DNA from: Candidatus Kapaibacterium sp. | GTDB lineage: Bacteria > Bacteroidota > Ignavibacteria > Kapaibacteriales > UBA4661 | DNA length: 64,000 bases | Reading direction: 5' to 3' | NCBI GenBank assembly: GCA_004292595.1 | Contig: RDXM01000083.1 | Coordinates: 79,215-143,214 of the forward strand | Shown here: piece by piece, positions 1 through 64,000 of the stretch | How the letters are laid out: each line of letters opens with the position of its first letter | How positions within the stretch are numbered: the stretch's first letter is position 1 | The notes under the pieces: model-generated | Database searches by the model: none | What the model was told of the DNA's origin: nothing | The model's input: the letters and a program-made list of their open reading frames with translations, nothing else | Position numbers and translations under genes: made by a program

Positions 1-717
1 TTAGAGCATCTAATTCCTCGCGAGCATTCTCCCAAAAATCAACGGGAATGAAGCCCGCAACATCGCACCGATAGCCGTCAATATCCGCCTCGCGCACCCA
101 GTATTTGAGCGCATCGGTCATATATTTGCGCAATTCAGGTTTATTGTAATCAAAATCAATAATGTCATCCCAATCATACCAAGGAGTAGGCTGGAAGTGC
201 CCTTCGGCGGATTTGCTGTACCAGTCGGGATGCTGCTCCACAAGCGCGTTATCCCACGCCGAGTGATTCGCAACCCAGTCCAACACGACATACATTCCCA
301 TTCCATGAATTTTTTTTACCAATGCTTTGAATTCTTCCATCGTTCCAAATTCAGGATTCACAGCAAGATAATCCTTTACAGCATAATAACTTCCCTTTGC
401 TCCTTTGCGTTTTTTTTCGCCAATCGGGTGAATTGGCATGAGCCACAAAATATCTACACCCATTGCCTTCAAGCGTGGTAAATGCTGCTCAAACGCCTTA
501 AACGTCCCTTCTTTCGTGTATTGGCGGATGTTTACTTCGTAAATAGTCGCATTTTTGCTCCATTCAGGATGCTTGATTTCAACGTAATTTTTCGGCGTGT
601 ATCGCGCTTCATCACTTGCAGATTGAGTATTCATACGGCTTGTAGAAGATTGCCCACACGCTGTTATGAGCAATAATGTGGTCATTACAACCAAGTGAAT
701 TGGTATGAAAAATTTCA
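1..717 (-). CDS. Alpha-amylase family (GH13) lipoprotein. The C-terminus is truncated by the window edge and the ORF runs off position 1.
   Basis: Reverse-strand translation starts MKFFIPIHLVVMTTLLLITAC, a lipoprotein signal with a Cys. It continues through DILWLMPIHPIGEKKRKG and ends at GYRCDVAGFIP, which matches GH13 conserved region II (GFRxDAA). Confidence 0.75.
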
Positions 718-865
718 TGCGGGGGAAAGGAATGGTGAAAAAAAATCTGACAAAACAATAGAGCGAATGGCAAAGTACAATAATTCCACATATTTGAAAA
801 AGCTCAAAAAAAGTATACTAAAAATGGGTAAAAATTGCATATCGAAAAGTAAAGGAGTTGAGATG

Positions 866-970
866 TAATACCGTTTCTACTGTATTTTGAATACTTTGAT
901 TGTATCAAGGCAGCATGCTGCCTTGTTTCGGAGAATTGAAAGTATTCATTTTACAATCGAAACGGTATTA
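866..970. repeat. Copy 1 of a roughly 105 bp triply nested palindromic intergenic element (core caaggcagcatgctgccttg at 906..925).
   Basis: Three nested inverted repeats: aataccgtttc/gaaacggtatt, tgaatacttt/aaagtattca, and the core caaggcagc-atg-ctgccttg. It is about 90% identical to the reverse complement of 38320..38420. Confidence 0.6.
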
Positions 971-1180
971 TCTGGGAAGGCGCATATCATCATCATTAGT
1001 ACTACTGGCTGCGCTGGCACGATACGACTACAAGCGAACTGCTTCCGACAGGACGAGAACTTGCTCGCAAACAGTTCAAATGTGCAAAAGAAGAGCAAGA
1101 TCGCGCCGAACCGCCTTGCCGAACACCTGAAAGCATTGGAAGTAAATCCCGACGAAGTATAAAAACGTGAAGGTAACAAT

Positions 1181-1243
1181 AGAAAATGCACAACGCCTGT
1201 AATGCTCATCATTACAGGCGTTGTGCATTTTCTCCCAACACGC
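1181..1243. terminator. Long perfect hairpin (24 bp stem, 5 nt loop) downstream of the minus-strand peroxidase gene.
   Basis: agaaaatgcacaacgcctgtaatg-ctcat-cattacaggcgttgtgcattttct, located 3' of the gene that ends at 1268. Confidence 0.55.
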
Positions 1244-1267
1244 TTGCGTGCGAATGTGCGAAGAATT

Positions 1268-2518
1268 TTACCGAAATGGATCGCTATATTTCGGGTCGGT
1301 TATCATTTGATTATCCGTCAATGTGCGTAGAAATGCGAGTAAATCTGCTTTTTGTTGGGCGGAAAGATTGAATTTGAGTGGCTTCCCGTTGGGCATATTG
1401 CCTTCTTTGAGCGCAATTCCTAAATTCGGGTGATTCTTTACGCCGCTATTGTAATGCTCAATTACTTCTTCCAGCGTTGCAAAGCGTCCGTCGTGCATAT
1501 ACGGTGCGGTCAGAGCAATATTTTTCAGCGAAGGAACTTTGAATGTACCAATAAAACGGTCGAAGTTGATTGCTTCGGCAACGCCTTTATCGGTCGTGCT
1601 GACCGAATCAATGCCGTTGGATGTTGTGCCAGGAACGGGATTGATAAACGCCTCGCTCGCATGGCAGCCGATACAGCCCAATCCGCCCTGCGGCTGCGGC
1701 AAAAAGAACAAGCGTTTGCCACTATTTTCGCTGGCGGTGAAATTCGCAAAATCACGAACAGGCTGCGGAACTGCCACTCGCCCACTATCGTATTTGCTTG
1801 ATACACTCACCATTGAGCGAATAAACTGCGCCAGAGCGCGTGAAATCTTGTCGGATGTAATTTCATTTGAACCAAAGGCATTCGTGAAAAGCTGCTTGTA
1901 ATAGTCCTGCCCTTGCACACGCTCCACAACTTGCGCCAGCGTCATGCCCATTTCCGTTTTGTCCTGAAATGGCATCAGTACTTGCTCTTCGAGCGTTGCA
2001 GCGCGTTCATCCCAGAAAAAACGACCGCGCTTGTAAAAGCGAGCATTCGCAAGGCTCATGGAGTGCCGCCGCGTGAGTCCGCCCATAAAACCTTTACTGA
2101 GGCGTTCTTTATCAGAAAAACCTTCCTTTTGCTTGTGGCACGAACCGCAAGAAACAGTGCTATTTGCACTCAAGTTTTTATCGTAAAACAACACTCGCCC
2201 AAGCGTCGCACTGTTATCGGTAATGGAATTACTGGCGGGCGTGTTGTCGCTGCCAAGCGCGGAGGCTTGGTCAATGCCACCCAGTGCATTTGTGGTCAAG
2301 TGCGCTGGGAGCGCAATATTTGCGTAGTTGTAGGGCGTTGCTGGCAGCGTTGGTACTTTTGCGCTTGCTGGCGGATTGGCAACGGGATTGCTCACATTCG
2401 GTGTATTCGTGCAAGCACCGGTAGCAATCACCAGAAACAGACCAAGCCCAAAAGCACGTATTTGTGCGGCATTTATGCTATTTTCCCAAAACGTTTTCAT
2501 AGAGGTTGTAAGGAACAT
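1268..2518 (-). CDS. Di-heme cytochrome c peroxidase (CCP/MauG family).
   Basis: Two CxxCH heme motifs (CGSCHKQ and CIGCHAS), an N-terminal signal peptide, and a length of 416 aa typical for bacterial CCP. Confidence 0.85.
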   Translation of the reverse strand: MFLTTSMKTFWENSINAAQIRAFGLGLFLVIATGACTNTPNVSNPVANPPASAKVPTLPATPYNYANIALPAHLTTNALGGIDQASALGSDNTPASNSITDNSATLGRVLFYDKNLSANSTVSCGSCHKQKEGFSDKERLSKGFMGGLTRRHSMSLANARFYKRGRFFWDERAATLEEQVLMPFQDKTEMGMTLAQVVERVQGQDYYKQLFTNAFGSNEITSDKISRALAQFIRSMVSVSSKYDSGRVAVPQPVRDFANFTASENSGKRLFFLPQPQGGLGCIGCHASEAFINPVPGTTSNGIDSVSTTDKGVAEAINFDRFIGTFKVPSLKNIALTAPYMHDGRFATLEEVIEHYNSGVKNHPNLGIALKEGNMPNGKPLKFNLSAQQKADLLAFLRTLTDNQMITDPKYSDPFR

Positions 2519-2689
2519 TGTGTGAAGAAATGTTTGTGATTTTCATAAACAACACTATTATAGCAGAAAAGTTACACAAATACCGTCTATTTTTCTGTGC
2601 AAATTTCTCGCCCTACCAAAAAAAACATCCTCTTTGTTTCTAAAAAACTATTTGAGGATTTCTGCAAACATGATACATTAGAGTTTATC

Positions 2690-2770
2690 TCGAATAAGGT
2701 TTTTGGGGTTTTGGAGCAAGGCAGCATGCTGCCTTGTTTCGTAAAAAAGTCTATTCGGAATAAAGTCTAT
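2690..2770. repeat. Copy 2 (divergent) of the palindromic core repeat (core gagcaaggcagcatgctgccttgtttcg at 2717..2736).
   Basis: Shares the 28 bp core with the elements at 866..970 and 38320..38420, but the flanks differ (tcgaataag...ctattcggaata). Confidence 0.45.
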
Positions 2771-2848
2771 TGAAAAAATATCGAACACGCACAACACAAC
2801 CAACGCCCACACTCAGACACAACCACATCATATTGAATATATTGAATT

Positions 2849-3322
2849 ATGAACACCGCATCACCTCTTGCTTCTGTCAAAGACCGCTTTGCAACCTTGG
2901 CGCATGAATTTAGCAATTTTTACGACAGTAAACACACATCCTACAAAGAGTTAAATGAATTTGAAACGCGCAAATATTTCATTGATAAATTTTGGGAAAT
3001 CCTTGGGTGGAACACCGATAACAGATTTATTTTCGCAAAAGCTATTCGCACAATGCATTTTGATTCACCAGTAACAAACCGAATTCCCTATCCGAAACTC
3101 AATCTGTTGCAACACTCTGATAAACAAGAACATGACAAAATTGTTCAACTCGTCCAAAAAATGCTGGAAACGCAGGCCAAGCGCAAAACAGCGCGGACAG
3201 ACTTCGAGCGCGAGCAGTTGGAGCAGAGCGCGAGCCGCATAGACAGGGAGATAGACGCGGTGGTCTATCGGTTATACGGTTTGACGGCAGAAGAAATTGC
3301 GCTTGTGGAGCGCGGCGCGTAA
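2849..3322 (+). pseudogene. Probable remnant of a Type IIG/Eco57I-like restriction-modification gene, with N- and C-termini joined and the catalytic core deleted.
   Basis: The N-terminus ETRKYFIDKFWEILGWN resembles the HsdR/Type IIG N-terminal motif (ETR..FI...L.aLGW). The C-terminus KIVQLVQKMLETQAK...IDREIDAVVYRLYGLTAEEIALVE is the canonical C-terminal tail of Eco57I/PglX-type N6-methyltransferase-endonucleases. Only 157 aa lie between them. Confidence 0.45.
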
Positions 3323-3462
3323 TTGGCTGCATCACGACCCAATTTTACAAATTGTTCTCAATATTCTCATTGAAAAATTCCCCGCTTCTACCACGAAATT
3401 CGGGAAGAAGTCGAAGGTAGTGGTATTCAGAAAGCAAATTTTCTGAACAGCAAAAAAAGCCC

Positions 3463-3497
3463 GCAACGCTTGACCGTTACGGGCTTTTCTACTTTTT
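3463..3497. terminator. Bidirectional rho-independent-type hairpin between two convergent genes.
   Basis: aaaaaagcccgcaacgcttgaccgttacgggcttttctactttt; the stem is gcccg(c)aacg/cgttacgggc with flanking A and T tracts. Confidence 0.5.
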
Positions 3498-3544
3498 AGG
3501 CTTGAGGTTTCATCCCTCATCCCTCAAATTTCAAACGTCATCCT

Positions 3545-5473
3545 TCAAAAGTGCCAGCGCACAAAACCCTCAATCGCCTCGTATTCGGCGAGACCGAGTT
3601 TGTTGTACATATCTGCTGTGCCTTTGTTGCGGTCTTCGGCGCGTTGCCAGAACTCGCGTGGGTCGCTGCCCGGAAACACGGCGGAATCTTTTTGCGATTG
3701 GTGCTTGAAAATAGCTTTGCGTTTGCGCATAAGTTCGCCAGGGCTGATAGGGACTGCCATTTCGATTTGGTCCACGCCCCACTCCTGCCATGCGCCCCGG
3801 TAGAGCCACACCCAACAATCGTTCATCCATTCCGCGCCGCTCGCATTGATGCGCTTCACCGCTTCCATAATCGCTGCCAAGCAGACGCGGTGTGTTCCGT
3901 GTGGGTCGGAGAGGTCGCCAGCCGCGTAGATTTGATGCGGCTTTATGTCGTTCAAGAAATCCACAATAATCTGAATATCATCCTCGCCAAGCGGCTTCTT
4001 TTTCACCGTTCCCGTTTGGTAGAATGGCATATTGAGGAAGTGCGCATTTTCATCCGAAACGCCCGATGCGCGGCAGCCCGCCTTTGCTTCGCCCTGACGA
4101 ATCAAGCCTTTAATTGCCTGCACTTCGGGAGAATCAATTTCACCTGGATTTTTATTGCGTAGGAACTCCGACACTTTTGTATAAAATTTCTCCGATTCTT
4201 CGGAATTAAAACCTAAGTGTTTATTCATGTCCGTCACAAAGTCTGCAAAGCGAATCGCGTCGTCGTCAAAAACCGCAATATTTCCTGATGTTTGGTACGC
4301 AACGTGGACTTCATGCCCTTGGTCGGCAAGGCGAATAAACGTGCCGCCCATCGAAATTACGTCGTCGTCGGGATGCGGACTGAACAACACCACGCGCTTT
4401 GGAAACGGTGCTTTGCGCTCGGGACGGTGGCTGTCGTCGGCGTTTGGTTTGCCGCCGGGCCAGCCTGTGATGGTGCGTTGAAGCTGGTTGAACACGTCAA
4501 TATTGATGTCGTAGCAGCGTCCGCCACGCACGGTGAGGAGGTCGCCCATGCCGTGTTCGTTGTAATCGGCATCGGAGAGCTTCAGAATTGGCTTGTTTAC
4601 TTGCTGGCAAAGCCAGACCACCGCAGAACGGACGCGCTGCGTTGTCCACTCGCATTCACCAATAAGCCATGGCGTTTTGATGCGCGTCAGTTCCGCGCCT
4701 GCCGCTTCATCCAGCACAAAAAGTGCGTTAAAATGGCGTTGCAAGAAGGTTGCGGGAACGGAATCGGTCGGCTCGCCTTCGACTGTTTTTTGGATAATTT
4801 TCGCTTTGCCTTCGCCCCACGCCATCAGCACGATGCGGCGTGCCGCCAAAATCGTTCCTACGCCCATCGTAATTGCACGGCGCGGCACATTGCCATCGCC
4901 AAAGAAATCGCTGGCAGCATCAAGGCGCGTCATGCGGTCGAGCGTAATCATGCGGGTCTTGGAATCAGCACCAGAGCCAGGTTCGTTGAAACCGATGTGT
5001 CCTGTGCGCCCGATACCCAAAATTTGAATATCAATCCCACCAACACGCTGAATTTCTTTTTCGTAATGCTCACAAAAAGCCGGAGCTTGGTCCATTGTCA
5101 AGCGTCCATCAGGGATGTGGACGTTTTCGCGCTTAATATCAACGTGGTCGAAGAGATGCTCGTTCATAAAACGCACGTAGCTTTGCAACTCCGACGGGTC
5201 CATCGGATAGTATTCATCAAGGTTGAAGGTAATGACGTTGCGAAAGCTCAGACCTTCTTCTTTGTGAAGGCGCACAAGTTCTTCATACACGCGAATCGGC
5301 GAGGAGCCAGTTGCCAAGCCGAGTACAGCGTTTTTACCTTGGCTAGCACGTTCACGAATTACGCCCGCAATCTCGGCGGCAACAGCTTTCGAGGCATCGG
5401 CAGAGTTCGCAAACACTTTCGTAGGGACGCGCTCTTTGCGGCGCAAATCCGAGGAATCGGGTTGTAATTGCAT
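3545..5473 (-). CDS. nagB: Glucosamine-6-phosphate deaminase, long form (NagB-II): an N-terminal NagB domain plus a C-terminal LmbE/PIG-L deacetylase-like domain.
   Basis: The N-terminus VLGLATGSSPIRVYEELV...FNLDEYYPM is a NagB signature. The C-terminus VLFSPHPDDDVISMGGT...HVAYQTSGN is an LmbE/PIG-L motif. The 642 aa length matches Bacteroidetes-type NagB-II. Confidence 0.9.
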   Translation of the reverse strand: MQLQPDSSDLRRKERVPTKVFANSADASKAVAAEIAGVIRERASQGKNAVLGLATGSSPIRVYEELVRLHKEEGLSFRNVITFNLDEYYPMDPSELQSYVRFMNEHLFDHVDIKRENVHIPDGRLTMDQAPAFCEHYEKEIQRVGGIDIQILGIGRTGHIGFNEPGSGADSKTRMITLDRMTRLDAASDFFGDGNVPRRAITMGVGTILAARRIVLMAWGEGKAKIIQKTVEGEPTDSVPATFLQRHFNALFVLDEAAGAELTRIKTPWLIGECEWTTQRVRSAVVWLCQQVNKPILKLSDADYNEHGMGDLLTVRGGRCYDINIDVFNQLQRTITGWPGGKPNADDSHRPERKAPFPKRVVLFSPHPDDDVISMGGTFIRLADQGHEVHVAYQTSGNIAVFDDDAIRFADFVTDMNKHLGFNSEESEKFYTKVSEFLRNKNPGEIDSPEVQAIKGLIRQGEAKAGCRASGVSDENAHFLNMPFYQTGTVKKKPLGEDDIQIIVDFLNDIKPHQIYAAGDLSDPHGTHRVCLAAIMEAVKRINASGAEWMNDCWVWLYRGAWQEWGVDQIEMAVPISPGELMRKRKAIFKHQSQKDSAVFPGSDPREFWQRAEDRNKGTADMYNKLGLAEYEAIEGFVRWHF

Positions 5474-5562
5474 AGAGAAAAACGTTTGGGTGAAATGTGA
5501 GAATGATGTGAGTTATGCGATATCTATCGTTGCATGGCTGCCATTTGCACGAGAAGACGGCA

Positions 5563-7431
5563 CTATTGGGTCAATCTTGACGGTCTATTCTGATTGTTGG
5601 TTGTGCGAAAGCGTTGTACAATCTCTCGAAGCATCTGCGCGTGGCTTGCTAATTCTTCCGATGCGGCTGCTGATTCCTCTGCGCTTGCGCTGGTGGTTTG
5701 GACAACCTGTGAAATATGCTCTACGCCTTTGCTAATTTGCGAAATACCACTTGATTGGTCTTTTGCGGCAATCACGATTTCGTTCATTACCGTTTGCACA
5801 TTGGCAGAACGCTCTTGAATACTCTGCAACGCCTTGGCTGTCTCACCCGTCAGCTGCTCACTAATGACGATTTGGTTCAACGCAGCATCAATCATAATTG
5901 CTGTTTCTCGGGCAGCTTTCGCGCTTCTGTTAGCGAGATTACGGACTTCTTCTGCTACGACCGCAAAGCCTTTGCCGTGCCGTCCAGCGCGAGCGGCTTC
6001 TACGGCGGCATTCAGAGCGAGAAGATTTGTTTGAAAAGCAATTTCATCAATTACTTTAATTACCTTACTAATTTCGCGGCTGGAGCGGCTTAATTCCTGA
6101 ATCGAACTGACAAGATTATTCATCTGCGCAACGCCGTCGAATGCGGCTTTGGCAGTATTTTTTGTGAGCGTTTCCGCTTCGGTCGCTTGCATTGAACTTT
6201 GCCGCGCTTGCCCACTAATTTCGTTCAATGATGCACTAATTTCTTCCAACGACGCAGCTTGTTCGGTTGCACCAGAAGAGAGCGAGTGGCTGGTGTCGGC
6301 AAGGTAGGTTGAGCTTTCGCTCACATCCGATGCCGCCGCCGCTACTTGTTGAATAATTTCATTCATGGTGCGCACGGTTTCGTTCAAGGTATCGCTCATC
6401 CGAGCAAATTCACCAGAATACTGTCCATTCATGCCAACGGTTAAATTTCCATCGGCAACATCCGTCAGCACAAGCGAAGCCTCTTGCAGGGGCTTAACAA
6501 CTGCTTCCATAAGTTCATTCACGCCAACAACAACCGTGCGGAACTCACCCTGATATTCGGCAGCATTGGTGCGGATGCTTAAATTGCCTACGCGGGCAGC
6601 ATTGCTCAGATTTTTCAGGTCTGCGACCAAGCGTTTAATCGTTTGCTGCATCAGTGCCATAGAGCGAAGTAACTCGCCAAGTTCGTCGTTGCGCAGCACA
6701 TCAATTTCTGTATTCATATCGCCAGCAGCAATTTTCCCCACCGTTTGGACGCTTTCCGCCAGTGGTTTGGTGATACTGCGCGTGAGAAAGACCGCCGCAC
6801 CGATGGCAATAACCATACCGATAATACCAGCAAGAATGAGAAAATTCCGTGTTTGCTCGGCATTGACTTGGGCAGCATCACCAGTTTTCGTTGCTAATTG
6901 TTGTTGCCAATTTGCAAGCTCTTGGCAGGCACGCAGATACTCTGTCCGCGCGGGTGCAAATTCTTGTGTGTATTGTGCTTTAATTTGCGTGTCAAATGTC
7001 GCCGTTCTTCTCGCTGCTGCAAGTATAGCATTTAATTTTTTCAAATATGCTTCGCGTGCTTCGATGAGCTTTTGAAAGCGTATTTTACCACCTTCGGTTG
7101 TAATTTTTGCTTTCAAGAGCTGGATATGTTCAGTAATCTCCATTCGTCGCCGTTCTACATTCGCAATTTCCTGTTCAATTTGCTGCTTTTCAACGGGATT
7201 CGTTCCATCAAGAACCCCAACAAGCAATACTGATTCTGCGTTGGACTGCGCCAACTGCATAATCTGCATGGCAGCATTGATTTTCGGCATTTTATCATCA
7301 ACAACATTCGTTACGTCGTTGGCAACATTCGTTACCGCATTTACACCCAAAAGAATGCAAAAAGACAATAAAACCAAAACTGTTCCAAAGCCAAGCATGA
7401 GGCGCGTCGAAATTTTTATCGAATTCAACAT
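5563..7431 (-). CDS. Methyl-accepting chemotaxis protein (TM - HAMP - MA domain).
   Basis: The conserved MCP signalling core [35 protein letters not shown] is present, along with an N-terminal TM helix. The likely start is the internal Met (MLNSIKISTRL) rather than the track start at 7509, which adds a poly-Thr extension. Confidence 0.85.
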   Translation of the reverse strand: MLNSIKISTRLMLGFGTVLVLLSFCILLGVNAVTNVANDVTNVVDDKMPKINAAMQIMQLAQSNAESVLLVGVLDGTNPVEKQQIEQEIANVERRRMEITEHIQLLKAKITTEGGKIRFQKLIEAREAYLKKLNAILAAARRTATFDTQIKAQYTQEFAPARTEYLRACQELANWQQQLATKTGDAAQVNAEQTRNFLILAGIIGMVIAIGAAVFLTRSITKPLAESVQTVGKIAAGDMNTEIDVLRNDELGELLRSMALMQQTIKRLVADLKNLSNAARVGNLSIRTNAAEYQGEFRTVVVGVNELMEAVVKPLQEASLVLTDVADGNLTVGMNGQYSGEFARMSDTLNETVRTMNEIIQQVAAAASDVSESSTYLADTSHSLSSGATEQAASLEEISASLNEISGQARQSSMQATEAETLTKNTAKAAFDGVAQMNNLVSSIQELSRSSREISKVIKVIDEIAFQTNLLALNAAVEAARAGRHGKGFAVVAEEVRNLANRSAKAARETAIMIDAALNQIVISEQLTGETAKALQSIQERSANVQTVMNEIVIAAKDQSSGISQISKGVEHISQVVQTTSASAEESAAASEELASHAQMLREIVQRFRTTNNQNRPSRLTQ

Positions 7432-7532
7432 AGTGGTATGTATGATAGTGAATGTGGTGGTGGTGATCGTGGTGGTTATCCGAAAAAATTGCAGTCTTTC
7501 CGTGCGCAACTCCTAAACATTGAGTAAGTACT

Positions 7533-7563
7533 GTACGCTGCTATACGCTGCTATACGCTGCAA
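7533..7563. repeat. Tandem repeat of the 10 bp unit tacgctgcta, 3 copies, in the MCP upstream region.
   Basis: tacgctgctatacgctgctatacgctgcaata, read directly. Confidence 0.5.
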
Positions 7564-7578
7564 TATAAAACTAGAGCA

Positions 7579-8361
7579 TTATTCTTCAACAGTTTTTTTT
7601 GAGAAAACAAGCTCACCAAATCGCTTCGGCACGTGGAATTTATTCAAACCAGTCGGTGACCACGCAATAAATTCTCGCTCTGGAAAACGCTCTAGGCGAT
7701 ACAAATTCATGCGCCACATTTCGCCGTCTTCGGGAGAGACACGCCCCGCCCGCACAATATCGCGCAAGGGAATCGCCATTTCGACTGTCCAGCTTGTGTC
7801 GGTGTCGGCTTCATTATTGAGCGTACCGCGAATCTGCACCGCCGAGCGAATATCAAGATTGACAATATGATGCGGCAATGAAACAGGCGCAGGAAAGCCA
7901 TTAACATCGCGGGCGTAGCGCACGAACAAGTCCAAAAGCGTATTTGCAGGACTAATTTCAATTTCTGTGTAGCCGTGCAGTGTGGGGTCGTCGGGACATA
8001 AAAACATCTCAACGGCTTCCTCTTCCCATAAGTTTGCATCGCGCTTAGTCATGCGCCCGATGACGTTTTTATCGGCACATTCAAACGCAACGTAGAGATT
8101 GGTGCTGTCCCAGAGCAGCTTTGCCGTTGTGGTGTTTTTCGGCAATGCGCTATCGTTTGCCAAGCGGAATGCCCCTGTGGAAGCGGCTTTCAACCATGCC
8201 GTTTCGCGTAAGTGTCCGTCAAGATTGATAGATTCTCGCGTTTGCAGAACGGTATAGCGTGGAGGCAGCTTCATTTCTTGCTGTTGAGCGTGGGGCGCAA
8301 AAGCAAGAAATGAAACCGACACTCCAAGAACGAGAATAAGTATGATAAAGGAAGATTTCAC
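7579..8361 (-). CDS. Secreted CBM9-like (DOMON-type) carbohydrate-binding domain protein.
   Basis: Signal peptide, and the pattern INLDGHLRETAWLKA...LWDSTNLYVAFEC...WEEEAVEMFL resembles the CBM family 9 fold. Confidence 0.5.
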   Translation of the reverse strand: MKSSFIILILVLGVSVSFLAFAPHAQQQEMKLPPRYTVLQTRESINLDGHLRETAWLKAASTGAFRLANDSALPKNTTTAKLLWDSTNLYVAFECADKNVIGRMTKRDANLWEEEAVEMFLCPDDPTLHGYTEIEISPANTLLDLFVRYARDVNGFPAPVSLPHHIVNLDIRSAVQIRGTLNNEADTDTSWTVEMAIPLRDIVRAGRVSPEDGEMWRMNLYRLERFPEREFIAWSPTGLNKFHVPKRFGELVFSKKTVEE

Positions 8362-8413
8362 AAACGTAGTGGACAGTCAAATGAACGATTCAAATGGATA
8401 ATCAAATGGACAA

Positions 8414-8977
8414 TCAATGCTCGTAATGAATGGGAATAAGTGTCCAGCACGGTAAGGCTTTACCTTGTTTTTGTGCAGGAACAAAGGTTACGTTTTGCAA
8501 GGCAGCAATCGCCGACTGTTCCAATGCTTCGATTTCATCCACAGACAACTCCGCATCCCATTTCTTTTTCTTTGGGTCGAATGCTTTAATGCATTCGAGC
8601 GTGTGTTTGTCGTATTTACCTTTGTCGTCAATCAATACCATCATGGACACCCATGCTTCTTTTTTATTGGTTTTGATGCTTGTCGGATAGGCTATTTTTC
8701 CCATCAAGACTTTCGGGTCAATATGCGGCTCGGCTTCAATGCCCATGCTATTTCCGGGGCATGGCACTTTACTAGAAATAACATTTTGTGAAAAATCTCC
8801 CGCCGCTCCTTCTTGCACACATGGCGAAACCTTGGTGTGCGCCTTACTGTGCGCTTCGACGTGCAGCGCGTGAGCTTTCTCGGCAACTTGCGCGTGGGAC
8901 TTCTGCGCAAAAGCATTCATATTGTGGAGCAATAACCCCGTTACAAACGGGGCAACGATGCGGCATACAGACTTCAT
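8414..8977 (-). CDS. Secreted protein with a TonB C-terminal-like domain.
   Basis: Signal peptide. The C-terminal block KIAYPTSIK...AWVSMMVLIDDKGKYDK...AALQNVTFVPAQKQGKALPCWTLIPIHY fits the TonB_C topology. The match is weak. Confidence 0.35.
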   Translation of the reverse strand: MKSVCRIVAPFVTGLLLHNMNAFAQKSHAQVAEKAHALHVEAHSKAHTKVSPCVQEGAAGDFSQNVISSKVPCPGNSMGIEAEPHIDPKVLMGKIAYPTSIKTNKKEAWVSMMVLIDDKGKYDKHTLECIKAFDPKKKKWDAELSVDEIEALEQSAIAALQNVTFVPAQKQGKALPCWTLIPIHYEH

Positions 8978-9034
8978 ATACTCTCTCCTAAGAAGTATGA
9001 TTAAATAAAAGTGATAGTCTTGAATTCAACAGTG

Positions 9035-10150
9035 TCAGATTTTGATAAAGATTTTTTTCTTGTACAATACCCACGCAACCGCAAAAATAAGCAGGTTGTA
9101 GGTGATAGCAAAGGCAAGAGACGAATTATATGTGCTAGCAAAAAATGGATAAAAAGCGACGTTGTAGAGGATGTTTTTCATTGCCAATTCTTTCCCGTCG
9201 GGTTGGGTCACAGTCCAGAACAGCAACACTTTCATAAGCAAAATCGAAAGAACGTAGGTAGCAAGGGCGTTCATGCCATAAATGGTGAAAAACTTCGCCC
9301 AGCGTTGCCAGCCTTGAACGTCCATCATCCAGTAAAATGCACCAAGAAAAAGCAAGCCCCATCCTGCCATGAACACCGAATATGAGCTTGTCCAGAGGCT
9401 TTTGTTAATCGGCATTCCCCAATCCCAGACCCCGCCCACAAGCAAACACGCAAAACCAGCAAAGAGCATCCATGCAGCTTTTTCGTCGCGTGATTTTTCG
9501 GTTTTGAGCAAATATCCCGTCAGCGAGCCGAAAAGTGCCGTTGCAATAGCGGGAAGAGTGCTTAAAACTCCTTCGGGATCCCACGTTTTGGATTGCACCC
9601 ACATATGCCCTGTAAGCAGCATCGAATCTACATATGCAGCAAGATTTTTCCCAGGATCCATGAAGCCCGCACCAAGATTTGGTACAGGCACAAGGTACAT
9701 AATTGCATTGTAGAAAACAAGCAGTCCTGCCGTCCAAAGTGCTTGCGCTCGCACAGAAAAGTTCAGCATAATCAGTGCCGAGAGCGCGTAGCAAATGGCA
9801 ATACGCTGAAGAACACCAGGAATCCTAACAGTCGCAAAATTGAATTTTGGGATTAAATTAAGTAGGAATCCTAATAAAAAAATAATTGCAGCACGTTTTG
9901 CTACCTGCATGAACAAATCGGTCTTGCTGTCGCCACGCGCTACGCGGTGCGCCATTGAGTACGTCATGGAAACACCACCGATATAGATAAAGAATGGAAA
10001 AATCCAATCGGTAGGAGTCCAACCATTCCAATGCGCATGAAGAAGCTGCGGGTATGCTTGCGTCCACGAGCCAGGATTATTGACTAAAATCATGCCCGCA
10101 ACGGTGAATCCGCGAAAGGCATCTAAGGAAGCCAAACGTTCTGTTTTCAT
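9035..10150 (-). CDS. DUF1624/DUF5009 (HGSNAT-like) polytopic membrane acyltransferase, NagX-like.
   Basis: The N-terminus RLASLDAFRGFTVAGMILVNNPGSW is typical of the heparan-alpha-glucosaminide N-acetyltransferase/NagX family. There are about 11 TM segments, and the gene is a neighbour of nagB. Confidence 0.6.
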   Translation of the reverse strand: MKTERLASLDAFRGFTVAGMILVNNPGSWTQAYPQLLHAHWNGWTPTDWIFPFFIYIGGVSMTYSMAHRVARGDSKTDLFMQVAKRAAIIFLLGFLLNLIPKFNFATVRIPGVLQRIAICYALSALIMLNFSVRAQALWTAGLLVFYNAIMYLVPVPNLGAGFMDPGKNLAAYVDSMLLTGHMWVQSKTWDPEGVLSTLPAIATALFGSLTGYLLKTEKSRDEKAAWMLFAGFACLLVGGVWDWGMPINKSLWTSSYSVFMAGWGLLFLGAFYWMMDVQGWQRWAKFFTIYGMNALATYVLSILLMKVLLFWTVTQPDGKELAMKNILYNVAFYPFFASTYNSSLAFAITYNLLIFAVAWVLYKKKIFIKI

Positions 10151-10260
10151 AGTGTTTCCGTTATGTTATGAGATTGTCTCCGCGTTGATGAAAAATTGCC
10201 TTGCCATGAAGAACAGGCAAACGTGCCTGTTGTATCGAAGCCAGTATCCTCTACGATGCG

Positions 10261-12783
10261 TTACTTCCCTGCCTTACTTAAACTAATATTCGCAATATCC
10301 CGCAACACAGCATCATGCACTGCCGGACGCACCGCACGAATCTTGATGTTTTCCGAGGTTGGATGCACACGATTGGTGAGAAAAACAACGCACAGTTCTT
10401 TCGTCGGGTCGCACCAAACGCTTGTTCCCGTGTAGCCAGTATGTCCGAAAGAAACAGCAGCAAAACCGTCTCCACACGAGCCTTTGCCCTCGCCTTTTGT
10501 GTCCCAGCCTATGGCTCGCGTATTCGATTTTTCCTGCCGTGTGGTAAAAAGTTTCACCGTTTCGGGTCGAATAAACGGCGTTTTCCCGCTTTCAGGGAAA
10601 TAGATCGCTTTCAAAAGCTGGCAAACATCGCCCACACTACCAAACAACCCCGCATGACCAGCCACCCCACCCAACAAGGCAGCACGGGGGTCATGGACAA
10701 GAGGGCGCGTAAATGCTTGCTTCCAGAGCTTATCTTCTTCGGTAGGCACACAGCGCGAAAGAATATCACCTTTCGGAATAAAACCTAACGACGGAATACC
10801 AATCGGGCGAGCAATGTTTTCTGCAAAATACACATCCAGCGTTTTTCCCGTGATGCGCCGAACAATCTCACCAAGGGTGATAAAACCTAAATCGCTGTAC
10901 ACCATAGAATCACCCGTTTTATAGACGAGCTTTTCGTTATACAGAGCTTGCATTGCGGCATCTGCCCCTTGCACCTGCTGGTCGTAGGGACGAAATGCTG
11001 CCAAACCAGAATTATGCAGCAAAAGGTTAGAAATCCTAACATTTTTTTTTCCATTCGCTGCAAATTCTGGAATATACTTCGCTACGCTATCCTCTAACTT
11101 GATTTTTCCTTCATCGTATAACTTCAAAAAACACGTTGTTGTGGCAAGAACTTTTGTTAAGGATGCCATATCGTACACGGATTCTGTTGTTGTTTTTGCT
11201 GCGGTATGTGCGTAGGTCATTGTTCCGAATGCTTCTTGCGCTACAATTTTTCCTTTCCAAATCACGCCCAAACACGCCGAAGGAAAGGCAGAATCATAGA
11301 TGGAGCGCAGAATAACTTTTCGTGCGCTTTCAAAATCAAGGTCTTGCTGCACAGCAGTATTGATGTCGTTCTGCACACTGTTTTTATCGCTTGTGTTGTC
11401 TAGTGCGCCTCGTTTTTTCGCTTCATCGGCTTGTTTTTGCAAAAATTCTTTTGTGTAAATCAAGTATTTTTGTCGCTTTTTCTCAAACTCACGCACTTCG
11501 GCTTGTAAAGATTTTTCAATATCTTCGGGCGTTTTTCCTGCTTTTATCATCGCAATAACTTTGCGCGAACCCAAACTGCGTCCTGCGCGGTCGAGTTCTT
11601 TACTGCGAATCGAATCGGGCAGCATTGTGTATAATTCCTGAGCCACCGTTAGTGTTGTGAACAACGGCTTGATAACAGCGCGATTCGTTATTTTCAAGGA
11701 GAAACCATAACACTGTTTCCCCGCTAGTTTTGAGCTTTCGGGATTGAATACCATTGCGGAACATTCTAGTCCAGGCAATTTTTTTGCATCAATACGCCGA
11801 CCAAATTGCAACCCATTCGCAAAGTTCATACCAGGAATACTTACGCCATATGTTGTAAAGGGCGAATCGGTACCGCGCCCAACGCTCCACGTTATATCTT
11901 CCAGCGAACCCAACAAATGATAACCAATCACTGCATCCATTGAGCGAATGTTCGGACTAGGATTGCGCCAAGGAAAAGCAGGCTCTTGCTCGTCATAGAA
12001 TTTATTCGCCTGATAGCCTTGCATCGTAATCACCGTAAGTTTTGCATTGATGCCAAATTCTGTATTGTAGAATTGCGCAAGTTCGCCAATGGTCATACCA
12101 TGTGCAATCGGAATAGGATAATAACTGGCAAATCCGCCTTGAAACTCTTTTTCCAAAATTGGACCATATACGCCAAGCGGTGCTGCCATATTTGGGCGGT
12201 CGAGCACAAAAAAGGGTATTCCTGCTTGAGCGGCGGCTTTCATACAATACGCCATCGTCGTTGCATATGTGTAATATCGTACTCCGATTTCTTGAATATC
12301 GAACACTAAAGCATCCACGCCTTGCAATTCTTCTGGCGACGGCTCTTTTTTCTTTTCCTGATACAAGGAATAAATCGGCAATCCCGTTGCAGAGTCCGTT
12401 TCGTTTTTGTTCAGCAATTCATCTTTTGTGCCACGAATGCCATGCTCTGGCGCGAAGAGCTTTGTTACCAAGCCCTGTTTGTGGAAAATATCAACGGCAT
12501 GGTCGCCCGAGCGTGTAACAGCAGAATGATTGACAATCAAACCAATCTTTTTCCCGCGAAGTGGCGCAAAATCTTGGCTTTGCAATACTTCCAGCCCTAC
12601 CTTGAAAGGAAGAAGTGTGGCATTTTTGGGAGGATTCTGTGCGCACACACTCAATGCCGTGGCAGTGATTATCACCAATGCAAACAGATATGCGGCTTGA
12701 TAACGAAAAGAAGTATTCATAATACATTCAAAAAAAATAGAGGAAGTTCCAAAAAGAATTTCGTGCCAAACCGCACACAACAA
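10261..12783 (-). CDS. Fusion protein: an N-terminal DUF1343/NamZ-like (exo-beta-N-acetylmuramidase family) domain plus a C-terminal beta-lactamase-fold serine hydrolase.
   Basis: 840 aa with a signal peptide. The N-terminal half is DUF1343-like. The C-terminal half carries an SxxK motif (DMASLTKVLATT) and a later YSDLG, typical of class C/PBP4-type serine hydrolases. Confidence 0.7.
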   Translation of the reverse strand: MLCAVWHEILFGTSSIFFECIMNTSFRYQAAYLFALVIITATALSVCAQNPPKNATLLPFKVGLEVLQSQDFAPLRGKKIGLIVNHSAVTRSGDHAVDIFHKQGLVTKLFAPEHGIRGTKDELLNKNETDSATGLPIYSLYQEKKKEPSPEELQGVDALVFDIQEIGVRYYTYATTMAYCMKAAAQAGIPFFVLDRPNMAAPLGVYGPILEKEFQGGFASYYPIPIAHGMTIGELAQFYNTEFGINAKLTVITMQGYQANKFYDEQEPAFPWRNPSPNIRSMDAVIGYHLLGSLEDITWSVGRGTDSPFTTYGVSIPGMNFANGLQFGRRIDAKKLPGLECSAMVFNPESSKLAGKQCYGFSLKITNRAVIKPLFTTLTVAQELYTMLPDSIRSKELDRAGRSLGSRKVIAMIKAGKTPEDIEKSLQAEVREFEKKRQKYLIYTKEFLQKQADEAKKRGALDNTSDKNSVQNDINTAVQQDLDFESARKVILRSIYDSAFPSACLGVIWKGKIVAQEAFGTMTYAHTAAKTTTESVYDMASLTKVLATTTCFLKLYDEGKIKLEDSVAKYIPEFAANGKKNVRISNLLLHNSGLAAFRPYDQQVQGADAAMQALYNEKLVYKTGDSMVYSDLGFITLGEIVRRITGKTLDVYFAENIARPIGIPSLGFIPKGDILSRCVPTEEDKLWKQAFTRPLVHDPRAALLGGVAGHAGLFGSVGDVCQLLKAIYFPESGKTPFIRPETVKLFTTRQEKSNTRAIGWDTKGEGKGSCGDGFAAVSFGHTGYTGTSVWCDPTKELCVVFLTNRVHPTSENIKIRAVRPAVHDAVLRDIANISLSKAGK

Positions 12784-12919
12784 CGCACAAAAACAATACC
12801 ACTCAACGGCTTTTCAAGACTACGCAAAAAGCACACGGAGAACAAGCGTCGCGTGTGCTTTTATCGAAGAACAGCTATACCAGAAGCGGGTAAGAATTGC
12901 CTATCAAGAAACAAAGGAA

Positions 12920-13112
12920 TGAGATGTAGTCCACCTCTTAGAGGTCTAGTCTATGCACACATTTTTTGTCTGCTTGCTGCAAACGCAGGTTTTATGCGGG
13001 TGAAATGTAGTCCACCTTAAAGGTGGACTACATTTGCGGCAGCCACAACACACGTATTGATGGGCTTTTCAGACTTGTGTGCATAGACTAGCTTAGAGGC
13101 AGACCACATCTT
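12920..13112. repeat. Nested inverted-repeat structure with a perfect central palindrome (atgtagtccaccttaaaggtggactacat).
   Basis: The outer arms are ttagaggtctagtctatgcacaca (about 12938..12961) and tgtgtgcatagactagcttagagg (about 13075..13100). The motif atgtagtccacct occurs three times. The structure lies between two minus-strand genes. Confidence 0.5.
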
Positions 13113-13125
13113 ACCTTCGTTCACA

Positions 13126-13521
13126 TTAGGAAATCATACCCAGACCTTGCAACGTGCTAATGACTTTTTCTCGGTCAATCGGTTTAATCAAGTACGCCTC
13201 GCATTGATGCTTGAATGCTGCTTTTACATTGGCGAAGTCGCCCAGAGCGGTTGTCATAACAACCTTTGCTCCAGAAAGCGAGAAAACGCCATGTTGTTGC
13301 TCTAATTCACGAATATTTTTTAGCACATCCTGTCCCGTCATTTCGGGAACCATAATATCTAAGAAAACAACATCAAATTTATTTGGTGTTTGTAATGCAG
13401 CCTGAAATTTTTCTAGTGCCTCACGCCCATTTTCCGCCGTAACAACCTCACCGTAAGGCGCGAGAATTTCCGTCATGACACTGCGGCTTACGAACTCATC
13501 TTCCATTACGAGCATTTTCAT
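13126..13521 (-). CDS. Single-domain response regulator (CheY-like receiver).
   Basis: The pattern MKMLVMEDE...DVVFLDIMVPEMTG...IKP contains the D-D-K receiver residues. It is a paralog of the REC domain of the Hpt-REC protein at 16350..17657. Confidence 0.85.
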   Translation of the reverse strand: MKMLVMEDEFVSRSVMTEILAPYGEVVTAENGREALEKFQAALQTPNKFDVVFLDIMVPEMTGQDVLKNIRELEQQHGVFSLSGAKVVMTTALGDFANVKAAFKHQCEAYLIKPIDREKVISTLQGLGMIS

Positions 13522-13646
13522 ACCATATCCTTGAATTCTTGTAAAATTTTGATTTTTAAAGACTAACTAGTATTATTTTTATAGTTGCTGGATATTCCCA
13601 CTTTGATAGCAAACAACCAAAAGCTACGTGCGATTTCCCAGCTATA

Positions 13647-16148
13647 TCATGATAAAAACTGCTTCCACGCACCAAAACGAAAGAAAGAATCTAACTGAGA
13701 AATTTCTTCTTGCAGCATACCAAATAACGATGGTGCTTCATGCAGCATACCATTTTTACCAATTTTCTCCAACTGAGCGCATAAATCCAAACATCGTTCT
13801 GCACCAAAATTCCCGACCGCCGATTTGAGTTTGTGGGCGCAGGCGTGCAAATTCACTGCATTATTTTCTTGCACAGCCAATTCAATCGCCGCCAAATCCA
13901 CAGAGTAATTCTGTAAGAAATACGTGATGAGTTTTTCAACAATGTCTTTTTTGCCATTGACCGCCTGCAAAAGGCGAGAAATGTCTGCTGGAGGCGTACC
14001 AGTCCAGATGGGCTGCATCTGTTTTTCATTATCTATTGTACTTCTACCATTTGCATCAAATCCGTTCTGTGCTTGCAGAGTTGCTTCATCGGATGTAGCA
14101 TTTTTCGCTTGCAACAGCCGCCAGATTGCATCGTATAATTTAGCAAAATCCAAAGGCTTTGTGACAACATCATCCATTCCTGCGCGGCGGCACATATCGG
14201 CATCTTGCGGAGTTGCATGGGCAGTAATACCAATAATGGGCAAATGCCGACGTGTGATTTTTTCATGCGCCCGAATAGCGGCGGTTGCTGTTAAGCCATC
14301 CATTTCTGGCATTTGGACATCCATCAAAATAATATCAACATCGAAGTTGGTGCGTTCTAATTCATCCAATGCTTCTTGACCATTGCCCACCATCAGGAGT
14401 TCCCAGCCATTGATACCGAGCGTTTCGCGCAATACAGCTTGATTTATCGGACTATCCTCTGCAACCAAAACGCGGAGCTGTCTGCTACTCGGAATTGCCT
14501 TAGGTGCATCTCCCGATGATGTGCGGACGAATGTTGCATTTTGCGCTTCTTCCTGAAGCTGCGTAATCGGCAAACGTACGGTAAAACCGAAGGTGGAACC
14601 GCGCCCTGCCTCGCTTTTGCACCACACGCCACCGCCCATCATTTCTGCAAGTTGTTTCGCAATGGCAAGCCCTAAGCCAGTTCCGCCGTATTTTCGCGTA
14701 AAGGAAGGGTCGATTTGACTAAAACTTTTGAACAATTTGTCCATTTTATCCTGCGCAATACCAATCCCAGAGTCTTGCACGACGCACTCGACAAGTGCAG
14801 AATTATCTTTTGCTTCGAGCAATCGAGCCGAAACCCGCACCGTGCCTTTGTCGGTGAATTTCATTGCATTGGCAATAAAATTATTCAAAATTTGCTTAAA
14901 ACGAATAGCATCGCCAACTAAGCGAGCCGGAATCGCCTCATCAACATTCATTTGTAGCTCTAACCCTTTATTCTGAGCTTGTGTGCGGAAAATCTCACAC
15001 ACATCAGCAATAAGCGTTTTAATATCAATCGGAATATTTTCAAATTCTAGTTTCTGCGCTTCAATTTTGGAAATATCCAAAATATCATTGATAATGTACA
15101 GCAGCGAATCTGCCGAAACCCGCACCATACGCAAGTATTCATGTTGCTTTGTCGTTAGATTATCCCCACTGACAAGCAGACTACTCATGCCAATAATCCC
15201 ATTGAGCGGTGTGCGTAGTTCGTGGCTCATATTTGCCAAGAACGTGCTTTTTGCGTCATTGGCAGCTTCAGCAATTTCTTTTGCCCGCACAATTTCTACT
15301 GTCCGCTCCGCAACGCGACGTTCCAGTTCTTCATTAATGCTCTTCATTGTTTCTTCTGCAGTTTTGCGCTCGGTAATATCTATACTTGCAAATACCGCCG
15401 CTTCGCCGTGATGATATTTTCGCCCAATTACAAAAAAGGTTTTGAGTCCGAGTGGCGTTTGTGTCTCAAGCTCAAACTCTGTTGTATCATTAGGGCTTTC
15501 AAAAAATTGTTGAATCAATTCCTTAAATCTCATTGTTCCGAACTGCTGGATAAACCCAACTTCTTTCCCCGCATACTCACTTGCTGGAACCCCCATGACG
15601 CTTTCAATGTGGTTGTTCACGCCAAGATATTTCAAATCTCTGCTAATCCACGAAATAGTGCCAGGAACAGAATTCAACACCGCCTCAAGCTGCTCTTTTG
15701 TTTCTTGCACTACTTTTCGCTGCTCGGCAAGCTGCTTCTCTACCAGCAACGTATTGACGGCGCGTTCTATCGCAACATACAGTTTTTCTTGCTTTACAGG
15801 CTTAATGATGTATTGGTCAATACCAATTTCAATCGCATTTAAGAGAAAATCTGTGCGGTCATATGCAGTGGTCAGAATAATTGGAATGCGGCTATTGTGC
15901 ATACGAATACGACGCGACATCTCCATGCCGTCCATTATCGGCATCGCAACATCAGCAACAATCACATCTGGCTGATATTTTTCAAACATCGCTAAACCTT
16001 CCTGTCCATCTTGTGCCAAGACAACTTTTTCGACGCGCTTTTCGAGCAGCATCTTTGTTAAAAGACGAATAGCGGGGTCGTCCTCCACATACAGAATGAC
16101 GACGGGCAGTTTGTCGAGGGATTGCGTTTGCTGGGTTACTTGGCTCAT
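13647..16148 (-). CDS. Hybrid sensor histidine kinase: REC - PAS - HisKA - HATPase - REC - Hpt.
   Basis: The H-box [14 protein letters not shown], the G-boxes DSGIGI and [11 protein letters not shown], two receiver domains (VVILYVEDD and LRVLVAEDS) and a C-terminal Hpt ([18 protein letters not shown]). Confidence 0.9.
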
Positions 16149-16349
16149 AAAGAATCGGAATGATGAGTCGAAAGGTCGGAATGATGAGTCAGAATGACGT
16201 TAGAAAATATCGTCAAAAACCATGAAAAATATAAAAAGCATGATACGACAACACTTTACGGCAAGGAAGACGGTGCAACAACAAGTACGAACAGACATCG
16301 TAAATTAAACTCTCTTGTACGCTCCAAAGCCGAACAAAGCTCTGGCTGG

Positions 16350-17657
16350 CTATTCTTCCAATAAATGGAGTTTTCGTAATTGATTGAGAACTTTTGCCCG
16401 CGAAATTGGCTTCGTAATATACGCATCGCATTGCAAACGAAATGCCTTGAAGATTTGGTCCATGCTATCAAGTGCAGTAGTCATCACAATTTTTGAGCGT
16501 TGTTGAATCGGGAGGTGCTTTTTGTCCTCCATCTCTCGAATGCCCTTCAAGGCTTGTGTTCCGTCCATCATCGGCATCATAATATCCAAACAGATGAGGT
16601 CGTATCCACCGCCATCATTGAGCGTTTGCTCATATGCCAATAGGGCTTCGCGCCCGTCGGCAGCAAGGTCGCACACTCCAAAGGGTGATAAAATTTCGTG
16701 AATAACGGTGCGACTGACAAAATCATCCTCTGCAATCAGAATATTCATCTTTTTGATAGAACGAACCTCTTTTTGCGCAGGCGCAGCCTGCACGGAGGCG
16801 GTTTGCACGGGCGCGTTCGCGGAAGAACTTCCAGAAACACGACCTGCTGAGGCTTGCGAGGCATTTCCTTGAACAACTGGTGCTTCTGGACTTGAAGAAG
16901 ACGCGCTGCTCGCTTTGCTGAGTACTTTCTCGACATCCACAGGCTTCACTGGGTCGAAAATATGCATTTCTAATTCATCCAGTTCAAAGGTTGTGGCTAT
17001 CACAAGACGCATCACCGATTCGGCTTCTGTGCGTGGTAAGTTCTTGTATTCGGGATAGGTGGCGATATGGATTCCCACATCCCGAATATCGTCGTAGATA
17101 GGCAAGGTTTCATAGCTATCTTGCGAAAGATGCTGCGGATTGATAATTTTTTCTATCTGGTACACATTGAACTTTTCCCGCACCATTCCCGCCAGTAACC
17201 CGCGCTGGCGCTCACTCAGTGGAAATTGTAGGTCAATAAAATTCTTTCCCTTTGCACTCCTTCCGCCCCTGCGTTGCTGGGCTTCCTCGTGAATCTGCTC
17301 TAATTCACGTTGCAAGACAACAAGCTCCGCATGATGCTCTGTCGGAAGAAAAACATTGAACCGCATCGCATCTACCGCCATAAGGGATTTGTGAACAAGA
17401 AGTTGCGTCGGCTCGGCAAGTCCATTGCGCACTAAATCAAAGTTTGATTCTACTGCGTGAATAAGCTGCGACGAAGCATCGCGCTGGGCAAGCCCAAGTG
17501 TGCTTTTGAGGTTGTGTGCGATACGAAAGATTTGGTGAACACTCTCGGTCTTATCACTTTGTGTGTCCAGCATTTCCTCAAAGTTGAGAAGCAACTGCTC
17601 TAAACGTTCTATGAGGTCGATAATATCGCTCAGTTGGGATTCTTGGTCGTCCATCAT
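16350..17657 (-). CDS. Hpt domain - unknown linker (about 200 aa) - receiver domain protein.
   Basis: The N-terminal Hpt-like HQIFRIAHNLKSTLGLA matches FRxaHtlKG. The C-terminal REC is MNILIAEDDFVSRTV...ICLDIMMPMMDG. The middle region is Ala/Ser/Gln-rich. Confidence 0.7.
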   Translation of the reverse strand: MMDDQESQLSDIIDLIERLEQLLLNFEEMLDTQSDKTESVHQIFRIAHNLKSTLGLAQRDASSQLIHAVESNFDLVRNGLAEPTQLLVHKSLMAVDAMRFNVFLPTEHHAELVVLQRELEQIHEEAQQRRGGRSAKGKNFIDLQFPLSERQRGLLAGMVREKFNVYQIEKIINPQHLSQDSYETLPIYDDIRDVGIHIATYPEYKNLPRTEAESVMRLVIATTFELDELEMHIFDPVKPVDVEKVLSKASSASSSSPEAPVVQGNASQASAGRVSGSSSANAPVQTASVQAAPAQKEVRSIKKMNILIAEDDFVSRTVIHEILSPFGVCDLAADGREALLAYEQTLNDGGGYDLICLDIMMPMMDGTQALKGIREMEDKKHLPIQQRSKIVMTTALDSMDQIFKAFRLQCDAYITKPISRAKVLNQLRKLHLLEE

Positions 17658-17734
17658 GAGATTGCGTCCGAATGGTCTAAGATATGAAAAAATCGGGAAA
17701 ATGGTACATTCATTCCACTACTTGTTTGTATGAA

Positions 17735-18106
17735 CTATAACAAACCAACCGCTTTCAAGGCAGTTTTCATGCGGTCGCCAGAGAAAGGCTTTACTAAATA
17801 ATGGTTTGCACCAAGCTGTTGCAATTTTGCTTGCATTTCGGGGCTATCCAGCGTCGAAAGCATAACAACGGGGGTTTTTCCAGCAGTCGCGTGCTTGCGC
17901 ACTCGTTTCAAAAATTCCATTCCGTTCATGTTTGGCATTTCAATATCAGAAAAAATGACATCGAAGGTTTTGGAATCTAATACTTTTAAGCCTTGAATGC
18001 CATCCTCGGCTAAATCAACCTTAAAGCCAGACATTGCAAGAAAGGTGCGCGTTGCCGAGCGATGAATCTCGGTATCATCAACGACTAAAGCAGTCTTGAA
18101 AGCCAT
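17735..18106 (-). CDS. cheY: CheY-like single-domain response regulator.
   Basis: 123 aa with LVVDDTEIHR...DVIFSDIEMPNMNG...LVKPF. Confidence 0.85.
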   Translation of the reverse strand: MAFKTALVVDDTEIHRSATRTFLAMSGFKVDLAEDGIQGLKVLDSKTFDVIFSDIEMPNMNGMEFLKRVRKHATAGKTPVVMLSTLDSPEMQAKLQQLGANHYLVKPFSGDRMKTALKAVGLL

Positions 18107-18193
18107 CGGAATACTCCTTTAAAAAAGAAAGAAGAGTAAAAATGAAGAGTAATTGTTTGCAAAAGGAAGACCACTTCTGCGCATGAGAGAAGC

Positions 18194-19300
18194 CTACACA
18201 ATCCACGGTTTCTTTTCTGGCGACGAAATATGAACCGCTTTCGAGCCAACCTGAATAAAGACCGTTCTGCTGAACGATTGCCCCGTATCTTCAGAAGCGA
18301 TGGTGATGCCGAGTGCTTGAAGGAGTTGCTTGATAGCAGCAATATTTTTCTCGCCAATTTTGAAATAATTTCCAGCATCTGCGCCCGTTTGCGCACCACC
18401 AGCGAGCTTTGCCGTTAGCTGCGACATCGGCTTGCGGAAGCCCTTGGCTCGCATTTCGTTGATGAGAGCGGGAATGGCAGTATCGGCGAAATATCCAGGC
18501 AAACTCTTCGCTTTTTCGGGCGATGTTTGCGAGCTTGCCAAGGCAACGTGCGCCATACCAACGACATCCTGCGTCGGGCTAAACAAACACACCGCCACAC
18601 ACGAACCAAGCGCGAAGGTTTTCACAATTTTCCCATACTCATACGCCACGCCAAATTCTCCAACACCCAAAATCAGCTGCGGAATGCGCTCTTCGTAGTT
18701 TGGTATAGTTGCTTGCGAAGAAGTCTGCGTTGTACTTGGGCGCACAGGCGACGGAGCAAGACTTGATGAAGCAAGATTTGATGAGGCTTGCGGAGAAATT
18801 TGCGTGGGCAGTTTTGCGGGCAGTGCTGGTGGCGGCGAACCGCCTTGCGCACCAATCATACCGCGCTGACGCGCCGAGCGCACCTCGCTGCCGCTTACCC
18901 GATATGCTGCCCGAATTTTTACCACTAAACGCGCAAGTGTTTCTTGAAAACCTTGCGGATTCAAGGCAGAAGGTTTGGGAATAAAATCTACTGCACCCGC
19001 TTCTAATGCCTGTAAGGTAATACTTTTGTCGTTTTGCGCCCACGAACTGAGAACAATGATGGGCAGAGCATCACGCATCATCGCCGCTTTGATAAAATCC
19101 AAGCCGTTCATCACGGGCATTTCCATATCGGTTACGACGACATCCACAGCAAGTATTTGGAGCTTGTCCAAAGCATCCTGACCATGCACCGCCACGCCAA
19201 CAATTTCTAGCTCATGCTCTGGCGCACTCAAGGACTTCGTGAGCATATCTCGAACAAGTGGCGAATCATCCACTAATAAAACACGTATTTTTTCAGCCAT
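18194..19300 (-). CDS. cheD: Fusion of a CheB-type receiver domain to the CheD chemoreceptor glutamine deamidase.
   Basis: The N-terminal REC (MAEKIRVLLVDDSPLVRDML...) is about 60% identical to the REC of the adjacent CheB. The C-terminal half aligns with B. subtilis CheD (FALGSCVAVCLF..VGMAHVALASS; YFADTAIPALINEMRAKG; AKLAGGAQ; GITIASEDTGQSFSRTVFIQVGSKAVHIS). The start was chosen at the internal Met because the track start at 19429 overlaps cheB. Confidence 0.8.
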   Translation of the reverse strand: MAEKIRVLLVDDSPLVRDMLTKSLSAPEHELEIVGVAVHGQDALDKLQILAVDVVVTDMEMPVMNGLDFIKAAMMRDALPIIVLSSWAQNDKSITLQALEAGAVDFIPKPSALNPQGFQETLARLVVKIRAAYRVSGSEVRSARQRGMIGAQGGSPPPALPAKLPTQISPQASSNLASSSLAPSPVRPSTTQTSSQATIPNYEERIPQLILGVGEFGVAYEYGKIVKTFALGSCVAVCLFSPTQDVVGMAHVALASSQTSPEKAKSLPGYFADTAIPALINEMRAKGFRKPMSQLTAKLAGGAQTGADAGNYFKIGEKNIAAIKQLLQALGITIASEDTGQSFSRTVFIQVGSKAVHISSPEKKPWIV

Positions 19301-19361
19301 ATAAAACGATGGTCGTATATTCAAGTATTCTGGTTGTTCAGGCAGCACATTAGATAACAGA

Positions 19362-20501
19362 TTACACGCCAACTGCCTGCAAAATCGCCGCACCAATTTT
19401 GGGGAGCGGTAACACAGTTTGTACCGCACCGACTTCCTGCGCTACTTTGGGCATTCCAAAGACAACGGAGGTCGCTTCATCCTGCCCAATCGTTTTTGCA
19501 CCTGCATCGCGCATAGCTTTCAAGCCTTGTGCGCCGTCATTGCCCATACCAGTTAAAATCACACCACACGCATTCGCGCCAACGTATTCAGCAACGGACT
19601 TCATCATCACATCCACCGACGGACGATGCCCATTTACTTTATCTTCTTGCGACAACACAATTTCATATCGCCCACCAGAACGCACTACTTTCAAGTGCAT
19701 ATCGCCCGGAGCAACGAGAATACGCCCTGTTACAACGCGGTCGCCGTTGGCAGCTTCTTTTACCTCCATAGCACATTCTTCATTCAAGCGGTCAGCAAAG
19801 GTTTTCGTAAAACCTTGCGGCATATGCTGAACAACAACCACGCCAGGGGTCGTTGCGGGAAACTCACGCACCAAGCGGCGAATAGCCTCCGTACCGCCAG
19901 TGCTTGCACCAATGGCAATCACCTTGTCCGTGGATTCTGCCAGTGCTTTGGCTTTCAGTGGAGTAGTTGTTGCTCCGCCAAGACCAGCACCTGCGCCCGA
20001 AGAAGAAGCCGCTCCAGCACTTGCGCCCGTAATCGCTCCAGCACCTGCCCGCACGGAGTTGAACAGTTCTTCGCGTTTTGATTTCCAGTGCGATACATTT
20101 GCCGTCGAAGCAATTTTTACTTTTGTACGCAATTCCATCATCATCCCTTGCAAGCCCTGTGCCACATTGGAAGTCGGCTTGGCAACAAAATCCACCGCAC
20201 CTGCTTCCAATGCCTGCATGGTAATTTCCTTCCCGCGTTGCGTCAGCGAACTGACCATCACAACCGGAAGAGGAAATTGCGGCATTAAACGGCGCAAAAA
20301 CTCAACGCCATCCATACGTGGCATTTCGACATCCAGCGTGAGAACATCGGGACGCAATTCCACAATTTTATCCCGTGCAACAAACGGGTCTGGCGCAACG
20401 CCAACGACTTCGATATTTGGGTCTGCGCCCAAACCTTGCGAAAGAATATCCCGCACCAAAGCGGAATCATCAACGATAAGAACACGAATTTTTTTGCTCA
20501 T
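19362..20501 (-). CDS. cheB: Protein-glutamate methylesterase CheB (REC plus methylesterase).
   Basis: REC MSKKIRVLIVDDSALVRD and a methylesterase core AIGASTGGTEAI...VVVQHMPQGFT...GRILVAPGDMHL. Confidence 0.9.
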   Translation of the reverse strand: MSKKIRVLIVDDSALVRDILSQGLGADPNIEVVGVAPDPFVARDKIVELRPDVLTLDVEMPRMDGVEFLRRLMPQFPLPVVMVSSLTQRGKEITMQALEAGAVDFVAKPTSNVAQGLQGMMMELRTKVKIASTANVSHWKSKREELFNSVRAGAGAITGASAGAASSSGAGAGLGGATTTPLKAKALAESTDKVIAIGASTGGTEAIRRLVREFPATTPGVVVVQHMPQGFTKTFADRLNEECAMEVKEAANGDRVVTGRILVAPGDMHLKVVRSGGRYEIVLSQEDKVNGHRPSVDVMMKSVAEYVGANACGVILTGMGNDGAQGLKAMRDAGAKTIGQDEATSVVFGMPKVAQEVGAVQTVLPLPKIGAAILQAVGV

Positions 20502-20595
20502 TGCGCTTACAATCTAATAGAAGGTGAAGAATAGACAAGAATATACAAGATTATACGATAAATACAATAATGTGATGACCAAACGTTGAGCGTTT

Positions 20596-21453
20596 TTACG
20601 GCTTTTGGTACAATGCTGGACTAATATAACGAAAGGATGATGAATCACGTGAAATAGTCTCTGAATGCCCAATAAATAAGAAACCGCCCGGCTCAAGCGC
20701 GTTGTAGAAGCGTTCGACAAGTGCATCGCGGGTGGGTTTATCAAAATAAATCATGACATTTCGGCAAAAAATGGCGTGGAATGGGCGTTTGAAAGGAAAG
20801 TGCGTATTCATCAAATTAAATTTTCGATAGACAACATCTTTCTGCACCTGCGGTAAAATCTGGATTTCACCTGTGGGAAGCTGTTTGGTGTATTTACGTC
20901 TGTAATTATCGGGCAATAGCTCAATGCGTTCAAGCGGATAGACTCCTGCCTCGGCAACACCCAGCGCACGTTCGGAAATATCCGTCGCCAACACGCCTGC
21001 TTTCCACTTGGGATATTCTGCGCCAAAGTAATCCATAAGAAGCATTTGCAGCATATACGACTCTTCGCCCGAAGAGCAGCCAGCACACCAAATACGCAGG
21101 TCAAATTCACGCTTTGCGCTGAGTGTCGCCGAAATGCTCGGTAAAAACTGCCGCGTAAAAAACTCAAAGTGGTCTTTTTCGCGCCAGAAAAACGTATGAT
21201 TTGTGGTAATGTGATTGGCAAATTCAATCAGTGCTTCGGAATTGCCGCCAGCACGTGTCAAATACTCGTGATACTCATGGAAACTCGTCATTCCCATCTT
21301 CCGAAGCACTTTTTGTAAGCGCACCGTTACCATCGTCCGCTTTTCGGGAGGCAAGAAAATACCAAAACGGTCATACACAAGACGGCTCAAGCTGTCAAAT
21401 TCATCAACTGAAAGCTGAACCGAAACAATATCTTCAATCGCTGGAACCTGCAT
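20596..21453 (-). CDS. cheR: Chemotaxis protein methyltransferase CheR.
   Basis: The CheR N-terminal domain plus a SAM-dependent methyltransferase fold: TNHTFFWRE...RIWCAGCSSGEESYMLQM...FCRNVMIYFD. Confidence 0.9.
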   Translation of the reverse strand: MQVPAIEDIVSVQLSVDEFDSLSRLVYDRFGIFLPPEKRTMVTVRLQKVLRKMGMTSFHEYHEYLTRAGGNSEALIEFANHITTNHTFFWREKDHFEFFTRQFLPSISATLSAKREFDLRIWCAGCSSGEESYMLQMLLMDYFGAEYPKWKAGVLATDISERALGVAEAGVYPLERIELLPDNYRRKYTKQLPTGEIQILPQVQKDVVYRKFNLMNTHFPFKRPFHAIFCRNVMIYFDKPTRDALVERFYNALEPGGFLFIGHSETISRDSSSFRYISPALYQKP

Positions 21454-21473
21454 ATATCCTCATCATTTTGTGG

Positions 21474-23630
21474 TTAATAGCGACCAAACTCGCTGTCATC
21501 AAGGCGAATGGTGTCGTGTGCGGCGAGCATTTTTTGCGACGGTGCCGCAAGGTGCGCATCTTCTTTTTCTAACGATGCTTTTCTTGCATTGCCACTAGCA
21601 ACGCCGCTTTGCTGATACGCTTGCCCGCTATAATTCTTGTGCTTTGAAGGCATTTCATGTTTCAGTTTTGGGGAAGAACCATGATGCAATGACCCCGCTC
21701 CAAACGAGGAGTCTTGGCGCAACTGAAAGCGCGAGCTGACAACATTATTCAGTTCAACCGCTTGTTTAGAAAGCTCTTCGGCGGCGGCGGCGCACTCTTC
21801 GGCGGCGGCGGTGTTTTGCTGCGTTACGCGGTCAATCTGCGCAAGCCCAATATTAACTTGCGAAATACCTTGCGCTTGCTCATTCGAGGCAGAAGCAATT
21901 TCACCAACAATATCACGGACTTTCACACTAGCAAGCATGATTTCTTCGAGTGCCTGCGCGGTACGAGCAGCAATTTGTGTGCCTCTATCTGCGGTTTCGA
22001 CCGCAGATTCAATCAAATCTGCTGTTTCTTTCGCCGCTTTCGCGCTGCGTGCTGCCAAGCTCCGCACCTCTTCTGCGACCACCGCAAAACCCTTTCCATG
22101 CCGCCCTGCACGCGCCGCTTCCACAGCCGCATTCAGCGCAAGCAAATTCGTTTGGAAAGCAATTTCGTCAATGACTTTGATAATTTTTGAAATATTTCTG
22201 CTGGATTCGTTAATTGCCGACATTGCACTGCCAAGCTGCTCCATTTCTGCATTTCCACGTTGAGCAATGCTATTTGCATCCAAAGCAACAATATTTGCCT
22301 GATTTGCATTCTCAGCATTGATGCGGGTTTGCGAGGCAAGTTCGTGCATGGAGCCAGTAATTTCTTCCAATGCTGCTGCCTGCTCCGACGCACCATGCGA
22401 GAGCGACGTGCTTGCGTCGGCTACTTGCGACGCGCCACGCGTTACTTGCCCAATAATTTCCATTACATTTTGCAGAACATCAGCAATCGCGCTAATCGTG
22501 GAGTTGATATTTGACTTCAATGCCGCGTGGTCGCCTTTGTAATTGCCTTGCATTGGCTGGCGCAAATCACCCTCAGCCATATGCTTCAGCACCGATACCG
22601 CTTCTTGAATGGGATAAATCGTGGCATCCAACGTAGAATTTACGCCCGCAATAATGTCGCGGTACGCACCGTGAAAATGCTTTTCGTTGCCGCGTGTTTT
22701 CAGGTCGCCGCTTGTGGCAGCCTTTGTCAGCCCGTTGGTTTCTTCGGCAAGGTCTTGAATTGTCTGAACAATTTGCTTCTTCATCCTAGCGAGGTCGCCC
22801 ATTTCATCGAGGTTTGAAATGCTAAAGGAAATATTTTTCAAGTCGCCCACAGCAACCTTCGCATTCACTTCTTGGAGAAGTTTGATGGGCTTGACAAGGA
22901 ATCCGGCAATCAGGAAAATAGCAAGAATAATGCCCGCCGATGACAACCCAACAATCGAAGCAATCACCAAGGATTTTTCCGCCGTTGTTGCCTGTACCTC
23001 GTTCAAGCTCATGCTTACTTCAAATGCTCCATGCACTTCGCCTACTTTCCAGTTTTCCATTTTCGCGCCCGTTATGTCCTTGCCCTCAGAGTTTCCCCAC
23101 AATGCTGCTGATTCTGCTGGGTCGCCATGACATTGCATACATTCTTGCGTCAATTTTATCGGGCGGAAGTAGTGCAGTTGATTGGTGGCAGCATCTATTT
23201 CTTGATATTCGGTCAGCGTACCATCTTCAAGTTTTCTCAGAACAGCAAGCTCATTTGCATTTGGCTCATTGTCGGGATTGCGCGGTTGAATTTTCGGAAC
23301 TTTTATCGTAAAGCCTAGTTCCCGTGCCTTTTTCCGCGCTACTTCCATTGCCGAAAAAATCGGAATAGTATGCAAAATCTGCTCGGTGGTAAAGTTCGAT
23401 GAGCGCACATCTTTGAATACGCCTTGTTTTATCTGGTCGGCGGCATATTCGCGGGCGGACTCTGCCGCATAGACCAGTGTTCGCGCCTTATTCACGAGCG
23501 CATCAGTCGCGGCTTCGCGGTAAATTTTTGAAAAATACCAGTATGAAACAGCACCGCTCGCAAGAGAAATAATGACAATCGGCAAAATAAGTTTCCAGCG
23601 AATAGGCAAAGAAAGCCACCAGTTTTTCAT
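21474..23630 (-). CDS. Methyl-accepting chemotaxis protein with a periplasmic CxxCH (c-type heme) sensor domain (DUF3365/Tll0287-like).
   Basis: TM1, then a periplasmic domain ending [47 protein letters not shown], then TM2, HAMP repeats and the MA core [35 protein letters not shown]. The likely start is the internal Met [10 protein letters not shown]. Confidence 0.8.
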
Positions 23631-23794
23631 GGTATAGTCTCCAAAAATATAGTACAATCGTGTAATACAGTCGTATTGTACAATCAAACACGAAAAAAAT
23701 TTATTGATTTATTGGCACAAAAAGCTCTCTGTTCTTGCTTTCACACCCATTGCGTACCTTGCCCAGAATCTTTCTTGCTCTGAATTATTGCTCT

Positions 23795-23933
23795 CCTCTG
23801 TACACGACAAAACCTCTGAAAGGTGCATAAAATCAGGCTTCAGTGGCTTGAGGCTTCTTGCCTGTGTTTGTCGTCTGAAACCCGCACCAGAATGTCTGTG
23901 CCACTATGAAAGGAGTTTTGTCGTATACAGAGG
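23795..23933. repeat. MITE-like element of about 139 bp with 19 bp terminal inverted repeats (cctctgtacacgacaaaac / gttttgtcgtatacagagg). Copy A.
   Basis: The core taaaatcaggcttcagtggcttgaggcttcttgcctgtgtttgtcgtctgaaacccgca recurs, inverted, at about 31442..31566. The TIRs were read directly. Confidence 0.55.
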
Positions 23934-23954
23934 TTGCTCTCGTTATTGCTCTCA

Positions 23955-26477
23955 TTATTGCTCCAGCATTTCCAATACTTCCAGCGCACCCTCATTCAAC
24001 GATAAAACAGCATCAACATCAGTAATCAAGCCAATTTCACCGTTGCTGAGTATCATGCAGCCTGTTACGCCTTTCACGCTGCCCACATAGTCCGAAAGCC
24101 CCTTGACAACGATTTGCTGCTGCCCGATAATTTCATCCACAAACAAGCACGCACGTCGCTCGCGGGCTTCGACCACCACCAAAATTCCTTTCTGCAAATT
24201 TGTTGTTTGTGGTACAATGTCATAGACTTCATGCAAACGAATGACCGAAAACAAATCCTCTCTCACGCGCACCACTTCTTGCCCATCCATCGTAATCGTG
24301 ATAGCTTCGGGCTGCGGGCGAAACGATTCTCGAATAGAAAGTATCGGCAGGGCGTACACTGCTTGACCAACACGAATCAACATTCCTTCCATAATCGCTA
24401 AGGTCAAGGGAATACGCAGCGTGAAGCGTGTTCCCAAGCCCTCTTTGCTGTCCACCGTAATGCTGCCTTGCAACTTTTCGATATTCCGCTTCACAACGTC
24501 CATTCCCACGCCACGTCCCGAAATATCCGAGATTTTATCAGCAGTAGAAAAGCCCGGCTCGAAAATAATTTGAAAAACTTCGCGGTCGGTTACTTTGTCG
24601 GGAGCGGTTTTGATAATTCCTTTAGAAACAGCTTTATCCAAAATTTTCTGCCGATTCAATCCGCCACCGTCATCTTCAATAATAATCAAAATTTCATTTC
24701 CTTCGTACCGAGCTTGTAGTTTCACAACGCCTGTTTCGCTCTTTCCTGCTGCAATGCGCCGTTCACGGCTTTCTACGCCGTGGTCTATCGCATTGCGAAG
24801 AATGTGCATGAGCGGGTCGGAGATTTCTTCAATAACGTTTTTATCCATTTCCGTTTCCGCGCCAGAAATCACCAAGCTAATTTTCTTGTCGAAGCGCATG
24901 GACACGTCGCGCACGAGGCGTTTCATTTTATTGAACAAGCCTTCAACAGGTGTCATACGAATTGACATCGTTACTTCCTGCAATTCGCGGGTAATTTTAT
25001 TCAGCATTCCTGCTGCCCGCGTGAAGCTCTGCAATTCCAACGCAACCACTTCAGGATTGCTTGTTACCATTGTTTCAATGGTAATCAACTCGCCAACCAA
25101 ATCAAAAAGTTTATCCAATTTTTCGGTATCCACACGAATATCTTTGCGCTGGGCAAGCCCAGATGCCGCTTGCGGAGCGGCGGCTTGCGTGGCAGACGAT
25201 TGCATCGCCACTGGCGAAGGAGCTTGCTCAATGTTTGCCGACACTGCTTCTGGCAATACGTCCGAAGAAGCGAATTTTGGTATGTCGTTATGCAGCGCAG
25301 CAGCAGCCTGTATGCTGTGTGCAGGAATATCCTGTATATGTACGGATGCGGGTTGTGCAGAAGATACCTGCGCTGGCGAAGCCGAAAGGGTCGCAGTTTG
25401 GACATTCTTTGCTTTAGCAGCCTCCTTAGGAGCATCCTGCTGCTGCGAACTCACGCTCGGTGCATTGGTCATAAGTGCTTGCACGGCAGTTTTGATGATG
25501 TCGATATTGGTCAAAATCATCGAAATCAAGCCTGGATAAACCTCAATCGCCTTTGAGCGCACGGCATCAAGGATATTTTCCAAATCCATACTCATATCTT
25601 CAATTTCTGCAAAGCCCATAAAACCTGAGTTTCCCTTAATGCTATGCACTGCACCAAAGACATCGGCGACAATGCCCATATTGTGGGGGTCTTGCTCCAA
25701 AATCAAGCACCCATCTTCGACACGAGCAATCAGGTCGAGTGCTTCGGCAACATAGCGTGCAAGCATTTCACCTGTGGCGGCGGCGAGTCCTGCTCTATCG
25801 GGGAAGTCCGACTCAGAAGCTACTGGTGCAGCAACTGGAGGTGGTGGTGGTGTTTCTTCGCTGCTCAGAAGCGCGAGTTGGTCGTCATTAAAGAAAAAAT
25901 CGGTATCGGAGAAGATAGATTGAGATTGAAATTGCGTAGCAGCGTGTGTATGAGCTTCTGGATTGGCGGAAGAAGAAAACGACGGAGCAAACATTGGCTC
26001 TTCGCTCGGCACAAAAACTTCTTGAGATGGTGCGTGAGATGCTGGTGGCTTGGAAGCACTCTCAAGCCTTCCTCCGCCAGACTTCAGCAGTGTAATTGCT
26101 TGCTGCAAGCGTCCGATAAGATTTTTGACAGAGACTTCCTGTCCAGTATCTTTCAGCGAATCACTCACGGTATTGAGCAGGGTGCGAATAACGTCAAATG
26201 CCTCGTAAATAATACCGATGATGTCTTCATTGGGAATCCCAGTCATATTGCGCAGAATGTCCAGCATTGTTTCGGACTCATGCGTTACGGTATTGATGGT
26301 GTTAAAATTCAAAAAGCCCGACAGTCCCTTAATCGTGTGGAAAACGCGAAAAATGGAATGAATACTCTCTCGATTCGAGCCATCGGCAATATCCTGAATA
26401 CGACCTTCCTGCTCATCAAGTGAGTCTAATGATTCGGCAACAAATGCGCGGACTATCTCCAGCGTTTCACGATCCAT
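23955..26477 (-). CDS. cheA: Chemotaxis histidine kinase CheA with two tandem Hpt (P1) domains.
   Basis: P1 domains HSIFRVFHTIKGLSGFL and VFGAVHSIKGNSGFMGF, a dimerisation domain, an HATPase domain (IIIEDDGGGL...GRGVGMDVV) and a C-terminal CheW-like P5. Confidence 0.9.
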   Translation of the reverse strand: MDRETLEIVRAFVAESLDSLDEQEGRIQDIADGSNRESIHSIFRVFHTIKGLSGFLNFNTINTVTHESETMLDILRNMTGIPNEDIIGIIYEAFDVIRTLLNTVSDSLKDTGQEVSVKNLIGRLQQAITLLKSGGGRLESASKPPASHAPSQEVFVPSEEPMFAPSFSSSANPEAHTHAATQFQSQSIFSDTDFFFNDDQLALLSSEETPPPPPVAAPVASESDFPDRAGLAAATGEMLARYVAEALDLIARVEDGCLILEQDPHNMGIVADVFGAVHSIKGNSGFMGFAEIEDMSMDLENILDAVRSKAIEVYPGLISMILTNIDIIKTAVQALMTNAPSVSSQQQDAPKEAAKAKNVQTATLSASPAQVSSAQPASVHIQDIPAHSIQAAAALHNDIPKFASSDVLPEAVSANIEQAPSPVAMQSSATQAAAPQAASGLAQRKDIRVDTEKLDKLFDLVGELITIETMVTSNPEVVALELQSFTRAAGMLNKITRELQEVTMSIRMTPVEGLFNKMKRLVRDVSMRFDKKISLVISGAETEMDKNVIEEISDPLMHILRNAIDHGVESRERRIAAGKSETGVVKLQARYEGNEILIIIEDDGGGLNRQKILDKAVSKGIIKTAPDKVTDREVFQIIFEPGFSTADKISDISGRGVGMDVVKRNIEKLQGSITVDSKEGLGTRFTLRIPLTLAIMEGMLIRVGQAVYALPILSIRESFRPQPEAITITMDGQEVVRVREDLFSVIRLHEVYDIVPQTTNLQKGILVVVEARERRACLFVDEIIGQQQIVVKGLSDYVGSVKGVTGCMILSNGEIGLITDVDAVLSLNEGALEVLEMLEQ

Positions 26478-26731
26478 GATACTTTAATAGAATTGAGTAA
26501 AGGAAATAACACAAACCACGACAAGAAACCAAGAGCAAAACACGGCAGCAGCCTCTTTACTTTACTTGCAATGAAGAAATATGCCATTTTGCAGCCGAGA
26601 ATATACGAAAAAAAAGTTTGTTTCGTCAAAAGAATAGATGAATTGAGAATTGTTTAATCCGATTGATTTGATAAATTACGCCGCCTTGATATATTGCACA
26701 ATATATTGCACACAAGTACAACACATTTTTT

Positions 26732-27901
26732 ATGCACACATTAGAATCGGTATCACACGTGACAAAAGCACACCACATCTACGTTCCCTCGCTTTTCCCC
26801 GCACTTTCTATTCCAACAAGAATGCGCTCGGAATCCCACTATTCGGGTAAAGGCATCTGTATCGCAATGATTGATTCAGGTTTCGTGCCGCATCCCGACC
26901 TCACAAAACCCGAAAATCGCATCCTTCGCTACTTCGATGCTGTCAAAAAAGAAGAGGCAGACCTTCCACCAACCAAGCCTGAAGTATATTCATGGCACGG
27001 CACCATGACCGCGTGCACCGCCGCTGGAAACGGCTTTCTCTCTCGAAAACTCTACTCTTCGCTTGCTTACAATGCCAACGTCGTGCTGGTGCGAACCATG
27101 GACGACAAAGGCTCTATCCCCACAAAGCGCATCGCAGAGGCGTTGGAGTGGTGCTTGCAGAACGCGAAAAAATATGGCATCAACATCATCAATTTGTCTG
27201 TCTATGCCGATGAAATGGACACATCGCTCGAACATCCCGTTACAAAGCTCGTTGAAGAGGCTTCGCGGCGTGGTATTGTCGTTGTTGCGGCATCGGGCAA
27301 TAATCCTCGTGTTCCTCTCTACCCACCTGCCTGTGCGCCTTCGGCGATTACCGTCGGTGGCTTGGACGATAAAAACAATCTTCTTGAGGACGACGGCTTG
27401 TATCATTCCAGTTTCGGACGCACGATTGAAGGCTTGACAAAACCAGAAGTTATCGCACCTGCAATCTGGCTTCCCGCACCAATTCTGCCCGGAACGCCCA
27501 CACACACCGAAGCCTCCGCGCTTTCGGCACTCGACAATATGCTCGACGATATGCTGATGACCACGCTGCCTTTGCTTTTGCCCAAAACTGGCTTACCGCT
27601 TGAACTCTTGCGCAATAGCAATGTGGATGAAATTCGTACAAAAATCAATGAGCGTTTGCAGGGAGAAAAAATTATTTCGCCTAACTACAAACACGTGGAC
27701 GGTACGTCATTTGCCGCGCCGATTGTCTGCTCGGTTATCGCGCAAATGCTCGAAGCAAACGACCGCCTCACGCCTGCAAAAATTAAGGAAATCCTCACCC
27801 AAACCGCACGAACACTGCCCAATTATCCATCCGAACCACAAGGACACGGCATGGTACAAGCAACAGCAGCAGTAGAAGCGGCAGCAGTGGCAACGTTGTA
27901 G
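26732..27901 (+). CDS. Subtilisin-like serine peptidase (S8 family).
   Basis: The catalytic triad context ICIAMIDSG (Asp), WHGT (His) and GTSFAAP (Ser). No obvious signal peptide from this start; the true start is uncertain. Confidence 0.8.
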   Translation: MHTLESVSHVTKAHHIYVPSLFPALSIPTRMRSESHYSGKGICIAMIDSGFVPHPDLTKPENRILRYFDAVKKEEADLPPTKPEVYSWHGTMTACTAAGNGFLSRKLYSSLAYNANVVLVRTMDDKGSIPTKRIAEALEWCLQNAKKYGINIINLSVYADEMDTSLEHPVTKLVEEASRRGIVVVAASGNNPRVPLYPPACAPSAITVGGLDDKNNLLEDDGLYHSSFGRTIEGLTKPEVIAPAIWLPAPILPGTPTHTEASALSALDNMLDDMLMTTLPLLLPKTGLPLELLRNSNVDEIRTKINERLQGEKIISPNYKHVDGTSFAAPIVCSVIAQMLEANDRLTPAKIKEILTQTARTLPNYPSEPQGHGMVQATAAVEAAAVATL

Positions 27902-27977
27902 TGCCTCCGCTCTCTGGCTGGCTGCTCCAACTTCAAGAATATCGAAGAGTATCGAATATTTCACCACCAACGCGCAC

Positions 27978-29219
27978 TTGATGAACACTACTTTGATGAA
28001 CACCATTATACCGTTTGATATACCAACAATGCTTGTAGTAGCGGCTTTGGCAGCATGGAGTATTTTTTTTGTGATTGTTGCTATCAATGGACTTTCCGTG
28101 CAGCTTCTCCGCGATGTGCCATTACTCGTAGCAAAAGAGCAATTACCGAGTTTAAGCGTCATTGCAGCCGCCTGTAATGAAGCAGAAACAATCGAAAAAG
28201 CTCTGTATTCCTTGCTTTCCACCGAATATCCGCGCGTAGAATTTCTCATCGTGAACGACCGCTCTTCCGATGAAACAGGTGCAATTATTGACCGCATTGC
28301 AGCAATAGACAATCGTATCAAGCCCATCCATATCACAACACTTCCCGACGGCTGGCTTGGAAAAGTACACGCCCTTCATGTCGCTTCACAGCAGGCTTCT
28401 GGCGATTTTTTGCTCTTTACCGATGCCGATATACACTTTGCTCCCAACGCACTTACTCTCGCTCTTGGGTACGCCGAGCATCATCGTCTCGACCATTTTG
28501 TCGTGCTGCCAGAAACCCGTAAGCCCTCGCTGTCTAGTGCCGTGCAGCAATGGCTTGTTTCCATAGCAATCGCAGGATTTACCTCGTTGTTCCTTTTTAG
28601 CTTACGTTTATACAGCCTACGGAAGCCGCAATCAGAAGCATTTATCGGGGTTGGAGCGTTTAATCTCGTTCGTAAAAGTGCATTTTTGAAAACACCCGGC
28701 TTTGAATGGCTCAAAATGGAAGTCATTGACGACCTCGGCTTGGGAATGATGATGAAACGCTCTGGAGCGCGGTGCGATGCCGTTAATGGTGTTGGCTTAG
28801 TACATTTAGAGTGGTATGCGACGCTCGGTGCTGTGGCACAGGGATTCGAGAAAAACTTTTTTGCAGGATTTGGGCAATACAGCACACCTGTTATGCTCTG
28901 GCGTATCACGCAAATTGCTGCTATGGTCTATTCTCCCTATTTCGCTGCTCTGTGGGCGTGGTTTGTACAGGGAGAAATGTCCCTTGCGTATGCTATTCTC
29001 TGTGTCCATTTCATTCTACCCGTTATTGCAGCATTCATTCTGCAGAAACGCTTACCATTTCATCCTTTTTTCTTTGGAACGCTCCCTGTATCGTTTTTCC
29101 TCGTTATTGGAATGATGCTGCGTTCAGCATGGAAAACCGTCCGCAACGGCGGTATTCTCTGGCGCGGTACATTTTATCCTCTCGAAACCTTGCGCCGCGA
29201 ACAGCGAATGAAATTGTGA
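27978..29219 (+). CDS. Family 2 glycosyltransferase (GT2/GT21, ceramide-glucosyltransferase-like), polytopic membrane protein.
   Basis: LSVIAAACNEAETI...FLIVNDRSSDET...LLFTDADI (DxD-type) followed by multiple C-terminal TM helices. Confidence 0.7.
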   Translation: MMNTTLMNTIIPFDIPTMLVVAALAAWSIFFVIVAINGLSVQLLRDVPLLVAKEQLPSLSVIAAACNEAETIEKALYSLLSTEYPRVEFLIVNDRSSDETGAIIDRIAAIDNRIKPIHITTLPDGWLGKVHALHVASQQASGDFLLFTDADIHFAPNALTLALGYAEHHRLDHFVVLPETRKPSLSSAVQQWLVSIAIAGFTSLFLFSLRLYSLRKPQSEAFIGVGAFNLVRKSAFLKTPGFEWLKMEVIDDLGLGMMMKRSGARCDAVNGVGLVHLEWYATLGAVAQGFEKNFFAGFGQYSTPVMLWRITQIAAMVYSPYFAALWAWFVQGEMSLAYAILCVHFILPVIAAFILQKRLPFHPFFFGTLPVSFFLVIGMMLRSAWKTVRNGGILWRGTFYPLETLRREQRMKL

Positions 29220-29268
29220 AAATATCGTGGTGAAAATATCGTCGTGAAAATATCGTCGTGAAAAACAT
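29215..29268. repeat. Tandem repeat of the 14 bp unit gtgaaaatatcgtc, about 3.5 copies.
   Basis: tgtgaaaatatcgtggtgaaaatatcgtcgtgaaaatatcgtcgtgaaaaac, immediately after the GT2 stop codon. Confidence 0.5.
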
Positions 29269-29280
29269 CAGACTAAAAAA

Positions 29281-29340
29281 ACAAACAAAGCCCGAAGAGC
29301 AAGATTTTGTGCGCTCTTCGGGCTTTGTTTATGTGTGTGT
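29281..29340. terminator. Bidirectional terminator hairpin between convergent genes.
   Basis: caaagcccgaagagc ... gctcttcgggctttg, a 15 bp stem with A and T tracts on both sides. Confidence 0.6.
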
Positions 29341-29372
29341 TTGCTTGATGACAATCGTCTTTTTTCGCAGAA

Positions 29373-30686
29373 TTATTTTGCCTTGTGTCCACTGAAGGCG
29401 TACCACCCAATGTACGCATAGCACAACAACGGAATAAAGAAGGAATGATGCAAGCCAATCGTATCGGCTAGTTTTCCTTGCAAAAGCGGTACGAGCGCAC
29501 CACCTAAAATCATCATCACAAGCAAGCTCGATCCGTGATTTGTCTGTTTTCCAAGACCATTGATAGCTAAAGTGAAAATATTGGGCCACATCACAGAATT
29601 GAAAAAATTTACCAGCACCAACGCCCACAGCGCAAGCCATCCCGCTCCCAGCCATCCCGCCATCACCAGCACCGATGCACACACGGCAGCAATGAGAAGC
29701 AGATGCTGCGATTTCACGCGCTGCGTAATTGCCGCTCCCAGAAAACGACCAATCATTGCGCTGCCCCAATAATACGACGCATATTTTGCTGCGTCAGACT
29801 CGCGCAAGCCAGCAATTTCAGGCAGTCCCGCAAAATTGATGAGAAATGAACCCACCGCAACCTCCGCGCCAACGTAGGCAAAAATGCCAATCACACCAAA
29901 GCGCAACTGGCGGAATTGCAGTGCATCCAGCAGTTTTCCTTGATTTTCTTTATGCCGATGCGTGTAGGAATCATCACCAATTTCGTGGAGAGCGGGCAAT
30001 TTCAATATGGCAAAAAAAACCGCCAGCGCAAACAACGACGCGGCAAGCAGCATATACGGCACTTTCACCGATGCGGCTTCTGCCATGCGGTGTGCGGTCT
30101 GCTCGGCAAACGGCAATGCCGCAAGCTGGTCTTTCGTCAGCGCGACCGTAGCAAGAATGAACATCCCACCAACAAACGGACCGAGCGACGCACCGAGCGA
30201 ATTGAAGCCGCCCGCAAGATTCAAGCGGCTTGCAGCAGTTTCGGGCTTGCCCAGCACAGAAACATATGGATTCACCGCCACTTGCAGCACCGTAAAGCCC
30301 GAGGCAAGCGTAAACAAGCCAAGAAGAAAAACGTTGTAGGAAAGCATTGATGCCGCAGGAACAAACAATATCGCTCCCAGAGCCGAGATACACAGACCAA
30401 TGACAATGCTATACTTGTAACCAAAGCGAGCAACAACAAGCCCTCCCGGAATTGCCATCACAAAATATGCCGTGAAAAAAGCGAACTGCACCAAAGCAGC
30501 TTGTACATAATTCAAATCAAAAACGCCCTTCAAATGCGGCACGAGAATGTCGTTTAAGTTTGTAACGAAGCCCCACATAAAAAAAAGCGAGGTAAGCGCG
30601 GCAAAGGAAAAAGTATAGTTTTGCGGTGGATCTTGAGAAAACGACCGTACAGAAGATTCAGAAGAAGAAAGAGGAGCAGATGCCAT
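29373..30686 (-). CDS. MFS sugar transporter of the FucP/GluP (NagP-like) family.
   Basis: 12 TM helices. The N-terminal motif FFMWGFVTNLNDILVPHLK is typical of the glucose/galactose and N-acetylglucosamine permease family. Confidence 0.8.
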   Translation of the reverse strand: MASAPLSSSESSVRSFSQDPPQNYTFSFAALTSLFFMWGFVTNLNDILVPHLKGVFDLNYVQAALVQFAFFTAYFVMAIPGGLVVARFGYKYSIVIGLCISALGAILFVPAASMLSYNVFLLGLFTLASGFTVLQVAVNPYVSVLGKPETAASRLNLAGGFNSLGASLGPFVGGMFILATVALTKDQLAALPFAEQTAHRMAEAASVKVPYMLLAASLFALAVFFAILKLPALHEIGDDSYTHRHKENQGKLLDALQFRQLRFGVIGIFAYVGAEVAVGSFLINFAGLPEIAGLRESDAAKYASYYWGSAMIGRFLGAAITQRVKSQHLLLIAAVCASVLVMAGWLGAGWLALWALVLVNFFNSVMWPNIFTLAINGLGKQTNHGSSLLVMMILGGALVPLLQGKLADTIGLHHSFFIPLLCYAYIGWYAFSGHKAK

Positions 30687-30759
30687 AAAAACCTCACGAA
30701 CAACACAAATGGAAAAAGATGTGAATTACTCGAAATAATCAGCCTTGAAGCTACGAAAG

Positions 30760-30777
30760 TGCAGACAATTCTGCACG
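30760..30777. promoter_or_regulatory. Perfect 7 bp inverted repeat (gtgcaga-caat-tctgcac) in the divergent promoter region. Candidate operator.
   Basis: Read directly. It lies in the AT-rich gap between the divergent transporter and GNAT genes. Confidence 0.25.
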
Positions 30778-30888
30778 AAAAATATTTTTTTGAAAAAGCA
30801 AAAAATGTATTTGCATTTATGTAAATACTTACGCAATTTTATACGCAATAATAAACGCAAATTATTACCAAAAAAAATAACAAAATCT

Positions 30889-31425
30889 ATGACTTTTCGC
30901 ATCCGCCCCGCAAGCGAAGCAGACAAGCCGCAAATGCAAGCACTCATCATAGAATCCGTGCGCGAACTGAGCAAAGCCGAATACACGGAGGAGCAAATTC
31001 AAGCCGCGCTGAATACCGTTTTTGGTGTTGATTCTGAACTTATTAAAGATGGAACGTATTTTGCCGTTGAAGAAGAAAATACAATCGTTGCCTGTGGCGG
31101 CTGGAGTAGGCGTAAAACCTTGTTTGGCGGCGACCAGTTTGCTGCACGGGAATCAGAACTTCTCGACCCCACGCGCGATGCCGCGAAAATACGCGCTTTC
31201 TTTGTGCATCCAGCGTGGTCGCGGCGCGGAATTGGTTCGTTGCTCTTGCATCATTGCGAAGAAGCGGCACAGGCGCAAGGATTCACGCGCTTGGAGCTTA
31301 TGGGAACGCTTCCGGGCGTAAAACTCTACCGCGAACATGGCTTCGTTGCTGGTGAAACCATTCAGCATGATGCAGGAAATGGCGTACTTATTCCCTTCGT
31401 ACCGATGTCGAAAACTCTTGAGTAA
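30889..31425 (+). CDS. GNAT family N-acetyltransferase.
   Basis: The start MTFRIRPASEADK, then the acetyl-CoA binding motif RRGIGSLLL. It runs about 178 aa from the internal Met of the track ORF. Confidence 0.8.
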   Translation: MTFRIRPASEADKPQMQALIIESVRELSKAEYTEEQIQAALNTVFGVDSELIKDGTYFAVEEENTIVACGGWSRRKTLFGGDQFAARESELLDPTRDAAKIRAFFVHPAWSRRGIGSLLLHHCEEAAQAQGFTRLELMGTLPGVKLYREHGFVAGETIQHDAGNGVLIPFVPMSKTLE

Positions 31426-31441
31426 AATAAAACACATCTTC

Positions 31442-31566
31442 AATAGTGGCACAGACATTTTTGTCTGTAAGTGTTGATGCGGGTTTCAAGCGACAAACAC
31501 AGGCAAGAAGCCTCAAGCCACTGAAGACTGATTTTACTTGTCTCACAGAGTTTTTGTCGTGTACAA
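31442..31566. repeat. Partial, inverted copy B of the MITE-like element at 23795..23933.
   Basis: The reverse complement matches copy A across gtacacgacaaaa...taaaatcag(t)cttcagtggcttgaggcttcttgcctgtgtttgtcg...aatgtctgtgccactat. The TIR at the GNAT-proximal end is missing. Confidence 0.5.
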
Positions 31567-31613
31567 AGGTCTCCGCTACCGAAGCCAGTTTTTTTCACCT
31601 TTCTTTTTTTGTT

Positions 31614-32591
31614 ATGGACTTCTTTCAACGCGCTGGAAAACTCGCCTTTGGTAGCTATTTACGCCGCTTGGGTGAGCAGATGTATCAATGGTCGTCGGAG
31701 GTGTATTCGTTGTACGAATTACAGCTTGATGTCCGCTATTTTCCTGTGTTTCAGTCAATTTCATGGCTGGAAAAACCGACTGTAACCGCGATTGCACACT
31801 ACGTCGGGCAGACACACGCTGGCGTAAGCCAAATTCTCAAAGAACTCGCCGCGCAAGGCTACATCACGCTTGCAAAGAATAGCAACGACAAACGCCAAAC
31901 AACGATCACCCTCACCAGCAAAGGCAAACGCGAGCAAACCCGCTTGAATACACTTATGCAGGACTTAGAAGGCGTGATAACAAATGTTTTTGCTGAGTGC
32001 GCCACGAGTCCCCTTGCGGCATTGCAGGATTTTGAACGCGCAATGCAACAACGAAATTTGGTGGAACGAGTAGAAGAGCGGCGCAAGCAGACGATGACCG
32101 ACAGCATCAGCATTTTCCCGCTTGCGCGACGTGGCTCGAAGCGTCGCACAGAGCAGCTTGCAGGCTTTCGTGCGCTCAATTATGCGTGGATTCAGGAGTA
32201 CTTCAGCGTGGAAGAATCCGACAAAAAAGCTCTCGACCATGCGGAAGAGTATATCATCAAGCGCGGCGGAACGATACTTTGTGCCGAGCGACAAACCGCC
32301 GAAGGCAGAGAAATACTCGGCTGTGTGGCACTTGTCCCGCACGACGAACAAACAGTGGAATTAGCAAAAATGGCGGTTTCTAAAGCATTGCGTGGGCAGA
32401 ATGTCGGCTTTTTGCTTGGCGAAGCAGCATTGCAGAAAGCCCGTGAAATGGGCGCTCATCGGGTGTATTTGGAAAGCAATACTGCACTGAAGCCAGCAAT
32501 AAATCTGTATTACAAGCTCGGTTTTAAGCGGCTTGCGAACTTTACGTCGCCCTACGAGCGAGCGAATATTGCGATGGAAATATGGTTGTAA
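31614..32591 (+). CDS. MarR-family HTH regulator fused to a C-terminal GNAT acetyltransferase domain.
   Basis: The N-terminus SWLEKPTVTAIAHYVGQTHAGVSQILKELAAQGYITL is a MarR-type winged HTH. The C-terminus LRGQNVGFLLGEAALQKAREMGAHRVYLESN is GNAT-like. The start is approximate (internal Met MDFFQRAG), and the track's upstream extension overlaps a repeat. Confidence 0.65.
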   Translation: MDFFQRAGKLAFGSYLRRLGEQMYQWSSEVYSLYELQLDVRYFPVFQSISWLEKPTVTAIAHYVGQTHAGVSQILKELAAQGYITLAKNSNDKRQTTITLTSKGKREQTRLNTLMQDLEGVITNVFAECATSPLAALQDFERAMQQRNLVERVEERRKQTMTDSISIFPLARRGSKRRTEQLAGFRALNYAWIQEYFSVEESDKKALDHAEEYIIKRGGTILCAERQTAEGREILGCVALVPHDEQTVELAKMAVSKALRGQNVGFLLGEAALQKAREMGAHRVYLESNTALKPAINLYYKLGFKRLANFTSPYERANIAMEIWL

Positions 32592-32595
32592 TTTT

Positions 32596-33600
32596 TTATC
32601 GCACTTTTTCACTCGAATTTTTCCCAAGCAAAAACATCAACGGTATCTCAAACCGCTTACTCCATGCGCGTTCCGAGTGGTCTTCGCCAATGAACTCGCG
32701 CGTTTGCCACTGCTTTTTCGTGTAGCCTTTTTTGCGCATAATCTTATCCACTTTGATTTGATGCGGTTTGTAGAGACTGTCCAGCGTCGCCGTTCCGTAA
32801 TCGAAGTAGATTATACGCGCTATTCCGCCCTGTTTTGGCGTTGGAAATTTTTTTATCATGTAGCGTTGGAAAGCGCGAGAACACGCCTCAGCATGAGCCA
32901 AATTTCGGCTGCCCACCCAATGCGTCGAAATACACGCCGCGCCACCAAAGACGCTTGGATACTCGCTTACAGCGTACATCGAAATTAAACCGCCCATGCT
33001 CGAACCAGCAACAAAGGTATTGTTCACATCAGGCAACGTGGCAAAGGAAGAATCCACAAACGGCTTTACTTCTTGCGTGAGGAATTTTAAGTATGCGTCG
33101 GAGTGAATATTTTTTGTTGGTGAAGCATTCAGCATACTGTCTTGAATCGGCTGCGGAAGGCTTCGGAAGGGCGTTTCGGGGAAATACTCAAAGGCGCGCA
33201 TTCGCCCATTATTCCAAACGCCGACTATGATACATTCCCGTATTTTTCCTTCGCGCTGCAAACGAGAAAGGGTCTCATCGGCGCACCATTCCTGCTTGTT
33301 CCACGTTATTGCTGAATCGAAGAGCATTTGCCCGTCGTGCATATACAGCACAGGATACCGCTTGCGAGGCGCATTTGTGCTGGAAGTATTCGCGCTGGAA
33401 ACATTCGCACTCGAATCGTAGCCTTCGGGCAGCCAAATGTCCACTGGACGCGACTGCACGTACTTCGACGGGAAGGAATCAATATGGCGAATGGAGCCGA
33501 AACGTGGCGTAGGAATGCGGTTTGTAGCGGTGGTGGATTGCGCGAAAAGTGGGCAATCGGCGAGAGAAAATATTAGAAGAACAATGCAAAGAAAACGCAT
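32596..33600 (-). CDS. Secreted esterase of the alpha/beta-hydrolase fold (putative esterase, PF00756-like, CE1).
   Basis: Signal peptide MRFLCIVLLIFSLA, then YPVLYMHDGQMLFD and GSSMGG (GxSxG nucleophile elbow). Confidence 0.65.
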   Translation of the reverse strand: MRFLCIVLLIFSLADCPLFAQSTTATNRIPTPRFGSIRHIDSFPSKYVQSRPVDIWLPEGYDSSANVSSANTSSTNAPRKRYPVLYMHDGQMLFDSAITWNKQEWCADETLSRLQREGKIRECIIVGVWNNGRMRAFEYFPETPFRSLPQPIQDSMLNASPTKNIHSDAYLKFLTQEVKPFVDSSFATLPDVNNTFVAGSSMGGLISMYAVSEYPSVFGGAACISTHWVGSRNLAHAEACSRAFQRYMIKKFPTPKQGGIARIIYFDYGTATLDSLYKPHQIKVDKIMRKKGYTKKQWQTREFIGEDHSERAWSKRFEIPLMFLLGKNSSEKVR

Positions 33601-33756
33601 ATTGTTGAAGGAAAATGAAATCAAGAAAGCGAGTAAAAATGCGGCGTACAGGCGACAATATAGCATGAATTTTCAGATTATCGGAATGCAAAAAAGCGAA
33701 ACAGTGCAAAGGCACCATTTCGCTCGAAAAATCCTCTACAACAGAGCAAATCTTGT

Positions 33757-34593
33757 TTAATACACCGCTCTCAAAGCCTGCTCGCGCCCAGCTTCAAGGT
33801 CTTGCTGAACACTTTCCAGCTTTGCACCGATTGTTGCTAATGCCACCTTTCCAAGTGGCACACGAAGCGGCGCAACACCAGTATTCACGCTTTGTTCAAC
33901 GACTTCGAGAATCACCGTTGCTGCTTTTTCGGGGCTTCCTTCTTGATTGCCATGCACAACTTCTTTCATGCGTTTGCGGAACGCGCCGGCAGTAGTGTCG
34001 TACATATCCAGTGTTTGTGCGGCTTCCAGAAGAGAGTTTCCAGCAAAATTTGTGCGAAAAGGTCCTGGTTCAATAATGCTGAGTTTCACGCCAAAGGGCG
34101 CGATTTCTTGCGCCAACGCCTCGCTAAAGCCTTCGAGCGCGAATTTACTAGCATTGTACACACCAAAGCCAGCAAATGCCTTGATTCCGCCGTGCGAAGA
34201 GATTTGTAGAATATGTCCTTTGCCTTGTTTGCGAAGCATCGGCAGAGCAAGTTTTGTCAGAAGCATTGTTCCAAAAACATTGATGTCAAAAACCCTGCGC
34301 ATCTCATCAATACTAGCTTCTTCCACTGCGCCAACAAATCCTGCCCCAGCATTATTGACAAGAACATCTATCAAGCCAATTTTTTGTTCAATTTCTGCCC
34401 ATGCCGCCTGTATTTGTGCGGGATTGGCAATATCCATCGTTACTGCGAATGCCTTTCCTTGATGTTGTTCGTTAAACGCAAGCGTTTGTGCGGGATTGCG
34501 AAACGTTCCAACGAGAAAATCTCCTTTTTGGAGAAGAGCCTCAGCAAGAGCTTTGCCTAAACCGCTTGAAATTCCTGTAATGAGCCAGACCAT
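33757..34593 (-). CDS. Short-chain dehydrogenase/reductase (SDR).
   Basis: The N-terminus MVWLITGISSGLGKA is the TGxxxGxG Rossmann motif. NNAG and the YNASK catalytic Tyr/Lys are present. Confidence 0.85.
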   Translation of the reverse strand: MVWLITGISSGLGKALAEALLQKGDFLVGTFRNPAQTLAFNEQHQGKAFAVTMDIANPAQIQAAWAEIEQKIGLIDVLVNNAGAGFVGAVEEASIDEMRRVFDINVFGTMLLTKLALPMLRKQGKGHILQISSHGGIKAFAGFGVYNASKFALEGFSEALAQEIAPFGVKLSIIEPGPFRTNFAGNSLLEAAQTLDMYDTTAGAFRKRMKEVVHGNQEGSPEKAATVILEVVEQSVNTGVAPLRVPLGKVALATIGAKLESVQQDLEAGREQALRAVY

Positions 34594-34744
34594 AGTGGTA
34601 TTCCTGAAAAAAGTGAAAAAAATGGAGAAGAGAAATAATTCTCTCTTTCGCAAACCAAAGTATTGACGTACCATTGACGCACCTTTGCAGCGAACTTCTC
34701 CTACAAAAATACAGGACTTCCCCTACGCGAAGTGAGAACGTATT

Positions 34745-35671
34745 CTACAATTTTCGGTATTTTTCGGACATTTGCTTTTTGAACTCTAACGGAGAAAGCC
34801 CCTCTTCCAAACGAAAGAGCTTGGCAAAGTACGACGAATCAAAGAAACCCAGCATTGATGCGACTTCTGTTACGGACAAGTCCGAAAAGGTCAAATACCG
34901 TTTTGCTTCCAAAAGACTCCGCGAGCGGATTACTTCGGTTGTCGTCGCACCAGAAAGCCGCTTCACAACAAGGTTTAAGTGGTGCTGCGTGATATGGAGC
35001 GCGTCGGCGTAATCTCCCGAAGTCCAGCCGTCCAGAAAATGCTCGTCCAGAAGCCGCTTAAAATGCTTGAAAAGAACGAGGTATTTTTTGGAAATGCTCT
35101 CCTCCGCACGAGCATCCACGCAGCGTTGTATCTGGGCTACAAGCACGTGCAAGAGCGATTGCAAAATCACATCCGAAGCATCGTCGCGCCGTTGTTCAGT
35201 AAAGAGCAGGTCTATGGTGTGGCGAATGTCGGTAAAATCTCGCTTGGAAAGCTCTAGGCAGGGATTGGCGTAGAAATTATCAAGGAAACTGAGTTCAAAC
35301 AGCGTATCGCTTTTTTGCTGACGCAGCAAGAAAAAATCTTCCGTAAACAGCAACGAACCGCCGCGTAAACGATGCCATTCCTCGAAATAATGAATCTGTC
35401 CGGGCGAGATAAAGAAGAGTGAACGCGGCGTAAGAACGTATTCTTTGTAATCAATCGAATGGTTGCTGCGCCCCGCATCCGTCCATAGAATTTCGTAAAA
35501 TAAATGCTTGTGAACGTCCTCAATATCTGGCTCGTGCATTGTTTCAAACGAGGTAATTTCAAACTGCGTACGGCTTTCGGGCTGATTCATAAACTGCCCG
35601 ATGGAATACGATGGAACAAGGTTTTTCATGCACTTTTTTCTTTCGGTATTATTTGAATATTTTGCCTTCAA
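34745..35671 (-). CDS. AraC/XylS family transcriptional regulator (N-terminal cupin-type sensor).
   Basis: The C-terminal double HTH: ADALHITQHHLNLVVKRLSGATTTEVIRSRSLLEAKRYL...VTEVASMLGFFDSSYFAKLFR. Confidence 0.8.
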   Translation of the reverse strand: MKAKYSNNTERKKCMKNLVPSYSIGQFMNQPESRTQFEITSFETMHEPDIEDVHKHLFYEILWTDAGRSNHSIDYKEYVLTPRSLFFISPGQIHYFEEWHRLRGGSLLFTEDFFLLRQQKSDTLFELSFLDNFYANPCLELSKRDFTDIRHTIDLLFTEQRRDDASDVILQSLLHVLVAQIQRCVDARAEESISKKYLVLFKHFKRLLDEHFLDGWTSGDYADALHITQHHLNLVVKRLSGATTTEVIRSRSLLEAKRYLTFSDLSVTEVASMLGFFDSSYFAKLFRLEEGLSPLEFKKQMSEKYRKL

Positions 35672-35802
35672 TTACTGATGAATACTCTCTTCTGCAAATG
35701 TAATTATTCTTATTCTGCCTTCAAACATCTTGTTGTATTGGACGAAGAGCTTGACTTTCTGCAAAAAATCCAATACATTCCTGCTCAGACAATCATTTCC
35801 AC

Positions 35803-36564
35803 TTGTTTCCTTTCCCGCCAATGCTGATACAATCAGACTTCCACGACTATTACGATGCCGCTTTAGGCGTTGGCGGCATTGATACGGATATTGTTTTTCG
35901 CCGCTTCACGCGGACGCTTCCAGACCACGATTTGCCCGAAGGCTGGACGGATTCTCTCGGCGGAGCGGGACGTTTTTTTGGGTATTATTATCGCGCTCCC
36001 TTGTGGCAGCATGACCAGCACACAAAAACCCCTGCACACCGCATAGAACGGGAATACTTGATTGGTTTTTGTGGGCAGATTTTTTATGGAGTTGAAGTTC
36101 GTTCTGTCGTGGAAACCAATAAACGATTGTTTCTTTTTGATGATGAGATTGGCGCGTTTATCAGCGAGTACATTTCCATTCTCGAAAAACCGCATCGCTA
36201 CCCTGCTTTTAGCAATGATTCCTACGCATTATGGTTGGATGTGCGCGACCGCGTGAGCCGCTATCGCAGTACGGATGCGGCTTTGCGCCTACATCAAACG
36301 TACAACACGCCTATTTTTCTCTACCCGATGAGCGGCGGACTCGTCATCAATCCATGTTTGCGGGAATATGGTTTTATGCGGGTGAAAGACACTTTTACGG
36401 CGTTTCAGGAAGTGCAGATGTACGTGAGCGGCGTACTTCCTCAAGCCGAACATCCGCTTGTGGAAATATCTGAGCGCGATAAACTCTTGCAGCACGGCTT
36501 TGATGAGAAATGGTCGTTTCGCAATCCCGACCCGCCGACACGGAAGCAAAAAAAGAAACAGTAA
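35803..36564 (+). CDS. Hypothetical protein with no recognisable domain.
   Basis: A 253 aa ORF, divergent from the AraC regulator, with a Lys-rich C-terminus (RKQKKKQ) and no signal peptide. Confidence 0.4.
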   Translation: MFPFPPMLIQSDFHDYYDAALGVGGIDTDIVFRRFTRTLPDHDLPEGWTDSLGGAGRFFGYYYRAPLWQHDQHTKTPAHRIEREYLIGFCGQIFYGVEVRSVVETNKRLFLFDDEIGAFISEYISILEKPHRYPAFSNDSYALWLDVRDRVSRYRSTDAALRLHQTYNTPIFLYPMSGGLVINPCLREYGFMRVKDTFTAFQEVQMYVSGVLPQAEHPLVEISERDKLLQHGFDEKWSFRNPDPPTRKQKKKQ

Positions 36565-36699
36565 TTTTTCCTCACTTTCCTTGTAAAATATACGATTTAC
36601 CGTATATTTGCTAATTATGTTCATCACAAAATGTGTTTTTTTTGCAACATTGATAAAAACACTGTAGAATTGTAGGACAACTGTTCAGGATGAGATAAC

Positions 36700-38205
36700 G
36701 TGAATACCAACAACGAGATACAAAAGTTTTTAGAAACGATTGACGAATTAAAAAATATCGGATTGTTTGAGTATCGGAGCGATAGAGAATTTATGTATCT
36801 TTCGCCGAATTGCCGTGCCATACTGAATCTTTCTGCCAGTGCGAATATCTCCGCCAGTGCGCTCTTTTCCATGCTGAATGAAGAGCATCGGCGGCTCTTT
36901 TCACCGTCATCTCCTCATCCTCAGGATATTCTTCAGCCGATGCAGCCAGTAGAATGTAGCATAACAACCTTGAGCGGTGCAAAGAAATGGATTCGTATTT
37001 ATCGCAAGCGGTTTCTTGAGAATGGCGTGGTGATTAGCCAGGGCGTGATAGAAGATATTGCGCTTGAAATGATGAAACGCCTTGCAACAGAGCAGTTTCA
37101 AGACTTGTACGAAAATGCTCCCTACGGCTATCACACAACGTTTTTGGATGGTCGTATTTCGGATATGAACCACACAATGCTGAATTATCTCGGCTATTCC
37201 CTGAATGAGGCAAGAAATAGTCTGCATCTGCAAGATATTCTTAGCCCCAAGAGTTATCAAGTGCGTGTCCACTATCAGGAAAAAATTTTCAAAGAGGGCA
37301 TTCTTCGTGATTTTGAAGCAGAATTTATTCGTAAAGATGGCTCAATTTTTTATGGCTTGGTAACGATTACGTTGGTGCGTAATAATGCGGGAGAGCCGAT
37401 TGCAACACGCTCGGCAACGATTGACCTGACCGAGCGAAAAAAACTCGAAGAAACCGAGCGCAAAGCCCAAATAGCCAAAGAAGCGCAGCGCGTTCAAGCA
37501 GAATTTATGAATATGCTTTCGCATGAATTTCGCACACCGCTTGGAATAATTCTCGGTGCTGCCGACGCGCTCAAGTCCTTTGTTGCTGCCGATGGTTTGC
37601 CATTTATCACGATGGTTGAAGCGGGCGGAAACAGGCTTCTTACCTTGCTCAATAATGTATTAGAGCTTGCACAAACCGAGTCGGAAGCATCACTGGCGAC
37701 GTTCCACCGCACCGATATTCGTAGTTTCTTTCGGCATATTCACGAGCAATGGGCAACGCAGATGGAATTGCGCGGCATCGAATACGTTTTGGAATTGTCA
37801 GACACACTCCCCCAAGCCATGCTCATTGACATACCACGCTTGGAGCGCATTATGGTCTGTGTGCTAGAAAATGCGTTCAAGTTCACAGAAAATGGCTTTG
37901 TGAGTTTGGTGGTCACGGCAACATATCAGGAACAAAATTCTCAGCAAGGAATATCTCAGCAAGGCATACTCCACGTGCGTCTCTCTGACACAGGGATTGG
38001 TATTCCCGAACACCAGTTACCACGAGTCTTTGAGGCATTTTTTCAGGCATATAGCGGCACAACACGGCAGTTCGATGGGGCAGGAATTGGGCTGACGGTT
38101 GTGCGCAATCTCGTGCAGCAACTCGGCGGCTCAGTCCAGATTTCCAGCCGTCTTGGTGCTGGCACGACGGTTTCTTTAGCGATTCCTTTTCGCAAAACAC
38201 ACTGA
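36700..38205 (+). CDS. PAS-domain sensor histidine kinase.
   Basis: PAS regions, then the H-box MNMLSHEFRTPLGII and HATPase motifs DTGIGIPE and GAGIGLTVV. Confidence 0.85.
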   Translation: MNTNNEIQKFLETIDELKNIGLFEYRSDREFMYLSPNCRAILNLSASANISASALFSMLNEEHRRLFSPSSPHPQDILQPMQPVECSITTLSGAKKWIRIYRKRFLENGVVISQGVIEDIALEMMKRLATEQFQDLYENAPYGYHTTFLDGRISDMNHTMLNYLGYSLNEARNSLHLQDILSPKSYQVRVHYQEKIFKEGILRDFEAEFIRKDGSIFYGLVTITLVRNNAGEPIATRSATIDLTERKKLEETERKAQIAKEAQRVQAEFMNMLSHEFRTPLGIILGAADALKSFVAADGLPFITMVEAGGNRLLTLLNNVLELAQTESEASLATFHRTDIRSFFRHIHEQWATQMELRGIEYVLELSDTLPQAMLIDIPRLERIMVCVLENAFKFTENGFVSLVVTATYQEQNSQQGISQQGILHVRLSDTGIGIPEHQLPRVFEAFFQAYSGTTRQFDGAGIGLTVVRNLVQQLGGSVQISSRLGAGTTVSLAIPFRKTH

Positions 38206-38319
38206 CAAAACATCAATCACTGCCCGCACGAGGAAAAATCCCTGCAACCAAGATTACATCACGCATACAGGCTCACGGACTTCAAAGTGCAAAAATCAAA
38301 AAACAGCCTTCAACACCTG

Positions 38320-38420
38320 ATACCATTTCGATTGTAAAATGAATAGTTTCAATTCTCCGAAACAAGGCAGCATGCTGCCTTGCTCAAATCAAAGTATTCA
38401 AAATACAGTCAAAACGGTAT
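38320..38420. repeat. Copy 3 of the roughly 105 bp triply nested palindromic element (core at 38363..38382).
   Basis: The reverse complement is about 90% identical to 866..970 over the full length, including all three stem pairs. Confidence 0.6.
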
Positions 38421-38454
38421 GATAAGAGGCTCTTTAAAACGAATTTGCATTGCA

Positions 38455-38499
38455 AAAAGCCCTCAAAACAGCATATTTGCTTGTTTTGAGGGCTTTTTC
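38455..38499. terminator. Bidirectional terminator hairpin.
   Basis: aaaaagccctcaaaacagcatatttgcttgttttgagggcttttt: an 11 bp stem with A and T tracts, between convergent genes. Confidence 0.55.
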
Positions 38500-38596
38500 T
38501 GTGAAGTTTTGCAGTACCGAACTTTCTGCAATTTTGGAATCGCACACGACATCGTAGCGGAAATCATTTGCAGTGTGTATAAAAGTAAATGTTCTC

Positions 38597-40993
38597 TCAT
38601 CTACCGTGCCGAAGCTGCACTGACCTAGCATTTGTCAATGCTTGTCGGGAAAACGCTCCGCGAGCCGCACCAGAGCCGACATCAAATCCGCTCACCAATT
38701 CCTGCAAAACCTCTGTCAGAGCGCGGAGATTCTCGGTTGCACGGGCGATTTCGCTCAGGCTCGCCGTTGTTTCATTGACCGACGAAGAAACGTGTTCGAC
38801 GTTTTTTGCAATCTGCGCGGCGGTCGAAGATTGCTGTTGCATAGCGTCGGCAGAGCGTTTGACCTTCGTTTCCACCTCCTGCGAACCCGCCAGAATGCCC
38901 GCTAATGCTTCGCCAGCCTGTTTTGCAAGATTCAAGCCTTCGCGCACCTCGTTGTTGCCGCGTTTCATGCCAATCACAGCATCGTTGGTATCGCGCTGAA
39001 TATGCTGAATCGTCCTGCTAATTTGCTTGGTGGCTTCGGCAGTGCGCTCGGCAAGTTTACGGACTTCATCGGCAACAACGGCAAAGCCGCGCCCTTGCTC
39101 ACCAGCTCTTGCCGCTTCTATTGCGGCGTTCAAGGCAAGAAGATTGGTTTGGTCGGCAATTTCTTCAATTACCTGCACGATTTCGCCAATTTCCGCGCTT
39201 GAATTACCCAATTTTTCAACGACTGCGGCGGCTCCGCTCACAACCTTTGCTATTTCTTCAATCTTCGTTACCGCCGCGCCCACTACTCGTGCGCCCTCTG
39301 TGGCATTCGAGCCGTTTTGCTGCGTAATTCGACTGACATCCGATGCGTGATGTGCATTTTCACTCACCGATTCCGCCATTTCTTCGACCGAAGAGGCGAT
39401 TTCCGTTACTTGCGCCGCTTGTTCCTCGCTTGTGGCTGCCATTTCACCAGAGGCAGAACTGATATGCGCTGCAATCGTGCTGGTCTCTTCGACATTCTGA
39501 ATCACTTGCCGCACCAAGCTGCGCACCGCAACAACACTCTGATTGAAGCCCGTCATAATTTTGTTTATATCATCGTCGTTGCCATTGGACTGCACCTCTA
39601 CGGTCAAATCTCCCAAAGAAAATCGCTGCATTGCCTCAAGAATGCGCTTGGTGCTTGCTTCGAGGTATGCTTGCTGCCCTTGAACGGCACGAAGGTTTTC
39701 CATGTCCTTCTCGTGCATGGCTTCTTGCTCGCGGCGCAATTCGGCTCTGGCTTCTTCTACTTTGCGTTCGACGGAGGCTTTTTCCTCTTCTATCTGCCGC
39801 ATCAAACCTTGCTGTTCAGCTAAACGAACCTTTGCTCTTCTGGAAAGAACTATCAAAAAACCAATAATCACCAACAAGGCGAATCCACCTGCGAGTGCAT
39901 TGCGCATGGTGCTTCGTTTCTGCTCTTCTTCTTGGCGCAGCATTTCTTGAACTTCCTGCCGTTTTAATTCGGCAGCTTGGCGCGTGGCATCAAGTTTTTT
40001 GTTATTTTCTTCATTGAAAAGTTCTTCGCTGACTTGATTTAATCGCTGCTGGAAGGTATATGCTTCCTGAAATTTCTGCTGGGCAGCGGCACTTTTTGAC
40101 AAAATTTCCAACGACTCTCGTTGGCGGAGCTTAAATCCCGAACTGCTATCAATCGCTAATGCTTCAAGCCCGTATTTGTAGGATTGTACAAAATCTTTTT
40201 TGTCAAGCATCAATCGCGCCAATCCCGCCAAAATCTCTGAGCGAGAATACAGGTCTCCACCTCGCACCAATGCTTGATTGTAATAATACTGTGCGCTGTC
40301 GAATTGGCGAAGTCGGCGGTAGGTTTCGGCTATATTTGCAAGGTCTTCTGCCATGCCAAGTGTGTCTTTGAAGGCTGTTTCTATTGCCAATGTTTGAAAA
40401 AAGTATGGCAGTGCTGCGGAATTATTCCCCAAGCTACGATAGGTTTCGCCCAAATTATTAGTCGGAGCAGCCATACCGCTCGAATCGCTCATGCTCTGAA
40501 AGAGGCGTAAAGACTCGTTCAAGGCTTTTATTGCTTCGTCGTATTGCTTTTGGTTTTTGTAAATAGTGCCAATCCGATTCAGCGTTTGCGCAATTTTTTT
40601 GACATCGCCTAATTTCTCATACAAACCCTGCGCTTTGATAGCAAACTCAAGTGCTGGAACATAATTTCCCAAACGATATTGCGCATTAGCAATGCTATAC
40701 ACGGCAAGTGCTTCCCCGCGCCGAAACTCCAGTTTTTGAGCCAGTTCCAGCGCTTTCATCCCGTACTCAAGACTTTTCTGTGGTGAAACTCTGGCAAGAT
40801 TATTCGATACCGTCGTCAGCATTTCTACCTTTGTCGTATCATCTTGGCGTTGTTGAATTTGCGTCAATAACGAATCGGTAGAATTTGCAACGACGATAGG
40901 AGGCAATAGCCCCAGAACCAGCGCACATCCTAACAATTTCGCAAAGTTCAATAAAGATGGGAAAAAATTCAGAAGAACAGACAAAAATTTCAT
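38597..40993 (-). CDS. Methyl-accepting chemotaxis protein with a large periplasmic TPR-repeat sensor region.
   Basis: Signal/TM segment, then about 330 aa of TPR-like repeats ([23 protein letters not shown]...), then a TM helix, a long coiled coil, and the MA core [36 protein letters not shown]. Confidence 0.85.
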
Positions 40994-41147
40994 GTGATGG
41001 ATTCTCCCTCAAAAACGTGAAATAGAACACATAGCTGCACAATAGCTGCACAATACCGCATTGCACCGATATTGTACGGCACATTCAATTTACAGATTTT
41101 CCCGTAAAATCTATTGGTTCTCAATTTTTAGCAAAAAGCAACGTGCT

Positions 41148-41750
41148 TCACTCCTCAAACCGATGAGAAATTTTCAAATCCTCATACAACCGCTTAAAAT
41201 CTATCTTCCCATAATGCTCTTTCAAATGCGCAACGACCGTAAGCGCACGTTCTATGCGGCGTTCAGAGTTTTTCACCGAAGAAACCACGTAAATCAACGT
41301 GCGCTGTTTTCCTTTGGTGAGCGCGTGAAAAAGGCGGCTTCCGTCCTCGTCTTGATTCATCAACTCGGCAAGCTCTTCAGGCATTTCTAAACCGTACTCG
41401 CTCTCGTCTGCACGCAAGCGCACCAGTAGCCTGCTTCCCTCACCAATACTCAGTTTTGTGCGAATTTTCTTGTTAATCATAATGCCCGTATTTCCTTCGC
41501 CAACAGGTAGCAAGCCGCATTGATACTCGTGTTCAGCTTTGTTGGAAACTAAACATGCTACAACCCGCTTCACACCTTCGTTCTTAAATGCTTCAGCAAC
41601 GTCATTCGGAACATGAACAAGCGTGAGGTAATTGTTACTCGTCGACGAGAGCAGCACCGTTTCGTACTCACGTATTTCTTGTGCGCTTAGGCTAGATTTG
41701 ACGGTATTTGTCGGGCTTTTCTGCGTGATGTTTGTGGTATTTTTTTTCAT
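41148..41750 (-). CDS. DUF1905 / YdeI-OmpD-associated family protein.
   Basis: Pattern similarity only (LSIGEGSRLLVRLRADE ... bacteriocin-protection YdeI-like C-terminus). The start is taken at the internal Met MKKNTTN. Confidence 0.45.
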   Translation of the reverse strand: MKKNTTNITQKSPTNTVKSSLSAQEIREYETVLLSSTSNNYLTLVHVPNDVAEAFKNEGVKRVVACLVSNKAEHEYQCGLLPVGEGNTGIMINKKIRTKLSIGEGSRLLVRLRADESEYGLEMPEELAELMNQDEDGSRLFHALTKGKQRTLIYVVSSVKNSERRIERALTVVAHLKEHYGKIDFKRLYEDLKISHRFEE

Positions 41751-41763
41751 ACATTTCACCTCG

Positions 41764-42195
41764 TTATTTCTCGGAAAAACGTTCTGCTGATTTGGCAATA
41801 ATGGTCTCCAAGACTCTTGTATCCACGTCTGCAAGAGAATTGATGTACAAGCAGCCTTTTCCCGTCGTGTGTTTACCGAGTTTTGCGAGCAATTCATCCA
41901 GATTTTCACAATGCTCACTCGACAAACCCAGATACAGCGTTATGTTTTTCGAGCGCGGCGAAAAGCTCACACTCGGCATATCGCCTTCTCTCCCGGATTT
42001 ATATTTGTAATGATACGACCCAAAGCCCACAATACTCGCACCCCACATCTTGGGTGAAAAGCCCGTTGCTTTTTCCATCAATTTGACTAAAGCAATAGAA
42101 TCATCGCGCTGCTGCCCGTCGGTGGAAGCCTGCAAGAAGGCATCAACACTAATTTCTGTGGCTTTCGTTTTATTTTCTGCTTTTTTTGTTGCCAT
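41764..42195 (-). CDS. DUF1801 (YdhG-like) domain protein.
   Basis: 143 aa with a pattern match to the DUF1801 family; this family frequently sits next to DUF1905. Confidence 0.5.
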   Translation of the reverse strand: MATKKAENKTKATEISVDAFLQASTDGQQRDDSIALVKLMEKATGFSPKMWGASIVGFGSYHYKYKSGREGDMPSVSFSPRSKNITLYLGLSSEHCENLDELLAKLGKHTTGKGCLYINSLADVDTRVLETIIAKSAERFSEK

Positions 42196-42231
42196 AATGT
42201 TTCCCTTTGGTTGAAATTCTTGTAGAAGAAA

Positions 42232-42693
42232 TTATGCCCCAAACTGCCGTAAATGGTGGTCGAGATGCTTTGCATGAAACAAGTCCCATTCCTGCGGAGT
42301 CATTGCTCCAAAAAGCGGATGCGGGTCGGTGGGAAATGCCGCCAAGCCGCCTTCGGCAAAGCGCTTGACGAGGCTCAGAAGCTGCTCGCGCTCCACATCA
42401 AACGAGCGGTCATCGTTCACAACAAGCTCTGGAGCGGTCGGCATATTACGACTAAAGCCTGCATCGCCCAAAATTCTTCGTTTTAAAAATCCTCCCACCA
42501 GATAGCTCAAGATATTCCGTTTGGGCATTTTTTTCGCCAATGAGAGCTTCAAAGGGCGTTGGCAGTGCGTCAGCATCTGCGCCACGTTCATTCTGCCCCA
42601 TTCGGCTTTTGACACAGGAGTAAGCGTGTTGATGCGGCGCAGGAGTGCCTCGTTGCCTTCTTTGGTTGCAATACTCAGTATTGATGCGCTGTT
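42232..42693 (-). CDS. DUF1569/DinB-like four-helix-bundle protein.
   Basis: LTPVSKAEWGRMNVAQMLTHC...WDLFHAKHLDHHLRQFG (DinB_2-like His motifs). The start is taken at MNSASIL, because the track's upstream extension is hydrophobic junk. Confidence 0.45.
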   Translation of the reverse strand, partial: NSASILSIATKEGNEALLRRINTLTPVSKAEWGRMNVAQMLTHCQRPLKLSLAKKMPKRNILSYLVGGFLKRRILGDAGFSRNMPTAPELVVNDDRSFDVEREQLLSLVKRFAEGGLAAFPTDPHPLFGAMTPQEWDLFHAKHLDHHLRQFGA

Positions 42694-42926
42694 CATAAGA
42701 ATTGTACAAAGTAAAAAAATGGAATAGCTGAAATTCACACTGCAAATATACAACACGGCTGCTGACAACAGTATGTCAGGAGATGTTTTCTGCATTTTTT
42801 GTCTTTTTTCCATCGACCCACTCGGCTCGAAAGCGCGTACAATCAAGCAAGAAGAATCTTTGATTTTTCTCGAAAAAAGCTCTATATTCGGCAGACCTCC
42901 CTCGACCACTTTTCAAAGGAAACATC

Positions 42927-43727
42927 ATGGAAACCGTGATTGCAAATACTCTTCAAAATACCGACCTTCTGAACTCTAACTACGACGAGGACGGCACGTA
43001 TTACCCTGAATCCGATGGACAACATATGGCAAATAGTTCCGTACATTTTGAACGCATCGCAACAACGAAATACGGCTTAGAATCGCTCTTTGCTGACCGC
43101 GATGATGTGTTTGTGGCAGGTGATTTATTTTGGTATCCCGTTAAAGGAGAAACGCGCCTTGCTGTCGCACCAGATGTAATGGTAGTGTTTGGTCGTCCGA
43201 ACAATGAGCGAAAATCCTATAAGCAGTGGAATGAAGAGAACATCCCGCCGCAGGTCGTGTTTGAGTTTCTCTCGGAAAGCAATACCGCAGCAGACGTGAT
43301 AAACAAAGCTATCTTTTTCGAGCGTCATGGGGTACAGGAATACTACATTTACGACCTCAGAACAAAGGAACTAAGCGGTTTTATCCGCTACACCGAAAAA
43401 GACAAGCAACTCGAAGAACTAGCGGATATGAACGATTGGAAAAGCCCACGCTTAGGCATTCGCTTCGATATGTCCTCAGGCGAACTGGTGCTGCGCAAGC
43501 CAGATGGAGAGCCGTTCTTGAGCTATGCTGAGGTTGAGCAAGAACTGCAAGAACGCACACGGCAACTGGAGCAAACAGAGGTAAAACTTGAGCAAACAGA
43601 GGTAAAACTTGAGCAAACAGAGGTAAAACTTGAGCAAACACAAATACAACTTTCGGCAAGTGAATCTCGCGCAGCAGCATTGGCAGAAAAACTCCGTGAA
43701 CTCGGCATCAACCCTGATGCACTATAA
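42927..43727 (+). CDS. Uma2 family (DUF820) PD-(D/E)xK endonuclease. Copy 1, with an in-frame 21 bp x3 tandem repeat near the C-terminus.
   Basis: YPESDGQHMANS...DLFWYPVKG...PDVMVVFG...PQVVFEFLSESN is typical Uma2. The peptide repeat QTEVKLE x3 is encoded by gagcaaacagaggtaaaactt x3 at about 43567..43630. Confidence 0.8.
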   Translation: METVIANTLQNTDLLNSNYDEDGTYYPESDGQHMANSSVHFERIATTKYGLESLFADRDDVFVAGDLFWYPVKGETRLAVAPDVMVVFGRPNNERKSYKQWNEENIPPQVVFEFLSESNTAADVINKAIFFERHGVQEYYIYDLRTKELSGFIRYTEKDKQLEELADMNDWKSPRLGIRFDMSSGELVLRKPDGEPFLSYAEVEQELQERTRQLEQTEVKLEQTEVKLEQTEVKLEQTQIQLSASESRAAALAEKLRELGINPDAL

Positions 43728-43763
43728 AATTTTCACACGCACAATCTATTATTTTTTCTCATC

Positions 43764-44750
43764 TTGTCTCCAAACTTCATGTCCTTTCTTGATTCCCTTT
43801 TCGCCAAAGCCCGCGCAACAAAGCGCACCGTTGCTTTCCCCGATGCAACCGACGAACGCACCCTCCACGCCGCACGGAAGCTCGTTGATGGCGGTATTGT
43901 CCACCCAGTGCTTGTTGGCGAGAAAGCAGCAATTACGACACTTGCGCAGAAACTCGGCGTTTTGCTCGAAGGAATTGAATTGCACGAACCAGCTACAAGC
44001 GAGCATCTGAGCGGCTTTGCGGCAACCTTCCACGAAATGCGCAAGGCAAAAGGCATGACGGCAGAAAAGGCATTAGAAACCGTGCAGCACCCGCTCTATT
44101 TTGCAGCAATGCTCTTGCGTGAGGGCAAGGTAGATGCGTGCGTTGGCGGCTCGCTCTCCTCAACGGGCGACCTTCTTCGCGCTGCCATTCAAGGCGTTGG
44201 CACGGCTCCAGGGATTGCAACCGTGAGCAGCTTCTTTCTCATGCTCTTTCCCGATAAAATCTTTGCTTTTGGCGATTGCGCCGTCGTTCCTGCACCAAGC
44301 GCACCACAACTTGCTGATATTGCCCTCGCCACCGCCGCAAATTTCACTCGATTAACAGGCGAAGAGCCACGTGTAGCAATGCTTTCTTTTTCCACCAAAG
44401 GCAGCGCAGAACACGAGTACGTGAGCAAAGTGCGCGAAGCATTGGCAATTGTGAAAGAGAAAAATCCCGCACTGAATGTCGATGGTGAATTGCAATTTGA
44501 TGCAGCATTTGTGCCGAGTGTAGGCGCGCGAAAAGCTCCTGACTCTCCCGTTGCAGGCAAAGCAAATGTGTATATTTTCCCCGATTTGAACGCAGGCAAT
44601 ATCGGCTACAAAATCACAGAACGTCTGGGAGGCGCACAGGCAGTGGGTCCGGTGGTGCAAGGTCTTGCCAAGCCCTATCTGGACTTATCGCGTGGCTGTT
44701 CGGTAGATGATATTGTTGCAACGGCGGCGATTGCTGCTTTGATGGCGTGA
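43764..44750 (+). CDS. pta: Phosphate acetyltransferase (short-form Pta).
   Basis: [19 protein letters not shown]...[16 protein letters not shown]...[11 protein letters not shown]...[19 protein letters not shown] matches the PTA_PTB family. Confidence 0.85.
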
Positions 44751-44785
44751 ATCACATTCATTCATTCGTATTAAACTTCTACGTT

Positions 44786-46780
44786 ATGAACCTAAAATAT
44801 ACATTTCTTGCAATCAATTTTCTTTTTAGTGCCTTGATTATACTATGTAGTTTACCTTTACCCACACTTGCCCAAAAGAAAAAATCAGTTCCGTCTGTTA
44901 CTGCGCAAGTACCCAATATTCCTGAATATTTGACGATAAATCTTGATGTTCCAATTTTCGAGAATCAAGATTACCGATACGTGCAGACCGTGCGAACACA
45001 AGCACTTCCAGATAATGGCTTTGCTATGAGCTATTTGGGGCAGGACAAAAAAACTCGCTTTATATTTTTGAACAAAAATGACATTCAGAATTCCAGCAAA
45101 CAACCATTAACGACTGCTAAATCCACTATCACCATTGATAGCGCGGTTGTACATTCCTTTGTCATTCACGACAAATATTTGGTATATCTCTACTCACCCA
45201 TCAAGGAGAAATCCCAAACGAAACTGGGTTATCTCATGGAACCCAGCCTTTTTATTTGTAAAATGACCCTTTCAGGAAAACAAATTTTCGCAAAACCACT
45301 CGTCAATGACAGCACCATGAAAATGCTCTGGAATAGAGAATTTTGTCGAATGAATTTCAGCAACACTGGCTCGGACGGCACACAAATAGTGTGGACAGGA
45401 AAATTTTACTCCGTCATATTTCCACATTTCACTCACTGCCAAGATAATGTAAATCACCAAATGGATAGTTGGTACATAATTGATACCGTTGGGACAATTA
45501 AAAATTTAGGTGGGATGCAGGGTTATGCAAATGGCTGGGCATGGCTTACAAGCCACTCTTTTGGGCAGCGATTGGTTTATAGTCCCTATCAATCTGGTAA
45601 TCTGATTGCGGTGAGTGCAAACGATGGCTACCCAGTCCGAGCAATCAACGTACACACGCTCAATACAGAAAAAATTTTGCTTGCAGTTACCACCAGTACA
45701 GCCGACAAGGTAGTGCAAGCCTTTACTGGAAGCAAAGACCAAGCACCTATCATAAAAGTCATAACTCCATTCGACGGTTTAGGAGAGTCGCTTGGTCAGT
45801 TATTCAAAAATGTTCGCCTAGATAAAATTTTTCAAGACATAGGAACTGCCTTTGCAAAACCTCCGCAAGAAGCAGGAGTATTTACCAATAGCACCGAACA
45901 AGATGTTGATAAGGCGTTAGCAAACTCATCTACACAAGCAACAGTGAAAGTACAAAAAAATACGTCAAACCAGCCGACGACATCGGCGAAGCCCTCTAAA
46001 AATCAGACCAAACAATCTGCACCCATCAAAAAAGTAGATACGCTGCAAGCTGCGCTGCAAGTCAAGCAATCACAACAATTAGCAGCCAAAGCAGCAGCAG
46101 ATAGTCTAAAGATTCGACAACAACAAATTCAGGAACAACAGATTCAGGAACAAAATGAACAACGCAAAGCAGATAGCCTGATGTGGGAATACTCCTTCAA
46201 TAATGCAAGCAAAGATTTATTGCTAGGCAATAGTTTGTTTCCGATTCGTGGTGCTTCAGGTGATAATTACATTGCCAATACACAGTTAGGTGATATTATC
46301 CCCACTCCCACAGGAGCCGTTTTTACATTTTGTTCGGCTGAAAAAAGAGATACCGTCAAAAATTTTGCACAAGATGTATGCTGGATGAAAATCAATACAA
46401 AGGGTCGCCTAGAGTCCGCACGGTGGCTTACGTTTACGCCCCAACTAGCAGAACAAAATGTTCATACATCAAGAATCGGTAACCTCAATCTTTTTATCGT
46501 CATTTGGGATGTGTTTCTTCCCGCCACCAGTGGAGAATTTTGGCGATGTGAACAAGAGTCTATTTTTTCGCATTCGGAGTACGTCATCGTTGACGAAGAC
46601 GGACAAGTCATTCGTTCTGAAAAAATATTTGATGAAAGCTATAAAGGTCAATCACTTGAGATAACACATCGCAGAACGCGAAGCTATAATTGCATCCAAC
46701 TCACCAATAAAGATGTTGTTATGCTACGAACAACAAAAGACCCTAAAGAATTGGATTTATTAAGGTTTACATTAAAGTAA
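44786..46780 (+). CDS. Large secreted hypothetical protein with an internal Gln-rich coiled-coil segment.
   Basis: Signal peptide MNLKYTFLAINFLFSALIILCSLPLPTLA, no recognisable catalytic motif, and a low-complexity QQLAAKAAADSLKIRQQQIQEQQIQEQNEQ segment. Confidence 0.45.
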   Translation: MNLKYTFLAINFLFSALIILCSLPLPTLAQKKKSVPSVTAQVPNIPEYLTINLDVPIFENQDYRYVQTVRTQALPDNGFAMSYLGQDKKTRFIFLNKNDIQNSSKQPLTTAKSTITIDSAVVHSFVIHDKYLVYLYSPIKEKSQTKLGYLMEPSLFICKMTLSGKQIFAKPLVNDSTMKMLWNREFCRMNFSNTGSDGTQIVWTGKFYSVIFPHFTHCQDNVNHQMDSWYIIDTVGTIKNLGGMQGYANGWAWLTSHSFGQRLVYSPYQSGNLIAVSANDGYPVRAINVHTLNTEKILLAVTTSTADKVVQAFTGSKDQAPIIKVITPFDGLGESLGQLFKNVRLDKIFQDIGTAFAKPPQEAGVFTNSTEQDVDKALANSSTQATVKVQKNTSNQPTTSAKPSKNQTKQSAPIKKVDTLQAALQVKQSQQLAAKAAADSLKIRQQQIQEQQIQEQNEQRKADSLMWEYSFNNASKDLLLGNSLFPIRGASGDNYIANTQLGDIIPTPTGAVFTFCSAEKRDTVKNFAQDVCWMKINTKGRLESARWLTFTPQLAEQNVHTSRIGNLNLFIVIWDVFLPATSGEFWRCEQESIFSHSEYVIVDEDGQVIRSEKIFDESYKGQSLEITHRRTRSYNCIQLTNKDVVMLRTTKDPKELDLLRFTLK

Positions 46781-46810
46781 AATTTTTCTCATTATTGATG
46801 GAAAAATCAT

Positions 46811-47044
46811 ATGGAACGCATTATCACTGTTTCGAGGGAGATACAAAGCGGTATTCCCGTTTTCACAGGCACACGCGTCCCTGTGCAGAACCTCTTTGAC
46901 TATTTGAAGGGCGGCGACACGATTGATGAATTTCTGAATGATTTTCCATCGGTCAAGAAGCAGCAAGTTTTGAGCCTGCTTAATGTTCTCGAACACAAAT
47001 TACCCAACGAATTGCTGCAAAAAGATGAAGAATATTTTACTTGA
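46811..47044 (+). CDS. DUF433 family protein (antitoxin-like, HTH).
   Basis: GIPVFTGTRVPVQNLFDYLKGGDTIDEFLNDFPSV matches the DUF433 consensus (G.P.i.GTRipV..il..l..G.s.eeil.dyP.l). Confidence 0.65.
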   Translation: MERIITVSREIQSGIPVFTGTRVPVQNLFDYLKGGDTIDEFLNDFPSVKKQQVLSLLNVLEHKLPNELLQKDEEYFT

Positions 47045-47069
47045 TGAAAACCTTCGATTTGACCCATAA
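47025..47069 (+). pseudogene. Truncated stub (14 codons) of a DUF5615 (PIN-like toxin) partner gene.
   Basis: It overlaps the DUF433 3' end in another frame and encodes MKNILLDENLRFDP, the canonical DUF5615 N-terminus (MKiLLDENlp), followed by a stop. The next gene starts 6 bp later. Confidence 0.4.
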
Positions 47070-47074
47070 CGAAC

Positions 47075-47974
47075 ATGACCAGTTCCAATAGCCACCACGC
47101 CTCGCGCGATGAACTCGTCGCAATGAATCTTTCGTTGCTGACAAGCCTTGTGATGCTGGTGCTGAAGTGGTCGGCGTATTGGGTAACGCAATCAGCAGCC
47201 GCTTTTTCCGACGCGCTAGAAACGATTGTTCACCTTGCGGCTGTTGGCTTTGCAGCGTACAGTCTGCGCGTGGTCTATCGTCCGCCCGACAGCGACCATC
47301 ATTTTGGGCATGATAAAATCGCGTATTTTTCTTCGGGAATTGAAGGCGTTCTTGTTGTGGGCGCAGGAATTATCATCATTTTCGAGGCTATTGAAAAATG
47401 GTTGCGCGGTATTCATCTGCAAGAATTGGGCGTAGGAATACTCCTGCTTTCCGTTGCAGCCCTCATCAATACTATCTTGGGGACGTATCTTCTGCGCAAA
47501 GGACGCAAAAAATCCTCGCTCATTCTTGAAGCAAACGGAAAGCACATTTTAAGCGATGTGTGGACGAGCGTTGGCGTGGTTGCTGGGCTGGGGCTGGCAT
47601 GGTGGACAGGAATCACCGCTTTCGACCCCATTATTGCGATTCTTTTCGCACTGTACATCATCAAAGAAGGCGGCGAAATGGTGCATAAAGCCTCGCGCGG
47701 ACTTATGGATGCAAGCAATCCCGACCTCGAACACCGCGCCCGCACTGTCTTGGAGCAGTTTTGCACCTTTGAACATCTCACCTTTCATCGCTTTCGCCTC
47801 CGAGAAAGCGGCACCTGCGTCTATATTGATGTTCACCTGCAATTTCCCGCAGAGATGAGTATTGATGAGGCGCACAAGATAGCCAGCCGTGCAGAGCGCG
47901 TCATTGCTGAGGCATTAAAGCAAAATGCTGATATTACCACGCATCTTGAACCAGAAAATGATGAAGAAGAATAG
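47075..47974 (+). CDS. Cation diffusion facilitator (CDF) family metal efflux transporter.
   Basis: Six TM helices, HxxxD-type motifs (SDALETIVHL, HFGHDK), and the C-terminal cytoplasmic domain typical of CzcD/FieF. Confidence 0.85.
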   Translation: MTSSNSHHASRDELVAMNLSLLTSLVMLVLKWSAYWVTQSAAAFSDALETIVHLAAVGFAAYSLRVVYRPPDSDHHFGHDKIAYFSSGIEGVLVVGAGIIIIFEAIEKWLRGIHLQELGVGILLLSVAALINTILGTYLLRKGRKKSSLILEANGKHILSDVWTSVGVVAGLGLAWWTGITAFDPIIAILFALYIIKEGGEMVHKASRGLMDASNPDLEHRARTVLEQFCTFEHLTFHRFRLRESGTCVYIDVHLQFPAEMSIDEAHKIASRAERVIAEALKQNADITTHLEPENDEEE

Positions 47975-47984
47975 CTGCTGTTTC

Positions 47985-48686
47985 TCACAAAGCATCAGGA
48001 TTCATGCCGAGTTCACGGAGTTTTGCCGCAAGTGTAGCGGTATATGTTTTGGTAGCGTCCAGTTCAGCACGGGTATCATCCAATTCCGCATTAATTTCTG
48101 CATAGCTTAGAAATGGCTCTCCATCAGGCTTTCTGAGGACAAGCTCACCTGACGACATATCAAACATAATCCCCAAGCGCGGACTTTTCCAATCGTTCAT
48201 ATCAGGAATTTCTTCCAGTGCCTCATCGTTTTCAGTGAATCGAATAAGACCGCTTAATTGCTTGTGTTCAAGGTCGTAAACGTAATATTCCTGCACACCG
48301 TATCGCTCAAAAAATGCGGCTTTTCGCATCATTTCTGACTGCGTATTGGAATCAGACAAAAACTCAAACACCACCTGCGGCGGCGTATTTTCTTCGTTCC
48401 ACTGGCGATACGATTTTCGCGCTCCCTTGGGACGACCCAATGCCACCATCACATCAGGCGCGACCGCAATCTTCGTCTTGCCTTTGACGGGATACCAAAA
48501 TAAATCCCCTGCAACAAATACATCATCACGGTTAGCAAAGACAGATTCTATGCCGTGTTTCGTTGTGGTGATGCGCTCAAAGTGTTCAGAACTGTTTGCC
48601 ATGGGTTGTCCATCGGAATCAGGGTAAAAAATATCGCCTTCCCACGACGAGAGATTTGGCAAAGCCTGTAAAGTTGCGGTTTCCAT
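47985..48686 (-). CDS. Uma2 family endonuclease. Copy 2, an inverted paralog of 42927..43727 that lacks the tandem repeat.
   Basis: About 75% amino-acid identity to copy 1 along the whole length (YPDSDGQPMANS...DLFWYPVKG...). The start is taken at METATLQ. Confidence 0.8.
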   Translation of the reverse strand: METATLQALPNLSSWEGDIFYPDSDGQPMANSSEHFERITTTKHGIESVFANRDDVFVAGDLFWYPVKGKTKIAVAPDVMVALGRPKGARKSYRQWNEENTPPQVVFEFLSDSNTQSEMMRKAAFFERYGVQEYYVYDLEHKQLSGLIRFTENDEALEEIPDMNDWKSPRLGIMFDMSSGELVLRKPDGEPFLSYAEINAELDDTRAELDATKTYTATLAAKLRELGMNPDAL

Positions 48687-48803
48687 AGCATTTTTCCTGC
48701 AAAAGTGGGCGAATTGTCTCCACCGAAATATAGAGTTTTTTGGGGCAAAAGTCAAGAGCGATAATGCTCTACATTCAACAAACAAGCCGCATAGAGAGCT
48801 TTA

Positions 48804-49502
48804 TCACGGCAATTTCTTCACAAACTCTTGCACTTTCCGTCCATCCAGAAGCGGCGCACCATGCCCAAAGCAGATAATTTCTGGCTTTAATGCCGCTATT
48901 TTGCGAATGGAATCACGATTTTGTGGGACGTTTGCGGTGAATGCCGTTGGCGGCTCACTCACGCCCGGAAGCCCTGTTATGAGGTTCATTCCATTCAAGA
49001 CATCGCCCAGAATCAAGCATTTATCAGCTTCTCGCCAAAATGCAATATGCCCTGCCGTGTGTCCAGGCGTTTCGAGAACGCGAAAGCCAGCAACCATGTC
49101 ACCTTCGACCAAACTCCGCGCCACAGAATACGCCTCACCCGCCCAGACGCGCCCGATAAGACCAAGCAAACCTTGATTTTGAGGATTATTTTTCAACCCC
49201 CGCTCCATATCATACTTGTCAAGCGCACCGCACCACAACGGCACATTATACGCCTCGCAAACAGCCTTACTTGCGCCTTGATGGTCAGGATGGACGTGGG
49301 TAAGCGCGTGCGCTACAAGGCGTATGGACACTCGTTCTGGCTGCACAAAAAAGCTCTGAAGTGTGCGCAGTAAACGCCGCTCCATGAAGCGCGTTCCAGC
49401 ATCAATCAGCACGGCATCGTTTCCGTCTGCGATAAGATAGGTATTGATAATGTTGTTTGGAAAACCTGATATTTTCCAGAGGTTGGGGGCTACAAGGCGC
49501 AT
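48804..49502 (-). CDS. MBL-fold metallo-hydrolase.
   Basis: HALTHVHPDHQG (HxHxDH), with downstream His and Asp ligands (TPGHTAGH). Confidence 0.8.
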   Translation of the reverse strand: MRLVAPNLWKISGFPNNIINTYLIADGNDAVLIDAGTRFMERRLLRTLQSFFVQPERVSIRLVAHALTHVHPDHQGASKAVCEAYNVPLWCGALDKYDMERGLKNNPQNQGLLGLIGRVWAGEAYSVARSLVEGDMVAGFRVLETPGHTAGHIAFWREADKCLILGDVLNGMNLITGLPGVSEPPTAFTANVPQNRDSIRKIAALKPEIICFGHGAPLLDGRKVQEFVKKLP

Positions 49503-49528
49503 AATTACTTGCTTTTTATGGTTAAAAA

Positions 49529-51700
49529 TTATTTTCTCGAAACAGCTTTCACTAAATCTTCAACGGCTGGCATAATCATAATATCCGTAAAAGCGCGTGG
49601 TTGCTTGGCTCGCTGGATAAGAAGCATGGTAATTTCTTTCCATTGCGGCGTGGCGGGAATATTGTTCTCCAGCATAGAAAGCGCGTCCAGACTGACTTGC
49701 GAGAGCATTGAGAGCAAGAGCGAATGCTCTTCGATGTCGCGCAAACGCGGCGCAGTTTCTATGAGACGGACAAACGGCGTATGATTGTCTTTCCACAGCT
49801 GAAGATGCCTGATAAGCACTGCTTTATCTGCGTCTGTAGCCTCTGCAAGCGTAGAATTGGTGCGGCTTTGCAGGTATCGTTTCATTGTTGCACGAAAATG
49901 TCTGGCTGTGCGAGAATCGGGGCGAACAACATCAGGAATACTCGTAAGCGGCAAAAACGTCGAATAATTCGGCTGCCCCAAAAGCTGGCCGCGCTTGTAT
50001 TCTTTCACCGTTTCCAGCACTTCTATCAGGTTCTGAAGCGGCTTTACGTCGTTTTCTTGAGGAAAAGGAATCTGCGGCGACTGCACCAAACGCCGGAGCA
50101 AGACAGGCACATTTCGCTCGTGCGTCGAGCCTTTTTCTTCCAAAAGCGTGGAAATGGCATCCAGTCTGCGGTACATATCCGCTACATTATTTTGCCCAGA
50201 TTTCGACCACAACCGCTCCGCAATCGCCGCCGTGCGAGGCCAGATGCGGGAATCAAGAATATCTTTGTCCACCCACTCGCTCCACATCGTTGCCTCGCCG
50301 CCAGCAATGAGCTTTGCCTCTGCGGGACTCAGTTTTACGCTGTCTGGCAAGGGTTCGTTCAGATAATGAAACTCAGTGCTTTGGTTCAAATCAATGTAGT
50401 ACCCGTGCGAGAGGAGCGCGGTGTAGCCTTGCCGTGCCGCTTTATACATTGCTTCTTTGCCTTGCCACGACTGAATCATAATGGACTTAGGAACGCCCTC
50501 CACAAAAATCTCATCCCAGCCCATCATTTTTTTATTATTTTTTGTTAGGATTCCTAATAAGCGTTTATTGAAGTAATTTTGTAATGCTTCTTTCGTGGGG
50601 AGATTATTCGCTTTCATAAAGGCTTGAATATCAGGATTTGCCGCCCATTGCTTGCCGTTGTTTTCATCGCCGCCGATGTGAAAATACTCATCGGGAAATA
50701 ACTCGCACATTTCCTTGAAAAAACCATCCAAAAACGTATAGGTTTCCTCTTTGGTAGGATTCATAACTGGGCTATTACGCCCAAAGCGGCGGTCTATTTT
50801 ATACGGACCACCAAAGGTTGCCGTGCTACCGCTTGAAAATTCAGGATAACCAATGTACCATGCGGTACTGTGTCCAGGCAAATCAAACTCAGGAATGATG
50901 CGGATTCCACGCTCATCAGCATAGCGGATAATACCGCGCATTTCTTCTTGGGTGAAGTATTGCCCATCTGAACCCATTTCATGGAGCTTTGGAAATAGTT
51001 TGGACTCCAAACGAAATCCTTGGTCATCGCTTAAATGCAAATGCAGCACGTTCATCTTCACTGCTTCTAATAAATCAAGCTGGCGTTTGACCACATCCAC
51101 CGAAAAGAAATGCCGTGCTACGTCCAGCATCAGCCCTCGCCAAGGAAAGCGAGGTTTGTCGTTCACAGCAAGCGCAGGAATGTAGTAGCCATCGGCATCG
51201 GAAGCGACAAGCTGCGCAAGCGTGGAAAGCCCGCGTATTGCGCCAATATCCGTCTCTGCTTGAATAGTAATTGTCTCTGGCGTTACCGTGAGCGTATAGC
51301 CTTCATTTTCGCCAAACTCGACTTTTCCTGCTCGCTTGCAATGCACAACAATACTTGGAAGCAGCACCGTATCTTGTGGCGTAAGGTAGCCTTGCCCAAA
51401 ATGAATACCCGTGCGATTGCCAACGCTCCGCAAAAAGCGACTCGCCGCGCTGTACAAGCGTTGATGCGGGTTGCCCTGTATCTGTATCGCACTGCTCGTT
51501 GCAAGACGGAATTTCCCTTCTTTCACGGATATTTCCGACGGAAACGGCATGAGTGCAAGCGTTTGAGCCGTTGATTGAAGTCTGGATTGATTGTCCAATA
51601 ACGATATTTTTGAATTTTTGCTTTGTGCAATAACGTCAAGCACAGAAGTAAGCAAGCAACATCCACAAAGAATGGCGAGTTTGGGACGTGAAAAAAACAT
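49529..51700 (-). CDS. Beta-N-acetylhexosaminidase (GH20) with a signal peptide.
   Basis: The GH20 catalytic region RGLMLDVARHFF...HLHLSDDQGFR...IPEFDLPGHSTAW. The start is taken at MFFSRPKLAIL (a signal peptide); the track ORF is extended upstream. Confidence 0.85.
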   Translation of the reverse strand: MFFSRPKLAILCGCCLLTSVLDVIAQSKNSKISLLDNQSRLQSTAQTLALMPFPSEISVKEGKFRLATSSAIQIQGNPHQRLYSAASRFLRSVGNRTGIHFGQGYLTPQDTVLLPSIVVHCKRAGKVEFGENEGYTLTVTPETITIQAETDIGAIRGLSTLAQLVASDADGYYIPALAVNDKPRFPWRGLMLDVARHFFSVDVVKRQLDLLEAVKMNVLHLHLSDDQGFRLESKLFPKLHEMGSDGQYFTQEEMRGIIRYADERGIRIIPEFDLPGHSTAWYIGYPEFSSGSTATFGGPYKIDRRFGRNSPVMNPTKEETYTFLDGFFKEMCELFPDEYFHIGGDENNGKQWAANPDIQAFMKANNLPTKEALQNYFNKRLLGILTKNNKKMMGWDEIFVEGVPKSIMIQSWQGKEAMYKAARQGYTALLSHGYYIDLNQSTEFHYLNEPLPDSVKLSPAEAKLIAGGEATMWSEWVDKDILDSRIWPRTAAIAERLWSKSGQNNVADMYRRLDAISTLLEEKGSTHERNVPVLLRRLVQSPQIPFPQENDVKPLQNLIEVLETVKEYKRGQLLGQPNYSTFLPLTSIPDVVRPDSRTARHFRATMKRYLQSRTNSTLAEATDADKAVLIRHLQLWKDNHTPFVRLIETAPRLRDIEEHSLLLSMLSQVSLDALSMLENNIPATPQWKEITMLLIQRAKQPRAFTDIMIMPAVEDLVKAVSRK

Positions 51701-51783
51701 ACAATTTTGCGTGAAGAGGTGATAAAATCTTGTTTTCTTGGGATTTTTCTTCGTGCGCCCAAGATAATGAATACAAGACAACA

Positions 51784-51826
51784 AAAAAAATGCCACGAAA
51801 GATTCTCCTTTCGTGGCATTTTTTCT
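51784..51826. terminator. Terminator hairpin downstream of the minus-strand gene at 51864..52757.
   Basis: aaaaaaaatgccacgaaagattctcctttcgtggcattttttct: an 11 bp stem flanked by A and T tracts. Confidence 0.5.
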
Positions 51827-51863
51827 GATAAACTCTTTGTGGCAAATTCCTTGGGCAAAGCCT

Positions 51864-52757
51864 TTACTGCTTGGTGAACTTCGTAATTGTGCGTTCTTTG
51901 CCATTCGACGCAACAATAGAATATACGCCGCTTGGCAAGCTCTTTACATCAACAAAGCGCGAGCCTTGTTTCAGTGGCACATCGCCAAGCACTTCTTCGC
52001 CGAGCGCATTCACAAATGATACCGTACAATCTTTGCTAGTTTGGACGAGTAAACGTCCATTTTGTGCGGCAGGTGCGGCGGAAAGGCTGATTTTTTCAGG
52101 TGCTTCCAGTGCCGCTGTGACTGAACCCGTTGTTGAACGCGCCCAGAGATTATACCGCGCATAGCCAATAACTTCAGCCTCTGCGCCTGTTCTGGGGCGA
52201 TAAATGATTGCATCGCTCCACTGCAAGAAATCAAATGGATACGGTCCGACGGTATGTCCATGCGTAACCAAGAGCGTGTTTGTCCCTGCTGGCGGAAGTG
52301 CATTGACGCGAGTGCGCAGTTCGGGCAAGCGTTGGTCGTTGGTGTACACAGTAAAAGTCAGTGCGGTGGAAATTACCATGTTCAGCCCAGTATTCATTAA
52401 TACGCCTGTTTCGTAGCAACGGCAAAACTCGCTCACCGTCAGGCTTGAAATCGGGATGCGCAAACGCCGAATAGCACGACCGATGTTTGCTGCCTCCGTG
52501 CGTCCGACAATATCGAGCTGCCGCGCAGAGTTCACATCGCACGACTTCCACCATTGAGATTCGACAGAGCCAAAAGGCACTGGGTCGCTGCTTCCATTCG
52601 GAAACGTTCCAAAGGGCGCAGTAGAATGGCGAAAAATGATAACGTAGCCGCCTTGACGAAGGAAGGTCAAATCAGAAAGTTCTGCTACTGGCACTTGCGC
52701 AAATGCCTCAAGGCTTGCAACAGCACATAAAATGAGTACACTGAGAAAATATTTCAT
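51864..52757 (-). CDS. Secreted histidine-phosphatase-superfamily-like protein with a T9SS C-terminal sorting domain.
   Basis: Signal peptide. The N-terminal motif IIFRHSTAP (RH of the His-phosphatase fold) and a later THG motif. The C-terminal roughly 70 aa (CTVSFVNALGEEV...LPSGVYSIVASNGKERTITKFTKQ) fits the Por-secretion tail pattern. Confidence 0.5.
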   Translation of the reverse strand: MKYFLSVLILCAVASLEAFAQVPVAELSDLTFLRQGGYVIIFRHSTAPFGTFPNGSSDPVPFGSVESQWWKSCDVNSARQLDIVGRTEAANIGRAIRRLRIPISSLTVSEFCRCYETGVLMNTGLNMVISTALTFTVYTNDQRLPELRTRVNALPPAGTNTLLVTHGHTVGPYPFDFLQWSDAIIYRPRTGAEAEVIGYARYNLWARSTTGSVTAALEAPEKISLSAAPAAQNGRLLVQTSKDCTVSFVNALGEEVLGDVPLKQGSRFVDVKSLPSGVYSIVASNGKERTITKFTKQ

Positions 52758-52826
52758 AGTTCTTACAGAAAATATTTCAAGGTTGAAAAGAAAATTGGGT
52801 AAAGGAACATCAGAACAATAACGCTG

Positions 52827-53717
52827 CTAGAATTTCACAAACTTCGTTGAAACCCGCTTCGTTGCTGTGCCAGCAGTGATGATGTATGTGCCAGCAGCCC
52901 ACGCAGACACGTTCAGATTGCGCGTACCTTGAACATCCGCCTCGCTGTACACTTCTTGCCCAAGCACATTAACAATCGAAATATCACATTTTTTGCCCGC
53001 TTGGAGGAGAATCTGCTCTGCGCTGGGATTGGGAGAAACCGAAACGCTGAGGTCGCTCGCTTGTGTAGTGGCAGCATTTGCAACCGAAGTACCCGTTGTT
53101 GCTTGCGCCCACGTTGGGTAGCGGATTACTCCCACGCGGCTCGCTGTTGCATTGGTAGAATTATACCGATAGACAACGGCATCGCTCCAACCAACGATAA
53201 AATCAAATTCTCCTTGCGACGTGCCATGCGTCCAAACGACCGTGTTTGTGCCAGCAACAGGGGCTTGGTTTACAATATCACGCAAGCCAAGAACGCGCTC
53301 TGCATCGGGATAGACGACCATACTCGCGGCACTGGAAAGCTGAATGGTTGTGTTCATATTCATCAGCACAGCAGATTCATATGCACGGCAATACTCGCTG
53401 GAAATCAAGCGTCCGACACGGTAATTCTGACGGCGCATCACATTACCAATCGTCATAGCTTCTACACGCCCAGTGGTGCTGAGTTGCCGCGCTGTTGCAG
53501 GGTCGCAAGATTTCCACCATTGCGAGTCCAAACTACCGCTAATATCAGTACCCGTGCCGCCTTGTATAAAATTTCCGCCTGGGGCAGACGCATGGCGGAA
53601 AAATAAAATATAGCCGCCTTGTCGCAAAATATTCAGGTCGGTAATATCTTGAGCAAAGCTCGGAAGAGCGCATAGAATCAAGCACAATGCACTCACAAAG
53701 AAACAATTTTTTTTCAT
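52827..53717 (-). CDS. Tandem paralog of the preceding gene, with the same T9SS C-terminal domain.
   Basis: LRQGGYILFFRHASAP...WWKSCD...VVWTHG...CDISIVNVLGQEV...GTYIITAGTATKRVSTKFVKF, roughly 45% identical to 51864..52757. Confidence 0.5.
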   Translation of the reverse strand: MKKNCFFVSALCLILCALPSFAQDITDLNILRQGGYILFFRHASAPGGNFIQGGTGTDISGSLDSQWWKSCDPATARQLSTTGRVEAMTIGNVMRRQNYRVGRLISSEYCRAYESAVLMNMNTTIQLSSAASMVVYPDAERVLGLRDIVNQAPVAGTNTVVWTHGTSQGEFDFIVGWSDAVVYRYNSTNATASRVGVIRYPTWAQATTGTSVANAATTQASDLSVSVSPNPSAEQILLQAGKKCDISIVNVLGQEVYSEADVQGTRNLNVSAWAAGTYIITAGTATKRVSTKFVKF

Positions 53718-53781
53718 AAAAAAGTGGTTGGATGAAACAGAAGCAAAAAAAAGAAATTTTCAAAAAAATTTCACGGCAAAA

Positions 53782-54363
53782 CTACAAAGAAATTTCGCCC
53801 AACGTGAGGGAAAAATTTGGTAACACATCTTCACCAAATAGAACACTGTCCGCACCTTGCACAAGAGTAACAGAGCTATCTGCACGGTAAATATGTACCT
53901 CCAAAGTATCGGCATTGATAAGCCACGCCAAGCGGCAACCGTTCTTTATCCATTCCTGCATTTTTGCTTGTAGATTCGGCAAATGGTCGCTCTGGGACAT
54001 GAGTTCAATCACGAAATCAGGGCAGATTGGCGCGAAGCGTTTTTGCTCGCTCTCGGAAAGGGCATTCCAGCGTTCATATGTGATGAAAGCGGCATCGGGA
54101 GAGCGCACGGCTGTATTCGGAAGTTTGAAACCTGTGGAAGAATCAAAAATTCGTCCGCTTTTGTATTTCAAATTCCATATTCCTAAATAAATGATAATGT
54201 TTGCATTGCGTGTTCCTGTTTCACTTCCAGTTAAGCCCATGATAAAAATTTCTCCTTCGGCAGAGCGTTCAAATTTTAATTGTTTATTTGCTTGGCAAAA
54301 TGCGAAAAACTGCTCATCGCTGAGTCCACCAAGTGTATCGAATTTTATTTCTTGGACTTCCAT
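53782..54363 (-). CDS. Uma2 family endonuclease. Copy 3, short form.
   Basis: 193 aa with FERSAEGEIFIM...PDAAFITYERW...PDFVIELMSQSD, matching the PD-(D/E)xK Uma2 core. Confidence 0.7.
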   Translation of the reverse strand: MEVQEIKFDTLGGLSDEQFFAFCQANKQLKFERSAEGEIFIMGLTGSETGTRNANIIIYLGIWNLKYKSGRIFDSSTGFKLPNTAVRSPDAAFITYERWNALSESEQKRFAPICPDFVIELMSQSDHLPNLQAKMQEWIKNGCRLAWLINADTLEVHIYRADSSVTLVQGADSVLFGEDVLPNFSLTLGEISL

Positions 54364-54466
54364 AGCTGAAGATTGGTAGGATTTGAAACAAAAATGAGAC
54401 CCTCAAGGAGAATTGAGAGTCTCACAATGGACTATGAGCTACTGTGAGCTATATTTGCACAACACT

Positions 54467-57400
54467 CTAAAACTTTCCAAACGCCGCATCAGTCAAGGCT
54501 TCTTGCTCCAAGTTGTGGACGGCATTAAAGCCCGTTGCTGGGCTTGCCGATGCCTTGCGACCAGCATAACGAAGGCGTTGGCTGATAAGAAGCAGTTCCG
54601 CAAAAAGCGGCGCGACAAACGTCCACGCACCCGCATTTTTCGGCTCTTCTTGCACCCAAACCACATCTTGTGCGCGTTCATATTTTTGCAAAATGGCGCG
54701 TACTTTTGCTTCGTGGAAGGGATAAATTTGCTCAAGACGCACAATCGCAACGTCGTCTGCGCCAAGTTTGGTGCGCTTTGCAAGCAAATCGTAATAGACC
54801 TTGCCCGTTGAAAACAGAACACGGCGCACGTTTTCTGGCTTCACGCTTGCATCGTCAATCACTTCTTGGAACGCGCCTTCGGTGAAATCCTTCACGTGCG
54901 AGACGGCTTGCGGGTTGCGCAGCATACTTTTGGGCGACATGACCACAAGAGGCTTCCTAAAATCACGCTTTACCTGACGGCGCAGCGCGTGGAAGATTTG
55001 CGCGGGCGTAGTGAAATTGCCAATAATCATGTTGTCGTCGGCGCAGAGCTGCAAGAACCGCTCCAGACGTGCGCTGGAGTGTTCGGGACCTTGTCCTTCG
55101 TAGCCGTGCGGCAAAAGCAGCACCAAACCTGAGGTTTGCGCCCATTTCGCCTCGCCAGAGGCAAGAAATTGGTCAATAATTGTTTGTGCGCCGTTGGCAA
55201 AATCGCCGAACTGCCCTTCCCAAATCGTGAGTCCTTTCGGGCGCGTCACGCTGTAACCGTACTCATAGCCCATGACGGCAAATTCCGAAAGCGCGGAATC
55301 ATACACTGAGAACTGCGCTTGGTCTGGGCGCAAACGATTCAGCAAAATAAGGTCGCGCTCGTTGTTGTAATCCGTCAAAACCGAATGGCGGTGGCTGAAC
55401 GTCCCGCGAGCGGAATCTTCACCCGTAATGCGCACAGGAAAGCCTTCCATGACAAGGGACGCAAAAGCAAGTGCTTCGCCCATGCCCCAATCCATGCCTT
55501 TGTCGTGCAGCACCATTTCACCACGCTTTTTGAGCAAATCGCTCAGTTTCGGGTGCGGAGTAAAGTTTGCGGGAACGGCACTCAGTTTTTCGCCAATTTC
55601 ATTCACCATCGCCGTATCAATACTGGTTGTGACGGGTGCGAACATATCAATCACACGCGGTGGCGGCACTTCTTTCAGCTTTGTTTCTTTGCTTGCCGCG
55701 AAAGCATCATCCCATCGCTGCTGAATTTCCGCATAAATCGCGGCGGCTTCTTCTTTGGTAATAACTTTTGATTCTACCAAATAATCGCGGTACGGCTCGG
55801 ATGCCGACGGCAATGCTTTGATTTTTTTGTACAGCAAAGGCTGTGTGTATGCGGGTTCGTCGCCTTCGTTATGTCCGTATTTGCGATAGCAAAGAAGGTC
55901 AATCACCACATCCTCGCCAAAGGCTTGGCGGTATTCAATCGCAAAAGCGGCTGCGGTCAGGACTTCTTCGGGTTCGCCGCCGTTTACGTGGAGAATCGGC
56001 ACTTGCAGCATTTTTGCAATATCGGTACAATAAATCGTCGAGCGGGCATCTTCGGGGACAGTGGTGAAACCGATTTGATTGTTAATCACAATATGAATCG
56101 TGCCGCCTGTCTTGTAGGCGCGTAGCCGTGCGAGGTTCAGGGTTTCTTGCACAATTCCCAAGCCCGCCATTGCCGAATCGCCGTGAATCAAAATCGGCAG
56201 AACTTTTGAATAGGTGTCGTCCTTAATTTCGTCAATCCGCGCCCGCGCCATGCCCTCTACGACTGGATTGACCGCTTCCAAGTGGCTCGGATTCGGTGCA
56301 AGATTGATGTTGATTTGCTTGCCGTTCGGGTGCGTGTATTTGCCTTCCGCGCCCAAGTGATATTTCACATCGCCCGAGCTTTGAAACTGCGTTGGGTCGA
56401 GTTCATTCGTAAATTTTTTGAACATCGCCGCCGCCGATTTTCCCATGATATTGATGAGCGTATTCAAGCGACCACGATGCGCCATGCCCATATACACATC
56501 AGTAACGCCGCGCTCTGCAGCCAATTCCATAATTTTGTCAATCGCGGGAACGAAGGATTCGCCGCCCTCAACGGAAAACCGCTTCGAGCCGACAAATTTT
56601 GTGTGGATATACTTTTCAAACGATTCTGCTTCAACGAGCTTGCGCAGCACCCGCACTTTGGCTTCTTTGCTGTATTTTGCGTTGTTGTAAACGGTTTCAA
56701 ATCTATCCTTCACCCACGCCTTTTTGTCAAGCTCTTGAATGTGCATAAACTCAACGCCGATGCGCCCGCAATAGGTGTCGCGGAGCATCGTTAAAATATC
56801 ACGGAGCGGAGCGCGTTTGATGCCACCCAAGCCGCCCGTATCGAAATCTCGACTCAAGTCCCAAATTGTCAAGCCATAATAGGATATATCCAATTCGGGA
56901 TAGTAATATGCCTGCAAACCAAGCGGATTCATGTCCGCATACAAGTGTCCACGCACACGATAGGCATTGATAAGCTGTACAACTTTTGTTTCCTGTTCTA
57001 GCACTTCGGCGGTATCGCCACTGTAAAACGGGTTGTTGTTCAAATCAACAACCCACTTAAACGGCTCAAAAGGAATGCCTAAGCTGGCATAAATTTGGTC
57101 GTAAAAATTATCGTCGCCCTTGAGCAAATTTTCGATGTATTGCAAGAACTCACCCGACTCCGCGCCTTGAATAATACGGTGGTCGTAGGTATTGGTAATC
57201 GTCATTACTTTGCTCACAGCCATTGTTGCCAGCATTTGCGGTGCGAAGGCTTTCATTTCTGCGGGATAATCAATCGAACCCGCCGCAACAATCAAGCCCA
57301 TACCTTCCATGAGGCGCGGCACCGAAGCGTTTGTGCCAATCATGCCCGGATTCGTGAGCGATGCGGTTGTGCCAGAAAGGTCGTTCACATCGAGCTTATT

Positions 57401-58171
57401 CACCCGCGATTTTGCAATGAGTTTGTCGTATTCAGCAATAAACTGAGAAAACATCATATCTTGCGAATTTTTCACACTCGGCACGACGAGTCCACGCGAA
57501 CCGTCCTTGCGCACAGCATCCACCGCAAGACCAAAATTCACCGAGCCACGCTTGACGCGATGCGGCTTTCCGTCAATTCTCGCAAAAGCATCGTTCATGC
57601 CTGGATATTTCACCAATGCACGGACAATCGCCCAACCGATGATATGCGTAAAGCTGATTTTCTTTTTGCGATTTCGCGCTAAATGGTTGTTAATCACGAT
57701 GCGATTTTCTTCGAGTGCTTTAATTGGCATCGTGCGAATGGTCGTTGCTACTGGCACGTTCAGGCTTGATTCCATGTTATCGACAACACGCTCTGCCACG
57801 CCTGAAATTGGCACAAGAGAATCTTTTTCGCCCAAGAATACTTTCATGCTCGGCTTTGCGGCGGGCGCAGGTGCTGGTGCGGCGGCGGCAACTGGCGCAG
57901 AAACCGCTTGCACGGCGGGCTGCGGAGCTGCTTGCACGGCGGGAGCCGAAGCGGTATGACCGTTTGCGTGTCCGCTCGCAGACGCACCATTGCTTGCTCC
58001 GTTGGAGTAGCCGTTAGAAGGCACACCATTACTTGCTCCTACACCAAATTCGGCAGCAAGTTCGGCTTTATTTGTCTCGAAGTAGGCTTGCCAATCGCTT
58101 GCGATTGAGCTTGGATTGCGGAGATACTCAAAATAGAGGTCTTCCACAAAGGCAGAATTCATGCTAATCAT
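54467..58171 (-). CDS. sucA: 2-oxoglutarate dehydrogenase E1 component of the OdhA/Kgd type, with an N-terminal E2 (acyltransferase) catalytic domain fused to E1o.
   Basis: 1234 aa. After the standard E1o N-terminus and an Ala/Pro/Ser/Gly-rich linker, residues around 120-350 contain the 2-oxoacid dehydrogenase acyltransferase catalytic signature TYDHRIIQGAESGEF. The remaining roughly 880 aa are canonical E1o (thiamine-diphosphate binding, GQFGDFANGAQ). Confidence 0.9.
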   Translation of the reverse strand: MISMNSAFVEDLYFEYLRNPSSIASDWQAYFETNKAELAAEFGVGASNGVPSNGYSNGASNGASASGHANGHTASAPAVQAAPQPAVQAVSAPVAAAAPAPAPAAKPSMKVFLGEKDSLVPISGVAERVVDNMESSLNVPVATTIRTMPIKALEENRIVINNHLARNRKKKISFTHIIGWAIVRALVKYPGMNDAFARIDGKPHRVKRGSVNFGLAVDAVRKDGSRGLVVPSVKNSQDMMFSQFIAEYDKLIAKSRVNKLDVNDLSGTTASLTNPGMIGTNASVPRLMEGMGLIVAAGSIDYPAEMKAFAPQMLATMAVSKVMTITNTYDHRIIQGAESGEFLQYIENLLKGDDNFYDQIYASLGIPFEPFKWVVDLNNNPFYSGDTAEVLEQETKVVQLINAYRVRGHLYADMNPLGLQAYYYPELDISYYGLTIWDLSRDFDTGGLGGIKRAPLRDILTMLRDTYCGRIGVEFMHIQELDKKAWVKDRFETVYNNAKYSKEAKVRVLRKLVEAESFEKYIHTKFVGSKRFSVEGGESFVPAIDKIMELAAERGVTDVYMGMAHRGRLNTLINIMGKSAAAMFKKFTNELDPTQFQSSGDVKYHLGAEGKYTHPNGKQININLAPNPSHLEAVNPVVEGMARARIDEIKDDTYSKVLPILIHGDSAMAGLGIVQETLNLARLRAYKTGGTIHIVINNQIGFTTVPEDARSTIYCTDIAKMLQVPILHVNGGEPEEVLTAAAFAIEYRQAFGEDVVIDLLCYRKYGHNEGDEPAYTQPLLYKKIKALPSASEPYRDYLVESKVITKEEAAAIYAEIQQRWDDAFAASKETKLKEVPPPRVIDMFAPVTTSIDTAMVNEIGEKLSAVPANFTPHPKLSDLLKKRGEMVLHDKGMDWGMGEALAFASLVMEGFPVRITGEDSARGTFSHRHSVLTDYNNERDLILLNRLRPDQAQFSVYDSALSEFAVMGYEYGYSVTRPKGLTIWEGQFGDFANGAQTIIDQFLASGEAKWAQTSGLVLLLPHGYEGQGPEHSSARLERFLQLCADDNMIIGNFTTPAQIFHALRRQVKRDFRKPLVVMSPKSMLRNPQAVSHVKDFTEGAFQEVIDDASVKPENVRRVLFSTGKVYYDLLAKRTKLGADDVAIVRLEQIYPFHEAKVRAILQKYERAQDVVWVQEEPKNAGAWTFVAPLFAELLLISQRLRYAGRKASASPATGFNAVHNLEQEALTDAAFGKF

Positions 58172-58454
58172 ATCGGAGAAACCTTGAAAAATGAAGTGAT
58201 AATGAGTTGAAGTTCAGAAGAAATTCAGAAGAAATTCAGAATTGGGAAATATGTTTCAATACAAGCAATTACGCTGCATTGACGGGCGTTTTATAACATC
58301 CACACACAACTTTTCAACTTAGGAAAAGTTTTGCACATTTGCCACAAAAACCTTGCCAATCAAGATTTTTTCGTTCCACGTCATTAAAATTTCGGAACAT
58401 CGTCTTTCATTCCGTCATTTTTTCCTAACTTGGCAGAGAATTTCTCATGGATTT

Positions 58455-58650
58455 CCCGTAACTGGTCAGGTCATAATTTTTTTGGACGCAGATGAAGATG
58501 ATGGAATGGATGAAGATGATAAAAAAGCAAAAAATATCACAGATGGGATGAGGTATGTATTCATTCCTTTATTCTCTCATCTTCATCCATCCAATCATCT
58601 TCATCTGCGTCCCCATCTTCATTGCTGAGACCTGACCAGTTACGATTTTC
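58455..58650. repeat. Long imperfect inverted repeat (about 65 bp arms, about 55 bp spacer) in the sucA upstream region.
   Basis: The arms are ccgtaactggtcaggtcat...gacgcagatgaagatgatggaatggatgaagatgat and atcatcttcatccatccaatcatcttcatctgcgtc...gacctgaccagttacg. The spurious track ORF 58353..58628 covers this region. Confidence 0.5.
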
Positions 58651-58722
58651 CATAGATTTTCCACAAAAACATCATTTCTTTTCTTCATTTTTTCCCTCAC
58701 TACTACATTTTAGAGAATTGCT

Positions 58723-59661
58723 ATGAATACCACATCAATTTTTTCTCGTTTTTTGCTCATACTTGCGTGTTTTTGTTGCCTCGAAGGCGCATCAAGAGCC
58801 AGTTTAATGGCACAACCAGCCCCAGAAGCACAATGGCAAACGGGGAATCGAATTATGGTCAGAGGCGGCGTTGCGCTGCCGCTCTTTGGCTATGGTGCCT
58901 TGCCGATTACCATCGCAGACTTTACCCCACAAGAAGGACGCACACCAGTAGGCGCAGCAATGCTTGGTGGCACATTCGGCATTGGCACAATGTATCGCTT
59001 GCATCCGAGCGTCGCGGTTATCGGCGGCATTGATGTCAATTACAATCCATACAATACCGTCGAAGCAGAGAAAAACCTCCGCACCAGCATTGGTGCTATC
59101 AACCTTCTGGGATTAAACGTCAATTTGCTCTCGTCAGCACTGGCAAGTATTTTGCAATCGTCCGCAGCATTTTCCGCAGAACCGCATATCAACGGCACAG
59201 CACTCGCGGGCTTGCGCTACGATGTGCAGATTGTGCCAGCCGTTTTAAGTGCCTACGTTTCTGGCGAGCTTGGCGCAATGTTTGGCGTTTTTCCTAAAAC
59301 ACAATCCAAAGTAAACATCACCATTCCGCTTTTCAACATCAACACGGATATTATCAATTCTATCAATCAAACAAGCGGATTCGGCTTTGCATGGGCTGTC
59401 GGTGGCGGACTTCTGGTGAGCGAGCGCGTGAATATCGGTGTGCGGTATTTGGCTGCTTCGCCCACGTACACAAGCCAAATTGCGAATACTGTCGAAACAC
59501 GCGGCGGAGCGACTGGCACAATCAATATCCCGATTCCGGGCATTGGGCGACTCAGCTCGCAAGATATTATTGCTTCTATCTTAGGCGCGTTCCCTGCCCG
59601 CGAAGCACCATTTACCTTGCCAACAACCATGCTGCAATGCACTATCAGCTATGCTTTTTGA
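58723..59661 (+). CDS. Putative outer-membrane beta-barrel protein.
   Basis: Signal peptide, alternating hydrophobic beta-strand patterns, and a C-terminal aromatic residue (..TISYAF). Confidence 0.45.
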   Translation: MNTTSIFSRFLLILACFCCLEGASRASLMAQPAPEAQWQTGNRIMVRGGVALPLFGYGALPITIADFTPQEGRTPVGAAMLGGTFGIGTMYRLHPSVAVIGGIDVNYNPYNTVEAEKNLRTSIGAINLLGLNVNLLSSALASILQSSAAFSAEPHINGTALAGLRYDVQIVPAVLSAYVSGELGAMFGVFPKTQSKVNITIPLFNINTDIINSINQTSGFGFAWAVGGGLLVSERVNIGVRYLAASPTYTSQIANTVETRGGATGTINIPIPGIGRLSSQDIIASILGAFPAREAPFTLPTTMLQCTISYAF

Positions 59662-59756
59662 TGCTGTTTGATGCCGCTCGCCACACGTGCTTTTTACACC
59701 TACAACGGTAGATTCTTCCAACGATACCGCTTCTTCCCACACTTCAGAATTACTCT

Positions 59757-60524
59757 ATGCAATTACTCATAAAGGTACGTATCGGACTTGCACTCTTCTG
59801 CTTTTCAGCATTTGCATATGCTCTGGCACCATCATTTCTCAGGGCGTTATCTCCGAGTTCGTTATCTCCAAGTTCGTTATCTCCTCACATTGACTATTCC
59901 GCCTCGATTGCGATTGATAGCAAAAATACGCACACCTATACGGTGAAGTTTGCTCAAAGCGGCGACACCACACGCCGCGTAACATCCTATTTTGATAATA
60001 CCAAACGCCTTGTTCGGCAAGAAACAACACACTTTCAAGCCAAACAATTAAAACTGTACTTGAATAAAATTGAAGATTTTCGTACAGGCGAATATCTTTT
60101 TCAAACATCTACGTCCAATGGCTTTGCTGCTCAACACCGCGAACGGAAAGGCGCGGAACTTGAAGAGCGGAGCATCAAAGCAGAGCACGCCATCCCAACA
60201 ACGCTTGTAAGCGAGCGGGTTGCACAAAGTATTGAGGCAGTTGATAGAGGCGAGAATGTAACATTTTTCGTTGCACTACCGCTTCACGGAATTGTTGCGG
60301 AAATGAGCATTACCAAAGCAAGTAATGAAGTAGTGAACGGTGTTCCATGCGTTACTATTCGCTTTGAACCATCAAATTTTTTATTCAAAATTCTCATGGG
60401 CGACCCATCATTTTTCACCTTTGAACGCGCAAAACCAAATAGATTCATGCAATACAACGGTGTTTTGGGATTAACCACAGCAGAAGGCAAGCGGCAGAAC
60501 GGATTTGTTGTTATCAAATATTAG
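59757..60524 (+). CDS. Hypothetical secreted/lipoprotein with an N-terminal SPSSL tandem repeat.
   Basis: Signal peptide. SPSSLSPSSLSP is encoded by a 15 bp x3 DNA tandem repeat at about 59850..59890. No known domain. Confidence 0.4.
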   Translation: MQLLIKVRIGLALFCFSAFAYALAPSFLRALSPSSLSPSSLSPHIDYSASIAIDSKNTHTYTVKFAQSGDTTRRVTSYFDNTKRLVRQETTHFQAKQLKLYLNKIEDFRTGEYLFQTSTSNGFAAQHRERKGAELEERSIKAEHAIPTTLVSERVAQSIEAVDRGENVTFFVALPLHGIVAEMSITKASNEVVNGVPCVTIRFEPSNFLFKILMGDPSFFTFERAKPNRFMQYNGVLGLTTAEGKRQNGFVVIKY

Positions 60525-60540
60525 AAAAATATGAGAAAAA

Positions 60541-60618
60541 AGAGGACGCACAAAAAAAGCATTTGCGGAAATTGGATGCCAAGCAAATGTGCCTCTTTTT
60601 TTGTGCGTCCTCAACAAT
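60541..60618. terminator. Nested bidirectional terminator hairpin between convergent genes.
   Basis: gaggacgcacaaaaaaag ... ctttttttgtgcgtcctc (an 18 bp perfect stem) enclosing an inner hairpin gcatttgc...gcaaatgtgc. Confidence 0.6.
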
Positions 60619-60802
60619 CTACGTTTGCTCATCAGAGATCTGAAAAGCTCATGAAAAGCGCATAAATACTAATTAGGACTTTCGCAAAACGTGCTTTTGA
60701 AGCTCACAGACAGGAATGTCTGTGCCACCAAAGCCAGTATTTATCAGTTTTGTAGTGGCACAGGCATTCTTGCCTGTGAGGTTTGCGAAAGTCCTACTAA
60801 TG

Positions 60803-62377
60803 TTATTCCATTGCCACGCTCACGCTTTCTGCTACGCAGACTGGTTTGTCGCTTCCGTCGCGCTCGACAACGAGGTCGAGATAGACTCTATGCCCGCCAG
60901 GACCGCTTTCCACTTCGCGCAGCACCGCACTCATACGCAAGCGGCTTCCCGACGGGACGGGCGAGATAAAACGGACTTTATTGTAGCCATAATTGAGCAT
61001 CATTTTCACGGAGTCAATCGTCATCAAACCATAGAGAAATTGCGGTGTGAGCGCGAGCGACAGTAAACCGTGTGCAATGGTTGTGCCGAAAGGCGATTGC
61101 GTTTTGGCACGCTCTACGTCCACATGAATCCATTGCTGGTCGAGTGTTCCGTCGGCGAAAGTTTGAATCATATCCTGCGAAACGTCTTGCCACGCCGAGG
61201 TGCCGAGCTTTTTGCCGATAAACGTTTTCATTGCTGCAACGTCGCGGAAACGCACACCGTATTCACTCACGGTAACACCGTCAGGCAAGGCTTGCTCGGA
61301 AGACGTATCGGAAGCCGCATCGGTGCTTGGCTTTGGAGCATCTTCTTTAACTGCTGCTTTTGGCGGACGTGCTGCGGGCGCGTCTTCGCTGGGATTGTAG
61401 GCATCAGTTACCACCACCGCTTTGCCAATAACATCGCGCTTCATCAACGCATCAAGAGCTTGCGGCGCGTCGGAGAGCGCATAGACCTTATACACGTGCG
61501 GCTTGAGTTTGCCTTGCATGAAAAAATTTGCGAGTTCAACGGTATTTTGAAAGGCTTTCGTGGATTCGCGTTGTACAAAACTTCCCCAGAACACGCCCAA
61601 AATCGCGCATCCCTTCAAGAGTGCGAGATTGAGCGGTATTTTAGGAATATCGCCTGCGGCATAGCCAACGGTCAGATACCGCCCTTTCCATGCCATGGAG
61701 CGGATTGCAGGCTCGGCGTACTTGTCGCCAATGGGGTCGTACACGACATCCACGCCTTTTTCGCCGACAAGAGTTTTCAATGCTTCGCGCAAATCCTCTT
61801 CGGCGTAGTTGATGACGTGTTCGGCGCCTTTTTCCTTGCAAATAGCCAGTTTTTCTGCCGATGACGCAGCCGCAATCACGGTTGCGCCCATGAGTTTCCC
61901 TAATTCCACCGCAGCCAAGCCCACACCGCCACCGGCACCCAAGACAAGAAGCGTCTCGCCCGCTTTGAGTTCGGCACGGTCTTTCAGTGCGTGATACGAA
62001 GTTGCATGATTGTAGAAAAATGCTGCACCACTGACAAAATCTATCATCGGCGGGATAGGAACGCAGCGCGTGGCTTCGACCGATACTTCATCTGCCATGC
62101 CGCCCCAGCCCGTGAGCGCAAACACGCGGTCGCCCACTTTGAAGCCCTTTACGCCCTCGCCTACTTCTTTCACAACGCCCGTTACTTCGCCGCCGGGCGA
62201 GAACGGAAGCGGTGGCTTGAACTGATATTTATTTTGAATCATCAAGGTATCTGGAAAATTTACTCCGCAGGCTTTCACACTGAGAATAAGATGACCAGGT
62301 TGTAGTGTTGGTGCGGGTGCGTCGGTAAGGGTCAGCGTGTCGGGCAAGCCAAAAGCGGTACAAAGAAGAGCTTTCAT
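60803..62377 (-). CDS. Fusion of an MDR-family NADPH:quinone oxidoreductase (Qor-like) with a C-terminal MaoC-like (hot-dog) dehydratase domain.
   Basis: The N-terminus MKALLCTAFG...GVNFPDTLMIQNKY...LVLGAGGGVGLAAVELGK has the zinc-free MDR Rossmann motif. The C-terminus has the hot-dog fold pattern VSEYGVRFRDVAAMKTFIGKKLGTSAW...TIAHGLLSLAL. Confidence 0.75.
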   Translation of the reverse strand: MKALLCTAFGLPDTLTLTDAPAPTLQPGHLILSVKACGVNFPDTLMIQNKYQFKPPLPFSPGGEVTGVVKEVGEGVKGFKVGDRVFALTGWGGMADEVSVEATRCVPIPPMIDFVSGAAFFYNHATSYHALKDRAELKAGETLLVLGAGGGVGLAAVELGKLMGATVIAAASSAEKLAICKEKGAEHVINYAEEDLREALKTLVGEKGVDVVYDPIGDKYAEPAIRSMAWKGRYLTVGYAAGDIPKIPLNLALLKGCAILGVFWGSFVQRESTKAFQNTVELANFFMQGKLKPHVYKVYALSDAPQALDALMKRDVIGKAVVVTDAYNPSEDAPAARPPKAAVKEDAPKPSTDAASDTSSEQALPDGVTVSEYGVRFRDVAAMKTFIGKKLGTSAWQDVSQDMIQTFADGTLDQQWIHVDVERAKTQSPFGTTIAHGLLSLALTPQFLYGLMTIDSVKMMLNYGYNKVRFISPVPSGSRLRMSAVLREVESGPGGHRVYLDLVVERDGSDKPVCVAESVSVAME

Positions 62378-62771
62378 TTAGTATTGGGAATGAGGTAAAA
62401 CAACGTGGATTAAGCAAAGGTGAAGGACAGAAAGAGAGCTTGCCTACGGCAAAGAACACACGTCAAATATAAGAAAAATTAGCGTCTTGGAACGATCTGC
62501 ATAACAAAATAAACGGAGAAAAAAGTAGAAAAACAACGGTGTGTGTGCGAGCAATTCCCACACAAGGCGCACTTTGCACAATGCGCATGAAACAAAAAAA
62601 AATTCCTTCATGATAATTTCACGAGGAGTTTTGTGCAAAGGTTTTGTATATTCGCCTCGTTTGCGTGTGTTTAATGCGCTTCAGTTCTTCTTTTTCACCT
62701 TTGCGCTCGATTTCTACGCTCGACTTCCCCAATTCTTTTTCTTTTTACACCCTCACATTCAGGAGTATTCC

Positions 62772-63053
62772 ATGGATATCGAAAAATCATTTTCGACTGG
62801 CACACCCGCCGACAAAATGAAGCAAATTATGATTGATAATGTGCTTTCGCGCGATGATGTTAAAATGTTTTTTGGCGAAACATCGTGGGAAGGTAATACG
62901 CTGAAGTTCTCATCGGGACTGGTTTCCTCTGGCACATTCGACATCGTTGATAACGAAGTAAAAGTGAATGTAGATTTGTCAATGTTTGGCAAAATGGCAA
63001 AAGGGCAAATCGAAGGCACACTCGACAAAACCTTCTCGAAACTTCCGGGATAA
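62772..63053 (+). CDS. Small protein resembling the polyhydroxyalkanoic-acid-system family (PF09650-like).
   Basis: 93 aa. An RBS aggagt precedes the ATG. SWEGNTLKFSSGLVSSGTFDIVDNEVKVNVDLSMFGKMAKGQIEGTLDKTFSKL fits the W..n.l.F.....sGt..v....v.v.v.L.....k.....Ie..l pattern. Confidence 0.4.
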   Translation: MDIEKSFSTGTPADKMKQIMIDNVLSRDDVKMFFGETSWEGNTLKFSSGLVSSGTFDIVDNEVKVNVDLSMFGKMAKGQIEGTLDKTFSKLPG

Positions 63054-63241
63054 TCGGTATCGGGATAGTGTCGAAAAAATGTAGGCAGACGTTATCAGCA
63101 AACAGACAAGAGCGTTTGCTCTGCCGAAGCGAGAATTTCAGAAGCGAGAATCTCATCGGTAGCGCAGACGCTCTTCTCTTTGTAGTAATGCAAAAAAAGC
63201 ATTGACCAGAAGTACCATTTTCCCTTTACTTTTCCCCTATA

Positions 63242-63697
63242 ATGCAAGCAGTAACGCAAATATTCTATCGCCTGAGCAATCAAGGGCGGATGACGCTTGC
63301 GATTGCTCTCTTGGCGGGCGCACCGCTTCTCTTCTATGGTTTAGTGCAGCTTTGGAACGTCAAGACCGACATGGACAGCAGTATGTTCACACGAGGACGT
63401 GTTATCAAAACGGTGCAGATTGAAGGTGGATTTTTTCCTATGGTGCGTTTGGAAACAACACAAGGACCAGTGCGCTTTACCGACCGCTCTGGTTCGCAGC
63501 AACAAGAGTTCCGCGATGGCGAGGATATTGATGTCGTGTTTCCTCAATACGAACCCCAGAAAGGGCGCATTTACTCATGGAAACGGGTGTGGCTCATTCC
63601 AACACTCACCATGCTCGGAGGCGCATTACCGCTTGTGTTGGGCTTGCTCACCGTCGTGCTGACCGAGCGCAAGCGGAATTTGTACAAGGTCGAATGA
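63242..63697 (+). CDS. DUF3592-like membrane protein (TM - soluble domain - TM).
   Basis: The N-terminal TM LAIALLAGAPLLFYGLV and the C-terminal TM LIPTLTMLGGALPLVLGLLTVVL bracket a roughly 80 aa soluble domain. Confidence 0.4.
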   Translation: MQAVTQIFYRLSNQGRMTLAIALLAGAPLLFYGLVQLWNVKTDMDSSMFTRGRVIKTVQIEGGFFPMVRLETTQGPVRFTDRSGSQQQEFRDGEDIDVVFPQYEPQKGRIYSWKRVWLIPTLTMLGGALPLVLGLLTVVLTERKRNLYKVE

Positions 63698-63722
63698 AAG
63701 GACGAACTTCGAGGACATGAAC

Positions 63723-64000
63723 TATGAAACGTACACATCTGCTCTTCGAGCGCACGACCCCGCCACTGCTTTTGCTGGTGATGATAGTATTTATTCTGCC
63801 AATCACACTGCTTGCTCTCTCGCTCCAAAAAAAAACTCCTCGCACAGCATCAGCAAACAAAAAAGCTGCTTCTCTGGCAATTTCAAAAAAAAATCAAGCG
63901 GAGAAGCCACCTGCGGCATCGAAGTTGCGGACACTACAACGTGATATTGAGCGTGACCGCGCCAAACTCCGCGCTGTCAAGCGACAAGAACGCGCCGCAG
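63723..64000 (+). CDS. Partial hypothetical protein with an N-terminal TM anchor plus a basic coiled-coil region. It runs off the window end.
   Basis: MKRTHLLFERTTPPLLLLVMIVFILPITLLALS..., then Lys/Ala-rich sequence. The ORF is open at the window edge and so is absent from the track. It competes with the short track ORF 63717..63944 in another frame. Confidence 0.3.

What the first reader, a model, noticed from the sequence alone, without database searches (positions are those of the whole stretch)
866..970. Roughly 105 bp triply nested palindromic element present three times (866..970, 2690..2770, 38320..38420)
Sites 1 and 3 are about 90% identical in inverted orientation over about 105 bp. 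Each is an almost perfect nested palindrome with three concentric stem pairs around the core caaggcagcATGctgccttg. Site 2 retains only the 28 bp core with different flanks. All three sit in intergenic regions at gene ends. Such elements could be REP/BIME-like repeats, a structured small RNA family, or a MITE. The extreme symmetry, making both strands equivalent hairpins, and the conserved core argue for selection rather than chance.
Basis: seen in the sequence. Interest (0 to 1): 0.6.

Follow-up and report, generated by a model that had tools for sequence, protein, structure and literature searches.

The report
Mobile foldback repeats sharing one palindrome
The three sites are copies of two small non-coding jumping-DNA elements (MITEs) from an uncultured Bacteroidota lineage; the kind is ordinary, but several unrelated element families carry the same 20-base palindrome, which in other Bacteroidota sits inside a tyrosine-transposase gene.

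Summary
Sites 1 and 3 are 93% identical in inverted orientation and form nested hairpins. The 20-nt perfect palindrome CAAGGCAGCATGCTGCCTTG occurs three times (0.01 expected).

Site 2 was misread. It is a complete 89-nt copy of a second, more abundant family (B). Sites 1 and 3 are 99-nt copies of family A.

A genome scan found the palindrome at least 40 times in three Kapaibacteriaceae MAGs, always at the centre of an inverted-repeat element (families A to D). Family A ends in TACCG...CGGTA and is flanked by 3-bp direct duplications (TNA, 5/6 copies). Family B ends in AGAG...GTCT with AWT/ATG duplications (23/24). In one MAG, 18 of 21 B copies are identical. All copies are intergenic, with no orientation bias. 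There is no Rfam match and no terminator call. These features fit MITEs mobilised in trans, with recent activity. No partner transposase was found.

In other Bacteroidota the same palindrome and compensated variants occur as solo hairpins. They also lie in different reading frames at fixed positions inside Y1 (IS200/RAYT-like) transposase domains. The core is therefore probably a REP-type hairpin embedded in TSD-making MITEs. Whether Kapaibacteriaceae encode that enzyme could not be tested.

The parts
866..868 (.). Left flanking trinucleotide of family A copy 1 (TAA). The expected target-site duplication is degraded here: the right side reads TTA.
   Evidence: It is also the stop codon of the doubtful 57-aa ORF 695-868.
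869..967 (+). Family A foldback MITE, copy 1, 99 nt, polarity on the + strand. Ends are TACCGTTTC...GAAACGGTA. It has an outer 12-13 bp stem, a middle stem (GAATACTTT / AAAGTATTC) and the central palindrome.
   Evidence: (I9). It is 96% identical to L006, L010, L018 and L035 of MAG JAAFIV01.
906..925 (.). Core: 20-nt perfect palindrome CAAGGCAGCATGCTGCCTTG, followed by TTTCGG.
968..970 (.). Right flanking trinucleotide of copy 1 (TTA).
2677..2679 (.). Left target-site duplication of the family B copy (ATT).
2680..2768 (+). Family B foldback MITE, complete 89-nt copy, polarity on the + strand. Ends are AGAGTTTATCTCGAATA...TATTCGGAATAAAGTCT.
   Evidence: It differs at 3 of 89 positions from the consensus of 21 JAAFIV01 copies.
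2717..2736 (.). Core palindrome in the family B copy, followed by TTTCG.
2769..2771 (.). Right target-site duplication of the family B copy (ATT).
38318..38320 (.). Target-site duplication of family A copy 2 (TGA on the + strand).
38321..38419 (-). Family A foldback MITE, copy 2, 99 nt, polarity on the - strand. It lies between the stop of the histidine kinase gene (38205) and a separate hairpin followed by a T-run (about 38447-38497) that precedes the convergent MCP gene.
   Evidence: (I2).
38363..38382 (.). Core palindrome in family A copy 2.
38420..38422 (.). Second copy of the target-site duplication of family A copy 2 (TGA).

Best explanation
The three sites are copies of two families of miniature inverted-repeat transposable elements (foldback MITEs). 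The host genome belongs to the Kapaibacteriaceae (Bacteroidota).

The elements are 99 nt (family A, sites 1 and 3) and 89 nt (family B, site 2). They encode nothing and end in inverted repeats.

The inferred mechanism is cut-and-insertion by a transposase supplied in trans. That enzyme would make a 3-bp staggered cut at a short degenerate target (TNA for family A, AWT/ATG for family B), and repair of the gap leaves the 3-bp direct duplication. A TNA 3-bp duplication is what IS5-type (IS1031 group) and PIF/Harbinger-Tourist elements leave, so an IS5-like DDE enzyme is the best guess for family A. This comparison rests on my own knowledge.

Insertions survive in intergenic DNA, often right after stop codons or upstream of gene starts. 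Any transcript that includes an element would carry a very stable hairpin.

The invariant 20-nt central palindrome followed by TTT is a separate module shared by at least four families whose arms are unrelated. Elsewhere in Bacteroidota it occurs as a REP-like hairpin tied to a Y1 (IS200/RAYT-like) HUH enzyme family.

Shown: anatomy, termini, duplications, copy number, recent amplification, intergenic location and the link between the core and Y1 genes in other Bacteroidota.

Inferred: the type of transposase, and any role of the core.
For: - Copy number: the core occurs at 3 sites in the window against 0.01 expected.
- Every one of those copies sits at the centre of an inverted-repeat element with sharp ends.
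- Flanking 3-bp direct repeats are identical in 5/6 family A copies (TTA, TTA, TCA, TAA, TCA) and 23/24 family B copies (ATT, AAT, ATG). The repeat sequence varies between copies but matches on the two sides of each copy.
- Two family B copies inserted into tandem repeats (L007, L023). The neighbouring uninterrupted unit shows the target trinucleotide only once, which serves as an internal empty site.
- 18 of 21 family B copies in JAAFIV01 are identical and the other 3 differ by one base. Three of the four JAAFIV01 family A copies are identical.
- An orthologous gene end in another MAG lacks the element.
- Arm sequences never occur without the core, and never as the ends of a longer unit, in about 390 kb of held sequence.
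- All copies are intergenic.
- A short-read assembly of the window's own genome breaks inside site 3, as expected for a multi-copy repeat.
Against: - No autonomous element or transposase with matching terminal repeats was found. There are no multi-copy proteins among the loci, and the family A terminal-repeat pattern has no match in JGI metagenomes.
- The termini do not resemble any IS ends I can name.
- In ordinary MITEs the termini are the conserved part. Here the centre is invariant while the arms differ completely between families, which a simple deletion-derivative origin does not explain.
- Families C and D show no clear 3-bp duplication. Family C is compatible with a TA target; the boundaries of family D are uncertain.
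- The apparent invariance of the core within families is partly an ascertainment effect, because loci were fetched by exact core match.
Confidence: 0.8

Rival explanations
1. REPIN/BIME-type elements. On this reading the whole foldback unit is mobilised as single-stranded DNA by a domesticated Y1 (RAYT-like) HUH transposase that recognises the central hairpin.
For: - The identical 20-mer and its compensated variants (CAAGGGAGCATGCTCCCTTG, CAAGGGGATTAATCCTCTTG) lie inside Y1_Tnp (PF01797) domains in L021, L029, L043, L048 and L044. They sit at two fixed loop positions and in different reading frames.
- The same palindrome occurs as solo or clustered hairpins in other Bacteroidota.
- REP insertions inside tnpA_REP genes are known for a cyanobacterial/Bacteroidetes subclass (PMC6006769).
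- The core has a fixed polarity (core followed by TTT) in all families.
Against: - Y1 transposition and REP/REPIN spread leave no target duplications (my own knowledge). Here 28 of 30 copies have variable but matching 3-bp duplications at the outer ends of the arms.
- No Y1 homologue is present in the window or in 38 Kapaibacteriaceae loci.
- None of 120 family members carries a Kapaibacteriaceae or Ignavibacteria name.
- No GTAG or CGTC tag flanks the hairpin.
- No solo cores occur in Kapaibacteriaceae.
Confidence: 0.1
2. A family of cis-acting RNA hairpins or small RNAs (intrinsic terminators or mRNA stabilisers) kept by selection at gene ends. On this reading mobility is incidental.
For: - The GC-rich 8-bp stem with a 4-nt loop is followed by UUU.
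- The polarity strand folds better as RNA than the opposite strand in families A and B, by 5-8 kcal/mol through G-U pairs.
- Most copies have at least one neighbouring gene pointing towards them, and divergent promoter regions are rare (2 of 30).
Against: - There is no orientation preference relative to transcription: 11 versus 12 in tandem contexts.
- The terminator scan does not call the core because the T-run is too short.
- Site 1 lies downstream of a proper terminator at 1185-1229. Site 3 lies upstream of a separate hairpin followed by a T-run. Site 2 lies between divergent genes.
- There are no Rfam matches beyond generic hairpin noise.
- The strand asymmetry is absent in families C and D.
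Confidence: 0.06
3. Terminal repeats or fragments of a larger insertion sequence, or a chance palindrome.
For: None beyond the presence of inverted repeats.
Against: - Each copy is bounded by duplications 89 or 99 nt apart.
- No arm occurs away from a core.
- Chance expectation for the core is 0.01.
Confidence: 0.01

Closest known systems
Bacterial MITEs of the foldback type (Correia/NEMIS of Neisseria, RUP, ERIC, Nezha; listed in PMC3733652)
   Same: About 100 nt, non-coding, with terminal inverted repeats, short target duplications, dozens of intergenic copies next to genes, and the ability to fold into a long hairpin in a transcript.
   Different: - Correia elements duplicate TA and carry an IHF site (my own knowledge). 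Here the duplication is 3 bp (TNA or AWT).
- The centre is a 20-nt perfect palindrome shared by families with unrelated arms.
- No partner IS is known.
- The host is an uncultured Bacteroidota family.
IS5-family (IS1031 group) derivatives and Tourist-like MITEs of PIF/Harbinger (my own knowledge)
   Same: 3-bp target-site duplication with a TNA consensus (family A).
   Different: The termini (TACCGTTT...) do not resemble IS5 or Tourist ends that I can recall. The transposase was not identified. Family B uses AWT/ATG.
REP / REPIN elements with RAYT (Y1 HUH) transposases, including REPs inserted within tnpA_REP genes (PMC6006769)
   Same: The 20-nt core is a short GC-rich palindrome. In other Bacteroidota it is dispersed, forms clusters with other hairpins, and sits inside Y1_Tnp genes with compensatory variants. 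The 100-nt hairpin size is similar to REPINs.
   Different: - REP and REPIN elements have no terminal-repeat/duplication signature.
- In REPINs the conserved REPs are at the two ends and the spacer varies. Here the conserved palindrome is central and single.
- The Y1 family here has DHMH / WTQK / Y---N--KH motifs, which do not match any subclass tabulated in PMC6006769. The closest look is subclass 1.2 (Y---Q--HH).
- No such gene has yet been seen in Kapaibacteriaceae.
Rickettsia palindromic elements (RPE; cited in PMC3733652)
   Same: Palindromic repeats that can lie in frame inside protein-coding genes. This is seen here only for the bare core in the Y1 / type IIG restriction-modification genes of other Bacteroidota.
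   Different: The window's elements are all intergenic. RPEs are 100-150 nt and specific to Rickettsia.

Membership tests
MITE (non-autonomous terminal-repeat transposable element) | Small size (below about 300 bp) with no coding capacity | tested here: met
   Elements are 99 nt and 89 nt. ORFs crossing them are spurious.
MITE (non-autonomous terminal-repeat transposable element) | Terminal inverted repeats | tested here: met
   Family A: TACCGTTTC / GAAACGGTA, extending to about 32 nt at 84% (I9). Family B: AGAGTTTATCTCGAATA against its partner, 16/20.
MITE (non-autonomous terminal-repeat transposable element) | Target-site duplications of fixed length and variable sequence | tested here: met
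   28 of 30 copies have identical 3-bp direct repeats. Two insertions into tandem repeats act as internal empty sites.
MITE (non-autonomous terminal-repeat transposable element) | Many dispersed copies in a genome | tested here: met
   At least 25 copies on 20 or more scaffolds of JAAFIV01, 12 in JANYDO01 and 3 in JANYIG01.
MITE (non-autonomous terminal-repeat transposable element) | A related autonomous IS with the same termini | tested here: inconclusive
   None was found in about 390 kb of held sequence. The family A terminal pattern is absent from JGI metagenomes. The complete genomes could not be scanned.
IS5 / Harbinger-Tourist type | 3-bp TNA target duplication | tested here: met
   Family A has TTA, TTA, TCA, TAA and TCA. 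Family B (AWT/ATG) does not fit.
IS5 / Harbinger-Tourist type | Termini and transposase homologous to IS5-family members | not testable with these tools
   No IS reference library is available and no transposase was found.
REP / REPIN-RAYT system | Short (20-40 nt) palindrome present in many extragenic copies | tested here: met
   Met for the core only.
REP / REPIN-RAYT system | A cognate Y1 (RAYT) gene in the same genome, flanked by or containing the REP | tested here: inconclusive
   Met in other Bacteroidota (L021, L029, L043, L048). Not found in the window or in 38 Kapaibacteriaceae loci. Whole genomes were not searchable.
REP / REPIN-RAYT system | Conserved GTAG or CGTC tag next to the hairpin (PMC3733652) | tested here: not met
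   The flanks are (A/G)(A/G) on the 5' side and TTT or TC on the 3' side.
REP / REPIN-RAYT system | Spread without target-site duplication (my own knowledge) | tested here: not met
   3-bp duplications flank the whole elements.
Described structured RNA family (Rfam) | Match to a covariance model at its gathering score | tested here: not met
   No match in the window at gathering score. In E-value mode there are only sub-threshold matches to generic hairpin models, mostly miRNA.
Intrinsic terminator | GC-rich hairpin followed by a T-run, placed in sense orientation after a gene | tested here: not met
   The T-run is only 3 nt and is not called. Orientation relative to genes is random.

The most novel reading that the evidence does not exclude
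The 20-nt palindrome is the cognate DNA hairpin of a Bacteroidota Y1 (RAYT-like) HUH enzyme family. That family keeps copies of its own hairpin in frame inside its gene, and is often itself inserted in a type IIG restriction-modification gene.

In Kapaibacteriaceae this REP would have been captured at, or targeted to, the single-stranded tip of several unrelated duplication-making foldback MITEs. The result would be chimeric elements that depend on, or are modulated by, two different transposition machineries.
Probability: 0.2. Interest if true: 0.65.

Novelty: new member of a known kind. Interest (0 to 1): 0.4.

Why it matters
As MITEs, these elements matter mainly for practical reasons:
- They mark recent transposition in an uncultured lineage.
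- They break short-read assemblies.
- They place very stable hairpins next to genes, at stop codons and upstream of gene starts, where they could alter expression.

The less ordinary point is that the centre, not the termini, is the invariant part. At least four families with unrelated arms in three or four species share it. The same 20-mer is tied to Y1/RAYT-like genes across Flavobacteriales, Chitinophagales and Bacteroidales.

If that link is functional, it would give a tractable case of a REP-type hairpin moving between mobile-element backbones. It would also offer a defined hairpin substrate for an uncharacterised Y1 family.

Tried and rejected
- Rfam at gathering score on the whole window and in E-value mode on 800-2850 gave nothing meaningful.
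- The consensus terminator and promoter scan does not call the core. Real terminators lie elsewhere.
- Orientation of element polarity relative to flanking genes shows no bias. The "inside ORF" flags from my crude ORF caller were artefacts; the elements lie upstream of the real starts.
- Strand asymmetry of folding is consistent in families A and B but not in C and D, so it is not decisive.
- Search for the autonomous partner:
  - Arm-only BLAST found no arm without a core.
  - All-against-all BLASTP found no multi-copy proteins.
  - The degenerate family A terminal-repeat pattern gave 0 matches in JGI metagenomes.
  - The core gave 0 matches in viral contigs.
- Search for a Y1 gene in Kapaibacteriaceae:
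  - tblastn and hmmsearch of the window and 38 loci were negative.
  - Two protein database searches gave 120 family members, none named as Kapaibacteriaceae or Ignavibacteria.
  - The cluster look-up added only Fluviicola names.
- Exact empty site: the only orthologous gene end found (L027 against L036) lacks the element, but its intergenic DNA is too diverged to align.
- Looking up the window's histidine kinase found only a 1.7-kb contig that ends inside site 3.
- Literature: there is no paper containing the core sequence, and none on MITEs in Ignavibacteria.
- I considered whether ORF 2849-3322 next to site 2, a remnant resembling the C-terminus of type IIG enzymes, links site 2 to the Y1-carrying restriction-modification genes. 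I rejected this as unsupported. The shared motif is generic, Pfam finds nothing, and site 2 has its own target duplication.

Full report
**Observation.**
Reading the three sites and running the repeat finder confirm the main claim. Window 868-968 and 38320-38420 are 93% complementary over 101 nt. Each folds on itself: site 1 has arms 866-897 and 939-970, 84% complementary. The 20-nt perfect palindrome CAAGGCAGCATGCTGCCTTG occurs exactly three times (906, 2717, 38363). Dinucleotide shuffles give 0.01 matches even with three mismatches allowed. As RNA, both strands of sites 1 and 3 fold at -30 to -44 kcal/mol, with z-scores of -5.8 to -8.8. nhmmer profiles find no other copies in the window.

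**Correction of the observation.**
Thirty-eight come from three MAGs of the Kapaibacteriaceae (Bacteroidota): JAAFIV01 'Ignavibacteria bacterium bin62', and JANYDO01 and JANYIG01 'Candidatus Kapaibacterium sp.'. Printing the flanks in register shows that the core always sits at the centre of an inverted-repeat element. There are at least four families with unrelated arms.
- Family A (99 nt) includes window sites 1 and 3 and four JAAFIV01 copies at 96-97% identity.
- Family B (89 nt) includes window site 2 and at least 21 JAAFIV01 copies, plus two diverged JANYDO01 copies.
- Families C and D occur in JANYDO01 and JANYIG01.

Site 2 is therefore a complete member of another family, not a core with random flanks. 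The window itself is not from any of these MAGs. Only a few genes align, at 70-85% nucleotide identity.

**Termini and target duplications.**
Anchoring on the family termini gives these results.
- Family A ends in TACCG...CGGTA. It is flanked by identical 3-bp direct repeats in 5 of 6 copies (TTA, TTA, TCA, TAA, TCA, that is TNA). Window site 1 is the exception, with TAA/TTA.
- Family B ends in AGAG...GTCT. It is flanked by ATT, AAT or ATG in 23 of 24 copies.

The trinucleotide differs between copies but matches on the two sides of each copy. This is the signature of a staggered cut that is filled in, not of a fixed element sequence. Two family B copies lie in short tandem repeats (L007, L023). 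There the neighbouring uninterrupted unit shows the trinucleotide once, which acts as an internal empty site. In window coordinates the elements are:
- 869-967, with flanks 866-868 and 968-970;
- 2680-2768, with flanks 2677-2679 and 2769-2771;
- 38321-38419, with flanks 38318-38320 and 38420-38422.

**Activity.**
In JAAFIV01, 18 of 21 family B copies are identical and three differ by a single base. Three of the four JAAFIV01 family A copies are identical. This points to a recent burst. An orthologous gene end in JANYDO01 lacks the family B copy present in JAAFIV01. A short-read assembly containing the window's histidine kinase stops inside site 3, as expected for a multi-copy repeat.

**Context.**
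All copies are intergenic.
- Site 1 lies between the proper terminator of the cytochrome c peroxidase gene (1185-1229) and the start of an alpha-amylase-like gene on the minus strand.
- Site 2 lies between divergently oriented ORFs.
- Site 3 lies between the histidine kinase stop and a separate hairpin followed by a T-run, ahead of the convergent MCP gene.

Across 30 copies with two callable neighbours, tandem contexts dominate (23), convergent contexts number 5 and divergent contexts 2. The polarity of the element (core followed by TTT) is random relative to transcription, 11 against 12. Many copies abut a stop codon, which fits the TNA target.

**RNA readings.**
Rfam gives nothing at gathering score. 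In E-value mode it gives only sub-threshold matches to generic hairpin models. The terminator scan does not call the core, because three T residues are too few. The polarity strand folds better as RNA in families A and B, through G-U pairs, but not consistently in families C and D. Together with the random orientation, this gives no support for a small-RNA or terminator family. Any transcript that runs through an element would still carry a strong hairpin.

**The core elsewhere.**
The few hits outside the Kapaibacteriaceae were unexpectedly informative. In L021 (Bacteroidales), L029 (Chitinophaga), L043 (Flavobacteriaceae) and the metagenome contig L048, the 20-mer and a compensated variant, CAAGGGAGCATGCTCCCTTG, occur several times within one long ORF. 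Pfam shows that the ORFs tested (L021 and L043) are Eco57I/MmeI-type restriction-modification methylases. Each carries a Y1_Tnp (PF01797, IS200-like) domain inserted between the methylase motifs.

The palindromes sit at two fixed loop positions of the Y1 domain but in different reading frames (TRQHAAL, QQGSMLPC, TREHAPL, NKGACSL). What is conserved is therefore the DNA, not the peptide.

The Y1 segment has about 120 homologous clusters. Most are stand-alone proteins of roughly 200 aa, which JGI labels 'REP element-mobilizing transposase RayT'. The HUH histidines and the tyrosine are invariant. About half carry KGINPL in the same loop. In Fluviicola taffensis that peptide is encoded by the near-palindrome CAAGGGGATTAATCCTCTTG.

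In other contigs the core is a solo hairpin or sits beside other hairpins with the same CAAGG...CCTTG foot. REP insertions inside tnpA_REP genes have been described for a cyanobacterial/Bacteroidetes RAYT subclass (PMC6006769). I therefore infer that the core is a REP-type hairpin cognate to this Y1 family.

I could not test whether Kapaibacteriaceae encode such an enzyme.
- None is present in the window or in the 38 loci.
- None of the database homologues is named as coming from that lineage.

**Interpretation.**
The best-supported reading (confidence about 0.8) is that the finding consists of copies of two foldback MITE families. They would be mobilised in trans by a transposase that makes 3-bp staggered cuts. 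For family A this is probably IS5-like, judging by the TNA duplication, although that comparison rests on my own knowledge.

No autonomous partner was found. One feature also remains unexplained by a plain MITE model: the centre is invariant across families whose arms are unrelated.

The REPIN/RAYT reading accounts for the core but conflicts with the duplications. I give it about 0.1 as an explanation of the whole element. A chimeric origin, in which a REP was captured at the hairpin tip of MITEs, is the most novel reading that the evidence does not exclude (probability about 0.2).

**Verdict.**
The feature is real and mobile. In kind it is ordinary: a new MITE family in an uncultured lineage. 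It carries one unusual trait worth a follow-up. The literature held here has no paper containing the core sequence and none on MITEs in Ignavibacteria.

Noticed in passing
L021 36-3812, L043 60-2429, L029 about 240-960 (minus strand), L048 753-1472: Type IIG (Eco57I/MmeI-like) restriction-modification ORFs in three Bacteroidota orders (Pfam tested on L021 and L043 only) carry a Y1_Tnp (IS200/RAYT-like) domain inserted in frame between the methylase motifs. REP-like palindromes lie in frame inside them, in different reading frames and sometimes in tandem (three in L021). L048 is a partial Y1 ORF with the same palindromes.
   Followed up: partly
L044 6001-6555 (Fluviicola taffensis CP002542) and proteins P0001-P0120: A family of about 120 clusters of Y1 proteins, roughly 200 aa each, with DHMH / WTQK / Y---N--KH motifs. 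Their variable loop encodes lineage-specific palindromes (KGINPL, TRGHAPL, KGTCPL and others). The motif set matches no subclass tabulated in PMC6006769; subclass 1.2 looks closest.
   Followed up: partly
window 23786-23935 and 31422-31569 (inverted), fragment at 60703-60728; L002 7518-7681, L023 6924-7079, L028, L032, L038: Another foldback repeat family of about 150 nt, without the core. It has ends like CTGTACACGACAAAA or ATACAGATTAGC and an inner hairpin GTGGCACAGAC...GTCTGTGCCAC. In JAAFIV01 it often lies directly next to family B copies.
   Followed up: partly
window 58484-58622; L011 and L027 flanks: A third palindromic repeat type, with arms GGACGCAGATGAAG...CTTCATCTGCGTCC (41-nt arms, 90% complementary). 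Similar elements lie beside family B copies in JAAFIV01.
   Followed up: no
window 1181-1233: A perfect 24-bp inverted repeat with a 5-nt loop followed by a T-run on the minus strand. It is the likely intrinsic terminator of the di-haem cytochrome c peroxidase gene (1268-2518, minus strand).
   Followed up: yes
window 2849-3322: A 157-aa ORF whose last 32 residues resemble the C-terminus of type IIG restriction-modification enzymes (53% identity to L021). It has no Pfam domain and may be a remnant of a deleted restriction-modification gene, 78 nt downstream of the family B copy.
   Followed up: partly
window 43001-43552 and 48076-48627; 43543-43668: A 552-nt inverted pair at 76% identity (paralogous genes facing each other), and five 21-nt tandem units (AACTTGAGCAAACAGAGGTAA) at the edge of one arm.
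   Followed up: no
window 29216-29264: A short tandem repeat of period 14 (GTGAAAATATCGTC), roughly three to four units.
   Followed up: no
window 5881-6300, 22002-22421, 39051-39202: Three regions at 70-74% nucleotide identity. One (39051-39202) lies in the gene at 38597-40993, which carries the MCP signalling domain. They may be paralogous chemoreceptor genes, and similar stretches occur in several Kapaibacteriaceae loci.
   Followed up: no
L049 3863 and L050 2772 (PDWI01 metagenome contigs): The core is followed in both contigs by the same sequence, TT(G/T)TTCAATCCCCC(T/C)GCCCCCTTTTCTAA, and sits among other GC-rich hairpins. This is a BIME-like mosaic in an unidentified organism.
   Followed up: no

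Follow-up and report, generated by a model that had tools for sequence, protein, structure and literature searches.

A Kapabacteria chemosensory cluster that has lost its cheW: a probable accessory F7-like pathway

A 64,000-nucleotide stretch of DNA (hereafter the window) from an NCBI metagenome-assembled genome (MAG) of an uncultured Candidatus Kapaibacterium sp. (locus tags EAZ92_*) carries a nine-gene chemosensory cluster, all on the minus strand (13126-26477), from which cheW has been lost. With moderate confidence we assign the cluster to an accessory F7-like pathway, distinct from the Che system that this lineage encodes with its flagellar genes. It probably runs as a second, redox-sensing pathway beside the ordinary flagellar one.

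The genes follow the order cheA, MCP, cheR, cheB, REC-CheD, cheY, Hpt-REC, hybrid kinase and response regulator (RR). The first-pass annotation had described nine open reading frames (ORFs) on one strand and their domains, and Pfam bore this out. In this region the proteins of the MAG are numbered TAE30937-TAE30964. The features, with a second receptor gene of the window, are as follows:

23955-26477, minus strand: cheA, 840 aa (Pfam; NCBI TAE30952.1, annotated 'chemotaxis protein CheA')
26088-26477, minus strand: P1a of CheA, phospho-His H47
25443-25802, minus strand: P1b of CheA, phospho-His H278
24402-25142, minus strand: P3-P4 of CheA (Pfam)
23988-24401, minus strand: P5/CheW-like domain of CheA (Pfam)
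23631-23954, minus strand: cheA-MCP intergenic region, the cheW slot of ten-gene relatives
21474-23630, minus strand: transmembrane MCP, 718 aa (Pfam; the ORF extends to 23687, probable start 23630)
23127-23141, minus strand: CMQCH haem-c motif of the cluster MCP, residues 164-168
21477-21491, minus strand: C-terminal EFGRY pentapeptide of the cluster MCP, on a variable linker
20596-21453, minus strand: cheR methyltransferase, 285 aa (Pfam CheR_N and CheR)
19362-20501, minus strand: cheB, REC and methylesterase, 379 aa (Pfam)
18194-19300, minus strand: REC-CheD fusion, 368 aa (Pfam)
17735-18106, minus strand: cheY, 123-aa single-domain receiver (Pfam)
16350-17657, minus strand: P1-P2like-REC ("Hpt-REC") protein, 435 aa (Pfam Hpt at 25 bits, and REC)
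17259-17657, minus strand: Hpt/P1 of this protein, H48
16902-17213, minus strand: its CheA-P2-like alpha/beta domain (AlphaFold/Foldseek)
16368-16748, minus strand: its REC (Pfam), preceded by a disordered linker
13647-16148, minus strand: soluble hybrid histidine kinase, 833 aa, with REC1, PAS-like, HisKA-HATPase, REC2 and Hpt (Pfam)
13126-13521, minus strand: terminal single-domain RR, 131 aa (Pfam)
5563-7509, minus strand: second 36-heptad (36H) MCP, with a 4HB sensor (Pfam; probable start 7431)

MCP, CheY, CheR and CheB all exceeded the Pfam cut-offs, so this part of the core Che set is present, and CheA contains the core domains P1, P3, P4 and P5. CheZ, CheC and CheX were found neither in the cluster nor in the 64-kb window, and no RR with an effector domain was found in the cluster. 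A promoter/terminator scan did no better than shuffles, and Rfam gave no match within the window.

The cluster MCP combines a periplasmic Tll0287-like domain with HAMP, HAMP_2 and MCPsignal domains. The Tll0287-like domain and the CMQCH motif, a CxxCH conserved in orthologs, support its earlier designation as a heme-MCP. Its signalling domain is of the 36H class, aligning to E. coli Tsr residues 229-519 with a single 1-residue gap near the C-terminus. The window and eight relative loci share the conserved tail ...LDD[SND][ED]FG[RK]Y-COOH in their cluster MCPs (...EFSRY in locus L060), and such pentapeptide tails follow variable low-complexity linkers whatever sensor domain precedes. As read from its sequence, the tail fits an NWETF-type pentapeptide (aromatic-x-x-aromatic at the extreme C-terminus, on a flexible linker). 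The 4HB MCP likewise aligns to the Tsr cytoplasmic domain with a single 1-residue gap, here in the HAMP region; its hairpin tip and that of the cluster MCP are identical, a C-terminal pentapeptide is lacking, and this receptor probably signals through the same CheA. The window also encodes a 40H MCP, which implies a further chemosensory pathway.

The adaptation set in the cluster is complete. CheB has the active-site motif GASTGG, and its receiver is 48% identical to that of the REC-CheD fusion, a CheB-type receiver joined by a low-complexity linker to the CheD deamidase domain. The latter retains the motifs GSCVAV (with its Cys) and MAH (with its His). The REC-CheD ORF spans 18194-19429, with the true start at M44 (19300) according to the gene call in an identical Logan contig. 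About 40 close clusters with a REC-CheD fusion, and many more distant ones, are present in public data. CheY has the canonical D/T/Y/K residues, and in the PDB it best matches V. cholerae CheY4 (4H60/4HNR; 71 bits, versus 63 bits for E. coli CheY; PMC3774744). CheY4 belongs to the F7 cluster III, which has cheD and lacks cheZ (PMC3774744). The cluster CheY may nonetheless bind FliM.

Both P1 domains that the first-pass annotation had recognized in CheA keep their phospho-His motif. A disordered linker separates them, a second one without P2 follows P1b, and Pfam found no REC on the protein. In a phmmer comparison with the PDB, E. coli CheA (361 bits) scored above T. maritima CheA (300 bits). 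[quoted passage not shown]

The only P2-like domain of the pathway lies in the P1-P2like-REC protein. AlphaFold modeled this protein with a pLDDT of 82.7 overall and 92.0 for the middle domain, which is predicted to form a beta-alpha-beta-beta-alpha-beta open sandwich following P1, as CheA P2 does. When the middle domain was compared by Foldseek with 350,542 PDB chains, the top match was the P2 of T. maritima CheA (1u0s_A), with a borderline E of 0.011, a probability of 1.0 and a TM of 0.63 over all 86 target residues. Pfam P2 and CheY-binding models gave no match to this domain at E <= 5, and a family profile matched no PDB sequence; P2 is poorly conserved (PMC10782961, section 12). In the predicted structure, the middle domain is P2-like in fold. 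A liberated P1 is functional (PMC10782961, section 10).

The hybrid kinase carries the H-box SHELRTP and the Hpt motif AHKLKS. All of its REC-PAS-HisKA-HATPase-REC-Hpt architecture, as first described, was recovered except for the PAS, which here scored 18.8 bits against a PAS_4 cut-off of 23.1; an ortholog carries PAS at the level of a strong match. The terminal RR is a paralog of the REC in P1-P2like-REC (43% identity) and in relatives always comes after the hybrid kinase. Together, the two are conserved partners of this CheA family at many loci of Kapabacteria, Ignavibacteria and Spirochaetota.

An F7-like accessory system is suggested by the 36H class of the receptor, by the presence of CheD and by the top-scoring PDB matches, namely E. 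coli CheA and V. cholerae CheY4; the term 'F7-like' is set from receptor class and best matches. The F7 class is tied to 36H receptors (PMC7184735, PMC9321776), and both the cluster MCP and the 4HB MCP are of this kind. Relative to the ancestral F7 set cheY-cheA-cheW-MCP-cheR-cheD-cheB, the cluster has the same kinds of genes, including cheD and an in-cluster MCP, and departs from it in the absence of cheW, a swapped cheB-cheD order and extra genes. Ancestral (stage 1-2) F7 systems are represented by P. aeruginosa Che2 (cheY2-cheA2-cheW2-aer2/mcpB-cheR2-cheD-cheB2) and V. cholerae cluster III, and the ancestral gammaproteobacterial F7 does not drive the motor (PMC7184735). Like these, the present cluster places a dedicated 36H receptor gene between the kinase and the adaptation genes, is predicted to sense through haem, has CheD without CheZ, has a receptor with a C-terminal aromatic pentapeptide (PMC7184735, PMC3774744), probably co-exists with another che system, and encodes a CheY nearest to CheY4. 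However, its sensor is a periplasmic c-type haem Tll0287-like domain, whereas that of ancestral F7 is a cytoplasmic PAS with haem b. It also differs in lacking cheW, in a CheD fused to a receiver, in a CheA with two P1 domains and no P2, in the extra P1-P2like-REC and hybrid kinase/RR pair, in having no STAS or phosphatase genes, and in phylum.

Two other systems resemble parts of the cluster. For R. centenum Che3 (class ACF), experiments defined a cascade in which CheA3 phosphorylates REC1 of CheS3, and only CheS3 phosphorylates CheY3 (PMC3868531). That Che cluster likewise holds a single-domain RR and a hybrid kinase that begins with a receiver. In contrast to Che3, our CheA does not end in a REC, the hybrid kinase also has REC2-Hpt and so a full phosphorelay, there is a separate CheY as well, and receptor class and phylum differ. 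ACF CheAs usually carry a C-terminal receiver; ours has none, yet it has two Hpt domains and a CheS3/CheY3-like branch. Among the rows listed in the supplement table of PMC10782961, no Ignavibacteria CheA is classed as ACF. The bipartite CheA systems (R. sphaeroides CheA3/CheA4 and separate Hpt genes) likewise divide the work of CheA between two products of one operon, and there a protein with P1 but no kinase domain receives its phosphoryl group in trans (PMC10782961, section 10). Here, however, CheA itself is complete (P1-P3-P4-P5), and the second protein carries P1 together with the sole P2-like domain and ends in a receiver, whereas the bipartite partner ends in P5.

Two scans confirmed the earlier report that the window has no cheW. 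A Pfam scan of every non-overlapping ORF of 90 aa or more gave CheA P5 as the sole CheW domain, and a CheW profile run on every six-frame ORF of at least 50 aa in the 64 kb returned CheA P5 only. Neither a stand-alone CheW nor a CheV, which the core Che set includes, was found within the window. This absence had been read as a hallmark of an alternative system, and comparison with relatives spoke against that view. Ten-gene clusters on Kapabacteria and Ignavibacteria metagenome contigs (L082-L084, L086, L088/L089) have the same other genes in the same order (S8 peptidase, cheA-cheW-MCP-cheR-cheB-REC.CheD-cheY-Hpt..REC-hybrid HK-RR), and share with the window the divergent S8 peptidase, the MCP tip and C-terminal tail, REC-CheD, the hybrid kinase and the RR. 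A cheW occupies the slot between cheA and MCP in L082, L083, L084, L086, L088, L089 and L006; nine-gene orthologs without cheW are L001, L002, L090 and L092. L001 belongs to MAG JAAFIV01 and L002 to MAG JALONG01, while JANYIG01 and JBRCSM01 represent a cheW-bearing sister. In a neighbor-joining tree the topology was (((window,L001),L002),L006), with L006 bearing cheW and bootstrap values of 99-100. The cheW-less form is therefore a derived clade, nested inside cheW-bearing relatives that include its sister and more distant orthologous clusters, and cheW was lost secondarily.

At least five lineages have stably retained this loss. When nine CheW queries were run by tblastn against the gaps of the window, L001 and L002, no relic of cheW was found below E = 3, and the ~10 kb flanking the cluster to either side in L001, L002, L090 and L092 contained no cheW. 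A shortened Hpt..REC protein co-occurs with the loss: its homologs in the ten-gene clusters are longer (551-697 aa), a form absent from the window clade, and the long homologs P0016 and P0017 (the latter from L084) have a second Hpt. In CheA P5, 31/32 positions that are near-invariant in cheW-bearing relatives have not changed, P5 has diverged relative to P4 at a normal ratio, and the cheW-less clade shows no clade-specific substitutions or change of rate. The receptor tip is identical in the two groups. With no relaxed constraint in P5 or the receptor tip, a CheW acting in trans is favored. A profile of nine CheWs from Kapabacteria and Ignavibacteria was searched against 5.8 billion proteins, and none from this MAG was among the best 120 of 7,999 matches.

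These observations bear on two further accounts of the missing gene. One is that the array is truly CheW-independent, with CheA P5 alone (or P5-P5 contacts) coupling the kinase to the 36H receptors. The disappearance of cheW from several diverged lineages with the nine other genes intact, its absence from the 64 kb and from the relatives' flanks, and the coincident shortening of the Hpt..REC protein would all agree with this account. We nonetheless consider it improbable, because P5 has neither clade-specific substitutions nor an altered rate, every chemosensory pathway is regarded as having a CheW (PMC12691637), and the genome encodes one or more further receptor classes, which implies a second che system able to lend a CheW. 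Its fullest form, in which a whole Kapabacteria clade would run a CheW-free array with P5 as sole coupling module while the detached P1-P2-REC took over CheY docking and signal termination, is a long shot; if true, it would represent a natural minimal or rewired core signalling unit. The other account is that the system stopped working once cheW was deleted and that its other genes are heading for loss. An essential core gene is indeed missing, and non-motile Chlorobi are known to carry relic che genes (PMC3362086). Yet the window, L001, L002 and L092 keep every one of the nine ORFs intact, at 49-81% protein identity (as does L090, save for a cheA truncated where the contig begins), the catalytic and phospho-acceptor motifs are retained, and the receptor tip and P5 are as conserved as in cheW-bearing relatives. 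On these grounds pseudogenisation was rejected, and a decaying pathway is very improbable.

A more serious contender, if still an unlikely one, is an ordinary flagellar chemotaxis operon, with CheA to CheY to FliM as main output, cheW elsewhere, and the hybrid kinase, RR and P1-P2like-REC as accessory modulators or phosphate sinks. The full adaptation set and canonical CheY would suit such an operon, the E. coli system uses receptors of this class, Kapabacteria have been reported as flagellated (PMC6338057, PMC7509429), and relatives of this CheA are found in flagellated Spirochaetota and Planctomycetota. However, the flagellar CheA of Ignavibacteria is a different protein: the CheAs of I. album and M. 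roseus appear in the PMC10782961 supplement as 594-600 aa, single-Hpt and F1, and the I. album che genes sit inside a flagellar gene cluster (PMC3362086). The present cluster would therefore be a separate system. Moreover, neither the window nor any of the cluster flanks yielded a flagellar gene, CheY is nearest to CheY4, which does not bind FliM, and the link to the hybrid kinase/RR pair is invariant.

For the accessory pathway that we favor, we propose the following course. The periplasmic haem-c (Tll0287-like) MCP, probably together with the 4HB 36H MCP, would control CheA. Having two P1 domains and no P2, CheA would be complemented by P1-P2like-REC, which would supply a docking P2 and a third P1, the latter probably phosphorylated in trans by CheA P4. 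As no CheZ, CheC or CheX is encoded nearby, this protein may act as a shuttle or phosphate sink. In adaptation, CheR would be tethered to the EFGRY tail and would act alongside CheB and a CheD deamidase under phospho-control of its CheB-type receiver. CheA would phosphorylate CheY and also REC1 of the hybrid kinase, whose relay would run from HisKA to REC2 to Hpt to the terminal RR. Through this branch the pathway would gain a second output that is probably not the motor, on the pattern of R. centenum CheA3/CheS3/CheY3. The deletion of cheW would have occurred in the clade ancestor, and a CheW from another place in the genome most likely supplies the coupling now.

Three of these parts, the receiver-controlled CheD deamidase, the kinase-less P1-P2-REC and the periplasmic c-haem MCP, found no description in the literature searched. 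With the CheS3-like branch, they would offer a compact model of how Che systems branch to non-motor outputs outside the Proteobacteria. A clade with an intact, conserved cluster minus its own cheW is also a natural experiment on the specificity of CheA-CheW-receptor coupling, and raises the question of whether pathways can share one coupling protein.

Membership in the Tfp (Pil-Chp) or Frz systems was considered and rejected: CheA has no REC, the receptor is transmembrane and 36H, and no pil or gld genes were found in the window or the cluster flanks. The first-pass annotation had suggested an alternative output. That suggestion stands insofar as this is not a plain flagellar che operon and its hybrid kinase/RR partners are conserved; it fails in taking cheW absence as a hallmark, in naming Frz, Wsp and Chp as closest analogues (CheA has no REC, and there are neither effector-domain RRs nor pil genes) and in proposing gliding. 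The gliding idea had been drawn only from T9SS tails, and Kapabacteria MAGs are reported with flagella and CheABWRYZ (PMC6338057, PMC7509429). One of these T9SS tails scored below the cut-off; the other, at 52827-53717, is solid (38 bits).

Nine ORFs follow one another without interruption on the minus strand at 13126-26477, and their Pfam domains bear out the first-pass annotation of a nine-gene, same-strand chemosensory cluster:

23955-26477, minus strand: cheA, 840 aa; two P1 domains (P1a, P1b), P3-P4 and a CheW-like P5
21474-23687, minus strand: MCP; Tll0287-like, HAMP, HAMP_2, MCPsignal
20596-21453, minus strand: cheR; CheR_N, CheR
19362-20501, minus strand: cheB; REC, methylesterase
18194-19429, minus strand: REC-CheD; REC, CheD
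17735-18106, minus strand: cheY; REC
16350-17657, minus strand: Hpt...REC protein; Hpt, REC
13647-16148, minus strand: hybrid kinase; REC, HisKA, HATPase, REC, Hpt
13126-13521, minus strand: response regulator (RR); REC

Of the architecture previously proposed for the hybrid kinase (REC-PAS-HisKA-HATPase-REC-Hpt), only the PAS domain fell below threshold here. Motif checks found the phospho-acceptors of CheA (H47 and H278, one per P1 domain) and of the 435-aa Hpt...REC protein (H48), the H-box and Hpt histidines of the hybrid kinase, GASTGG in CheB, and the conserved Cys-containing and His-containing motifs of CheD; every receiver of the cluster has its Asp. NCBI entries TAE30937-TAE30964 (locus tags EAZ92_*) are identical to the window's proteins.

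The reported absence of cheW from the window was confirmed in two ways. When all 51 non-overlapping ORFs of 90 aa or longer were scanned with Pfam, CheA alone gave a CheW family hit. A CheW profile, drawn from CheA P5, the CheWs of E. coli and T. maritima and first-round matches, was run against all ORFs of 50 aa or longer in the six frames and matched only CheA P5. Among GTDB species representatives, the closest CheA loci are L001 (78%), from a MAG labelled ‘Ignavibacteria bacterium’, and L002 (61%), from one of Candidatus Kapaibacterium; both have the nine genes in the same order without cheW, as do metagenome contigs L090 and L092. More distant orthologous contigs (L082/L083, L084, L086 and L088/L089) carry the window’s cluster with a single addition, a cheW that sits precisely between cheA and the MCP gene; cheA-cheW is also present in L006, the closest outgroup. 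A neighbor-joining tree of the P3-P5 core gave (((window,L001),L002),L006) with bootstraps of 99-100, the cheW-less clade being nested among cheW-bearing clusters. This nesting, with the cheW-bearing relatives, indicates an ancestral ten-gene cluster that included cheW. Judged from gene order and phylogeny, the absence is derived: the window’s clade deleted cheW from a conserved cluster.

No cheW relic was found in the window’s 324-nt cheA-MCP gap. The corresponding gap of L001 (L001:12506-13020) is 515 nt and contains a long imperfect palindrome (…CCCTCTCCCAGAGGGAGAGGGC… / …CTCCCTCTGGGAGAAGG…), not present in the window, that looks like a REP/MITE-like insertion where cheW formerly sat. The Hpt...REC protein is 405-435 aa in the cheW-less clade versus 551-697 aa in cheW-bearing clusters, and its long homologs P0016 and P0017 (the latter from L084) have a second Hpt. 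Loci from Planctomycetaceae and ‘Fibrobacter’ MAGs (L030, L039, L050) belong to another branch of this CheA family. They have the order cheA-cheR-cheB-cheD-cheY with no cheW in the examined flanks; cheW has therefore been lost from the cluster more than once. Divergent from cheA lies a subtilase (S8) gene (26732-27901, plus strand). An S8 peptidase gene is upstream of the cluster in cheW-bearing L082, L084 and L088, the other cheW-bearing contigs ending short of this position, and in cheW-less L092; co-regulation with the cluster is possible.

Loss of cheW might signal a decaying pathway, but the remaining components argue against this. All nine genes are intact in diverged cheW-less members, save the L090 cheA, which is truncated where the contig begins. 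The cheW-less clade retains 31 of the 32 P5 positions that are near-invariant across 14 cheW-bearing relatives, the remaining one having gone from I to V; the ratio of P5 to P4 divergence matches that of cheW-bearing lineages, and the hairpin tip of the cluster MCP is identical in both groups. Neither the conserved columns, the P5/P4 divergence nor the receptor tip hinted at P5 remodelling for CheW-free coupling. The pattern is compatible with a CheW supplied from elsewhere.

The cluster MCP had been called a heme-MCP, a reasonable reading because CMQCH lies within its periplasmic Tll0287-like domain. It and the 4HB MCP at 5563-7509 each aligned with E. coli Tsr from HAMP to C-terminus with a single 1-residue gap, so both are 36H receptors; their hairpin tips are identical. 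Irrespective of sensor domain, cluster MCPs share the ending ...LDD[SND][ED]FG[RK]Y (EFSRY in one locus, L060). This pentapeptide, of the aromatic-x-x-aromatic type, is carried at the C-terminus by a variable linker and is reminiscent of the NWETF/GWEEF tether in F7 receptors. A further MCP (38597-40993, minus strand) combines an N-terminal TPR-repeat region with a 40H-class signalling domain, aligning nearly gap-free (one 1-residue gap) with P. putida PcaY, a 40H receptor. Its tip is unlike that of the two 36H MCPs, and from class and tip together we expect at least one more che system in the genome besides the cluster.

The receptors that pair with F7 systems are of class 36H (PMC7184735, PMC9321776). 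By score, the CheA core is closer to the E. coli protein (361 bits) than to that of T. maritima (300 bits), and the best match of CheY was 4H60/4HNR, V. cholerae CheY4 of cluster III, which has cheD, lacks cheZ and encodes a CheY unable to bind FliM (PMC3774744). The CheAs listed for I. album and M. roseus, both Ignavibacteria, are 594-600 aa, single-Hpt and F1-class (PMC10782961); I. album has che genes and cheZ within its flagellar gene cluster (PMC3362086), and flagellar genes with CheABWRYZ are reported from Kapabacteria MAGs (PMC6338057, PMC7509429). Because of the 36H class, the CheA and CheY matches, the tail and the distinct F1 CheA of I. album and M. roseus, we read the cluster as a second, F7-like system beside a flagellar one, a class taken from receptors and best matches. 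The arrangement parallels the F6 and ancestral F7 systems of gammaproteobacteria (PMC7184735). [quoted passage not shown]

The 435-aa Hpt...REC protein has ~20 full-length homologs among 5.8 billion proteins. In the AlphaFold model (whole-chain pLDDT 82.7), residues 1-133 form a helical bundle and residues 149-252 a compact alpha/beta domain, which a disordered linker joins to the receiver. Modelled alone (pLDDT 92), the middle domain has the order beta-alpha-beta-beta-alpha-beta, and its best match among 350,542 PDB chains was 1u0s_A, T. maritima CheA P2 in complex with CheY (E 0.011, probability 1.0, TM 0.63, whole target covered). Sequence comparison gave no support for P2 identity; P2 is poorly conserved (PMC10782961). 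CheA has only low-complexity linkers at the expected P2 position, so the pathway’s sole P2-like domain resides on a separate, kinase-less P1-P2-REC protein. In a Treponemataceae MAG (L014), a gene upstream of cheA and on the other strand encodes a protein with matches to each of the three parts; the module is thus not confined to Kapabacteria.

REC-CheD starts at M44 in an identical Logan contig, giving 368 aa; the overlap of its ORF with cheB arises solely from an upstream GTG. Its receiver is 48% identical to that of CheB. The fusion recurs in ~40 close clusters and, in a shorter form (~310 aa), in Nitrospinota and Thermodesulfobacteriota; in more distant relatives (e.g., L018 and spirochaete loci) cheD is unfused and adjoins cheB. 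A limited literature search found no description of the fusion.

A hybrid kinase with at least one receiver and a 130-aa RR accompany this CheA family in Kapabacteria/Ignavibacteria (L003, L005, L007, L018) and in many Spirochaetota loci. At 43% identity, the terminal RR and the P1-P2-REC receiver may share a phosphodonor. In R. centenum Che3, CheA3 phosphorylates REC1 of CheS3, and CheY3 is phosphorylated by CheS3 only; both systems have a REC1 on a second kinase followed by a single-domain RR (PMC3868531). By this good experimental precedent an additional output branch is plausible, and it would probably be non-motor. The first-pass proposal of an alternative output thus survives in half: the branch remains plausible, but absent cheW is not its signature. 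The missing gene does not identify a Frz/Wsp/Chp-type system either; it was deleted secondarily from a conserved cluster. The suggested link to gliding found no support.

Beside the cluster, 7579-12783 (minus strand) encodes a NamZ-beta-lactamase fusion, a 371-aa acyltransferase-like protein, a TonB_C protein and a CBM9 protein, which suggests putative peptidoglycan or MurNAc recycling next to a sensory cluster. In L090, L091 and L092, most of this block likewise lies downstream of the cluster: L090 and L092 share the fusion and the 371-aa protein with the window, the CBM9 protein is missing from L092, and of these three loci L091 alone has TonB_C. The ORF at 44747-46780 (plus strand, 677 aa) matched no Pfam family; it overlaps the stop of the phosphate acetyltransferase gene pta (43764-44750) by 4 nt and is, from this overlap, probably co-transcribed with it. 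Three Uma2-family genes (PF05685, putative restriction endonuclease) lie within 12 kb (42927-43727, plus; 47985-48785 and 53782-54363, minus). The 1234-aa 2-oxoglutarate dehydrogenase E1 at 54467-58171 (minus strand) has an internal 2-oxoacid_dh acyltransferase (E2-like) domain; fusions of this OdhA/Kgd type are best known from Actinobacteria, and this one is in a Kapabacteria genome. Two neighbouring ~296-aa proteins (51864-53717, minus strand) sit beside a GH20 hexosaminidase; the T9SS C-terminal sorting domain is solid in one (38 bits) and scores 20.7 bits, under the Pfam cut-off, in the other.

Follow-up and report, generated by a model that had tools for sequence, protein, structure and literature searches.

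A CheB-type receiver fused to a CheD domain in a chemosensory operon of Candidatus Kapaibacterium suggests phosphorylation control of CheD

Analysis of a 64,000-nucleotide stretch of a Candidatus Kapaibacterium sp. contig (the window) revealed a chemosensory operon on the minus strand, in which the gene directly downstream of cheB, as the first-pass annotation had placed it, encodes a receiver (REC) and a CheD domain (Table 1). The order CheA-(CheW)-MCP-CheR-CheB-[REC-CheD]-CheY-like-Hpt/REC-hybrid kinase-REC is conserved in three related loci, and the operon is kept in the independent assembly L085 as well as in L001/L002, where the ortholog is 49% identical, and in L005, where it is 45% identical. 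The cluster in the window has no cheW gene, and a tblastn search with the L001 CheW for a remnant in the 324-bp gap between cheA and the chemoreceptor gene gave no match in the window. The CheC/CheX family had no match among the 46 ORFs scanned in the window either. Judged by sequence within the window, this is a CheC-less chemosensory operon of Kapaibacterium (Bacteroidota).

The chemoreceptor (MCP) encoded in the operon combines a Tll0287-like periplasmic domain bearing a CMQCH motif with HAMP domains, an MCP signalling domain and an EFGRY tail, and its best NCBIfam match is Vibrio Aer2. It carries candidate modification sites with Glu-Gln pairs. The EQ pairs in two consensus modification sites, GASEQAAA and ASNEQAQG, are kept in the L001 and L005 orthologs, that is, in three orthologs in all.

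Table 1. Genes of the operon and features of the REC-CheD fusion gene (window coordinates)
Feature	Position	Strand	Evidence or remark
cheA	23955..26477	minus	two Hpt matches, dimerisation domain, HATPase, CheW-like domain; presumed phosphodonor
Chemoreceptor MCP, 718 aa from ATG at 23630	21474..23630	minus	presumed substrate
cheR methyltransferase	20596..21453	minus	Pfam
cheB, REC + CheB_methylest, 379 aa	19362..20501	minus	61 bp upstream of fusion gene; Pfam and NCBIfam, above CheB subfamily cut-off
REC-CheD fusion gene	18194..19300	minus	one unbroken ORF, 368 aa + stop codon
CheB-type receiver, residues 1-136	18893..19300	minus	Pfam, NCBIfam, PDB sequence search, AlphaFold2, Foldseek
Receiver switch residue codons	D11/D12 19265-19270; S85 19046-19048; F106 18983-18985; K109 18974-18976	minus	
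Asp58 codon, predicted phospho-acceptor	19127..19129	minus	codon checked in sequence
Inter-domain linker, residues 137-205	18686..18892	minus	AlphaFold2, alignment
CheD domain, residues 206-368 (chemoreceptor glutamine deamidase / glutamate methylesterase fold)	18197..18685	minus	Pfam, NCBIfam, 2f9z_C
CheD catalytic residue codons, 18548..18619	T228 18617-18619; C234 18599-18601; H251 18548-18550	minus	aligned to 2f9z_C
Single-domain CheY-like receiver	17735..18106	minus	87 bp downstream of fusion gene
Hpt...REC protein, 435 aa	16350..17657	minus	conserved operon member
Hybrid histidine kinase REC-HisKA-HATPase-REC-Hpt	13647..16148	minus	conserved operon member
Single-domain receiver	13126..13521	minus	end of conserved operon

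The fusion gene runs from an ATG at 19300 to a stop codon at 18194-18196, which corrects the length of about 369 aa first assigned to its product to 368 aa. Both domains score above their Pfam cut-offs in the profile search that had been proposed as a check: Response_reg at residues 7-112 (E 7e-22, 78 bits, cut-off 30) and CheD (PF03975) at residues 254-359 (E 4e-25, 88.5 bits, cut-off 25, profile positions 2-107 of 108). That a CheB-family receiver is fused to a CheD domain in a single polypeptide, as proposed, is borne out by the Pfam and NCBIfam profiles as well as by sequence and fold matches in the PDB. With 368 aa and an N-terminal receiver, the protein departs from the canonical CheD layout of a single domain of about 160 aa. 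The Pfam scan found no CheB_methylest domain (PF01339) in it, and the protein is not a CheB, though it may work like one. An identical protein is deposited at NCBI under the name 'MAG: response regulator [Candidatus Kapaibacterium sp.]', and both domains were already labelled by automatic annotation.

The first-pass annotation had itself raised the caveat that a frameshift or mis-join might have produced the fusion, in which case a sequencing frameshift or chimeric assembly would have made one gene out of a truncated cheB duplicate and a cheD. No support for this reading was found. The frame is continuous, the independent Logan assembly L085 is identical across 7107 bp (window 15194-22300), and the same architecture is common to 38 protein clusters (90% identity clustering) that are 34-82% identical and come from many unrelated samples and assemblers. 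The linker sequence, moreover, varies among them while the frame is kept. An artefact is therefore excluded for practical purposes.

In the AlphaFold2 model, the receiver (pLDDT about 80-95) consists of five β-strands and five helices, with helix 115-136 and the linker helix continuous, as they are in CheB. Its top NCBIfam matches are CheB models (E 1.6e-37 and 3.9e-28), the first of which is the CheB subfamily model PRK00742, matched over positions 2-143 by the N-terminal 165 aa. The best PDB sequence matches are the CheB receivers 3t8y, 1a2o and 6ymz, and 3t8y and 6ymz are also the best structural matches in Foldseek (TM 0.87 to 3t8y_A). The receiver is 44-47% identical to CheB receivers, whereas its identity to the CheY-like protein of the operon is 26.5%. 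Alignment A1 (36 of 36 fusion proteins) and alignment A2 show no variation at D58, S85 and K109 and little or none at D11/D12; across all fused classes the same five positions are invariant or nearly invariant. F106 is present in the window protein, as read from its own sequence only. These profile matches and aligned residues place the receiver in the CheB subfamily, with a complete set of phosphorylation residues.

Membership of the CheB subfamily does not make the receiver a close paralog of its neighbor, as had been supposed from an identity of about 60% judged by eye. BLASTP aligns it with the neighboring CheB receiver over 145 aa at 45% identity (E 1e-33), and values of 45-46% to the operon's own CheB compare with 44-47% to the CheBs of unrelated organisms. 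A recent duplication of the neighboring CheB receiver was rejected on the same grounds (45.7% to the own CheB vs 44-47% to unrelated ones), the receiver grouping with the operon CheBs in 0 of 200 bootstraps. The receiver trees were built by neighbor-joining from about 140 columns with 200 bootstraps, so that deep branching is weakly resolved; the REC-CheD clade as a whole has 33% bootstrap support.

The CheD domain is modeled with pLDDT mostly above 90. NCBIfam CheD models are the best matches to residues 209-356 (E 1.6e-30); the CheD equivalogs are the top C-terminal matches, yet remain under their whole-protein cut-offs (106.6 vs 240). Thermotoga maritima CheD, chain 2f9z_C, was matched over residues 209-351 in the PDB sequence search (E 5.8e-22) and in Foldseek with E 3.3e-16, a target-normalised TM of 0.87 and an rmsd of 2.2 Å over 162 columns. 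With T. maritima CheD as reference, the C-terminal half is thus a genuine CheD, as first proposed. T228, C234 and H251 are aligned with Thr21, Cys27 and His44 of T. maritima CheD (numbering as reported by Chao et al. 2006). None of the fused classes shows a change at C234 or H251, and 34 of the 36 long-type members have T228.

A Met-Phe pair at the CheC interface marks CheC-partnered CheDs (PMC3513319). In the window protein this pair, M101/F102 of Bacillus subtilis CheD, is replaced by Thr305-Gly306, the Thr being invariant within the clade. With neither a CheC in the window nor the Met-Phe pair, the protein falls outside the CheC-dependent CheD subclass of the Bacillus/Thermotoga type. The earlier description of CheD as normally regulated by CheC or CheY-P accordingly holds for CheC-containing systems only; this CheD domain lacks the pair, and its nearest relatives are standalone CheDs from clusters with no CheC among the genes noted.

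The missing CheC and Met-Phe pair would also suit a phosphorylation-gated binding regulator, in which CheD would bind receptors and raise CheA activity, the receiver would replace CheC/CheY-P in pulling CheD on or off the receptor, and deamidation would be a one-off maturation step. In B. subtilis the deamidase role of CheD is minor and its binding role major (PMC3513319), and a long flexible linker without predicted docking suits a tethered competitor or release. Over an identity range of 34-82%, however, the catalytic Cys and His never change and the Thr hardly does, which argues for selection on catalysis, and we regard this alternative as rather unlikely. It differs from the explanation favored below only in which step is regulated.

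The linker is rich in Ser, Pro, Ala and Gln and differs between homologs in both length and sequence, leaving the alignment gap-rich and unconserved in this region. Residues 148-199 have pLDDT values below 50 in the AlphaFold2 model, corresponding to a disordered stretch of about 50 residues. An internal start at Met148, which would yield a standalone CheD, was ruled out because Met148 is not conserved in the alignment. The full-length model comprises two confident domains with a pTM of 0.47 and no confident docking between REC and CheD; judged by pTM and pLDDT only, it lends no structural support to a CheB-style occlusion of the active site.

The lack of a predicted interdomain interface could equally be read as a sign that the receiver is a tether, docking CheD at CheA or the array, or a phosphate sink, with CheD constitutively active. 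The receiver belongs to the CheB family, whose receiver binds CheA, and in E. coli the CheB receiver competes with CheY for CheA; several further receivers are encoded in the operon, suggesting phosphate partitioning. Against this, of nine residues that never vary within the long-type REC-CheD clade yet are rare in CheB, eight (W87, N90, D91, K92, I94, P115, T121 and L122) lie on the α4-β5-α5 output face and not on the kinase-facing α1/β-α loops. The pairing of CheD with such a receiver has, furthermore, evolved at least twice with opposite domain orders (see below), for which coupled regulation is the simpler account. Taking both sides, a mere tether or sink appears improbable.

The nearest standalone CheDs (160-165 aa) are about 50% identical (about 47-51%) to the CheD domain, and their genes directly follow cheB in clusters of the order CheA-CheW-(MCP)-CheR-CheB-CheD that belong to other phyla, in Desulfuromonadales, Spirochaetes and Caldithrix; Malonomonas rubra (DSM 5091) and Pelovirga terrestris are cultured organisms with such a gene. 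This identity and position in similar clusters indicate that the fusion is that cheD joined to a CheB-like REC. Among the best 120 matches of a search with the CheD domain only, 119 were single-domain proteins of 154-170 aa and one was a 237-aa fragment of a fusion protein; the absence of full-length fusions from this search is taken as a quirk of its word index, not as evidence.

The survey of CheD architectures called for by the first-pass annotation returned, besides the 38 REC-CheD clusters, fusions of reversed order. The CheD-REC form was found in 28 sequences and CheD-REC-CheB_methylest in 27, namely P0042 and one for each of 26 clusters (50% identity) from the 150 best representatives; the same 150 representatives contain four REC-CheD clusters at this identity level. 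Separate but adjacent cheD and REC genes occur at L045, L061 and L062. The CheD domains of the reversed and adjacent forms are about 30% identical to that of the window and fall in a different clade, and the receivers of the reversed fusions form a separate clade with 97% bootstrap support. Reversed order, low CheD identity and separate clades point to an independent origin of the reversed fusions, which probably arose when cheD and cheB genes lying side by side were fused. On the evidence of these alignments and trees, a covalent link between CheD and a CheB-type REC exists in two or more lineages independently, with opposite domain orders. The claim that the arrangement is novel is therefore upheld in part: no paper describing REC-CheD, CheD-REC or CheD-CheB fusions was found in the literature searched, which does not prove them undescribed, and the arrangement is not unique, as CheD-REC-type fusions exist independently. 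No cultured organism with the exact REC-CheD form was seen among the homologs found.

Short REC-CheD proteins of 314-328 aa form a sister group, which occupies nine loci (L003, L006-L013) outside any che cluster and has Ile where the catalytic Thr stands. These properties of the short proteins would favor a CheD domain that targets a substrate other than a chemoreceptor, for instance another signalling protein. The window protein, on the other hand, is of the long type, which is always found between cheB and the cheY-like gene, beside an MCP with Glu-Gln sites, and for it such a substrate is highly unlikely.

Taken together, phosphorylation control of CheD is suggested as the most economical reading of the fusion, as deduced from sequence comparison. 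We propose, with a probability of roughly 0.6, that the protein is a response regulator with a CheD output, in which phosphotransfer from CheA~P to Asp58 would gate the action of CheD on the receptor and replace CheC/CheY-P. Phosphorylation of Asp58 would alter the α4-β5-α5 face of the receiver, and the altered receiver would turn on or redirect CheD action on the operon's chemoreceptor, that is, Gln deamidation at the Glu-Gln modification sites and possibly demethylation. The conserved Glu-Gln pairs of the receptor indirectly favor such a deamidation. REC-CheD would then form a second kinase-dependent feedback loop beside CheB-P and take over the role that CheC and CheY-P have for CheD in Bacillus and Thermotoga. 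It counts against this proposal that CheB-P in other species can already deamidate as well as demethylate, which calls into question what a second regulated enzyme would add. The lack of a cheW gene in the window's cluster also weighs against it. For B. subtilis CheD, binding to receptors and CheC is more important than enzymatic activity (PMC3513319), and the regulated step in REC-CheD could hence be binding and not catalysis.

CheD is widespread and in many systems occurs without CheC, but an understanding of its regulation exists only for systems with CheC (Bacillus, Thermotoga). If the proposal is true, CheA-dependent phosphorylation controls CheD directly in CheC-less systems, and REC-CheD gives the chemotaxis branch of response regulators a second enzymatic output domain. 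It would also offer a simple in-vitro system of one polypeptide, one receptor and one kinase for separating catalysis from receptor binding. As an advance this is incremental, since both the parts and their logic were known before. A wider generalisation, which we put forward tentatively and with considerable doubt, is that CheD might be phospho-controlled generally where CheC is absent. The fusions and adjacent genes would then act as a 'Rosetta stone' for a CheB-type receiver acting in trans on cheB-adjacent standalone CheDs, CheB-P and P~REC-CheD, as chemically distinct enzymes that are phosphorylated separately, would form two loops acting at distinct receptor sites, and the short orphan REC-CheDs could be two-component-controlled deamidases of non-receptor proteins.

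When compared with known systems, REC-CheD resembles CheB (S. typhimurium 1A2O, T. maritima 3T8Y) in having an N-terminal receiver of the same subfamily, a linker helix and a receptor-modifying hydrolase, in being encoded in a che operon beside cheR, and in the presumed logic of CheA-dependent phosphorylation controlling receptor modification. It differs in the catalytic domain, since CheB_methylest (Ser-His-Asp) and CheD (Cys-His-Thr) have different folds, in its disordered linker of about 60 residues, in the absence of predicted packing between REC and the catalytic domain, and in that a normal CheB is encoded as well. The CheC-partnered CheDs of B. subtilis and T. maritima (2F9Z) share the fold (TM 0.87), the catalytic residues and 32% structural-alignment identity with the CheD of the window, and are also tied to the phosphorylation state of a receiver, via CheY-P and CheC; unlike REC-CheD, they are single domains of about 160 aa, controlled indirectly through CheC, a mimic of the receptor substrate.

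The standalone CheDs of the Desulfuromonadales type share with the window the order cheA-cheW-(mcp)-cheR-cheB-cheD, with receiver genes coming next, and in F7 clusters cheD precedes cheB. Both these CheDs and those of the CheC-less F7/Che2 systems (Pseudomonas, Vibrio) are without the receiver domain of the window protein, and we know of no described regulation for them. Pseudomonas aeruginosa CheD has been reported to augment receptor methylation (summarised in PMC10107281). The uncharacterised CheD-REC(-CheB_methylest) fusions of Nitrospinota, Thermodesulfobacteriota, Bacteriovoracaceae and other MAGs likewise combine CheD with a CheB-type receiver in che clusters, sometimes with a separate CheB, although with CheD N-terminal and thus in reversed order. 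Finally, CheV (CheW-REC) is an auxiliary chemotaxis protein made phospho-responsive by a fused receiver that is phosphorylated by CheA; REC-CheD is like CheV in its fused receiver, whereas the partner in CheV is a scaffold domain and not an enzyme.

Pfam places a receiver (REC) domain at residues 7-112 of the window protein (E 7e-22) and a CheD domain at residues 254-359 (E 4e-25), both well over the curated cut-offs. In NCBIfam, residues 1-165 are best matched by a model of the CheB subfamily, over positions 2-143 of 357 (E 1.6e-37), a span that corresponds to the CheB receiver and linker helix, and the top NCBIfam matches of residues 209-356 are CheD models. The first-ranked PDB match is 2f9z_C, the T. 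maritima CheD of the CheC-CheD complex (E 5.8e-22, residues 209-351), followed by the CheB receivers 3t8y, 1a2o, and 6ymz. Using 38 homologs as input, AlphaFold2 generated a model with two confident domains (1-136 and 205-368, pLDDT mostly >90), an unmodelled linker (148-199, pLDDT <50; pTM 0.47), and no fixed arrangement of REC relative to CheD. Foldseek matches the domains to 2f9z_C and 3t8y_A with a TM of 0.87 each. These concordant matches confirm the observation in the first-pass annotation that Response_reg and CheD are combined in one protein. Lacking a PF01339 (CheB_methylest) domain, the protein is no CheB; its HMM match, fold, catalytic residues, and context identify it as a CheD. 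Automatic annotation already names it 'response regulator' or 'chemotaxis protein CheD'.

A frameshift or mis-join could have produced the same layout. The gene is one ORF, and an independent assembly of a sequencing run, from Logan, is identical to window 15194-22300 over 7107 bp, the entire gene included. An identical protein, named 'response regulator', is present in NCBI from a Candidatus Kapaibacterium MAG (Bacteroidota). In addition, the REC-linker-CheD layout is common to 38 protein clusters (90% identity clustering, 34-82% identical to the query) from NCBI, JGI, ENA, and Logan assemblies, across which the linkers vary in length and sequence with the frame kept. The fusion thus stands, and the probability of a false join is negligible.

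The acidic pair D11/D12, the predicted phospho-acceptor D58, and residues S85 and K109 of the receiver are invariant or near-invariant in every fused protein examined. The window protein also has F106 as its aromatic switch residue. The PDB sequence alignment pairs T228, C234, and H251 of the CheD domain with Thr21/Cys27/His44 of T. maritima CheD, which we take, after Chao et al. 2006, to be its catalytic residues. The catalytic Cys and His are invariant across all fused classes, and the Thr is found in 34 of the 36 members of the long type, to which the window protein belongs. A Met-Phe pair (M101/F102 in B. subtilis) is conserved only in the CheDs of CheC-bearing species (Yuan et al. 2012, PMC3513319). 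Thr305-Gly306 occupies this position in the window CheD, the Thr being invariant in the clade, and none of the 46 ORFs scanned across the window matches CheC or CheX. The replaced pair, together with the lack of CheC/CheX in the window, marks this CheD as one of the CheC-independent type.

Nine genes run in the same direction, with REC-cheD fifth among them and gaps of 20-324 bp between neighbors (see table). The same operon surrounds a 49%-identical REC-CheD ortholog in the related loci L001/L002 and a 45%-identical one in Kapaibacterium SKYG85 (L005). A 171-aa CheW is encoded after cheA, at the cheA-MCP position, in L001/L002, and L005 is without cheW. In the window, no cheW was found in the cheA-MCP gap or elsewhere, and tblastn of the L001 CheW against the window gave no match. 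The operon MCP has Glu-Gln pairs at two consensus modification sites, kept in all three orthologs; Gln at such sites is the target of receptor deamidases. We consider it very unlikely that the CheD domain acts on a non-receptor substrate instead. The MCP ends in EFGRY, and this [D/E]FG[R/K]Y tail, conserved in the orthologs, looks like the C-terminal pentapeptide tethering CheR/CheB. Its periplasmic Tll0287-like domain carries a CMQCH motif, suggesting a sensor with covalently bound c-type haem. CheA shows two separate Hpt (P1) matches before the dimerisation domain, and the L002 region has two cheA genes in tandem.

Features of the window and of compared loci (window coordinates unless a locus is named)
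Feature	Position	Strand	Remark
cheA	23955-26477	-	operon gene 1
cheA-MCP gap	23631-23954		324 bp
MCP, Tll0287-like CxxCH sensor domain	21474-23630	-	operon gene 2
CMQCH motif of MCP	23127-23141
EFGRY end of MCP	21477-21491
cheR	20596-21453	-	operon gene 3
cheB	19362-20501	-	operon gene 4
REC-cheD	18194..19300	-	one unbroken ORF, 368 codons, N-terminal start MAEKIRVLLVDDS
CheY-like receiver	17735-18106	-	operon gene 6
Hpt...REC protein	16350-17657	-	operon gene 7
Hybrid histidine kinase	13647-16148	-	operon gene 8
Further receiver	13126-13521	-	operon gene 9
Chemoreceptor	5563-7509	-	outside operon
Second chemoreceptor	38597-40993	-	outside operon
Isomerase/lactonase-type + PIG-L fusion	3545-5473	-	642 aa
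NamZ + beta-lactamase-fold fusion	10261-12783	-	840 aa
Uma2-family gene	42927-43727	+
Uma2-family gene	47985-48785	-
Uma2-family gene	53782-54363	-
E2-catalytic + E1 protein	54467-58171	-	1234 aa
Short REC-CheD	L003:9998-10957
Short REC-CheD	L006-L013, near 10001-10950 in each
CheD-REC-CheB triple fusion	L086:8001-9545		after cheR

Of the two chemoreceptors outside the operon, one has 4HB_MCP/TarH sensor and HAMP domains and the other N-terminal TPR repeats. Elsewhere in the window, a 2-oxoacid dehydrogenase acyltransferase (E2 catalytic) domain is joined to a complete 2-oxoglutarate dehydrogenase E1, a layout typical of actinobacterial OdhA/Kgd and found here in a Bacteroidota-lineage MAG. 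Two further fusions join NamZ (exo-beta-N-acetylmuramidase, N- and C-terminal domains) to a serine beta-lactamase-fold domain, and a glucosamine-6-phosphate isomerase/6-phosphogluconolactonase-type domain to PIG-L (GlcNAc de-N-acetylase). Three genes for Uma2-family putative endonucleases lie inside 12 kb.

Sequence and fold together show that, in a chemosensory operon lacking CheC, a CheB-type receiver that is intact and phosphorylatable is tethered to a CheD that is likewise intact. CheA~P would phosphorylate D58, and the phosphorylated receiver would alter the action of the CheD domain on the receptor, resulting in a kinase-dependent feedback loop that would run parallel to CheB-P and stand in for the CheC/CheY-P route by which CheD is controlled in B. 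subtilis. We assign this general model of a phospho-regulated CheD a probability of about 60%. Indirect support for the model comes from nine receiver residues that never vary within the long-type clade yet are seldom found in CheB: eight of them (W87, N90, D91, K92, I94, P115, T121, and L122) map to alpha4-beta5-alpha5, the face through which receivers communicate with their output domains. A receiver serving as a tether or phosphate sink is improbable. Under phospho-regulation, the controlled step may be catalysis, with inhibition relieved as in CheB, or binding to the receptor, as in B. subtilis; that REC-CheD is instead a phosphorylation-gated binding regulator seems doubtful, if somewhat less so than the tether or sink.

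The standalone CheDs nearest to the window CheD domain (about 47-51% identity, 160-165 aa) come from genomes of Desulfuromonadales, Caldithrix/Calditrichia, Spirochaetes, and Chitinivibrio. In these genomes, among them those of the cultured Malonomonas rubra (L016) and Pelovirga terrestris (L030), cheD directly follows cheB. The order there, cheA-cheW-(mcp)-cheR-cheB-cheD...REC...REC, matches that of the window. REC-CheD is thus a post-cheB cheD of this kind that has gained, at its N-terminus, a receiver of the CheB family and a linker. The first-pass annotation had regarded the receiver as a close paralog of that of the adjacent CheB, at about 60% identity; measurement gives 45% over 145 residues. 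That it was copied recently from the neighboring cheB was also rejected, with 45.7% identity to that CheB vs 44-47% to unrelated CheBs and grouping with operon CheBs in 0 of 200 bootstrap replicates. The long-type receivers form one clade with 88% bootstrap support.

Kapabacteria and Ignavibacteria genomes encode a sister group of shorter REC-CheD proteins (314-328 aa; 41-44% identity in alignment A2). Nine of these loci (L003, L006-L013) showed no che genes in their flanks (up to 10 kb each side), and several of the nine share Peptidase_S13, an ABC permease, REC-CheD, and then a small protein of 114-125 aa. All six proteins examined have Ile at the position of the catalytic Thr. Their CheD domains group with those of the long type. 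A common origin from one fusion is probable, and their target may be a different, non-receptor one.

CheD is also found in the reverse order, as CheD-REC (about 300-320 aa, 28 sequences from Nitrospinota, Thermodesulfobacteriota, and other MAGs) and as a triple fusion CheD-REC-CheB_methylest (about 510-545 aa; P0257, P0259, P0281, P0042, P0280, and 22 others), with CheD fusion architectures confirmed by Pfam in ten examples. An exhaustive HMMER scan covered 1.84 billion cluster representatives (clusters at 50% identity). The best 150 include 66 single-domain CheD and 7 CheD-REC proteins, and among them CheD-REC-CheB outnumbers REC-CheD in clusters, 26 vs 4. Another 22 look like CheB with tandem receivers (REC-REC-CheB, e.g. 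P0246-P0254) and 8 like CheR-REC-REC-CheB (573-1065 aa, e.g. P0262, P0271, P0275, P0298), both being putative classes assigned by phmmer with the window domains alone. The CheD-first fusions lie within che clusters, ordered CheA-CheW-MCP-CheR-[CheD-REC-CheB] in L086 and CheW-[CheD-REC]-CheA-CheW-MCP-CheR-CheB in L087. A split form is seen in L045, L061, and L062, where the gene after cheD encodes a single-domain receiver resembling that of CheB. The CheD domains of CheD-REC and CheD-REC-CheB, ~30% identical to the window's, are intermixed in a separate clade, and their receivers also form a separate clade (97% support). Separate clades and opposite orders show at least two physical couplings of CheD to a CheB-type receiver, which is good comparative evidence of a functional link between them. 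The initial view that this is not a described arrangement must be qualified: the pairing turns up fairly often in sequence databases, although the literature searched yielded no mention of it, whether as REC-CheD or as the triple fusions.

REC-CheD is a genuine and conserved protein that can be put to the test at once, and it bears on how CheD is regulated without CheC. It is a modest domain rearrangement in a well-known signalling toolkit, known from MAGs only. Relative to CheB, it is alike in layout and presumed logic; compared to canonical CheD, it differs in having two domains and in being CheC-independent in type.

What the first reader, a model, noticed from the sequence alone, without database searches (positions are those of the whole stretch)
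21474..23630. MCP with a c-type heme (CxxCH) periplasmic sensor domain, embedded in the che operon
The periplasmic domain between TM1 and TM2 ends with [10 protein letters not shown] followed by a conserved Gly/His-rich stretch ([13 protein letters not shown]). A CxxCH motif in a periplasmic sensor implies covalent heme c, as in DUF3365/Tll0287-like or Geobacter-type heme-PAS chemoreceptors. This suggests the pathway senses redox state, O2, NO or another small ligand. The same window also has a di-heme cytochrome c peroxidase, so heme c maturation must be available.
Basis: partly seen in the sequence, partly recalled or inferred. Interest (0 to 1): 0.6.

Follow-up and report, generated by a model that had tools for sequence, protein, structure and literature searches.

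The report
Heme-c Cache-sensor chemoreceptor in che operon
This gene encodes a bacterial chemotaxis receptor whose outward-facing sensor very probably carries a covalently bound heme and detects a gas such as nitric oxide or the redox state.

Summary
Window 21474..23630 (-) encodes a 718-aa, two-transmembrane chemoreceptor (MCP). Its periplasmic domain (residues ~34-219) holds the protein's only CxxCH (C164-M-Q-C-H168) and the conserved stretch [15 protein letters not shown].

The domain matches Pfam PF11845 (Tll0287-like/DUF3365) at E=4e-31. A confident AlphaFold model (pLDDT 93.8) has Tll0287 (5b82) as its best PDB match.

The gene lies in a conserved cluster: CheA, MCP, CheR, CheB, REC-CheD, CheY, Hpt-REC, hybrid kinase. 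The organism is a Candidatus Kapaibacterium MAG (Bacteroidota). A di-heme peroxidase is also in the window.

A 2026 preprint (PMC12889525) renamed this family sCache_heme. It lists MCP fusions, counts hits in Kapabacteria, and shows that one signalling-linked member binds NO tightly.

New details found here:
- No Cys is available as an axial ligand, unlike Tll0287.
- Met191 and His200 are conserved in this mostly MCP-linked subfamily. Both are absent from two short HAMP-only relatives and from Tll0287.
- The GenBank protein for this gene (TAE30992.1) starts at M191, so it omits the whole heme sensor.

The signal sensed (NO, redox or O2) is still inferred. Verdict: a new member of a known kind, of modest interest.

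The parts
21474..23630 (-). Full MCP gene (718 aa + stop): TM1, sCache_heme sensor, TM2, HAMP, HAMP_2, MCP signalling domain, linker, C-terminal pentapeptide
   Evidence: ORF and start site. Pfam domains. The identical 718-aa product is called on Logan contig SRR7244341_14260.
23532..23594 (-). TM1 / signal anchor (about residues 13-33)
   Evidence: Hydropathy windows above 1.5, with K2, R11 and K13 on the N-terminal side. The AlphaFold model has a continuous helix over residues 10-68.
23010..23516 (-). Periplasmic sCache_heme (Tll0287-like/DUF3365, PF11845) sensor domain, residues 39-207
   Evidence: PF11845 E=4.4e-31. phmmer against 5b82_A E=0.0017. Model pLDDT 93.8. Foldseek top match 5b82. 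877 representative clusters are related at E<=1e-3.
23127..23141 (-). CxxCH heme-c attachment motif (C164-M-Q-C167-H168). H168 is the presumed proximal axial ligand.
   Evidence: It is the only CxxCH in the protein, and these are the only Cys in the periplasmic domain. Conserved in 164-165 of 165 relatives. It sits in a short helix (165-168) between strand 151-159 and strand 199-208. This matches the insertion between beta3 and beta4 that defines the family in PMC12889525.
23016..23060 (-). Conserved stretch M191-E-N-W-K-V-G-E-V-H200-G-A-F-E-V. It holds the two candidate distal ligands or pocket residues, Met191 and His200.
   Evidence: Met191 157/163, His200 148/162, G197 162/162, G201 160/162. 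In a wider set of 222 sequences, Met is about 93% and His about 82% conserved. Tll0287 has Ala and Arg at the aligned positions. The HAMP-only proteins P0245 and P0247 have neither residue.
22905..22973 (-). TM2 (about residues 220-242)
   Evidence: Hydropathy up to 2.5. Model helix over residues 210-232.
22785..22913 (-). HAMP domain (residues 240-282)
   Evidence: PF00672, 25.6 bits against a gathering score of 25.
22482..22676 (-). Second HAMP-type domain (HAMP_2, residues 319-383)
   Evidence: PF18947 E=1.7e-22.
21822..22286 (-). MCP signalling domain (residues 449-603), with the hairpin motif QTNLLALNA at residue 493 and methylation-type sites at 419, 461 and 608
   Evidence: PF00015 E=1e-47. 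Collinear with the E. coli-type MCP models in NCBIfam. Motif scan.
21477..21491 (-). C-terminal pentapeptide E-F-G-R-Y after a linker of about 75 residues. It is a probable tethering site for CheR and CheB.
23955..26477 (-). CheA (two Hpt domains, dimerisation domain, HATPase, CheW-like P5 domain), directly upstream
   Evidence: Pfam. Same position in L085 and L087.
20596..21453 (-). CheR methyltransferase
   Evidence: Pfam CheR_N + CheR.
19362..20501 (-). CheB (REC + methylesterase)
   Evidence: Pfam.
18194..19300 (-). REC-CheD fusion (368 aa)
   Evidence: Pfam Response_reg + CheD. Conserved downstream of CheB in L085, L087 and L088. The architecture recurs in many lineages.
17735..18106 (-). 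Single-domain CheY-like response regulator
   Evidence: Pfam Response_reg E=2e-28.
13126..17657 (-). Downstream phosphorelay genes: Hpt-REC (16350..17657), hybrid kinase REC-HisKA-HATPase-REC-Hpt (13647..16148) and REC (13126..13521)
   Evidence: Pfam. Hpt-REC is also present in L085. These genes are absent from L087 and L088.

Best explanation
The gene encodes a two-transmembrane methyl-accepting chemotaxis protein. Its periplasmic domain is an sCache_heme (DUF3365/Tll0287-like) sensor.

Inferred from family knowledge: after export, the cytochrome c maturation system attaches one heme c to Cys164 and Cys167, and His168 is the proximal iron ligand.

Shown from the sequence: the distal side is not a cysteine as in Tll0287.

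Hypothesis: the distal side offers a labile endogenous ligand or pocket built from the conserved Met191 and/or His200.

Inferred signalling steps:
1. A small heme ligand binds. NO is the most likely (about 0.4). A change of the iron's redox state that swaps the distal ligand is the main alternative (about 0.35).
2. The sensor's conformation changes.
3. The change passes through TM2, HAMP and HAMP_2 to the MCP hairpin and alters the activity of the adjacent CheA.

Inferred adaptation: methylation and demethylation at the consensus Glu/Gln sites by the co-encoded CheR and CheB, probably recruited by the C-terminal EFGRY pentapeptide, with a REC-CheD protein as a further modifier.

The conserved gene order suggests this receptor is the dedicated input of this Kapaibacterium chemosensory cluster.
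For: - Family and fold. PF11845 scores 108.7 bits against a gathering score of 24.1. The model has pLDDT 93.8. Its best PDB match is the heme protein Tll0287, followed by GSU0935 and single-Cache sensor domains such as WalK and PctD.
- Heme motif. CxxCH is far beyond chance, is kept in 164/165 relatives and in 99% of the family (PMC12889525), and lies in the periplasm.
- Heme machinery. A di-heme peroxidase on the same contig shows that the organism makes c-type cytochromes.
- Subfamily output. Of the 144 nearest representative clusters, 101 carry the MCP hairpin motif. Of the 32 longer ones without the motif, 19 match Pfam MCPsignal and 3 match a histidine-kinase ATPase domain.
- Pathway link. 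The order CheA-MCP-CheR-CheB-REC_CheD recurs around homologs whose sensor domains are 69% and 65% identical.
- Adaptation. Methylation-type motifs and an xZxxZ pentapeptide are present.
- Signal. A signalling-linked sCache_heme protein without an axial Cys binds NO with koff 6e-4 per s and forms no stable O2 complex. The Geobacter heme MCP sensors switch spin and ligand on reduction and bind NO and CO (PMC8396549).
Against: - Heme attachment and ligand binding are not demonstrated for this protein or for any close relative.
- The only NO biochemistry comes from one Pseudomonas azotoformans HAMP-only receptor. Two proteins of that same architecture in my set, P0245 and P0247, lack both Met191 and His200. 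The pocket here may therefore behave differently.
- I could not obtain model coordinates, so whether Met191 or His200 can reach the iron is untested.
- No cytochrome c maturation genes, denitrification genes or CheW gene were found in the ORFs annotated across the 64-kb window.
- A 324-nt gap separates cheA from the MCP gene, so co-transcription is not certain.
Confidence: 0.8

Rival explanations
1. Redox or 'energy taxis' sensor. The heme cycles between Fe(III) and Fe(II) with the periplasmic redox poise. Reduction brings Met191 (or His200) onto the iron, a high-spin to low-spin switch as in Geobacter GSU0582/GSU0935. That ligand switch, not a gas, is the physiological signal.
For: Met191 is conserved in about 93-96% of relatives and His200 in 82-91%. 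This suggests an endogenous sixth ligand. The Geobacter heme MCP sensors are high-spin when oxidised and become low-spin on reduction through Met binding (PMC8396549). Stand-alone family members are considered redox-related.
Against: In the one member tested in a signalling assay, oxidation or reduction alone changed output less than NO did (10.64898/2026.05.25.727664). The Geobacter Met ligand comes from a different part of the fold and a different Pfam family (PF21563, not matched here). The geometry of Met191 and His200 relative to the heme is untested.
Confidence: 0.3
2. Oxygen sensor, as proposed for Desulfovibrio DcrA. O2 binds to or oxidises the periplasmic heme c and drives aerotaxis or oxygen avoidance.
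For: DcrA is the historical precedent of an MCP with a periplasmic c-type heme proposed to sense O2 or redox (PMC8396549). Rapid autoxidation of signalling-type sCache_heme could report O2 indirectly.
Against: None of the tested sCache_heme proteins forms a stable O2 complex. Unlike DcrA, this protein has no cytoplasmic PAS domain. Whether DcrA's sensor is homologous to this one was not tested.
Confidence: 0.1
3. The heme is structural or vestigial. Either the Cache pocket binds a non-heme small molecule, or the CxxCH motif is not matured in this organism.
For: Cache domains normally bind small organic ligands. No maturation genes are visible in the window.
Against: CxxCH is conserved in 99% of the whole family and in 164/165 relatives here. 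The heme-bearing insertion occupies the pocket region in Tll0287-type folds. A di-heme peroxidase in the same genome implies working maturation.
Confidence: 0.05

Closest known systems
sCache_heme domain family (DUF3365 / Tll0287-like, Pfam PF11845), as defined by Deshpande, Xing, Gumerov, Crane and Zhulin, bioRxiv 2026 (PMC12889525)
   Same: HMM match well above threshold. CxxCH lies in a helical insertion between beta3 and beta4 of a single-Cache fold. Periplasmic location. Fusion to HAMP and an MCP signalling domain is one of the architectures the authors list. Their Table S3 records 29 hits in 97 Kapabacteria genomes.
   Different: This protein cannot have been in their protein sets in its full form, because the GenBank protein (TAE30992.1) starts at M191 and lacks the sensor. 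The subfamily here carries conserved Met191 and His200, which the preprint does not discuss.
Pseudomonas azotoformans Cache_heme-HAMP (CHH) receptor, a periplasmic NO sensor (PMC12889525; 10.64898/2026.05.25.727664)
   Same: Two-TM membrane receptor with a periplasmic sCache_heme domain that lacks the axial Cys, followed by a HAMP domain. It is the model for 'signalling-linked members sense NO'.
   Different: The CHH receptor has no MCP output and signals through a bound Ser/Thr kinase. Here the output is an MCP domain in a che cluster, and no kinase of that type was found among the ORFs scanned. Two proteins with the CHH architecture, P0245 and P0247, lack Met191 and His200. The P. azotoformans sequence itself was not available for comparison.
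Tll0287 of Thermosynechococcus elongatus (PDB 5b82)
   Same: Best sequence and structure match in the PDB. Same CxxCH position, a shared RNP motif and the same YFR segment.
   Different: Tll0287 is a soluble stand-alone protein with His/Cys ligation. Here the residue aligned to Cys68 is Ser93, and no other Cys exists in the domain. Tll0287 has Ala and Arg where this protein has Met191 and His200.
Geobacter sulfurreducens heme MCP sensors GSU0582/GSU0935 (PDB 3b47/3b42; Pfam PF21563) and Desulfovibrio DcrA
   Same: MCPs with one periplasmic c-type heme in a PAS/Cache-like sensor. They bind NO and CO and switch spin state on reduction. 3b42 is the third-best structural match.
   Different: PF21563 is below threshold (14.5 against 27 bits). 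HMMER finds no sequence match to those chains. Their distal Met60 comes from the N-terminal helical part, whereas the conserved Met here lies 23 residues after the CxxCH His. DcrA's relationship was not tested.

Membership tests
sCache_heme / Tll0287-like / DUF3365 (PF11845) | Profile HMM match above Pfam's gathering score | tested here: met
   108.7 bits against 24.1, residues 39-207 covering profile positions 2-143 of 144.
sCache_heme / Tll0287-like / DUF3365 (PF11845) | Canonical CxxCH in a short helix inserted between beta3 and beta4 of the Cache core | tested here: met
   C164-x-x-C167-H168. Model: strand 151-159, helices 165-168 and 171-178, strand 199-208. Family definition.
sCache_heme / Tll0287-like / DUF3365 (PF11845) | Extracytoplasmic location, required for heme c maturation | tested here: met
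   By prediction only. The domain is flanked by two hydrophobic helices, has positive residues N-terminal to TM1, and HAMP follows TM2 directly.
sCache_heme / Tll0287-like / DUF3365 (PF11845) | Fold similarity to Tll0287 and to single-Cache sensors | tested here: met
   [not shown]
sCache_heme / Tll0287-like / DUF3365 (PF11845) | Covalently bound heme c | not testable with these tools
   Needs heme staining, a pyridine hemochrome assay or mass spectrometry of the expressed domain.
Tll0287-type ('Cluster 1') His/Cys-ligated stand-alone proteins | Axial cysteine ligand (Cys68 of Tll0287) and stand-alone architecture | tested here: not met
   There is no Cys in residues 34-219 other than CxxCH. 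The aligned residue is Ser93, and it is S, T or A in all 167 relatives. The protein is fused to HAMP and MCP domains.
Geobacter heme MCP sensor (PF21563, Mcp40H-20_sensor; GSU0582/GSU0935) | Profile HMM match above the gathering score | tested here: not met
   14.5 bits against 27, E=0.043. No HMMER match to the 3b42 or 3b47 chains.
Geobacter heme MCP sensor (PF21563, Mcp40H-20_sensor; GSU0582/GSU0935) | Structural similarity | tested here: inconclusive
   3b42_B ranks third but is weak (E=0.016, TM 0.23/0.37). The crystal form is a domain-swapped dimer.
Methyl-accepting chemotaxis protein | MCP signalling domain with the conserved hairpin, HAMP, and methylation-type sites | tested here: met
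   PF00015 E=1e-47, HAMP and HAMP_2. QTNLLALNA at residue 493, and [ASTG]xx[EQ][EQ]xx[ASTG][ASTG] sites at 419, 461 and 608.
[not shown]
   The protein ends in EFGRY after about 75 low-complexity residues. Criterion from PMC7390727. Binding to CheR or CheB was not tested.
CHH receptor / Ser-Thr kinase NO-signalling module | Cache_heme-HAMP protein without its own output domain, encoded next to a PknB-like kinase | tested here: not met
   This protein has an MCP output domain. Its neighbours are che genes, and no protein kinase domain was found in the ORFs scanned.
CHH receptor / Ser-Thr kinase NO-signalling module | Tight, selective NO binding | not testable with these tools
   Needs spectroscopy and koff measurement.

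The most novel reading that the evidence does not exclude
The MCP-linked branch to which this receptor belongs may be a distinct coordination class of sCache_heme. In it, Met191 and/or His200 would supply an endogenous sixth ligand (His/Met or bis-His). Tll0287 (His/Cys) lacks both residues, and so do two proteins with the architecture of the characterised NO-binding CHH receptor. Such a receptor would work as a ligand-switch redox or gas sensor. It would feed a Kapabacteria-type chemosensory pathway that has a phosphorylatable REC-CheD and, in this genome, no linked CheW.
Probability: 0.3. Interest if true: 0.45.

Novelty: new member of a known kind. Interest (0 to 1): 0.3.

Why it matters
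- It adds a clear example of a heme-c Cache chemoreceptor that is physically wired into a complete che cluster in a little-studied Bacteroidota lineage, Kapabacteria. That makes it a good candidate for testing what such receptors sense.
- It shows that database surveys can miss such sensors. The deposited protein for this gene starts inside the sensor domain and lacks the heme motif.
- The conserved Met191/His200 pair gives a specific mutational test. It would show whether signalling-linked sCache_heme domains all behave like the single NO sensor studied so far.
- None of this changes the general picture already published in 2026.

Tried and rejected
- Geobacter-type membership: rejected. PF21563 is below threshold and HMMER finds no match to 3b42 or 3b47.
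- His/Cys ligation as in Tll0287: rejected. No Cys is available.
- Measuring Met191-iron and His200-iron geometry: not possible. Model coordinates are not exposed to the script sandbox.
- The Tll0287 structure paper (PMC5465485) is not held. The heme-pocket description of 5b82 could therefore not be cited.
- A hidden element or CheW remnant in the 324-nt cheA-mcp gap: not found. The gap has no clear sequence conservation with the syntenic gap in L085, no terminator-like site on the coding strand and no CheW similarity.
- CheW elsewhere in the window: none. tblastn finds only the CheA P5 domain, weakly.
- Close relatives in GTDB species genomes: none over the full length. The best are 40-41% identical (Desulfuromusa, Geothermobacter), and most hits align only to the cytoplasmic part.
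- Literature on REC-CheD fusions: nothing found in the searchable library.
It was replaced by a motif count plus a scan of the 32 longer, motif-negative sequences.
- The sequence of the characterised P. azotoformans receptor (A0A127HZT3) could not be retrieved. Two proteins of the same architecture, P0245 and P0247, served as proxies.
Full report
**1. The observation**

The minus-strand ORF 21474..23687 has an ATG at 23630, preceded by GGAG 8-11 nt upstream. From that ATG it encodes 718 residues.

Hydropathy gives two membrane segments, at about residues 13-33 and 220-242. K2, R11 and K13 lie before the first segment, and a HAMP domain starts at the end of the second. Residues 34-219 are therefore predicted to be periplasmic.

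The only two cysteines of the domain are those of the motif.

From the window's own amino-acid composition, 0.0002 CxxCH motifs are expected in 186 residues. Only 37 of 200,000 shuffles of the domain recreate one.

**2. What it is**

Pfam assigns four domains:
- residues 39-207: PF11845, Tll0287-like, formerly DUF3365 (E=4.4e-31, 108.7 bits, gathering score 24.1)
- residues 240-282: HAMP
- residues 319-383: HAMP_2
- residues 449-603: MCPsignal

The Geobacter-type sensor model PF21563 is below threshold (14.5 against 27 bits).

In the PDB, the only sequence match of the sensor is Tll0287, 5b82. An AlphaFold2 model built on 23 sequences is confident (pLDDT 93.8, pTM 0.86). Its best Foldseek match in the PDB is 5b82 (E=6.5e-7). 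GSU0935 (3b42) ranks third, and WalK, PctD and TlpA sensor domains are also among the top hits.

In the model, CxxCH sits in a short helix (165-168) between strand 151-159 and strand 199-208. This is the insertion between beta3 and beta4 that defines the family in the literature.

The cytoplasmic part is collinear with the E. coli-type MCP models of NCBIfam. It has the hairpin motif QTNLLALNA at residue 493 and methylation-type sites at 419, 461 and 608. It ends in EFGRY after a linker of about 75 residues. That ending fits the xZxxZ rule for CheR/CheB-tethering pentapeptides (PMC7390727).

**3. Organism and public annotation**

Exact look-ups place other proteins of the window on a 144,445-nt GenBank contig of a 'Candidatus Kapaibacterium sp./Kapabacteria bacterium' MAG, in Bacteroidota.

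For the MCP, the full 718-aa product is recorded only from an independent Logan assembly (SRR7244341). The GenBank protein TAE30992.1 is 528 aa and begins at M191, [11 protein letters not shown].... The deposited annotation therefore lacks TM1 and the whole heme sensor.

The longer start is supported in two ways. Homologs align from residue 1, with up to 69% identity over the sensor. The start at 23630 also has a ribosome-binding site.

**4. Context**

On the same strand lie:
- CheA, 23955..26477 (two Hpt domains, dimerisation domain, HATPase, P5)
- the MCP
- CheR, 20596..21453
- CheB, 19362..20501
- a REC-CheD fusion, 18194..19300
- a CheY-like REC, 17735..18106
- Hpt-REC, 16350..17657
- a hybrid kinase, 13647..16148
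- another REC, 13126..13521

Around the closest homolog (P0031, 69% identical in the sensor, locus L085) the order is identical. It runs from a divergently transcribed S8 peptidase through CheA, MCP, CheR, CheB, REC-CheD and REC to Hpt-REC. Around the next homolog (P0032, 65%, loci L087 and L088) the order is CheA-CheW-MCP-CheR-CheB-REC_CheD. The receptor is thus a conserved component of this cluster.

In the window and in L085 there is no CheW gene. The 324-nt gap where CheW sits in L087 has no clear sequence conservation and contains no CheW remnant.

It shows that the organism matures c-type cytochromes. No maturation genes were found among the window's annotated ORFs.

**5. The family and its conserved residues**

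An exhaustive HMMER search of 1.84 billion representatives finds 877 related clusters at E<=1e-3 and 147 at E<=1e-30.

Of the 144 newly retrieved clusters among the best 150, 101 carry the MCP hairpin motif. Of the 32 longer ones without the motif, 19 match Pfam MCPsignal and 3 match a histidine-kinase ATPase domain. The remaining 11 are shorter than 300 residues and probably fragments. This branch is therefore mostly MCP-linked.

Conservation in 167 aligned sequences:

| Position | Conserved in |
|---|---|
| C164 | 164/165 |
| C167 | 165/165 |
| H168 | 164/165 |
| R117 | 165/165 |
| P90 | 164/164 |
| G197 | 162/162 |
| M191 | 157/163 |
| H200 | 148/162 |

The residue aligned with the axial Cys68 of Tll0287 is Ser93 here, and S, T or A throughout. 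With no other Cys in the domain, His/Cys ligation is excluded.

In a wider set of 222 sequences, Met191 is about 93% conserved and His200 about 82%. Three comparison groups differ:
- Stand-alone proteins of about 210 aa keep the Met but have Arg, Lys or Ser in place of the His.
- Two HAMP-only proteins of 294 and 296 aa (P0245, P0247) have neither. They share the architecture of the characterised Pseudomonas azotoformans receptor.
- Tll0287 has Ala and Arg at these positions.

Met191 and His200 are therefore candidate distal ligands or pocket residues specific to this branch.

**6. How it most likely works**

Shown: family membership, fold, motif position and conservation, predicted topology, MCP output and che linkage.

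Inferred from family knowledge: one heme c is attached to C164 and C167, with H168 as the proximal ligand.

The published evidence on what such sensors detect is as follows.
- PMC12889525 shows that a signalling-linked sCache_heme protein without the axial Cys is six-coordinate and low-spin. It binds NO with koff 6e-4 per s and forms no stable O2 complex. A stand-alone His/Cys member binds NO weakly.
- A follow-up preprint shows that NO binding changes the cytoplasmic output more than oxidation or reduction does.
- The Geobacter heme MCP sensors switch from high-spin to low-spin on reduction through Met binding, and they bind NO and CO.

I therefore favour a heme ligand-switch sensor. My estimates are: NO as the most probable signal (about 0.4), redox state next (about 0.35), and O2 or another ligand less likely.

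The signal would pass through TM2, HAMP and HAMP_2 to the hairpin and control CheA. Adaptation would come from CheR and CheB, probably recruited by EFGRY, and from REC-CheD.

The output of the pathway (flagellar motor or another function) is unknown. The adjacent Hpt-REC and hybrid-kinase genes are present in L085 but not in L087 and L088.

**7. Comparison with what is known, and novelty**

However, the family was described and renamed sCache_heme in February 2026 (PMC12889525). That paper lists MCP fusions among the standard architectures. Its Table S3 counts 29 hits in 97 Kapabacteria genomes. Earlier precedents for heme-c MCP sensors are DcrA and GSU0582/GSU0935.

The finding is thus a new member of a known kind. 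The modest additions are the truncated public annotation, the conserved Met191/His200 pair that sets this branch apart from the studied proteins, and the conserved che synteny with REC-CheD.

**8. Limits**

- No biochemical evidence exists for this protein or for any close relative.
- The NO inference rests on one distant relative whose proxies lack the two conserved residues.
- The topology is predicted, not measured.

Noticed in passing
window 23061..23630 (-), relative to GenBank protein TAE30992.1: The deposited GenBank protein for this gene is 528 aa and starts at M191 ([11 protein letters not shown]...). It omits TM1 and the whole heme sensor, including CxxCH. An independent Logan assembly calls the full 718 aa.
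   Followed up: yes
L082 10571..10573 (GCA_044228685.1, JBGAUL010000002.1); also L083: In the closest GenBank homolog, an in-frame TGA replaces the Trp codon of the conserved MENW motif. The receptor is split into a 190-aa Tll0287-like ORF and a 490-aa HAMP-MCP ORF in the same frame. The same stop appears in two assemblies. It could be a pseudogene, read-through or recoding; this is unresolved.
   Followed up: partly
window 18194..19300 (-): A receiver domain is fused to CheD, a phosphorylatable receptor deamidase or modifier. It is conserved downstream of CheB in L085, L087 and L088. The same architecture occurs in many protein clusters from Kapabacteria, Ignavibacteria, Bacteroidota, Nitrospinota and Thermodesulfobacteriota, mostly annotated just as 'response regulator'. 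No paper on it was found.
   Followed up: partly
window 23631..23954 and the whole window: There is no CheW gene in the cluster or anywhere in the 64 kb. A relative (L087) has CheW between CheA and the MCP, exactly where this genome and L085 have a 324-nt gap with no clear sequence conservation.
   Followed up: yes
window 5563..7509 (-) and 38597..40993 (-): Two more MCP genes lie in the window. One has a four-helix-bundle sensor and the same HAMP/HAMP_2/MCPsignal layout, with the hairpin at the same residue (493), but no C-terminal pentapeptide. The other has TPR repeats.
   Followed up: partly
window 21477..21491 (-): The heme MCP ends in EFGRY after a long low-complexity linker, which fits the xZxxZ pentapeptide rule for CheR/CheB tethering. 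Its closest homolog ends in the same five residues. Only 8 of the 101 MCP-motif homologs end in an aromatic-x-x-aromatic motif.
   Followed up: partly
window 1268..2518 (-): A di-heme cytochrome c peroxidase (PF03150, two CxxCH), annotated as such in GenBank (TAE30937.1). It lies about 19 kb from the che cluster and is not obviously linked to it.
   Followed up: yes
window 10261..12783 (-): An 840-aa protein combines the NamZ exo-beta-N-acetylmuramidase N- and C-domains with a C-terminal beta-lactamase-family domain. It lies next to an acyltransferase_3 gene. It may act in peptidoglycan recycling.
   Followed up: no
P0022 (Logan protein, 386 aa): A metagenomic protein joins the C-terminal half of an sCache_heme sensor (ending ...[13 protein letters not shown]) directly to a CheB receiver and methylesterase. 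It is probably an assembly chimera or a deletion across an MCP-CheR-CheB cluster.
   Followed up: no
window 42927..43727 (+) and 47985..48785 (-): Two Uma2-family putative endonuclease genes lie about 4 kb apart, flanking phosphate acetyltransferase and a cation-efflux gene.
   Followed up: no
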